From: Catajapyx aquilonaris
Taxonomy: Eukaryota
Reading direction: 5' to 3'
NCBI GenBank assembly: GCA_000934665.2
Contig: KZ539069.1
Location: forward strand, 1 to 34,476
Length of the DNA: 34,476 nt
Under the pieces are notes generated by a model. It saw nothing but the letters and a program-made list of their open reading frames with translations. It did not search any database and was not told the origin of the DNA. A program made the translations under genes and the position numbers. The first letter of the stretch is position 1, and every line of letters starts with the position of its first letter. Below, in pieces: positions 1-34,476 of the stretch.

Positions 1-68
1 GTACTCCTTGGTACTCCTTGAATTTGGTACTCCGGTGTACACTTTTCAGTCGAGTGATTACCCCCTTG
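1..68. mobile_element. Right part of a small hAT-like MITE (same family as 10473-10619), cut by the window edge
   Basis: Closely matches 10552-10619, including the GGTACTCC sub-repeats and the terminus AGTG(A/G)TTA..CCCTTG. Confidence 0.7.
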
Positions 69-131
<63 letters not shown>

Positions 132-417
132 TTGAGCCATTATCAGCCAACCGGGCTTTTCTAGGGGGGGATTACTCCCAATTTTTTGTCTGGAACTCTT
201 CCATTTTTTACTACCTTTTCATCGGAATTAAGCAGGGATAGGGAAGGAAGGAAGCGGCTGTGGCCTATAATTACGGTAACGACCCCGGAATTGTCCTGCG
301 AGGACCATGGGAAACCACCGAAAACCATGGTCTGGGTCGCCGGCCTCAGGTATTCAAACCCAGGACCTCCCGATTAGCAGTCGGACACCTTATCCACTCC
401 ACCACTACTGCTTCGGT
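69..417 (-). mobile_element. tRNA-derived SINE, family 1, with (TTA)n tail
   Basis: Minus strand begins ACCGAAGCAGTAGTGGTGGAGTGG (A box) ... GGGTTTGAATACC (B box) and ends in the (AAT)n run at about 69-131; homologous copies at 9905-10215 and 18473-18824. Confidence 0.85.
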
Positions 418-938
418 AACAGCAATATATTATTTCCCCTAATATTATTGTGGTACAACGAAAAGTCAATCCTTTAAGTCAGATCGCTGCTAGAGTAGAA
501 TATGAAACTTCGCTCTGACACTGCTTATATTGATGCACGCGACTTTCGCCGATATAATTACGAGTACTGTATAATCCACCGTTTGGGAGCAATTTGCAAG
601 ATATGACATTACCATTAGTTAATAATGCGAATATTATGATCCAAAGAATTTAGAATCATAAATGTATTGCTTATTAAAATAGTACAAATGGGATTTTAAC
701 CAGTTTGATGTAATTCATGTGTTATTGAATTAAAATGAATTGTTACTGTGTTTTGACTTTACAATCAAAGTTGCCATTTTTGGCTTTCCTTATGTAGGCC
801 TAACAAGTAATAGAGACTGAAATTTCATTACCATTTTTTTGTAAATAAAATCCATCATTGCTCATTCTTGGCAGTGTACTCACTGACCTCGTCAATCAAC
901 AGTATACTACTTAACTGAGGAAGAGAATAAGTTCTTAC

Positions 939-1124
939 CTGAGTTTGACGAAACTCTTTCTGATGGTAGTGGAGGTGCCTGGACTCTATTTTCCTCGCCT
1001 TCTACTTCTGTCAGTTTCTTACTAGTCTTGGGCAGCAATGTTGAAGCTATGCCCTTTTCTGAACTGGACATCATGTCCACGTCGTTCAGTATATTGTCCA
1101 AGTCAGACCAAGAGCTCTTCGACC
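939..1124 (-). CDS. Gene 1 exon, module A (GSKSSWSDLDNILNDVD...RVQAPPLP)
   Basis: ttacag|GG ... CAG|gtaag; 186 nt; phase 1-1; open. Confidence 0.8.
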
Positions 1125-4100
1125 CTGTAAGTAATGCATTGAATTGATTTACATATTTACACCTGTACCAATAATTGGCGACTAATCTAATAGGCATGCT
1201 GATTACATATTTCTGAAGTACGGCTGATGGAAAATATCGTCCATTTGAGTAAATAATTGGCGCAACTGGATTTTGAGTCCGGTAATAACGTAAAAAAGAA
1301 AATGGATGAATAATGAACTGAAGGACGAACTTTCATGAAATTGCTTCCTACCTGGGTCAATCGCAGTAGTGACTAGTTCAGAAGCTGCCTGTTGGACTGG
1401 GGGTCCTTCTTCAGGAGGTGGTATTGCCTCGGGAAGCTCGGGCCTGGTCTCCATCGCCAGGGATGGAAGATGCAGATCGAATATTTGTGAAATTGCTCCA
1501 GATTCCAGCCCCCACTGAGCCTGATGTTCTCCTAAGTCTGTGCAGAGCAGTGTGCTTAGAGCTACATCTGTGAAAATTATTATTTCCCAGTTATAATCGA
1601 ATTAGTCACGTTGGAGTTAAATTGCTCCTATGCGCAGTGTGACGCTGTGGATGAATAATTATGGTATTGGTATCGGTTTATTTACCCAGTGGGCACGAGG
1701 CCCTTTTGGGGATGAATAATTATGCAGTAAGTTATAAAAATAATATCGGTGTTCACGCCAATTGCAACCAACACTGCTAGGACGTCTTCTCACCTTGGTT
1801 AATGGCATTGCCTTGATTATACATTGTCAGTTGAGTTGGTTGGCTACTTTCCCCACGTGTAGTTTCTTCATGAATCTCTCTCTTGCTTTTGTGTACCGCT
1901 TTCTTTTTCTTTTGTACTTTGCTGCTTTTAATGTGTGCCTGTTTCTTTTCGTGAATCTCTCTCTTGCTTTCGTGTACCGCCTTCGTTTTCTTTTGTATTT
2001 TGCTGCTTTTAATGTGTGCCTGTTTCCTTTTTGGGCGTTTCACGTTGTCTCCGATGAATCCAAAGCCAGAACCTGGGTCATGCTGCTGTCTCTCATGTGC
2101 CTCTATGCCGAAGCCTGGAACTTAAGTCATGATCACATCTTTACTCGTATCACACAATACTTCAGATAGAATGAAATTCTAAAATATTTTTGAAAGACGC
2201 ATCAGTGAAGAGTATAACTCAGTGCTAGAGAACGAGGGATAAAACCAGATTATAGATAATGTTAGAATATGCAGTACGGTAGTTGGATATATGTTACTGT
2301 TACTCATTTTAAAAGTAACCTGGGGAGAAGAGAGAACGTGGGCGTTTCCCCGGATAATATCCCTGCCTGCAGTATTATGTTACGTGTGACTTTTCACCTA
2401 CGTTCTTTCGCATATTCACCACTGTGGAAAGTTTCTTACCTATTCCTGGAAAAGTGTACTGGTCTTCTGTCTCTGTATTGATGGTCTTACGAGGTTTCTT
2501 GGTTGGAACCTTGCGTCTCGTTGCACGTTTCCTTTTCGACACCTGGTGTGGTTGGTGTATCATATCATTGTCCACATTGTCCAAGGGAGTTCCGAAATTA
2601 GACCAAGCATATTGATTGTTAAACCCTGAAAATAATGTAAGTTATTGCATTAATAATAACTCATCATTACTGTTACAGATGTTATTTTTGTTTATCACAG
2701 GCGTATTCAGAGGAGTCAGTATTCCAAAAAATTACAGTATGTTTCTGCCACCGTATTATGAGCTTCCTTGCTGCGAATATTCCTACCAATACTACTGACT
2801 CTGCGAGATAATTTTATTGTTGTTTCACGTGACTTTCCAACCTTTCTTACTGCTTCTTACCTGGATTCACTACAGGATATTGTTCTGCAAATCCATGATG
2901 ATATGATGACATATCATTCCCGTATTCCCCTGCTAGAAACCGCCTGTCATGGGTGTTTTCCACGTACAATTCCTGATCAGCCTCCTGCTTTTCTGGTAAG
3001 CTTCCACAGGTCATCATACCTAATTCTTCATCTGTAAATACAATAAGTCTTTTAATGTTATTATCGCACTATTCGAGATAGCATCAAATTAATATTACCA
3101 ATGTCGAAAACCACCCCTAAATAATTTCACACTACACAGCACTTCGTCTCACAGGATGAGTCAGGCTTGCAGGTGTTCCAGCCGCCAAGCCAGTGGCGAC
3201 GCTGACCAAAAACAAGTTTCAAAATAGGAGTGAAAAATGTCGCGACACAAATCGTTAACAAAGTAGATGACATTGCATGTTTGGGTTTGAAATATCTCAC
3301 TCACATAGTTTGGACATAGTTTTTGGCCAATCTAACTCGTACTGGCTGCTGAATGACCTGCAAATTCACTCACCCTGTGCGTTCTTAGTAGGTCTATAAG
3401 CCACATTAATCATGAAAGTAACAGGTAAGTTTTGTGAGCTAATTTTTTTTAAAAACCCTTCCCCATGCAGCTCCCTTGCGTCAGGTGTGCCGTGTGCTTG
3501 TATGCTTCCTCATAATAAAATAACTATTCCGGTACCTCACTCGCACAGATTCTTACCGAAATATATGGAAATTAGTGAGCTTTCTGGGGGTGGTGGCGGT
3601 GCTTGGCTTGTGTTTTCCACGTCTATCTGCTCCGCAAGTTGTGATCTGGTCTCTGATGGGAATGGTGGAGCTAAGTCCCTTTGGGATGACTGGTGTATTT
3701 CCGAATAGGCCATCGTGTCCCAGTTGTTCTGTAGACTGGGAAAGTCATAGGAATGGAATTGCATGCAGGGTTCTGCAAATAATGTATTGCATTAATTCAC
3801 TGTCACCAGTAACATTTATGCTGATTTCTAATCCCAAATTATTACACTTCCTTCCTGCGAGTAGCTGTATATCAACATGCGCTTGGCTTTACAAACGCGT
3901 GAGGGCACATATGGATGTTGCCCACTCTCATTTAGATTCTCACCTGGGACAATAATAGTATTAGTGGCACATTCTGAAGTTTCCTGTTGGATTGGTTGTC
4001 CATATGCTGTAAGTGTTGCTGCTTCCGGGAGCTTCTTCATTTCCTCCTTCGCTAGCGATGGAAGCTGAAGGTGGTGTGTTGTCTCCATCGATTCGAAATC

Positions 4101-7100
4101 AGTGTTCCTTCCTTCTAAGTGTGTAGAGGGAAGTATGCTTACATCTGGCTCTGTAAACATTGCGATTTCCACGTTATTACAGTATCAATAAAATGAAATA
4201 TTTGGATATACTGTGTCGTAAATATAATATCATATTACTGTCCCGCCAGTACACGCCACCGGGTGAGTCAGAACTCCAGCTAAATCCCCCCCCCCCCCAC
4301 ACACACCCAAGAGTACTACCTTAGGATCAAAACAGGTCTGAAATGTACAGAGGTTAGAAATGTCGAAAAGGTTGCTCGGGATAGCTTGTGTTAAGGTCGC
4401 TTCACAAACTCGGCGTTGCGAAAGCGGGGCGAAATGCCCGTTTTACAAACCCGGATTTGCGCGAGCGGGGCGTGCGGAGAGCGGAAAATTTGCGAAGGGC
4501 TATTCACAAATGCTGCGTGCGATGACCGAGCGCGGGCGTTGCGCTGGCGTCCAATCGGGTGGACTTTCTGCGTGCGATGAGCGGAAGGCCCACACGCCAC
4601 GCTTTCGCAACGCCGAGTTTGTGAAGCGGCCTTTAGACTTTAGGATTGTGCGTGTGCACATATTGTACTTGTACGTAAACGCCACACGTACTGATATGAT
4701 TTCCTACCTGCGTGAATCGCAGTAGTGACTAGTTCAGAAGCTGCCTGTTGGACTGGGGGTCCTTCTTCAGGAGGTGGTATTGCCTCGGGAAGCTCGGGCC
4801 TGGTCTCCATCGCCAGGGATGGAAGATGCAGATCTAACATTTGTGGAACTGCTCCAGATTCCAGTCCCCACTGAGCCTGCTGTTCTCCTAAGTCTGTGCA
4901 GAGGAGTGTGCTTCGATCTACATCTGTGAAAAGAATCATTTCCCAGTTATAATCAAATTAGTCACATTATACAACTTTTCTTGTTATGAAATTCTCCATA
5001 TACAGGAAAATGCTTTCTCAGTCGGAGTGAGTCAGATTGTAGGGTAAAAATAAGTTTCGGATCTCCATGTTTCCGAGCGAAGTACAGTACAGTACCAATA
5101 TTGTTGTTTTTAATGCTGAGTAAACATTTGAAACATTTTGATACACACGTTTGATGGGAGGTTTCAGGTTGATGGTCTTCAGGATTTTTTTACGGTACCT
5201 TTCCCCTCCTTGTCGAGAACTGCAGTGCAGTATAGGATAATGCATTTATAACAAAATAAGTTCTTACCTGAGGGTGAAGAAACACAATGAATTTCCGTCT
5301 GTGGTAGCGGTGTCTGGACTCTGTTTTTTTCCTTCTCCCCCTCTGGCAGGTGCTCACTAGACTTTTGCAACAATGTTGAAGCCATGTCCTCTTGGGGTAC
5401 CTGGAATTCTCCGGAATCGGTCACACAGATGACTTCGAGTTGTAACTTGTCCCATTCAGCCAAAAGCAATTTGTTCTTTGGTTCTGTAAGTAATGTATTG
5501 CATTAATCGATTGCACCTGCACCAAAAACACTTCATTCCGATCATGTAGCCTTGTGATGATGCACCCCATTATTGAGATACATTATACTTGTATAACATT
5601 GTTTCAAAATGAAAAATGAGTAAATAATTTACTCCGAATTGAACAATTTGACCAACGTGAACTTTCCAGTAGACTGGTAAGAATATGGGATGGCATCAAC
5701 CAACATTTCGAACTATAATGTTCACTGCCGATATTTTCTAATATTAAGCAATATAAGTTAGTTATCTTGAGGGTCCATCGTTATAAGTGTAACTTCTGGA
5801 CATGTTTGCCAAGCATAACAAAAGTGATTCTAGGCAAAACTCTGTCATACAAACCAAGTAAATTGTGGCGTATGTGAAAGTTGATAGGATATTTAAACTG
5901 CATATCAACAACTATAGTATATATACAACAAAAAGTAGCAACTTATGAATTTACTTGTCAATCAAGCAACCAGCTTGATTGACAAGTAAATTCATAAGTT
6001 GCTACTTTAAGGCCTTAAGGCCTTCTAAATGAGCCTCTAAATAAAGGGCTTCTTGGCTAGAAAAATTATTTACTATTGGTTTATTATTGTGCGAGAGTAC
6101 ATAGTGCTCTTGTAGTAGTGCATTAATCACCAAGAACATTAAAATGGCTTTTCACCTGAACTAGTAGCAGTAACGTGATCAGAGATTTCCTGTTGGACTG
6201 GGGCAATCTCGGAATTTGGTTTCTCCTCTGGAAGTTCACCCCATGTCTCATTCGCCAGGGATGGAAGATACAGATGTACCATTTCGTCCATTGGTCCAAA
6301 GTCTAGCCCGCATACAGCCTCATATTCTTCTCCTGAATCTGTAAAGATAACAATCTTCAGGTTTTTGTAGCATAAATCGCGCGGGCACAATGTTTAGTGG
6401 TCAGCTTTATATACGCACCTGAATAATAACGGGAATAATTTCACATTGTGCAATTTCTTGCAAGTATATAGGTCTACTAATATCACGTTAGTAAAATTTT
6501 CTAAATTATGAGCTTCATTACACAAGAATTACGGTGGTCACAATCATCGTATTTGAGGATTTACATCTGTGCTCTTCTTTAAAATAATTATCAATAACTC
6601 TACCTGCGCTCATCGCACTCGCAAAGTTTCTTACCGAAGTGTGAACCAGAGCAAAGGATTTCCGTCGGTTGTGGCGGTGTCTGGACTCTTTTACCTTCTA
6701 CTTCCTCTGGCAGCTTCTGGCTAGTCTTTGGCGGCAATGTTGAAACCAATGCCTCTTGTGGTATCTGGCATACTCCAGAATCGTCCACCATATCAACTTC
6801 GTCCAGTATCTTGCCCAATTCAGGACAAGACGAGTTGCTGTCGGGCTCTGTCCATAATGCATTCCATTAATTACTCGTAATTTCAACCACAGAGGCAATG
6901 ACATTGTTTAGAATTATTTACAGTGGGCCATAGAAACATTCAAAAATATTTGGGCAAGTAATTTACTCTAAATCAAACCATTTGTGCTACTTGACCTAAT
7001 TAGTATTGAGAAAATGAGATAATTATGATCTGGCAACGTTTCAGCATCGAATGTGAATAGTACCCGTTAGACTTCCTCTTGTGTAGTGAGGTTTTTGAGC

Positions 7101-7223
7101 ATCCTTAAGGTTACATCAAGAATTTGGGGACAATTCCGAATTACATCAGGGGAATGGGACAATTCCGAAGCAAGTACAATTGAGTAAATCGCAGTACCCA
7201 GTAGTAGTAATAATAATGATAAC

Positions 7224-7308
<85 letters not shown>

Positions 7309-10300
7309 TATAGGCCTACCCCGTGCTAGGCCTCCTTGGGCCTCTTAGGGGATCATCTTTTATTTAACTGACTTTAATCATTGCCTGCGCTGTGATGGAT
7401 TTTGATAGCGGGAGGAAACGGGAGAACCCCGAGAAAACCCACGCGAACACGGACAGAACCCATCGAAACTCTATCCACATAAGAATCCTCCGTCCGACCC
7501 GGGGATCGAACTCGGGACCTTAGAGGTGGAAGGCTGCGGCGCTAACCACTCCGCCACCGTGTTGCCCCTCGCAGTACCCAGTATGTGAAACTCTAATGCG
7601 ATGATTGTCGATACTCACCATGAGCTTCGGCGTCAGACATTTCATTTCTGGTCTGCTGTGCCAGGAGTGAAATCTGCATGATTGCAGTTTCTGCCACTAA
7701 TCTAAGTTGCAATAGTTCATCACCATCCTGCATGTCCTCTACCCTTTCAGGAGACATTGCGCCTAACTCGTGATCTGCAAAGGTCAAAAGCATACCATTA
7801 TTATAGTATTAGTTACTCTGGAGTAAAGTTTTTAAATATTAATGAGTAGACTACACGTCAGAATATTTTATAAATTAATAATATGATCACATAGGGTCTG
7901 TTTCTATAACTAGATAGATTATCCAGCCGCCGCGCCGCGTCGCCAGTGTACGAGTTTAGCCAAAACAATTCATTTGAAATGTATAGGATGATAATGACGA
8001 CGCAACTGTAAGAAGTATTCAACGTTAATCATTTGTGTGGGTCTACACGTGTAAGGCGAAGTTATCACGTCATACAGGAGAACAGTACTACGTTCTTACT
8101 GCTCTTCATGTAACTATTATGGTAACATATATGCGGTACGTGCTAAAAGTCATAGGTTTATTGTTCCTACTTCAATATTACTCGGGCATAGGTTCCAGGA
8201 AAAAAGAAAAGAATGATATTGATGCACGTGTCTTGGGGGACAGAAGGGGAACCAAGCCTGCAATATTGTGGCATTGACCTTCACTGCATGCGTCGGGGTA
8301 TGCAGACTGATAAGACATGTAAGACACTACTAATAAAATTTTTGCTTCATTCACTTGAGTCGTGCAGGAAAACAATGATTCTGGCAGTGTTGCCACATTA
8401 GTGGTGTTGACTGTTGCCTTACGGTAGGTACTTGTAATACTACTCCATGAAATGTGCAGGTTTGAGGAAATGTAATCTGACAATTTACAAGCCTCAATCG
8501 CGCACATTTACACTCATAAGCGTCTTAAAGCGACGATTTTATAATGACGACCTTCAAGGGAATGCTGATAATAAGATTGAAATGGGTGGAGGGGGGAAAG
8601 AGATGCATTTACGAACACGAGTGGTTGGTAAATGTTAATTTTTACATGATAAAGTAACTCACAAGAGTATAAGGCGAGCTTTCCGTATACAGTATTTAGG
8701 GAAGTGCACTTTGAAATGTACTGTATTGCTGCTGTAAATGCAGAAATACCCTTACAGTAAGTGCACTTTGTAATAATAATGAGGATCATTATAAATGTTC
8801 GTCTTTTCTTGCAATGACAGATATTCCGTAAGGTCGAAAGCAACATTACTTTTATTCACATTTGCCACCAATCATATGGAATTTTTCATTCCAAGTTCAT
8901 TCAAAGTGGCAAAATATCTGCTGAAGAGTGACATTTGCTGGATATGACGCCCCACTGTGCTCAAGAATATTTTTCAAAGTATGACCACCTTACGTAATGG
9001 CTGAGCTGAAAAGGCAATGAGTATATTGATACTTTGCTACTTGCTTTACTAACGTAAGGAAACATCAACAGCACTGATGTGGCAGCACTGCTAGAATCAT
9101 TGTCCTGCCTGATTCAAGTGAATAAAAGCAAAAATTTTATCCGTGACTTAGCGTACCAAACTGAGTCTTATCAGTCTGCATGCCCCGACGCGACGCGATT
9201 GTGCTACGAAGGTCAATGGTGCCACAATTTCAGATTCAGTGTTACCTATCTTCCTCCTCCCCGCATCCCCAAGTCCCACACCTCCAATGGCTGTACAAAT
9301 ATTTTTGTCAATAGCCATTGGGAGTCCAGAATGCGAATCTATAAAATATACACTTATATGACTCCTCACCTGGATTAATCGCAGTGACACGGTCTTGGGT
9401 ATTCTTTTCGACCACCGGCTGTCTGATCTCGGGATGTGCCTCTAGTTGATCATTCTTGGTCTCCTTCGCCGGTGATGGAAGTTGCAGATCGTACTTTTCC
9501 TCACCTAATTCAAAATCCAGCCCCCACTGAACCTTCTGTTCTTCTCCTACATCTGTAAATATCATAACCTTCATGTTTTTGTAGCATAAATCGTGCGGGC
9601 TTCATATTTATACATAAAATTTAATGCATGCATCAGTCTAAATAATCTCAGAAAAATGTCAAATTGTACAACTTCTTTCACATATACTTATATGATTCTT
9701 ATGAAACTTTCTAAATAAATTACAAACTTCCTTCCAGACGAAACTATTTTTCAACTGGAAGATTGTGACATTGATTTGAAATTGTGGTGGCGGTTTCAAG
9801 GGCAGACTTTGGTGTTACATTATTTTGTCACTCCTTCAATGAAATGCTGCTAGCTTATGAAACGCACCTTGTGTTGTACAGTATAGGCCTACATCCAGAA
9901 TAATAATAATAATAATAATAATTAATAATAATTAATAATTCATACCCCGTTATCAGCCTTTTTCGGCTCTTTAGGGGGAAAGTTTTCTTTTGCCTGGAAC
10001 TCTTTGCTTTCATTTTACTGCACTTTTTGGGATGGGATAGGGACGGAAGGAAGCGGCTGTGGCCTGTTAATTACGGAAACAACTCCGGAATTTCCCTGGA
10101 AGGACCGTGGGAAACCACAGAAAACCACGGTCAGAGTTGCCGGCCCCGGGATTCGAACCCAGGACCTCCCGATTAGCAGTCGGACGCCTTATCCACTATG
10201 CCAACCTGCTTCGGTACATCCAGAATAATTGTTGGGTGGAATGAGAAAGAGACATTATTTATAAGAAAAAGATAGTACACCTTAAAAATTCCAAGACATT

Positions 10301-13300
10301 CGGAATCTTTCTCTCGCACCTGTATGCTGCATGAGGAGAGTGTACAGTATATTGTGCTGGTTCAGACCTGCATTACTTTTCACATGAACAATCCCATCGG
10401 GGGTTTTCTCTATTTACGAGAGAGCGTCTGAATGTCTGGTTTCCTTATTCAGGGACTGTCCACGATCACAATCAAGGGTGTAACCACTTCGGTACTCCGG
10501 TGTACACCTGCGAGTGGTACTCCGAGGTACTCCTTATGTAACTGATTCTTTGGTACTCCTTGTTACTCCTTGAATTTGGTAGTCCAGTGTACACTTTACA
10601 GTCGAGTGGTTAACCCTTGGTCACAATCATCGTACATGAGCATTTATGTCTGTGCTGTTGCTTAAAATTATTATCAATCTCACCACCTGTGCTCATCGCA
10701 CTTGCAAAGTTTCTTACCGAAGTGTGAAGAAAAACAAATGATTTCTGTCGGTGGTGGAGGTGTCTGGACTCTGTTACCCTCTTCCTCCTCTAGCAGCTGC
10801 TGGCTAGCCTTTGGCGGCAATGTTGAAGCCAATGATTCTTGGGGTACCGGCCATACTCCCAGCTCGTCCACCATGTCAATTTCGTCAAGTACCTCGTCCA
10901 ATTCAGGACATGACCAGTTGCTCTCGAGCTCTGTCGCAATAATGCATTATATTAATTAATTTAAACCACACAGACAATGACATTGACTACAAAATTAATA
11001 ACGGTAGGCATGTATAGTGATTCGCCGGTGTCTTGATGGACCTCCAGTAACTTTAGCCAACTATGCCAAAGAGAGTGACAATATTATTAATAGTGTAAAT
11101 ATGACATGCATAATAAACATGCACCACGTACGGAACGGAACTTAAATCGGATTTTTAAAAATTACCCAGATTTGATTTCAGATGTCCATTGTTTCATGCA
11201 GTTGTAAAGACTAAGAGTCGACTATTATAACCAGGATATTTAAAAAAAATTATGAATGAAATGCAAAAGTGTTGATTAATAATGAAATACAAATTAATCC
11301 GACATTAACATGACACATACAAAAATATGACTGGCATAATCCCGACATCACTTTTCATATTAAGGTAGCCTCCAACCCTATATTTTATATGAGCTTTCAT
11401 TGTCTGTATGCCTATCTACAAAATAACGTCCTATGAACTGCAAAAATATTGTTGTCCAGAAAACTTCACATTTCACTAATACCACTGTATACACATATAA
11501 TTATTATGTTTTGTGGTGGAGAAAAAAGGAAAGAAAAATTATAACATACGTGAGCAGGATAAGTTTATGCCCTACTCAATGAAACCAATACAGACAAAGA
11601 ACTGGGTCACGTGCTTATTCAGATCCATTCATCAAGAAATTATTTTTCTACTAGTTCTATATTAATCTATCTGGTATTTATCATAGGTAGTTCTAAACTA
11701 CAGTGAAACGAAGCACTTTCAGCCTCGCTGAAGATTATGTAAGAACCTTCTCTATAAATTCTCCATACTTAATTACTTCATTCCTACTACACCAGCTATA
11801 TTTTCCTAACCAAAATGTTGACAATTATTTTATTAAGCGCAGCTTGTATGAACATGAGTTAAAGTTAACTACGGGGTTAGTGTGTGTTTAGTTAATTTGC
11901 TACCAAATATGTCTACCGCTAAGTTAAATTTCAGCCTTATTGTGTAGTGAAATTTTCGAGCATTCTTATGGTCACGCCAGAAATATTTTGGGACGTTTTC
12001 AAAGCAAATACAATCTAATTAATCGCAGTGAATATCTAATGCGATGACTGTCAATACTTACCATGTGCTACGGCGTCATGTGTTTCATTCCTTGTCCGCT
12101 CTGTCAGGAATGAAAGCTGCTTGATTTGGGTTTCTGCCTCTAATCTCAGGAAAAACAGCCCGTCAGTCTTGTTCCTGTCTTCTCTCTCAGGAGGCATTAT
12201 GGCCAAGTCTTCATCTGAAAAGGTCAGCATCATATCATTATTTTCGCATTAGTTACTCGAGTAAAATGAGTAGTTAAAAATATTGATACGTATTAGTCAT
12301 AATATTTTAGAAATAATGTGATATTATTCTACAGCATCACATAGGGTATATAAATTAAAGCAGATAAAATCATTAACAAAATGTTGGATGACAGCGCAGA
12401 AGTGCAGGCTCAAGTTGCTTTATCTGGAATAGCAAGGGAAGCTAATATTTTTGGATCATGGCTATTTGTTGATATTCTGAAAACAGAGATCTCTGATAAT
12501 AATCCATATACTATGCTAATGGTTTGTTTCGTTGAGTGAACCCATGATAGCAGCATTCTAATGTGAACACGAGTGACGGTTTTTTCCCTGCTCCTTGATT
12601 GCGCATCTTCAATATTGAGCAGGTAGGCTATATCGACATTCAACACACTAGCACGATTTCTTACAGGTGTAGAGAGAAGTGGTGCAGAAATCCGGCCGTG
12701 GTGATGTTATCTGGACACTCTCTTTTTCGCTGTCCTTATCTTCTGACACTGTCGATGGTATATTCTCTGGGAGTGTGCGATGTGTTGCATCATCGTCATC
12801 TTCCTCTATTGCATCCAGCAGCTTATCCAAATCATCGGAAGAGTTTATGGTGTAAATTTCTGAAAGTAATGCATCGCATTCATTATTTTCATGTTGTAGC
12901 AAGGAGATTGGTTTAAACGTATAATCATTGCCACCTGCGAATAATTCTGTTGATGGTGATAGATAATGTAGAATGCGCTCTGAAATAGCCTATTCTGAGT
13001 ACAAGTTCATGTAGAAATGAGACCAATAACGTTTCAGACTCTGTTACGCCCATTAATATTTGGCATATTTTAATCCTGTTTCCATGTCCAAACGTCTAGC
13101 ACGTGTTAAGAATTCTCCATAATTATACACTGCGGTGCTCATAGCATTTTATTCAGTCTATGCTGCGTGTGCTGAGCTTTGTGACAGTGCATATGGCCAC
13201 GAATCGTTAATCAACATGACTTGTCCATACCTTTGTCAAGAAGTTTTGCAGTGTCTTTTTGTGCGATTTTATGACATGATGGATGTTCATTCATTGGATG

Positions 13301-15024
13301 TTCTTTCGCTTCGGGTGACGGAGATCTGTGTGAGCTTGCTATGCCTGTTATCTGTCCTTGGCATGTTTCTTTCTCCAATTCAACATCCAGAACGACATCA
13401 TCCACTTCGTTCCTTTCTGGGTCTCTGAATTTCGTTGTATGTGAACTTTCTTCTGCAAGGATCAGAATCATTACGTACCTTCAAGTCGGACTGGAGTCAA
13501 AATATTTGCTCCATTTATTATATATGCCAGCTAATGCAGAATATCTAGAAATAATGGGATGCCTATTGTATATGACTCTGTGTCTTGTCTCTAATGTCTA
13601 AGGAAGCAGGGATTATAATATTTAAATACTCTACGAATAATTTGCCTTCATAATGAAAAGTAAATAATTATATGATTCGTTCCTACGTAAAATCCACTCA
13701 TTTATACCATGCATACCCTGTACATTACGTCATCCAATTCTTCATATACAGTTTTCATATCAATGTACTGTCTTGTATGCTCGTAGAGAGGCAAATCTTC
13801 AAAAACAAGCCAATAATACAGTATACTTTTATATCCCTGCTATTTCTGAGTGCTTGCTCATGTCAATCGCTGTAACATAATATTATATTACAGTACTTCT
13901 AGCGAGGATTCTTACCGGCGCAAGAAACATGGCTCTGGCTTTCAATCTGTGCCTGTGTTTGCACTGGATCCCGGTGACTGATCCCTTGCTGCATGAAGTC
14001 CATTGAAGGTGACTGGTGCATTCCCTCCAAGTCAAAATTTTCAAACTGTTCCAGTGTGGATAACATGTTTGAGAGGACGATATTACTGGGCTCTGAAAAC
14101 ATTGTAATGAAGCAAAGAGAGAGATTTGAAAAATAATATGCATAATAGGCAGGTTAATAACTGCTGATCATATACGAGCCCCTGCATCACAATCATTCGG
14201 CCACCAATGGAATACTAAGGTAACAGTCAAGGAAACCAATTAATTGAACATTTAGATCCCGATGTGTTTACTCGAACTCGATTAACCTATTCCATTTTAT
14301 CCAGCTTCATTGTTGCAGGTATCAACTTGGGCATTGTGTAACCTTGTATATTGCACAATGCCCATCGAATCTAAATTTCGACTAAAATGTGGCTCTATTC
14401 TGCATTTCAGGCCGTAAAATGCCCTTGAAAAACAAACTCACAGAATTATACCGTACCTAAAATATTATTGAATTGCATTACATGGCATTCAGTAAATGAG
14501 AGAACCGGGTATTTTATTACGGAATTCTAAAGTACGTAAGTAAGTTACTTCTTGGCTGCAGATTTTTAGTATTTTAAATGGCGAGTCATAATATGGTTTC
14601 TTTTCTGTATGATTGTGTGGACACAGAATGGACTGGTCTCCTTTTACATCAAATATCCCTGCCCACAATAATATTACGCATAAGTCTTCTCTCCTGTGAG
14701 CATGTGCATGCGAATCACTCTCCGCATTACCACAAACTCAAGCCCTCTTACCAATGTGTATACAAACAGGTTCACCCTCTTCCTCTGACGGACTCGAGGA
14801 ATTGCTGGACATGGCAGGGTCCTTCCTTGGAACATAGCGATTCGTCTCCTGCTGTACTGTTGAAGATCCGTCCTCCTGCGCCTCCACCTCCACGTGCTCG
14901 AAGGGTTCTGAAAGCAAATGCATAATATGGAATTCATCACTTTTTTGTTGTGTAGCAATGGATTTGTACCAACGTGAAGTTTCACAGTGAACTCGTTGGA
15001 GCTTCTGGCCCTGGTCAGTCTCAT
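939..15024 (-). CDS. Gene 1 (overall span): multi-exon gene for an uncharacterised acidic/Pro-rich repetitive protein of about 1,280 aa; 3' end not resolved
   Basis: 19 internal exons each bounded by AG/GT, each a multiple of 3 nt, all phase 1-1 and open in the same frame; they fall into paralogous module types. Confidence 0.8.
1352..1567 (-). CDS. Gene 1 exon, module B (DLHLPSLAMETRPELPEA)
   Basis: ttcacag|AT ... CAG|gtagg; 216 nt; about 95% identical to 4708-4923. Confidence 0.85.
1794..2114 (-). CDS. Gene 1 exon, Lys-rich basic exon with an internal 27-aa tandem duplication
   Basis: ttccag|GC ... AAG|gtgag; 321 nt; open; KQAHIKSSKxQKKxKAVHxSKREIHE occurs twice. Confidence 0.75.
2440..2625 (-). 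CDS. Gene 1 exon, diverged module A with basic cluster (SKRKRATRRKVPTKKPRK)
   Basis: tttcag|GG ... TAG|gtaag; 186 nt; open. Confidence 0.75.
2861..3031 (-). CDS. Gene 1 exon (DEELGMMTCGSLPEKQEAD...VNP), not in the ORF track
   Basis: tttacag|AT ... CAG|gtaag; 171 nt; open in phase 1. Confidence 0.7.
3557..3772 (-). CDS. Gene 1 exon, module A (…TSQAPPPPPES…)
   Basis: ttgcag|AA ... TCG|gtaag; 216 nt; open. Confidence 0.8.
3944..4150 (-). CDS. Gene 1 exon, module B (HLQLPSLAKEE…LPEA)
   Basis: tttacag|AG ... CAG|gtgag; 207 nt; open. Confidence 0.8.
4394..4632. mobile_element. GC-rich PIF/Harbinger (Tourist-like) MITE
   Basis: TIRs of about 33 bp (AGGTCGCTTCACAAACTCGGCGTTGCGAAAGCG / CGCTTTCGCAACGCCGAGTTTGTGAAGCGGCCT) flanked by TTA on both sides (4391-4393, 4633-4635). 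Confidence 0.8.
4708..4923 (-). CDS. Gene 1 exon, module B (recent copy of 1352-1567)
   Basis: ttcacag|AT ... CAG|gtagg; 216 nt; open. Confidence 0.85.
5268..5483 (-). CDS. Gene 1 exon, module A
   Basis: ttacag|AA ... CAG|gtaag; 216 nt; QVPQEDMASTLL…NRVQTPLP. Confidence 0.85.
5932..6008. repeat. Perfect intronic hairpin, 36-bp arms, 5-nt loop
   Basis: 5932-5967 is the exact reverse complement of 5973-6008; loop AACCA. Confidence 0.9.
6156..6338 (-). CDS. Gene 1 exon, module B
   Basis: tttacag|AT ... CAG|gtgaa; 183 nt; HLYLPSLANET. Confidence 0.8.
6635..6847 (-). CDS. Gene 1 exon, module A
   Basis: gacag|AG ... TCG|gtaag; 213 nt; ELGKILDEVD…RVQTPP; paralogue of 10718-10930. Confidence 0.85.
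7204..7568 (-). mobile_element. tRNA-derived SINE, family 2, V-domain-like core, (TTA)n tail, 15-bp TSD
   Basis: A box TGGCGGAGTGG, B box GAGTTCGATCC; core CCGTGTTCGCGTGGGTTTTCTCGGGGTTCTCCCGTTTCCTCCC; TSD TCGCAGTACCCAGTA at 7189-7203 and 7569-7583. Confidence 0.85.
7619..7774 (-). CDS. Gene 1 exon, module H (LRLVAETAIMQISLLAQQTRNE)
   Basis: ttgcag|AT ... ATG|gtgag; 156 nt; paralogue of 12062-12214. Confidence 0.8.
8230..9275. mobile_element. Old non-autonomous DNA element with long degenerate terminal inverted repeats (ends approximate)
   Basis: About 8230-8430 is an imperfect reverse complement of about 9050-9275, e.g. CGTCGGGGTATGCAGACTGATAAGAC vs GTCTTATCAGTCTGCATGCCCCGACG. Confidence 0.6.
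9370..9552 (-). CDS. Gene 1 exon, module B
   Basis: tttacag|AT ... CAG|gtgag; 183 nt; QWGLDFE…DLQLPSPAKET. Confidence 0.85.
9905..10215 (-). mobile_element. tRNA-derived SINE, family 1, 14-bp TSD
   Basis: B box GGGTTCGAATCCC; (TTA)n tail; TSD ACATCCAGAATAAT at 9891-9904 and 10216-10229. Confidence 0.9.
10473..10619. mobile_element. 147-bp hAT-like MITE
   Basis: TIRs CAAGGGT(G)TAACCACT / AGTGGTTAACCCTTG; 8-bp TSD ATCACAAT/GTCACAAT; the paralogous intron near 6537 lacks it. Confidence 0.75.
10718..10930 (-). CDS. Gene 1 exon, module A
   Basis: gacag|AG ... TCG|gtaag; 213 nt; ELDEVLDEID…RVQTPPPP. Confidence 0.85.
12062..12214 (-). CDS. Gene 1 exon, module H
   Basis: tttcag|AT ... ATG|gtaag; 153 nt; open. 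Confidence 0.8.
12665..12859 (-). CDS. Gene 1 exon, diverged module A (DDLDKLLDAIEE)
   Basis: tttcag|AA ... CCT|gtaag; 195 nt; open. Confidence 0.75.
13231..13452 (-). CDS. Gene 1 exon
   Basis: ttgcag|AA ... AAG|gtatg; 222 nt; open. Confidence 0.75.
13916..14092 (-). CDS. Gene 1 exon, diverged module A
   Basis: tttcag|AG ... CCG|gtaag; 177 nt; open. Confidence 0.75.
14752..14907 (-). CDS. Gene 1 exon (EPFEHVEVEAQEDGSSTVQQE…)
   Basis: tttcag|AA ... TTG|gtaag; 156 nt; open. Confidence 0.75.
14970..15024 (-). CDS. Candidate first coding exon of gene 1 (MRLTRARSSNEFTVKLHV)
   Basis: ATG at 15024; 55 nt ends in phase 1 at TTG|gtacaa and gives a 62-nt intron in frame with the next exon; the donor is weak. 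Confidence 0.45.
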
Positions 15025-15593
15025 TTATAACATTTGTACTGTACTTTTTAACATTTTCCGAAGTTAATTTCCTTTTTTCTGGATCAAAAGAGCCAGCATG
15101 TAGTAAAAATTAACTTTGCTATCCTGGTGAAGGAAACTCAAAGCCAATCTGTTGGCTTGCAGGAACGAAAAGGCATATGAAAACCCCAGACAACAGTTTC
15201 AAGTAAAAAGTGTAAAATATCCTGACACGTAGGCCTCTTTTCATGCCTTTTAAATTTAAAGTATACAGTAGGTGTTACAGTTTCATTTTAAATTAAACTG
15301 ACAATGTGTATGAGGCAGCCTCAGAGGCAATGGAAATATCGTAGACTATATCCACGACATAAAAGGTATTATATTTGACGCTTTGATTGATATGAAATAG
15401 GCCTATACCTAATGAACGAGACAGTCGAGATCAAAAATACAAAGGGACTTTCTGATGCCGAGGAGTCCATCCCGAAGTTTTTAATTCAGAATTTTTCCAC
15501 AAGCCTGACGGAACCAGTGAGCTTGCAACTGGCGTCGGATCTTGATCCTCTCTTGCAATGGAAACCAATCATATTTGCGATGTAAAATAAATA

Positions 15594-16186
15594 CAGTAAA
15601 ACTTCTATAAGTCGAAGTTCTCTATAAGTCGAAGAAAATGATGAGCTTGGTTGGTCACAAACACACAATGTAAAATAATAGGAAATAAACTCCCCTAACT
15701 CGAATTTCTATAACTCGAAGTTCTCCATAACTCTAAGTGCAGGCAGGGCCTTACGATGGGATATCAATGCATTTTCAGTCTCCCTAAGTCGAAGTTCATG
15801 TTGGGGAGTACGGAAAATTTTCTCATTTCCCAGCCGAAGGGTCCAGAGTAGACCACATGTACAGAAAGGCTCAATTTCCTGATCTCCGTCTACCAGACGT
15901 ACCGAAAGAAGTGTTTGACTCGATTGTAACAATTGAATCCTTGAATCTAAGAGTAGGCAAATGTCCATAACGGTGACTTTTTTACACCAAAACAACTAGG
16001 AACATTGTAAGTGTGATAGTGACAGTTATTTTTAAGTTTTGAACACCTTTCGTCGCTGGATATAAAGGTAGACTTTCTTATAGAGTTATGTGGTTTAAAA
16101 AAATCCAAACGTCTCTAACTCGAATCTTCTACAACTCGAAGTTTTTTTCCTGTCCCATGGAGATACGATTTATAGAAGTTTTACTG
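15594..16186. mobile_element. Tc1/mariner (pogo/Tigger-like) MITE
   Basis: TIRs CAGTAAAACTTCTATAA / TTATAGAAGTTTTACTG, TA on both flanks, repeated subterminal CTATAA(G/C)TCGAA motifs. Confidence 0.85.
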
Positions 16187-16742
16187 TACATGACATGTGC
16201 AGCCTTTCTCACTCACAGCATTATAAACTCATGATATTTCGTATTAAGGAGGTACATGATCACATTATGAATACGAACCATTCAGATATTCTCACATTTC
16301 ATGGTTTTACGCTCTCATTGCTTACATGTAGGGCTATGCCGTGAAAGTTGGAAGTGACATATTATTATAGACAATGGAATGTGAGAATTTTTGTTATATT
16401 TAAAAATGTCAATGATAGTTGATCAGCTTCGGGCAATTAGCATTCATAGAGAAGATGAGAACATTGGTCACGTTTGTAAATTTTTATTACGGCACAATAT
16501 TTACTACGGATTTTGTAAAATGAGGTGCATATTTTCATATCTCAGCATGTTAGGTATATTAAATGTTATTACTCTGCCAGTAACCTGCATGAATTGCAGG
16601 ATCCTCCTTCCTGAGTAATAAATTCCAATGCTATAATTATTATGGTGTTGGGTAGCTTTGATATGACAATTTGCAACACTCCATTGGTCATGATTGGCGT
16701 CACTAAAAATTTCTCACAACTCATGAAAGGTTCCATTGCGAG

Positions 16743-17273
16743 TCAGGCATAGTCGTCCGACTGGGAAAGAGCGGTTTCCGGGTGATTGAGGAGGAAGAAG
16801 TGGGAAAACAATGTGGCCCTATTGTTCCAGTAAGTGTCTCTCATGGGAGATGAGAAGGTTGGTGGTGACCAGTTTGGAGGTGTCAATGGGCTGGGTGGCT
16901 GCTGGCACTGGCGCCCAAACACTGAGAGGTCTTTATTCCCTCCTGCTTGTTCCATGATGCAACGAGGGCAAAGCATGAGGGGTGGTGAGATGTCAGGTAT
17001 CTCCTGCGACTGAGACATGTATAGCTCTGGGATGAATCTCGGGGCAAATAAGCAGCACCTCGTTGGGGGAGGCAACCAGCCTTGTTCGGTGCAACCCTTG
17101 GCTCCATCGTAGCCTTCCTTGCGGAGGAAGCACTTGAACACAATTGGCTTCTTGTGCATTCGGCTCCTGATGCGGAGGAAGGTGGTCCGTGGGGGCAGGG
17201 TAGGAAGGGCGATGCTGCGTTCCGTGTCGTCATTAAACTCCGTCGACAAGAACCGGACGGCCTGAGCCAGATC
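16743..17273 (-). CDS. SAMD15: SAMD15-like last coding exon
   Basis: ttcctag|GAT, phase 0, open for 177 codons to TGA. Confidence 0.8.
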   Translation of the reverse strand, partial: DLAQAVRFLSTEFNDDTERSIALPTLPPRTTFLRIRSRMHKKPIVFKCFLRKEGYDGAKGCTEQGWLPPPTRCCLFAPRFIPELYMSQSQEIPDISPPLMLCPRCIMEQAGGNKDLSVFGRQCQQPPSPLTPPNWSPPTFSSPMRDTYWNNRATLFSHFFLLNHPETALSQSDDYA

Positions 17274-18757
17274 CTAGGAAAGGAACGCGCTCAATGTGTG
17301 CAGGAAAGCCATTCAAAACAATGCAGACTTTTTACCCTTCCTTCAACCACTCCAATAAGTCATTAGTGAGATGGCTTACCTTGACATGATCAAAGTCACA
17401 AATCCCCATCTTGATAAGCTTGCATGCATCCACCCACATAAGCTTCCTACCATCGACGAAGTTTGCACGGAAAGTTTGCTGATGGGAAGAAAGATCACCA
17501 TTATCATATAACTTATGTTATTATCATGATGATGATCATCATCATCATCAAGCTCACCACATATTGAGGGTATCCAACGCTTTTGAGCCACATAGAAACT
17601 CTGGTTATGTTCCAGAACATGCAAGCTGGAACACATGGGTCTGGCACATGGTCTTCATCTTTTCGCTGGTTATGGGCCACTGACCAGAAGCCCTGGGACA
17701 CGTCACTGTTTCATGCAAACAAGTGAGGAGATAAATGAACAGGAGTGCTAGTAGTGGCAGCTTGTCAAGTACAATGTTGAGCCCAGATCAAAGCCAGAAG
17801 CATGCAGGGATGTTGGACCCAATATGTACCGTGTGTACATCTTTGATTGATAATCAGCAACAATATTAATGATAAATGGCATGAAGGGCTCGGTCTGGGT
17901 TGGACCCAGTACACACAAAGTCCAAATATTCTCCTAAATAATAACAAGTGCAGCGCTGAATTCCACCCTCACAAATGTAAACAGCCCTGTGGTGACCCTG
18001 TGTGCGTCCCAAGCTTGAGCCCCGAAAACATATTGCAGGTTTCTGGACTATATATCTTCTGAATCTACCCGACCAGCTGAGTCGAATGACACTCTTTGTA
18101 GGTTGAGAAACATTTCCTTCAAAAGTTATCAAACTGTGAAATTGCAAGTAATAAACAATCAATAAATGAAAATGGTTTGGTGATTTTAGTTCAATTCAGC
18201 TTTAGCGAGTTGGCCGCTTATTGTGGGTTGGGTAATCGAAACATTAAATGTTTGGCTTGTGGCGCCGCAGGCCAACGAACGTTATTGTGGCTTTTCAGAG
18301 CCACTTCACGCAACATCTACATCTACGGCGTCACAAGACGGCAATGTTGCGGACGCACATAGAGTACGTTGTTAATATACAAATGACCTTTAAAATTACC
18401 ATGACGATTCTATCACGCAACAAACGAAGTAATCAGTTTCAACAAAGGAACACTCGTTTATTTTCATTTATAACCGAAGCAGTTTGGAAGAGAGGAAATG
18501 GTGTCCGACTGCTAATCGGGAGGTCCTGGGATCAAATCCCGGGGCCGGCAACTCTGACCGTGGTTTTCTGTGGTTTCCCACGGTCCTTCCAGGAAAATTC
18601 CGGAGTTGCTTCCGTAATTAATAGGCCACAGCCGCTTCCTTCCGCCCCTATCCTATCCCAAAGAGCCCAGTAAAATGAAAAGCAAAGAGTTCCAGGCAAA
18701 AACAAACTTCCCCCCTAAAGTGCCGATGGCTGATAACGGGGTATGAATTATTATTAA

Positions 18758-18805
<48 letters not shown>

Positions 18806-19158
18806 TATTATTATTATTATTATTAATTGATTGTTTCAGTATTACTTACTATTTCAAAATTCTATAACTTTTCTCCCCCCCCCCCTACGAATAGTGTCAT
18901 TCGACTCAGCTCGTCGAGTAGATGCGATAAATATAATATAGAAACCTGCAATATTATTGCGGGACTGCCCTTGCTGCCGTGAGGGAATTACGCAGTTTCA
19001 CTACTTCCACTGTACCTTTTTCCGGCACGCTCCACTTTTAATTTCTCCATCAGCATCGGCGGATCACACCTGCTGCTGTCCAGAAGGGAATCGATCAATG
19101 TACTCTTGACTCTTCCATAGTTCTTCTTGGAACCCTTCTTTCGCACTGCGACCTCCAT
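16743..19158 (-). CDS. SAMD15: SAM-domain protein, SAMD15-like (overall span; about 306 aa if the candidate exon 1 is right)
   Basis: Spliced translation FWNITRVSMWLKSVGYPQYV|QTFRANFVDGRKLMWVDACKLIKMGICDFDHVK|DLAQAVRFL…RSIALP…TFL fits the SAM consensus (W…V..WL..GY.QY…F….DG..L….L..MGI) plus the RSI.LP motif recalled for the SAMD15 family. Confidence 0.8.
17380..17478 (-). CDS. SAMD15: SAMD15-like exon (SAM core)
   Basis: catcag|CAA ... AAG|gtaagc; 99 nt; phase 0-0. Confidence 0.85.
17558..17705 (-). CDS. SAMD15: SAMD15-like exon (SAM N-terminal helices)
   Basis: Pyrimidine tract + aaacag|T ... GTG|gtgagc; phase 2-0. Confidence 0.8.
18010..18973. mobile_element. Degenerate DNA element with terminal inverted repeats, interrupted by a SINE (ends approximate)
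   Basis: 18030-18094 (ATATTGCAGGTTTCT…CAGCTGAGTCGAATGACACT) is an imperfect reverse complement of 18893-18955. Confidence 0.6.
18473..18824 (+). mobile_element. tRNA-derived SINE, family 1, (TTA)n tail
   Basis: Reverse complement of 9905-10215 with high similarity. Confidence 0.9.
19016..19158 (-). CDS. Candidate first coding exon of the SAMD15-like gene (MEVAVRKKGSKKNYGRVKST…)
   Basis: ACGATGG start context; 143 nt open; AAG|gtacag gives the phase 2 required by the next exon (alternative phase-2 donor at 19070). Confidence 0.55.
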
Positions 19159-19529
19159 CGTGTATATTATTATAATGTTATTATGTAGTTGTCATGGAAG
19201 CTTCAAAATAATAATTGCCACCAGTTGATTTGAATAGGTAAGGCGTTCTGCTGTTGGATATACTGACACTGAGACTAGCGCCGCCCGTGCAAACCCTTTC
19301 GGCGGGGGAGCAGAGCTAAGCTCTCAGGGGGAACAATAATGTACTGGTATATGGAGTGTCAGTGGCGTGCGCTGGATCGACCTGGAACCTGGCAGTAACT
19401 GATGATTGCGTATGGACCAGTTAACCGTGAAGTCATTTTGTGACATTTTGTAGGTCATAGTTACGAGGGGGACAGGTGTAACCTGGACTAAGTTGGACCC
19501 ATGTATACGGGTTTTATGCCGTGAAGTAA

Positions 19530-19567
<38 letters not shown>
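19530..19567 (+). repeat. (GAT)n microsatellite, possibly a retroposon tail
   Basis: About 12 tandem GAT units. Confidence 0.85.
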
Positions 19568-20092
19568 ATAAAAGTAATAAAGGCACGTACACAGCGGTGG
19601 ACATATTATTAGCACTACCTGAACATTTATTTTTCGGCACGGGTGGCGCTGGCGATGGCGCTACCTGGCAGTAACCATGATTAACCGTGACCTATATTGG
19701 AGGGGGGGCATATGTCAATGCACCGAACTTCAAGAGAATCGGTGAGGTCGGAATTTGACCTCTGCCCTCCTCAAAAATGGGTCACAGGGTCATTTTGATC
19801 AGGTAACTATAGGTAATCCGGGCAGTCCGCGGATTATTATTATTCATTAATATCACTCTTCATCAAATTTCCGGAAAAGCGGAAAAAGAACTCAGGCCCT
19901 GGGGTAAGGCAGTGGCTCAAAAACCCCGTCGTCAAAGGGTTAAGAATAATTATGAAATAAGTTGTAGCCTGCGGAAAGTTGCAACCACAGGTTCAATCTG
20001 ACTAGGCGGCCCCCCTATAAGATGATCTGGCTCATGACGCCATGAGGTATCCATTTGTACAAAATGGTGGTAAATAACTTTACCTATAAACA

Positions 20093-20502
20093 CAGCGGTT
20101 CTCAAACTGTGCCCCCCCCCAGGGGGGGGGGGNNNNNNNNNNNNNNNNNNNNNNNNNNNNNNNNNNNNNNNNNNNNNNNNNNNNNNNNNNNNNNNNNNNN
20201 NNNNNNNNNNNNNNNNNNNNNNNNNNNNNNNNNNNNNNNNNNNNNNNNNNNNNNNNNNNNNNNNNNNNNNNNNNNNNNNNNNNNNNNNNNNNNNNNNNNN
20301 NNNNNNNNNNNNNNNNNNNNNNNNNNNNNNNNNNNNNNNNNNNNNNNNNNNNNNNNNNNNNNNNNNNNNNNNNNNNNNNNNNNNNNNNNNNNNNNNNNNN
20401 NNNNNNNNNNNNNNNNNNNNNNNNNNNNNNNNNNNNNNNNNNNNNNNNNNNNNNNNNNNNNNNNNNNNNGGGGGGCGATGTGGCAAAGTTTGAGAACCGC
20501 TG
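20093..20502. mobile_element. hAT (Charlie-like) MITE spanning the assembly gap
   Basis: 16-bp TIRs CAGCGGTTCTCAAACT / AGTTTGAGAACCGCTG; 8-bp flanks TATAAACA / CCTAAACA (6/8). Confidence 0.75.
20133..20469. other. Assembly gap (N run)
   Basis: Ns between poly-C/poly-G runs. Confidence 1.
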
Positions 20503-20920
20503 CCTAAACATGTGCATGAAATAATTATGGAGGTTTTGTGCTATTTTTAATGGTAGCCCAAGTGCCGGTTGCACCGCCCCCCAGGAAACATTAGTTTGCG
20601 ATTGTAAATGCTATGTAGAGGTTTGTTTTGTTGGAAACAATGTTGTCAACAATGAACAACAATCTTTCCACCTCTTTTCCAGTATAATATGTCTTCCATA
20701 GAGTCAGTGCAACCAGAATCGTTAGGTCTCCTGCTTATTTAGCTGATATCGAGCAAGCCTATAAACGGAATAAGTCAGAACTTCAGGATACTCATAGGTC
20801 TAAAACAAGTCTACAAAGTAGAGGGGGTAAGTATGACTGTCTGTAACTCATCCCTTAGCTACAAGTCGGCTATAACCGAAAGTCACGGCATGGGCTATAT
20901 TCACGGAGGCTTACCTGTGC

Positions 20921-20952
20921 TTATGCTCCAGGATAAGGTGCATGGCGTTTGT
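20921..20952 (-). CDS. Gene 3 candidate last coding exon (DKRHAPYPGA*)
   Basis: tttcctcttag|AC; TAA at 20923-20921; a CAG|gtaagc donor follows 6 nt later. Confidence 0.55.
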
Positions 20953-22924
20953 CTAAGAGGAAACCAAACTATCATCATTCGCGTAGACAACTGTTGAGCT
21001 AGCGCCATATCTCCTCCTTATTTTTACACTTGTGTTGCACTAACGATTTACCTCGCGAGAGACTGTCCTGAAATTCTGATTCACCCTGTATGCAGCATCC
21101 GTTCCTTCAACACTGCCTTGTTTGACGGCTAATTATTTTCCATATACTAAAACTATCAGCATTTCTGAGAACTTGCTATTGTGTAAGTGCACATGTTGAC
21201 GCGAACAATGACATTGCACGCGACCCGCTCCCCACAATCGGACCCCTACTTACCTTGGGCATTAGCAATGTATTTATTTGCGAATTCCTTCCGAGAATGT
21301 TGTCGATCATCTCCGAGCTCGACTGCCTCGCATACCTCGCTCCTAGTTTCATGTGATTCTTTCAGAAGTTCAAAGTCAAAAATATCCTCAAGACCAAGAC
21401 CTCCAGTGTCTAAGCAGTTCTGGACTGCTTGAAGCATCTCCTTCATATCATCATCTGCAAAGATCGAATTTATCCCTTTATTAGCCTATTGACTAAGGTC
21501 AAATGAATTGATACAGGCTCATGCGTAACTGACTGACGTCTAGGAGAATTTTTTGCACTTCAGTTGTTAAAGTGTAACGGGCATTCATCAACCATATTTA
21601 AGACACTTTGCAATCATGCACAAATTCTCACCCAGAACATTATCTTCGTCTCCCATCCATTGCGTGTGGTCACTGGTAACCACCTCTCCCTCTGGAACAT
21701 CATGACTGGTCGTTTGCGGCGAGATAAAAGGCGTATTCTGATCTTGGGAGGATTGTTGTACGACAGGTTCTTCTTCCGTTAACCAGTCAATGTCTGATGG
21801 CCAATTGGCTTCAAGGCATCGGTCTGAAAATTAGTAATGGCGTTCATTAACTTATCGATTCAACAACCATATTGGTTTCTTATCATAAGAGTATGCAGAT
21901 AAATTGATCAGTCAGCAATCAGCATGCATCACATGGTTGCAAAATTAAGAGATCTAATGAAGGCCTCGGTGCCCTAACCCACCAAATGACACAAATAAAT
22001 TGAGTTTCGCACATCACTTCCTTATAATACACTCAAGTATTCAATAAAATACACTGACATGGTGCAGTTTCTGCCATCGGTCACTGAGAAATCAAATTAT
22101 ATTTACCACGCTTGCATTGATGCGCCAATTCTTACCTATATCTAGCAAATCATATTCATCCTCCACCTGATCTGTTTGGTCATTGGCGGTCTCCTTGCCC
22201 TCTGCAATCAGGTCACTGGTCTCTTGAAGAGCGCTAGATTGCTCGTTCTGACCTGAGGATGATTGTTGTACCACCGGTCCTTTATCCTTCTCCATCTCTT
22301 GCATTAACTTTTCCAGAGCTGACCAATTGTTGTCATTGTCCGTACCTGAAAATGAGAGATCGAGTGCACTGACTTACCGATTCATCAACTACTGTACATT
22401 GTTTTCCTATCATTAGTGTATGCTGATCAACTGAACTCTAACTATTCAATATAGCTCGGATATTAACTCGCATTTTTAGTTGCGATCTATATTATAGTAA
22501 AAGTTTAAAATATAATATACGTAATTTTTTTGCAATAATAAAGTGGAAAATGTCTTCCGGAAGAGAAGTGTAACATTATGCTCTTGTAATTGTCGTTTTA
22601 CCAGAGAAAAAATAAAAACACTGAGAAGGGTTGAAAATTCTAAGTGATGCAGTTATTTTTCGCAGCACTGCACTGTAGAATGTTCCACAGTGATTTAAAT
22701 TGATAACAAATAAACCGACATATATTCACAAAATAATGTACACTCTATTTGTAGTGTCTACTCAGGTAGACATATCACCTGTTGAAAAATTCTTATTTAT
22801 AGAACATTCTTCTACACAGGTAAATTACTGCATACTTTCTTATAGCCACACGTAGCTTACTGGTCATGGACTCACCTTCTTCTAGTAAACATCCCAAACC
22901 TGGTAATAAGGACAGAGGATCCAT
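20921..22924 (-). CDS. Gene 3 (overall span): uncharacterised acidic protein of about 227 aa built from diverged copies of the gene 1 exon modules
   Basis: Exons 22924-22876, 22345-22136, 21823-21632, 21454-21254, 20952-20921 total 684 nt, all phase 1, open to TAA. Confidence 0.7.
21254..21454 (-). CDS. Gene 3 exon, related to modules B/H (ETRSEVCEA)
   Basis: ttgcag|AT ... AAG|gtaagt; 201 nt; open. Confidence 0.75.
21632..21823 (-). CDS. Gene 3 exon, module A-like (NWPSDIDWLTEEEPVVQQSS), not in the ORF track
   Basis: tttcag|AC ... TGG|gtgag; 192 nt; open; paralogue of 22136-22345. Confidence 0.75.
22136..22345 (-). CDS. Gene 3 exon, module A-like (NWSALEKLMQEME…PVVQQSS)
   Basis: tttcag|GT ... 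TAG|gtaag; 210 nt; open. Confidence 0.8.
22876..22924 (-). CDS. Gene 3 candidate first coding segment (MDPLSLLPGLGCLLEE); the exon extends to an acceptor at 23032
   Basis: CAAAAATGG insect-type start context; AAG|gtgagt phase 1; the frame is also open upstream to 23032, so the true start may lie further 5'. Confidence 0.6.
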
Positions 22925-24878
22925 TTTTGGAAATATTTTGGTCTCAACTCTTGGGGACAAATCGAACGTTGCGCCTCCGGCACAACCAGGTGACTGACCG
23001 GCCAGAGTAACATTCAACAACCAGTGGGCCAGCTGAAATTATATTCACACTTTATATAACATTAATAAAGATTGTCATAAAATTAGTGTTTAAACTATCA
23101 AGGGTGACTTATTATGTAAAAATTTAATCAATTAGTTATGGATTAATGGAACAATGACGCGACCAGACGTTCCAAAATGGCGGCCACCGTGAACCGGTCT
23201 CCTTGGGCATTTCAGGCAGTAGCTTGCGTTAAACAGCAGCATCCTGGCCCACTGCCCTTCTGATCTGGGATGAAGAACCTGGCCGAGGTGAGGCTGCTTG
23301 GATACAGGCACTGTGGAAGGCAAAGGGGGTAGGCGGTGAGGAATCGACATCACCCTGATGCATATGGCAAAAGATGTTGCATCTCCTGGTCTGTATATTT
23401 CAGGTTCAGTTTTAACTTGTGTACTGCTAACCAGATGTAGGGTGCGGGGAAATTCTTGCTTCAGTCCAAGCTGATTATGGTCAAAGATTTGCAAAATGGT
23501 TAATAAGAAACAGCTGGCAAGTATTTCTGCAATTGAAACCATAATATAAAAGTCTTCATTACCTGGGCCCTCTGCATACCCTTGGACACGTTTCTCTTTC
23601 TGATAAAAGCGTTGACATAAGGATTATAATATGTGGTACTCTTGGTTGTGTACTGTGTAGATTGTGTGGATATCATTCGAATTAAAACACCCAAAATATT
23701 CATTATTTACTTTTTATATACCTTTGCAGATAATTTTTTCTGCTGTCACTCCTGATGAACCCTGACAGATCTCACATGCTGGTGGTCATTCCTGAAATAA
23801 CTAGGTAATATAAAGCTAAACACTAGTGGTGAACAATAATGTTAATTTTCAAAACATCACTGACAGCATAATAAGCAACATGTGCTCATCATCATCAAAT
23901 AGCTTGTAATATAGCCACTACTTGTAAGTACTGTACATGGTCACCACAGGTTCCAGGAAGTTGCAGCAAGCAATTATGTAAAACTATGTTGGCTGAGAAC
24001 TTGTGGCTGAATAATTATAACATCTTAGAAGAGGGTAACTGCTAATTCTGATTAGCTAACATCTGAACCCCAGTCATTGAATGCCACATGATGTTACATT
24101 AACAGCAGTTAATTAATATTTTCAAGTGTTGTGTATGAAATAATTTGTGATGCCAAAGAAAAAAAATCATTATTTAGCAAGAAACTTGAAAAATTGAAGG
24201 GTAATTTTATTAATCTAACTAACATATAACATACCATTGGAAATGACTGCAACAGGATTTTACAAGCTTGCCTTCATTTGTAAGAATAATGGACAGACTG
24301 TTTTGCTTGTGTATGCAAAATGTTGTGGTCAGATGGCAAAAATAATATAGGCTACTGTATTTGTGTTGACAAATTGACAGCAATTGCCTACCCTACGCAG
24401 GACATGTGTTGACAATAATTAGCGTATACAATATATATTTGGATAATACAATATAATTATGTGAAAATAATGTCTGCTAATTTTTTAAGAACTACAATGT
24501 ATTGCCAACAAATTATATGAGTGTTGCCAATACCTGTCTTTCCTTGCACATTTCTTGGAAGTTGCTAACATCACTCCCTCACAATATTTGATACTACTAA
24601 GCAAGAAAATTAATGCAATTCCTATCTTTAAATGTGTCATTTGAAATGTACAATTTTTTTTGTATCAGTGAAGCACTACAGTGCAATGAATTCAATTTCC
24701 TTTATATAATATTTGTTTTATAAATGCTTCATGTTAATGTTATCAAATTATTTGGCACTATGGTCTGACATTTCTTTATTTGTAAAGTGCTTTAAAATGT
24801 TTGCCTCCCACACATTCAAATAATGAATCTATTCTGCTCTGTGCTATGATCTTTGTAAGTTAAGTTCTTTATAAGAGA

Positions 24879-25746
24879 CTAGCATCAGGTTACCCGGCGT
24901 TGCCCGGGTATGTTGGGGTGCTGGTAAGGGGTACATATACACTATTTTAGGAAGTGTGTTTGTTTGTAAAAATTTCCCTTCCGTACACTCGAAACTCGAT
25001 ATGTCTTAAAATAGGCCTTATAAGTTGCAATAAGCCAAAGTTTGTCACTCTCTGTGATAGATTACCTGCTTGTCTTATAGTGTAGTCGACACAGATATTC
25101 TGATTGGATGTGTAAAAAGAGGATTGCGGATGGAGTTGGCCCAAGAAAAGACTGCACAGCCGTGTGTTTTTTCCCCCTGCATTTTTGACCCCTTGACCCC
25201 CCAACCCAACTTCACACCTCCATCTCGTTCCATATGTTTGCTTTGAAGAACTCTAGAAATGTACGTACAGACGTACAGATGCATGGTGGAAGAAATATTT
25301 TCAACACGGAGTAATATTAGTAAATACTGTATTATTTTATTGTATTTATTTTTGTCTGGAAGTCTACTTTCTAATCCCACAAAATCCCGGAATGACCATA
25401 CGATACGAACTCACGTGAGGTGCCAATTATTAGCGCAATTGGTGCATGCGTTGAATTTACCGTCGATGGTTTAATTTGCTAGGTATTGAACTTGCATAAG
25501 GGCATTTCCATGGGAATTTGAATTGATATATTGTTGTAAGTTAATTGTTAAGGCCCGAGAAGAGAGAAGATTCGGGAATATGCGTGTTGTGGGAGTTAGG
25601 TACATTTTCGGAAGCTGAAACATGCGGCATTAAATTCCTTGAAAAATGTAACCCCCGATATGCTAATTTAAGGCGGTGTAGGGGCCTTCCCCAGGATTTC
25701 TATAAGGGACAAACATCTGACAAACTTCCTTATTTATAGATATAGA
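24879..25746 (-). mobile_element. Non-autonomous Helitron
   Basis: Minus strand starts TC and ends CTAG, inserted between A and T, no TSD; GC-rich hairpin ACCCGGGCAACGCCGGGT (24892-24909) about 10 nt before CTAG. Confidence 0.85.
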
Positions 25747-25849
25747 TTCAATTATTCAAGAGTAGTGTAGGGAAAGAAGCTATGGATTGCTTATCCCAGC
25801 AACCAGCAGTTTAAAAGAAAAGCAACAAGCATGACAGAATTATGAGAAT

Positions 25850-25923
25850 ATGAAAAATAAAAACCCATTGGAAGTCAACAATCGCAGCCGATTGTTGACT
25901 TCCAATGGGTTTTTATTTTTCAT
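25850..25923. repeat. Perfect hairpin, 35-bp arms, 4-nt loop, inside a looser outer stem (about 25775-25954)
   Basis: 25850-25884 is the exact reverse complement of 25889-25923. Confidence 0.9.
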
Positions 25924-26050
25924 CTTGTTGCTAGAGTAAACAATCCACAGCTTTTATTTCCCTCCCCCTGCTTCGATTGCAGCCAATAACAATGTATACT
26001 ATGTTGTATAATTGACTGGTATTTAATTTCAGGTCTCACTTGATGAAACC

Positions 26051-26189
26051 CTGGGGAATGAAATGTCATAAGTTAAGTCAAATTTTTGTCGTAACCGGTC
26101 GTAACCATAGTTAGTTAATTATTGTAACTATGGTGGCGATCGGTTACGACGAAAATTTGACTTACGACATTTTATGAATCCACCCCCTG
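26051..26189. mobile_element. Small palindromic MITE-like element
   Basis: Imperfect inverted repeat AAATGTC…AAGTCAAATTTT..TCGTAACCG.TCG..ACCATAGTTA vs its complement; ends CTGGGG…CCCCTG. Confidence 0.55.
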
Positions 26190-26871
26190 GCCTGGATTGC
26201 ATCAAAGTTTCAAGTTTTAATAACAGCTATTTCACCGTTATTGATTGTCAAGACAACTCCATGGACAACAGTGGCAAGTGACAAGCATGGAACCAGAGGA
26301 AACAAGTCATTTATTTCCATGTTGAGGATACATGGCCATGGTGGTCTTCAGAAAGTGACATAGGAATATTGTGTGTGTGTGTGTCTATATGTAAGCAACA
26401 ACTAGTGCTTGAAAGGATAACTCATTAATAAAGGTAATCAAAATTATCATGTGCCACTATGTTAGTTTATTTCATAGATAAGGGGGGAAAATTAACTTCA
26501 AAAACTGTGTGTGTGTGAGTGAAAAAGTTTTCCTTATTTCTAAAGCAAAACAAGTCAGTCCAGAAGTGAAAGAATGGGCACAGAGCTGTCCTGTTTAGAA
26601 GATGAGTGTACAGTACGAGTATCTACAAAGTGTAATAAGGTTCACTATTGCTTGTCCCACTTCTTTAATCTGCTTGACTGGAATGTTTAATGGGACTGGG
26701 TCAGCATCAATCCATATTATTGCACTTTGCAGATAAAGCTTTTTGCTAGGACATGCAGAAAGGCTGTCATATTGTTAAAGTCATTGCACTTGCACTTTGC
26801 ACATCCCCTCCTACCTACCCTAATCGTGGACCAACTAAATAATTGTAACATTATACACATGGTTCCAAATA

Positions 26872-27446
26872 CAGGGTGATCCAACTTTATCGCCCCAACA
26901 GTTATTGGAAAAATCGCGTAAGCTGCTACTTTTAAGCTGCTACTTGCTAAGAGTTACTTTCTCGAGTATCTGAAATAGCAGCTGCTGATATTAGGTCCAA
27001 TGCCTATGCACCAATTAATGACCTATTTATTGACCCAACCGGGTCTGTCCGGTTCGACGGATTAGCCCTCTGATTGGCAGCTAGTGACCTCATCTGAATC
27101 CCTCCAGCGAACACCAAAATGGGCCATTTTGAAGGCCAACACATGAATCAGTTTGGAGATGAGAAAATAAAAGAGATGATGACACCTTTCCATTTCAGGG
27201 TCGCAACAGTTCGCATCCCACCCCTCGCGATTGACCCATTTGGCCAGTCACAACCCGGTAGACAACCTGTTTCCCACGGGTGACCCTTTTTTCCCTCATT
27301 AATTGGTACATGGACATTAGACCTAATATCAGCAGGTGCTATTCCAAATACTCGAGAAAGTAACTCTTAGCAAGTAACTGCTTAAAAAGTAGCAGCTTAC
27401 GCGATTTTTCCAATAATTGTTGGGGCGATAAAGTTGGATCACCCTG
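26872..27446. mobile_element. Tc1/mariner-type MITE with TIRs of about 150 bp
   Basis: TA|CAGGGTGATCCAACTTTATCGCCCCAACA … TGTTGGGGCGATAAAGTTGGATCACCCTG|TA. Confidence 0.9.
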
Positions 27447-27910
27447 TATGGTGGTATTCCCACCCCCCTAAGAGGGCCTTTTGGCCCTAGCACGGGGTAT
27501 CTAAAAAAATAAAAAATAACAAAATAAAAAAAGGCTTTATTCAGTAATATGAAGATCTGAATTCTGAATTGCAGAACGATAGATAGTCACATTTGGGCTG
27601 AAATTGAGTTGGGCATTGTGTGTGGGTCATGGACCTATTTATTTTGATCTGTACTGCTCTAATGAGTTAAAACTTTACTGCACTTTTTCACAATAATTGT
27701 GAATGGTTCACATTATGCTAATTCACTACCAAGCAAGAGACAAGAAGTAACTGAGACTTATTACATAAGCACAGCATGGAATAATATTGCTCTGCATATG
27801 GAGGAGAACTGATGGTTTTGTTGTGTACACCCTACATTATGTGAGTGATACTAGCTACTTAGCTAGTACTCTACTGCATGGTCATATGTGAGGTTCTGTA
27901 TAAGCATGTG

Positions 27911-28045
27911 CTATGGGGCTCAAATTGTTTTGGCCACTTTATCCTGGTCTTGAAGCAACCCTTCACACACACGCTCACCATGGGCCTGTTCGAAGGGTTG
28001 CTTCAAGACCAGGATAAAGTGGCCAAAACAATTTGAGCCCCATAG
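27911..28045. repeat. Perfect hairpin, 54-bp arms, 27-nt loop
   Basis: 27911-27964 is the exact reverse complement of 27992-28045. Confidence 0.9.
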
Positions 28046-28617
28046 TCCCACATTATTGAACTCTGATTGGATTGTTGGAAAGGCATGCATGCAAAATACC
28101 TTTGCTTGGATCATACAATGTTGTTATTAATAATACCATTGTGTGTGTGGGGGGGGGGGGGTGTAANAAGTAATAGCATTTAAGACGGCATATTAATAAG
28201 TCAAATTCTGCTATTCAAGTCTTGTATAGGAAATTTGTATACAATCAACTGCATCATTATTTGTCGGTATTTATGATAATATTGTCCTAAAGTACTGCAC
28301 AACTTTTAGTTATATTGCAAAATTTATGAGATGAAATCCATGTGGATCTTGCCACCTGCATTGCAATGCATGGTTTCATAAAAATGATGAGTTATTATTT
28401 TTAGTAGAGATGGCAATTGGTCTGTGGAGGGTCATTAGTTCATTCTGTATCATGTAACTTATCATTTGCACATAACATAGACTTACAGGATTGTAGAGCA
28501 TTGTGCACATTATATCACAATATTGTAAGATACCAAGTATATCAGAATAAATCAATTTCCAATTAGTTCCATGGCAATTAAAAAATGAATATTACAAATA
28601 TATGACAAAAACATGTA

Positions 28618-28706
28618 TTTGGTCATACCAGGATAGTGAGGGCCACTTCCTCGATATCTGCTGGCAACCCCATATCTGTTTGGGAAACGCCGTGATGATG
28701 ATGACG
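28618..28706 (+). mobile_element. Severely 5'-truncated non-LTR retrotransposon 3' end with (TGA)n tail
   Basis: 89-nt insert flanked by the 16-bp TSD ATGACAAAAACATGTA (28602-28617, 28707-28722). Confidence 0.75.
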
Positions 28707-30283
28707 ATGACAAAAACATGTAATAACTAACCAAGAATAAAAATAGAAATAAATTGCAAAATCATGTAATTTTTTTTAAAAAAACCAAGTGATATTGTTA
28801 GTGAAGCTCCACGTCCTCCTGGCACACATGCAACATAATCTTCTATACCCCTCCATGCCTGCAGCTGCTGCTCCAGAGTTAGCAATTGCATTATTGTTGG
28901 TATACTTTCCAAAACTTCACCAATTGTCTTTAGAGGGAAGGCATAAGGGATGGGGGCTGGTGGGTGGAGGTGATAAAAATTGACTTGGACAACTCCAAGA
29001 GTCTGGAAGCCTTTTTTGACAGAATCCCCACCATCCACAGCATTCCTTGCAGTCATACGCCTCCTCTTGAAGGAGAGCTCCAGTCCATCTCCTGCCGCAG
29101 GTGGGTTCTGGGAGGAGGCAATCAGGCATTCATTGTGAGAGGGTGAGTCCTTGAGGATGACCAGGTTCCAGAAGCAAAGTCAAATTCTTCCTCCTCCAGC
29201 ACCACTTGCTCCCTACTTCCACTTGCTTGTTCTTTCTCTTGTACCTGGACACCTCTGCAGTCCCCATCCTGCCAATCTTCAAAATTCCATGGGGTATTCT
29301 TGACCCTGTATTGACAATAGGAAATTAGCCCAGCCAGTCAGTCAGTGTAAGGTTTGTGCTCTCACTAACACGAGAAATATAATCCTCCATCCCGGGATTC
29401 ATGAGACATGGAACACAAGTGCACCTTCATCTCCCGCACTTAGTTTGGCACCCTGCCGCCAGAGGGTTGCCCTGTGAAGGGCTTGTGAGGGTTAAGGGTT
29501 TCCACCTAGCGGGGGCTTGGGTGAAGGAGTGTGGAGTGGAGAGACAAAGGATAGTGTGGACGAGCTGAGATAGTGGACGGTGAAGTCTTGCAGAAGCAGA
29601 ACGGTAGTCCTGGTGCTGGTCCTGTAGTGCTGGTCCGACGGTTGAGAGAACCAGGTATGTACGTATGTAGGTGTGAAGGAACATTCAAGTGAAGTTTGCA
29701 AAACGGAACAGTTTGGTGGTTTCCTTGGGGGACGCTGGGAGGGGCTATAGGGCTGACTAGGCCTGGTCTCTTGTTCCTGCCGGCTTGAGCCGGGCAGGCA
29801 GGGTGCAGGGTACAATTATTGCAAACTGCTTTTCAGCTGGTGACCTGCTTCAGAGGATGACTGTCTTGCATGCTACTGGCTGGCAAAGGTGCACATTCTC
29901 ATCCTAAGTTATTGGGCTACTGGGCTGGAAATAAGTGACAAGCCCATTAGATTTTCAGTGATACAAATGGTAGATTATTACTACTGTGTCACATGGTAAG
30001 AGCATATTTGTATTCTCAGAGTATTCTTCAGTGTAATTATGTAAGCAATCATTAAGATGACAACATAGGCTACTGTATATGTTGCCTTCAGATAATATGG
30101 CATACAGTCACCCTGTTGATTATGACACTACTAGTTGTACCCAAGGACCAGATTTACCATGTCTTTGTTTTTCCTCTGCCTTGGCATGGGTGGAGTTGCA
30201 ATGCTTGAATGCACATCAAGCAATGTTTACATATGCATCATTCATTTTCTCAGACAATAAATTCTAGGGATGTATCTCTTTAA

Positions 30284-30507
30284 GTCATTGTACAGCAGCA
30301 GATGTTGCATGCTTGCCAAAGAGCCACTTACTGATCACTTTCCAGTCTTTAATTACCTGCACAAATTTTAATAGGTAGAAAAGAAAATCAGTGTAACTCC
30401 ACGAGTGGTTGGGTGGTACAAAAAATTTGTGCAGGTAATTAGAGACTGGAAAGTGATCAGTAAGTGGCTCTGTGGCAAGCTTACAACATCTGCTGCTGTA
30501 CCATGAC
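30284..30507. repeat. Hairpin, 86-bp arms (5 mismatches), 52-nt loop
   Basis: 30284-30369 vs 30422-30507. Confidence 0.9.
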
Positions 30508-30963
30508 ACCTGTTATGGTGGTCATTGTGTGTAAATCAGTAGGACTATAATGGTATATGGAAGAAGGAAATAAGGTTATTCTTTGAACAATTTTTGCACT
30601 CAAATGATTGTGCGATTGGTACCCAGTATTTTTTATTAATACTGTATAATGATACATTTCTATGGCTTGTTTTCACTAAGCAATAATGACACGCAACAAT
30701 TCTGCTTAGGCCTGTACTTGTTCCTGTAGATGATGACATCCTTGAGGAAGTCCACAAATGGGAGAAGGGGGCAGATGTTACTCAGTTGGTTAGCCTTGCT
30801 GTTGCTGCTGCTTGCTTCTGGGGTGGTTGCTCCTCTCCCTCGTCACCGTAGCATATGAGGAGCTTGCCAGCAAATCCAGATAAATCCACAATTTGCAATT
30901 TTTCAGGAGAAGCCAATAAGTGATTCATCAATGCTGGTGGCAAAAGTGAGAGTGAAGTTGTCA

Positions 30964-31480
30964 TGTGCAGTATGCTATATAGGGGTTGCCATTATGTAGA
31001 CACAATTGTTTTACTTCAATGTATGGTGATTGTGGAGGTAGGGCATTGTTAAAAATGGATACATCTGATTTTGCATGAAAATCATCTAAGGTGAAGTGGG
31101 GTAAGTACATACACGGGGTAAGTGCATAAACTGGCCGCCGCATTGGAATGAAAATGGCTGACATGCTCACCTCTTGTGGGGATGTGATGTGCAGCTACAC
31201 AAAAGAGTGCCTGACGTGTTTTGGTGTCGTCAGCCATTTTCATTCCAATATGGCGGCCCCGTGTATGCACTTACCCCACTTCACCTTATATGTGAATTAA
31301 GACTTATCCGCTTTTGCTTGGAAACTAGATGTGCAGTATGCTATCGGGGTTGCCATTATGATTGCAGAAACAATGGTATATATCCATCTTTTAATAATGT
31401 CCCACCTCAACAATCACCATACATTGGTATGGTGATTGTTGAGGCCAAAAAATAGACATCTGATTTTGCATTAAAATTAT
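30964..31480. repeat. Composite direct and inverted repeat block
   Basis: Inner IR 31087-31162/31229-31288; outer IR 31017-31062/31380-31426; perfect 18-bp hairpin 31405-31444; direct repeat about 30964-31085 vs 31330-31480. Confidence 0.8.
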
Positions 31481-32153
31481 GGCATTAGCTTTATGTGCAC
31501 TTGATTTATATGCTTTTACTTGGAAACCACTTTCGGATATATCAGGGTCTGCTTGAAAAGGTAATTTTCCCATGGCTCGCATTCGGTGTAAATGTCTGGT
31601 TTCACTTGCAACTTCATGTCAATAGAAAGGCATTGCGTGGAGCATGCCTCCAGCGTATCCAGATTATCTCTGTCGGAACACTTACCACCGCAGGCTCCTT
31701 GTACTCTCTCACTGAAAATTGTTCATTTTTTTTTTGAGTAAATTGCATTGTGCAGTAACAGGCCTACTTAAATGATAAGAAAGGCTAGTTATGGCATGCA
31801 GGTCCCAGTGCACGTTGTGTTGTCTTAACTTGCGAATTATTAACTTGTGAGATGACACCCATGGAATTGGTTTGGTCAAGTTGATTTCCTAGGTCCTTCA
31901 TCAGGGAGAGATGCTTCACTTATGCCTAATTTTTGGAGCAGTGGTTTAACCAACCCGATCCTATCAATAACCACAGAATCGAAATCTAGAAGTGAATTGT
32001 TTGGGAGAACAGGGTTAACCTTGATGAAGAACAGAGGAATTTGTTTTTAGCTGCAATCTGCGACACACATGATGGGTATCCTTGATGCGTCTCGTCAGAT
32101 CTTTGTCGCATGTTGCCACAATGTAGCACTTGTGCTCAAATGTGCAAAACAAA

Positions 32154-32401
32154 TGAAGAGCACAGGGGAAAAACGGGGAATGTCCAATTCCGTTGGGGTT
32201 CCAGCCAAGTGCACAGTACAAGAGTAGCATAGGTGACACTTATACCTGGAGGCTTTCCATGGGTACAAGGGTGACAGTTGCATATAATGACGTGAAGATA
32301 TCCCTATTATTCTTTAGACACGTGAAGAAATAAACCTATTTCTTCGATTTTTCATGGACATTTTTTGTGTGACATTCCCCGTTTTTCCCCTGTGCTCTTC
32401 A
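32154..32401. repeat. Perfect 31-bp inverted repeat with a 186-nt spacer
   Basis: TGAAGAGCACAGGGGAAAAACGGGGAATGTC (32154-32184) and its reverse complement (32371-32401). Confidence 0.9.
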
Positions 32402-32891
32402 AATTAAATTCAATGGCTAGAGGCAGCCTTTCTTTCATGCCAAACCTAGGTAGCTCGTTGTATGATACTATATGCAGTCATCAGCGTAGGTGCCAGGGTG
32501 AATGCAATGCAGACGATCAAAACGAGGGTCCTTCATGATTTTCAGTGTAATTCCACACTGTCTCCCAAGCTTCTCAAGTTCAGCCATGACACAGTTGACG
32601 TATGGAATAAATTACTTACCCCAGCAACTGAAATGCAGGAGATTTATTAACTGCAAGAGAATATAGCTATCAGGTAACACAATTCAGATGAGTCATGCTT
32701 GCACTTGGCATAACGACAGTCCACAATGGATTGCATCACATTTTACTTGTTCTTAATAGAGTTTATGAAGTTGGTATCCGGATTATGTGATACGCGGTGG
32801 TTCCAACTGAGTGTTGCATATTGAAAGAAGAATGCAGAAACTGTCCGGGGACTGAAGGGTATGCCGGTCGACGACCTCAACATTTAAATTA

Positions 32892-33051
32892 CCATATTTG
32901 ACGGCATATATAAGACGCACGGGCATGTAAGATGCATCCCCAATTCAGCAGATCATATTCAGGAAAAAAAAGTGTTTAGTGTATTTTTTGCATATAAGAC
33001 GCAGAGCGATTTTTGAGACTTTTTTTTTGGATGGGGGGGCGTCAAATACGG
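32892..33051. mobile_element. Short Tc1/mariner-like MITE
   Basis: TA|CCATATTTGACG … CGTCAAATACGG|TA; internal TAAGACGCA repeats. Confidence 0.7.
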
Positions 33052-34152
33052 TACTTTACAAGAATAGGTTGCATGGAATCTCACCATATACAGTATTGAG
33101 GCAGCTTATACTGTATACTTTAAATAGTGTCAGCTTCATCAAATAACTGTAAGAATGCAGGTAATAGGAGGGATGAGATGTGCGGAAACCAATTCCTCCC
33201 AATTTTTTTCAATGTTAATTCTATGACCTGAAAAGGGAAGTGAAAATACTGAAAACTATTTATTAATTGCATGATTTAACATTATGCATGTTCTGACTGA
33301 ATGCATTGTAAGAACCCATTTTATTACTTACTATTGTATGCACTTTGTCACATGTAATTTTATTCTGAATAATTACCCCACACAATTCATTTCATTCTGC
33401 TCGGTTCCCAGTCGGTTCCTTCCTTCCTCTCTGACCGCTTTTCTTCCCAAAAACAAATCCATAAGTCTATATAGTGTCACTACCGAAACTACTGCACAAG
33501 AAAAACGATCGCAATTGCCGATATTTCTTTCGAAGTGACAGCTGGTACATGGGAAGCTTGATTATTATTCCTTCGGTGCATCTTTTTTATATTCTATCCA
33601 TACTCTCGGAAAAGTCAACTTGGAAGCAAAAAAAATAAAATTATTTCTGCAAAGAAATTTTTATATGGTTGGAAGGGGTACCCAGAGTGTAGGACGTCAT
33701 TTCAAATCATTTTCCGTATGCTGGAAACCGGGATAGGGCCTTATCAAAAGTGGGTAGCCAAAGGTGCGAAGCATCACTTGTCGGAAATGTCGCGCTTGAA
33801 GAGCTATTGGGTTGAAGGCTTGTGTCTTCTACAGTAGGTTGTGGTATAAAGGGTAAACTATCAATGAACGTCTTTCGTTACGGGAGTGTATTATCATATA
33901 CTTTACGTACTTTGTTGTGCAAGCATATTCTGCGAATTTACTGAAAAGTAGCTGAATCTATAATATACTATTTAATAGTATTAGTCTAAATACACAATTT
34001 TAGTGTTGCTGACCGACGCGACGGTACATTACAATAATTATGGATATTTTGACGCTTGTAAATGTCTGCTTAGAAGCTGTGGCAGTAGAGATAAAATATT
34101 AATGTTTCATTATACTGTAAGTAGAACTACTATATAAAAATAGGCAGTAAAA

Positions 34153-34476
34153 CTGCAGAAAACTATTCTTCCTCTGGGTGAGATTAAAAGTAAGAAACAA
34201 GTCCATAGGTGGGGTTGGTTCGTGTCATAGGGATGTGTGATAATTAAATTTAATTCAAAACATTCGTGCTTTGAGGCTGGGAAGAATTAGGCAGATTTAT
34301 ATCGCTTTTATGTACTTCTCCGACTCTGATACTCTGCCTAATTCTTCCCAGCCCCAAAGCACGAATGTTTTGAATTAAATTTAATTATCACACATCCCTA
34401 TGACACGAACCAAGCCCCACCTATGGACTTGTTTCTTACTTTTAATCTCACCCAGAGGAAGAATAGTTTTCTGCAG
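34153..34476. repeat. Long hairpin, arms of at least 143 bp, 37-nt loop, running to the window edge
   Basis: 34153-34295 vs 34333-34476; one substitution and one 1-nt indel. Confidence 0.92.

Follow-up and report, generated by a model that had tools for sequence, protein, structure and literature searches.

We analysed a stretch of 34,476 nucleotides from Catajapyx aquilonaris (contig KZ539069.1 of assembly GCA_000934665.2), referred to below as the window. Its minus strand carries a long chain of predicted exons, whose boundaries were set by a generic AG/GT scan within minus-strand open frames, using a simple hand-made score and no trained splice model. Between 939 and 14907 the scan delimits 19 exons with AG and GT borders, and three further exons of the same phase (U1-U3) are found upstream of E02, at 21254-22345 (-). 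All 22 exons are multiples of three in length, ranging from 153 to 321 nt, and all are of phase 1-1, their first base being codon position 2 and their last base codon position 1. A preliminary description of the locus had proposed about 19 phase 1-1 exons of 153-321 nt, each a multiple of three, and the independent splice scan agrees with it.

Joined end to end, the 22 exons make a stop-free sequence of 4389 nt (1462 codons). At the stop density of the introns this length should contain about 86 stops, and the two alternative frames of the same concatenate contain 60 and 97. The pattern is not one of chance: phase 1-1 accounts for 64 of the 116 open AG..GT candidates on the minus strand but for 2 among the 27 of the plus strand.

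Exon chain and gene extent

The upstream part of the chain is formed by U1 (22136-22345, 210 nt, net charge -14, acceptor score 4.0, donor score 7.0) and U2 (21632-21823, 192 nt), which make up family U (BLASTP E 3e-8 between the two). The donor-side flank of U2 can be aligned with those of U1 and of the A-type exons described below. The next exon, U3 (21254-21454, 201 nt), is acidic, single copy and without homologue, and has a donor score of 7.5. Three more single-copy exons begin the main part of the chain, namely E02 (14752-14907, 156 nt) and, both from the splice scan, E03 (13916-14092, 177 nt) and E04 (13231-13452, 222 nt). Alternative acceptors that score about as well exist for E02 and E05, the one of E02 lying at 15078 and scoring the same.

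The preliminary description had confined the gene to 939..15024, and these limits do not stand. The last exon, E19, is closed by a strong donor at 939, so the gene runs on past this position; it exceeds the proposed span, with exons further upstream, and its 3' side is truncated by the window edge. A start codon at ATG 15024 is doubtful. The frame of this ATG differs from that of the exon at 14907-14752, and the splice scan found no donor scoring at least 5 downstream of it in the same frame.

One connection of the chain, from U3 to E02, spans 6.3 kb with an assembly gap (20133-20469). The same interval contains a SINE, and the scan detected no phase 1-1 exon candidate between the two exons. 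An interval of this kind is compatible with two genes, one consisting of E02-E19 and starting at ATG 15024, its first coding exon being 55 nt long and the intron after it 62 nt, the other an upstream paralogue represented by U1-U3; the ATG frame could indeed exit in phase 1. Such a division is opposed by the lack of an in-frame donor scoring at least 5 after the ATG and by the donor of U3, which is the strongest of the set and is followed by no stop-bearing terminal exon. The U exons also match the rest of the chain in strand, phase, acidity and A-type donor-flank pattern. We therefore regard two genes as unlikely, while giving the idea some real weight, and treat the 22 exons as parts of one gene in what follows.

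Exon families, their copies and their splice flanks

An all-against-all BLASTP comparison places 15 of the 22 exons in four families, with six members in A, five in B, and two each in H and U. From E05 onwards the exon types follow the order A H A B H A B A B B A H A K B A. Alignment and BLASTP both confirm the modules A, B and H that the preliminary description had picked out by their recurring motifs. Family A comprises E07 (10718-10930, 213 nt), E10 (6635-6847, 213 nt), E12 (5268-5483, 216 nt), E19 (939-1124, 186 nt), the diverged E15 (3557-3772, 216 nt) and E05 (12665-12859, 195 nt), a diverged A-type exon that carries the A-type acceptor motif and matches E07 and E10 by BLASTP at E 3e-4 to 9e-4. 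Family B is composed of E08 (9370-9552, 183 nt), E11 (6156-6338, 183 nt), E13 (4708-4923, 216 nt), E14 (3944-4150, 207 nt) and E18 (1352-1567, 216 nt), and family H of E06 (12062-12214, 153 nt) and E09 (7619-7774, 156 nt). With the exception of E05, these assignments rest on both alignment and BLASTP.

Three exons near the downstream end fall outside the families. E16 (2861-3031, 171 nt) is H-like by its H-type acceptor flank and a weak alignment, with no BLASTP match to H. E17 (2440-2625, 186 nt) is A-like by its A-type acceptor motif, with no BLASTP match to A; it contains a Lys/Arg run and has a net charge of +5. The third, EK (1794-2114, 321 nt), is a probable exon, Lys-rich and of net charge +14, with a mediocre acceptor (score 3.25) and a donor scoring 7.5. 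It holds an internal 81-nt tandem duplication (Tandem Repeats Finder: period 81, 2 copies, 92% matches).

Two copies of the three-exon block H-A-B are present, E06-E07-E08 and E09-E10-E11, with pairwise protein identities of 54, 68 and 39% by BLASTP. The series E16-E17-(EK)-E18 is a third, diverged copy. Within each family the exon lengths differ by multiples of three, and all 15 family exons are open. The gene has grown by tandem duplication of exons. The earlier proposal of growth through frame-symmetric cassettes is borne out by the four families, the twofold H-A-B block and the copied splice flanks.

The similarity between copies is confined to short stretches. E13 and E18 share a tract of 268 bp that is 94% identical, and E10 and E07 one of 374 bp that is 83% identical, both with sharp edges; more generally, similarity between copies ends abruptly 7-100 nt beyond the exons. 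Tracts with such edges fit short-tract gene conversion, or copying in very small units, better than they fit block duplication followed by decay. From the shape of these tracts, the copies have probably been homogenised by short-tract gene conversion.

Sharp limits just outside the exons are also what short mobile units would leave, and the introns are rich in SINEs. The units could accordingly be copies of an interspersed repeat, that is, exonised pieces of a transposable element and not tandem exon duplicates. Against this, the module copies all share strand and frame and follow each other in regular order, and none of the matches beyond the exon chain in a tblastn search of the whole 34-kb window with the 22 exons is convincing (the best of them at E 0.004). 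The units have no terminal repeats, and splice signals are rightly placed in them. An origin from interspersed repeats is very improbable, and we retain tandem duplication of exons as the source of the copies.

Exon copies bring their own splice-signal flanks. In the 50 nt upstream of the exons, mean identity within a type is 0.60-0.65, against 0.47-0.55 for shuffled sequences, while at 51-150 nt upstream it is at the shuffled level. This agrees with the preliminary description, which had noted that the acceptor-side intron is kept by module type. The acceptor flanks have 16 invariant columns among seven A-type sequences, 18 among five B-type and 23 among three H-type. These type-specific elements, which extend over 25-40 nt from branch point to acceptor, outlast peptide similarity. 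In the A-type element the 16 invariant positions are kept across seven exons whose peptides are at 14-25% identity. Splice signals that are better kept than the peptides make an unusual pattern of constraint and suggest that inclusion of a cassette, and perhaps its regulation, outweighs its exact sequence.

Constraint on the peptides is harder to see. In 13 pairs of paralogous exons dN/dS is high (0.54-1.57), and in 5 of the 13 it is near or above 1. The intron downstream of E10 resembles that downstream of E07 at 85 of 100 nt, a likeness equal to that of the exons themselves. Together, the high dN/dS and the equal likeness of intron and exon indicate that, among the younger pairs, the peptide is under weak purifying selection or none that can be detected. 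A high paralogue dN/dS is, however, usual for disordered repeats and is no measure of constraint among orthologues.

The dN/dS values, along with homologue searches that are blank in every library, would suit a decaying or silent exon array, either a former repeat gene or surplus cassettes from which selection has gone and which are largely absent from mRNA. In such an array the reading frames should have eroded: a substitution-only drift simulation at 30-40% divergence leaves 5-22% of exons open and so predicts stops in most of them. Instead, none of the 22 exons has lost its open frame, its divisibility by three or either splice dinucleotide, and the branch-point-to-acceptor elements are kept despite the low peptide identity. 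A decaying array is decidedly improbable, and the predicted exons would be expressed.

Since every exon is frame-neutral, any subset is predicted to be skippable without a frameshift, and combinatorial splice isoforms, as proposed in the preliminary description, could result. One possibility is that the type-specific acceptor elements act as regulatory handles by which cassettes are taken in or left out by class, the valency of the protein being set via splicing and the likeness within a class being maintained by gene conversion. Such a role is quite unlikely on present grounds; if true, one lineage-restricted gene would give rise to proteins that differ in how many A, B and H motifs they carry.

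The predicted protein and searches for relatives

The protein predicted from the 22 joined exons is strongly acidic, with 281 Asp and Glu residues against 118 Lys and Arg. A charge-hydropathy plot, which is a crude measure of disorder, places 19 of the 22 exons on the disordered side and leaves E13, E14 and E18 on the ordered side. In module A a short acidic helix precedes a proline-rich motif, and AlphaFold2 models the module, in E07, as a single short helix with a pTM of 0.17. Module H, modelled in E06, is a single long helix over residues 11-49 (pLDDT 81.7). Module B is a linear motif centred on L-P-S-L-A-x-E. Judging by these models and the plot, the protein would be mostly disordered in vivo.

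The two basic exons E17 and EK form an NLS-like pair, as judged by eye, and the predicted product would most likely be nuclear. Secreted modular proteins likewise tend to be built from phase 1-1 exons, which makes an acidic matrix protein that is secreted another candidate. SUMO-interaction-like motifs were considered in module A and rejected, as two are seen where 1.25 are expected and 37% of shuffles reach the observed number.

Searches for relatives were blank across several libraries. For 20 exons, hmmscan against Pfam with E up to 1 gave no match at E 0.01, the best being unrelated families at E 0.02-0.2; for a second set from the window, 14 open frames and exons that include EK and U2, it gave one sub-threshold match. 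A profile of module B had no match among 1.84 billion cluster representatives. Neither the module A profile, nor exon U3, nor the module H profile had a match to longer proteins in a word-indexed library, and blanks of this sort weigh little. Against PDB sequences (E up to 10), the module A profile had no match and the module B profile had four, all unrelated (E 0.95-1.8). The ESM Atlas returned no usable match for E09 and E13. For module B, no related locus was found among viral contigs or metagenome contigs; the one pattern match among genome contigs, 14 residues long and in a bacterial MAG, was taken as chance. The mosquito gene MOSN was considered and set aside, its design being unrelated as far as the part of its source drawn on here goes. 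As judged from the libraries searched, the gene is lineage-restricted and has no detectable relatives. Within the same reach, the orphan-like character that the preliminary description had given the gene holds up across Pfam, PDB, the cluster representatives, the word-indexed library and the Atlas; so does its statement that no folded domain is recognisable, Pfam being blank and modules A and H being modelled as single helices.

A diverged member of a known disordered multi-module family built from class 1,1 exons, for example a calpastatin-like inhibitor, is another conceivable reading. To our knowledge, the calpastatin family is found in vertebrates only. Three short elements recur at this locus, two of them acidic and helical, in the manner of such inhibitors. 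Yet Pfam does not list the calpain-inhibitor family for any of the 20 exons even with E raised to 1, no PDB chain of calpastatin is matched by the A or B profile (E up to 10), and the exons differ in size and the elements in their order. Membership of such a family is extremely improbable.

We consider it fairly probable that the locus, with at least 22 exons between 22345 and 939, is a large internal part of a minus-strand, animal-type gene that grew by exon duplication and encodes an acidic, mostly disordered repeat protein. Single exons and the three-exon H-A-B block would have been duplicated in tandem, repeatedly, the signal from branch point to acceptor travelling with each exon copy. 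Later, some of the copies would have been made alike again by gene conversion over short tracts centred on exons. The product may serve as a multivalent acidic scaffold or adaptor that repeats the H, A and B elements, in which case its working units would be short motifs and its strength would depend on their copy number.

If expressed, the gene offers a clean example of a protein without relatives that reached more than 1400 residues by the copying of motif-bearing, frame-neutral exons. The locus would then be suited to the study of exon birth, of gene conversion between exons and of how splicing might control motif valency. An unexpressed array would be a mere relic and ordinary genome texture.

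Comparison with known systems

Clusters of mutually exclusive exons, such as those of Dscam, are composed of tandem homologous exons with conserved intronic elements beside each copy, and each transcript takes up a single exon of the cluster. The present gene resembles them in having tandemly duplicated homologous exons with adjoining conserved intronic elements. It differs in that its exon types are interleaved, E13 and E14 (216 and 207 nt) being the sole adjacent pair of one type, and in that lengths vary within a type. In addition, all its exons are frame-neutral, so that full inclusion is possible. We considered a mutually exclusive cluster for this locus and rejected it, as such a cluster has homologues of equal length side by side and the exons here do not.

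Calpastatin is closer in design. It is encoded by class 1,1 exons and has four repeated domains of three short subdomains each, according to the part of the account used here (Schad, Kalmar and Tompa 2013, PMC3632108). As described there, it shares with the predicted protein a disordered, acidic character, phase 1-1 exons and a repeat unit of three short elements, which in calpastatin act as binding motifs and not as folds. There is no sequence relation between the two, and the present gene has larger exons (153-321 nt), each holding a single element. The likeness to calpastatin is one of design only.

The wider group to which calpastatin belongs in that account offers the best parallel. From the portion of the paper drawn on here, genes of mostly disordered proteins have symmetric exons and internal tandem duplication, with human examples, and the regions they encode are mostly disordered, over 70% by prediction (PMC3632108). 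The present gene agrees with them in its single symmetric phase class (22 of 22 exons of phase 1-1) and in internal tandem duplication of exons (15 of 22 exons in families). Its exons correspond to short, functional-looking modules; as to disorder, most of them lie on the disordered side of the crude plot and module A has a low pTM, but module H is modelled as a confident helix. Those genes are human and have known families, whereas the gene described here has no detectable relatives. Relative to the same portion of the description, the retention of splice flanks by module type is a feature of the present gene. Copying of frame-neutral exons is a known route of growth for genes of this kind.

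The exon array and the extent of the gene

Between about 900 and 15100, the minus-strand stop-to-stop frames encode acidic peptides of a few recurring types, and inspection with flanks showed that every such open frame has both an acceptor (...YAG) and a donor (G|GTRAG). Exon boundaries were set by a generic scan for AG/GT dinucleotides at the correct codon position within open frames, with acceptors scored simply by their pyrimidines and donors by agreement with the consensus. A first scan returned 18 exons (14907 to 939, minus strand), and a wider scan added the Lys-rich exon EK (321 nt, 2114-1794, minus strand). The resulting 19 exons of 153-321 nt match the count and size range of the preliminary description, and its claim of phase 1-1 exons holds throughout: every exon has a length divisible by 3, with its first base in the second codon position and its last base in the first. 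On the minus strand, 64 of 116 open AG..GT candidates are phase 1-1, compared with 2 of 27 on the plus strand under the identical filter. Joined by coordinates with three upstream exons, the 22 exons give 4389 nt (about 1462 codons) and no stops in the coding offset; the other two offsets contain 60 and 97, and about 86 are expected across 1463 codons at intron stop density. The frame-symmetric exon array is confirmed, beyond chance.

The limits initially proposed for the gene, 939..15024, need revision. The ATG at 15024 is a doubtful start, as its frame differs from that of E02, the 5' exon of the array, and no donor scoring at least 5 follows it. At the other end, the last exon closes with a donor (939), which places the 3' end beyond the window. 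The gene is also larger upstream, where the splice scan detected three exons of the same kind, U1 (22345-22136), U2 (21823-21632) and U3 (21454-21254), all on the minus strand and phase 1-1, with strong donors and net charges of -9 to -14. U1 and U2 are paralogous (BLASTP, E 3e-8), and on the donor side the flanks of both can be aligned to A-type flanks. The simplest reading is that U1-U3 and E02-E19 form one gene, with a 6.3-kb intron holding an assembly gap and a SINE. That U1-U3 instead belong to a separate paralogue upstream is unlikely, given that U3 has a donor at its end, with no terminal exon after it. The gap (20133-20469, 337 N) lies in this presumed U3-E02 intron and could hide an exon; a further single N is at 28167.

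A tblastn search of the window found no extra or dead copies, save for a marginal A-like stretch (30919-30800, minus strand) resembling the start of exon E12 (E 0.004, 40% over 40 residues). The resemblance lies in the first half of a minus-strand open frame of about 60 codons (30800-30964, initiating ATG at 30964), which may be a first exon located far upstream, or else a dead copy, and is a lead only.

The texture of the window is eukaryotic: G+C is about 40%, and it holds trinucleotide microsatellites and SINE copies of tRNA origin, besides the one assembly gap. The SINE (about 320 bp) is present in three copies (99-418, 9899-10216, and 18473-18808; 76-90% identity), each adjoined by an AAT/TAA microsatellite and two of them intronic. 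In the copy at 9899-10216 the head is tRNA-like, with a tRNA call (tRNA-Ser, gct) at 10138-10209 (Rfam, ARAGORN). Seven hairpin-forming, self-reverse-complement stretches of 77-326 bp and 66-94% identity (5932-6008, 25847-25926, 26074-26164, 27911-28045, 30284-30507, 31083-31292, and 34153-34476, the last running off the window end) may be MITE-like elements. Two inverted repeat pairs, whose arms are separated by a few hundred bases, probably mark the ends of small transposons (8290-8427 and 9049-9191, 79% identity, within the E08-E09 intron; 26869-27021 and 27296-27449, 93% identity).

Exon families and tracts of similarity

All-against-all BLASTP of the exon peptides defines four families: A (E05, E07, E10, E12, E15, and E19), B (E08, E11, E13, E14, and E18), H (E06 and E09) and U (U1 and U2). 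The E16 and E17 peptides have no BLASTP match; their acceptor flanks are H-type and A-type, respectively. From 5' to 3', the types run A H A B H A B A B B A H A K B A. An H-A-B block occurs twice with matching partners (E06/E09, 54% identity; E07/E10, 68%; E08/E11, 39%), which indicates that a three-exon block was duplicated, and E16-E17-(EK)-E18 is a third, diverged copy. EK carries an in-frame 81-nt tandem duplication (1867-2031, two copies, 92% matches), and repeat growth is thus seen within a single exon and not just from one exon to the next. The families and the block duplication support the earlier proposal of growth by exon accretion, to which we add the larger gene and conversion-like tracts between copies.

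DNA similarity between copies is limited to the exon plus 7-100 nt. The tract shared by E18 and E13 (1345-1612 versus 4701-4968) spans 268 bp at 94% identity, with 100 of 100 bases identical mid-tract. Its edges are sharp, 45 nt before the acceptor and 7 nt past the donor, and on both sides a single 25-nt bin suffices for identity to fall to random. This looks like recent short-tract gene conversion. The E07/E10 tract (374 bp, 83% identical) also ends abruptly, and the first 100 nt of intron past the donor match at 85 of 100 positions, the same likeness as the exon. A plain block duplication does not fit this pair, given a synonymous divergence of 0.28 and an intron that is not recognisable throughout. 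We infer that exon-centred gene conversion over short tracts came after older duplications; the alternative is that very small units were copied.

Acceptor-side elements and the predicted product

Paralogous exons have dN/dS of 0.54-1.57 (13 pairs), and constraint on the peptides is therefore weak. The frame is strongly constrained, as all 22 exons are open, within-family length differences are all multiples of 3, and just 5-22% of exons remain open in a substitution-only drift simulation at 30-40% divergence. The strongest conservation lies directly upstream of the exons. Within types, the 50 nt preceding the acceptor have a mean identity of 0.60-0.65 versus 0.47-0.55 when shuffled, and the next 100 nt upstream are at the shuffled level. 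Invariant columns number 16 among seven aligned A-type flanks, 18 among five B-type and 23 among three H-type. Among the aligned A-type flanks are those of E05 and E17, two exons with peptide identities to E07 of only 23% and 14%, respectively. The conserved stretches extend from a CTAAT- or TTAAT-like site through to the AG, with no AG between, and from their general appearance we take them to be a putative unit of branch point, tract and acceptor. These type-specific acceptor elements are kept better than the peptides encoded after them.

B-type and H-type flanks (e.g., 4924-4983 and 12215-12274) have in common a core that contains ATAATAA and follows the CTAAT-like site. This suggests a common origin of the two exon types, or of their splice units, although their peptides do not align.

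The joined product contains 281 D+E versus 118 K+R, and 19 of the 22 exons plot on the disordered side in charge-hydropathy space. AlphaFold2 models module A as coil apart from one short acidic helix (pLDDT 64.6, pTM 0.17), and module H as a single helix (residues 11-49, pLDDT 81.7). The end of module A is a proline-rich motif, the core L-x-L-P-S-x-A-x-E of module B is invariant, E17 has a Lys/Arg run and EK has a net charge of +14. These features point to a multivalent scaffold of short motifs, probably nuclear. The predicted product is missing its N-terminus, and it may instead be a secreted acidic protein.

Comparison with known systems

No relative was found by a Pfam search of the exons and other open frames of the window, among PDB sequences, with a module B profile against 1.84 billion cluster representatives, in three word-indexed searches among longer proteins, in two Atlas look-ups or in three related-loci scans, apart from one chance pattern match in the latter. 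The gene was previously described as orphan-looking, which is borne out within these libraries; "orphan" would here mean having no relative detectable in them, their coverage of the relevant animal lineage being uncertain.

Calpastatin is cited by Schad et al. (PMC3632108) as having class 1,1 exons, full disorder and repeated three-part domains, a design that it would have in common with this gene. The gene nevertheless fails every sequence test for the calpastatin family, and membership is rejected. It would be a further example of an already known kind, the symmetric-exon duplication genes of disordered proteins, and acceptor elements that outlast their peptides are its sole feature beyond the ordinary.
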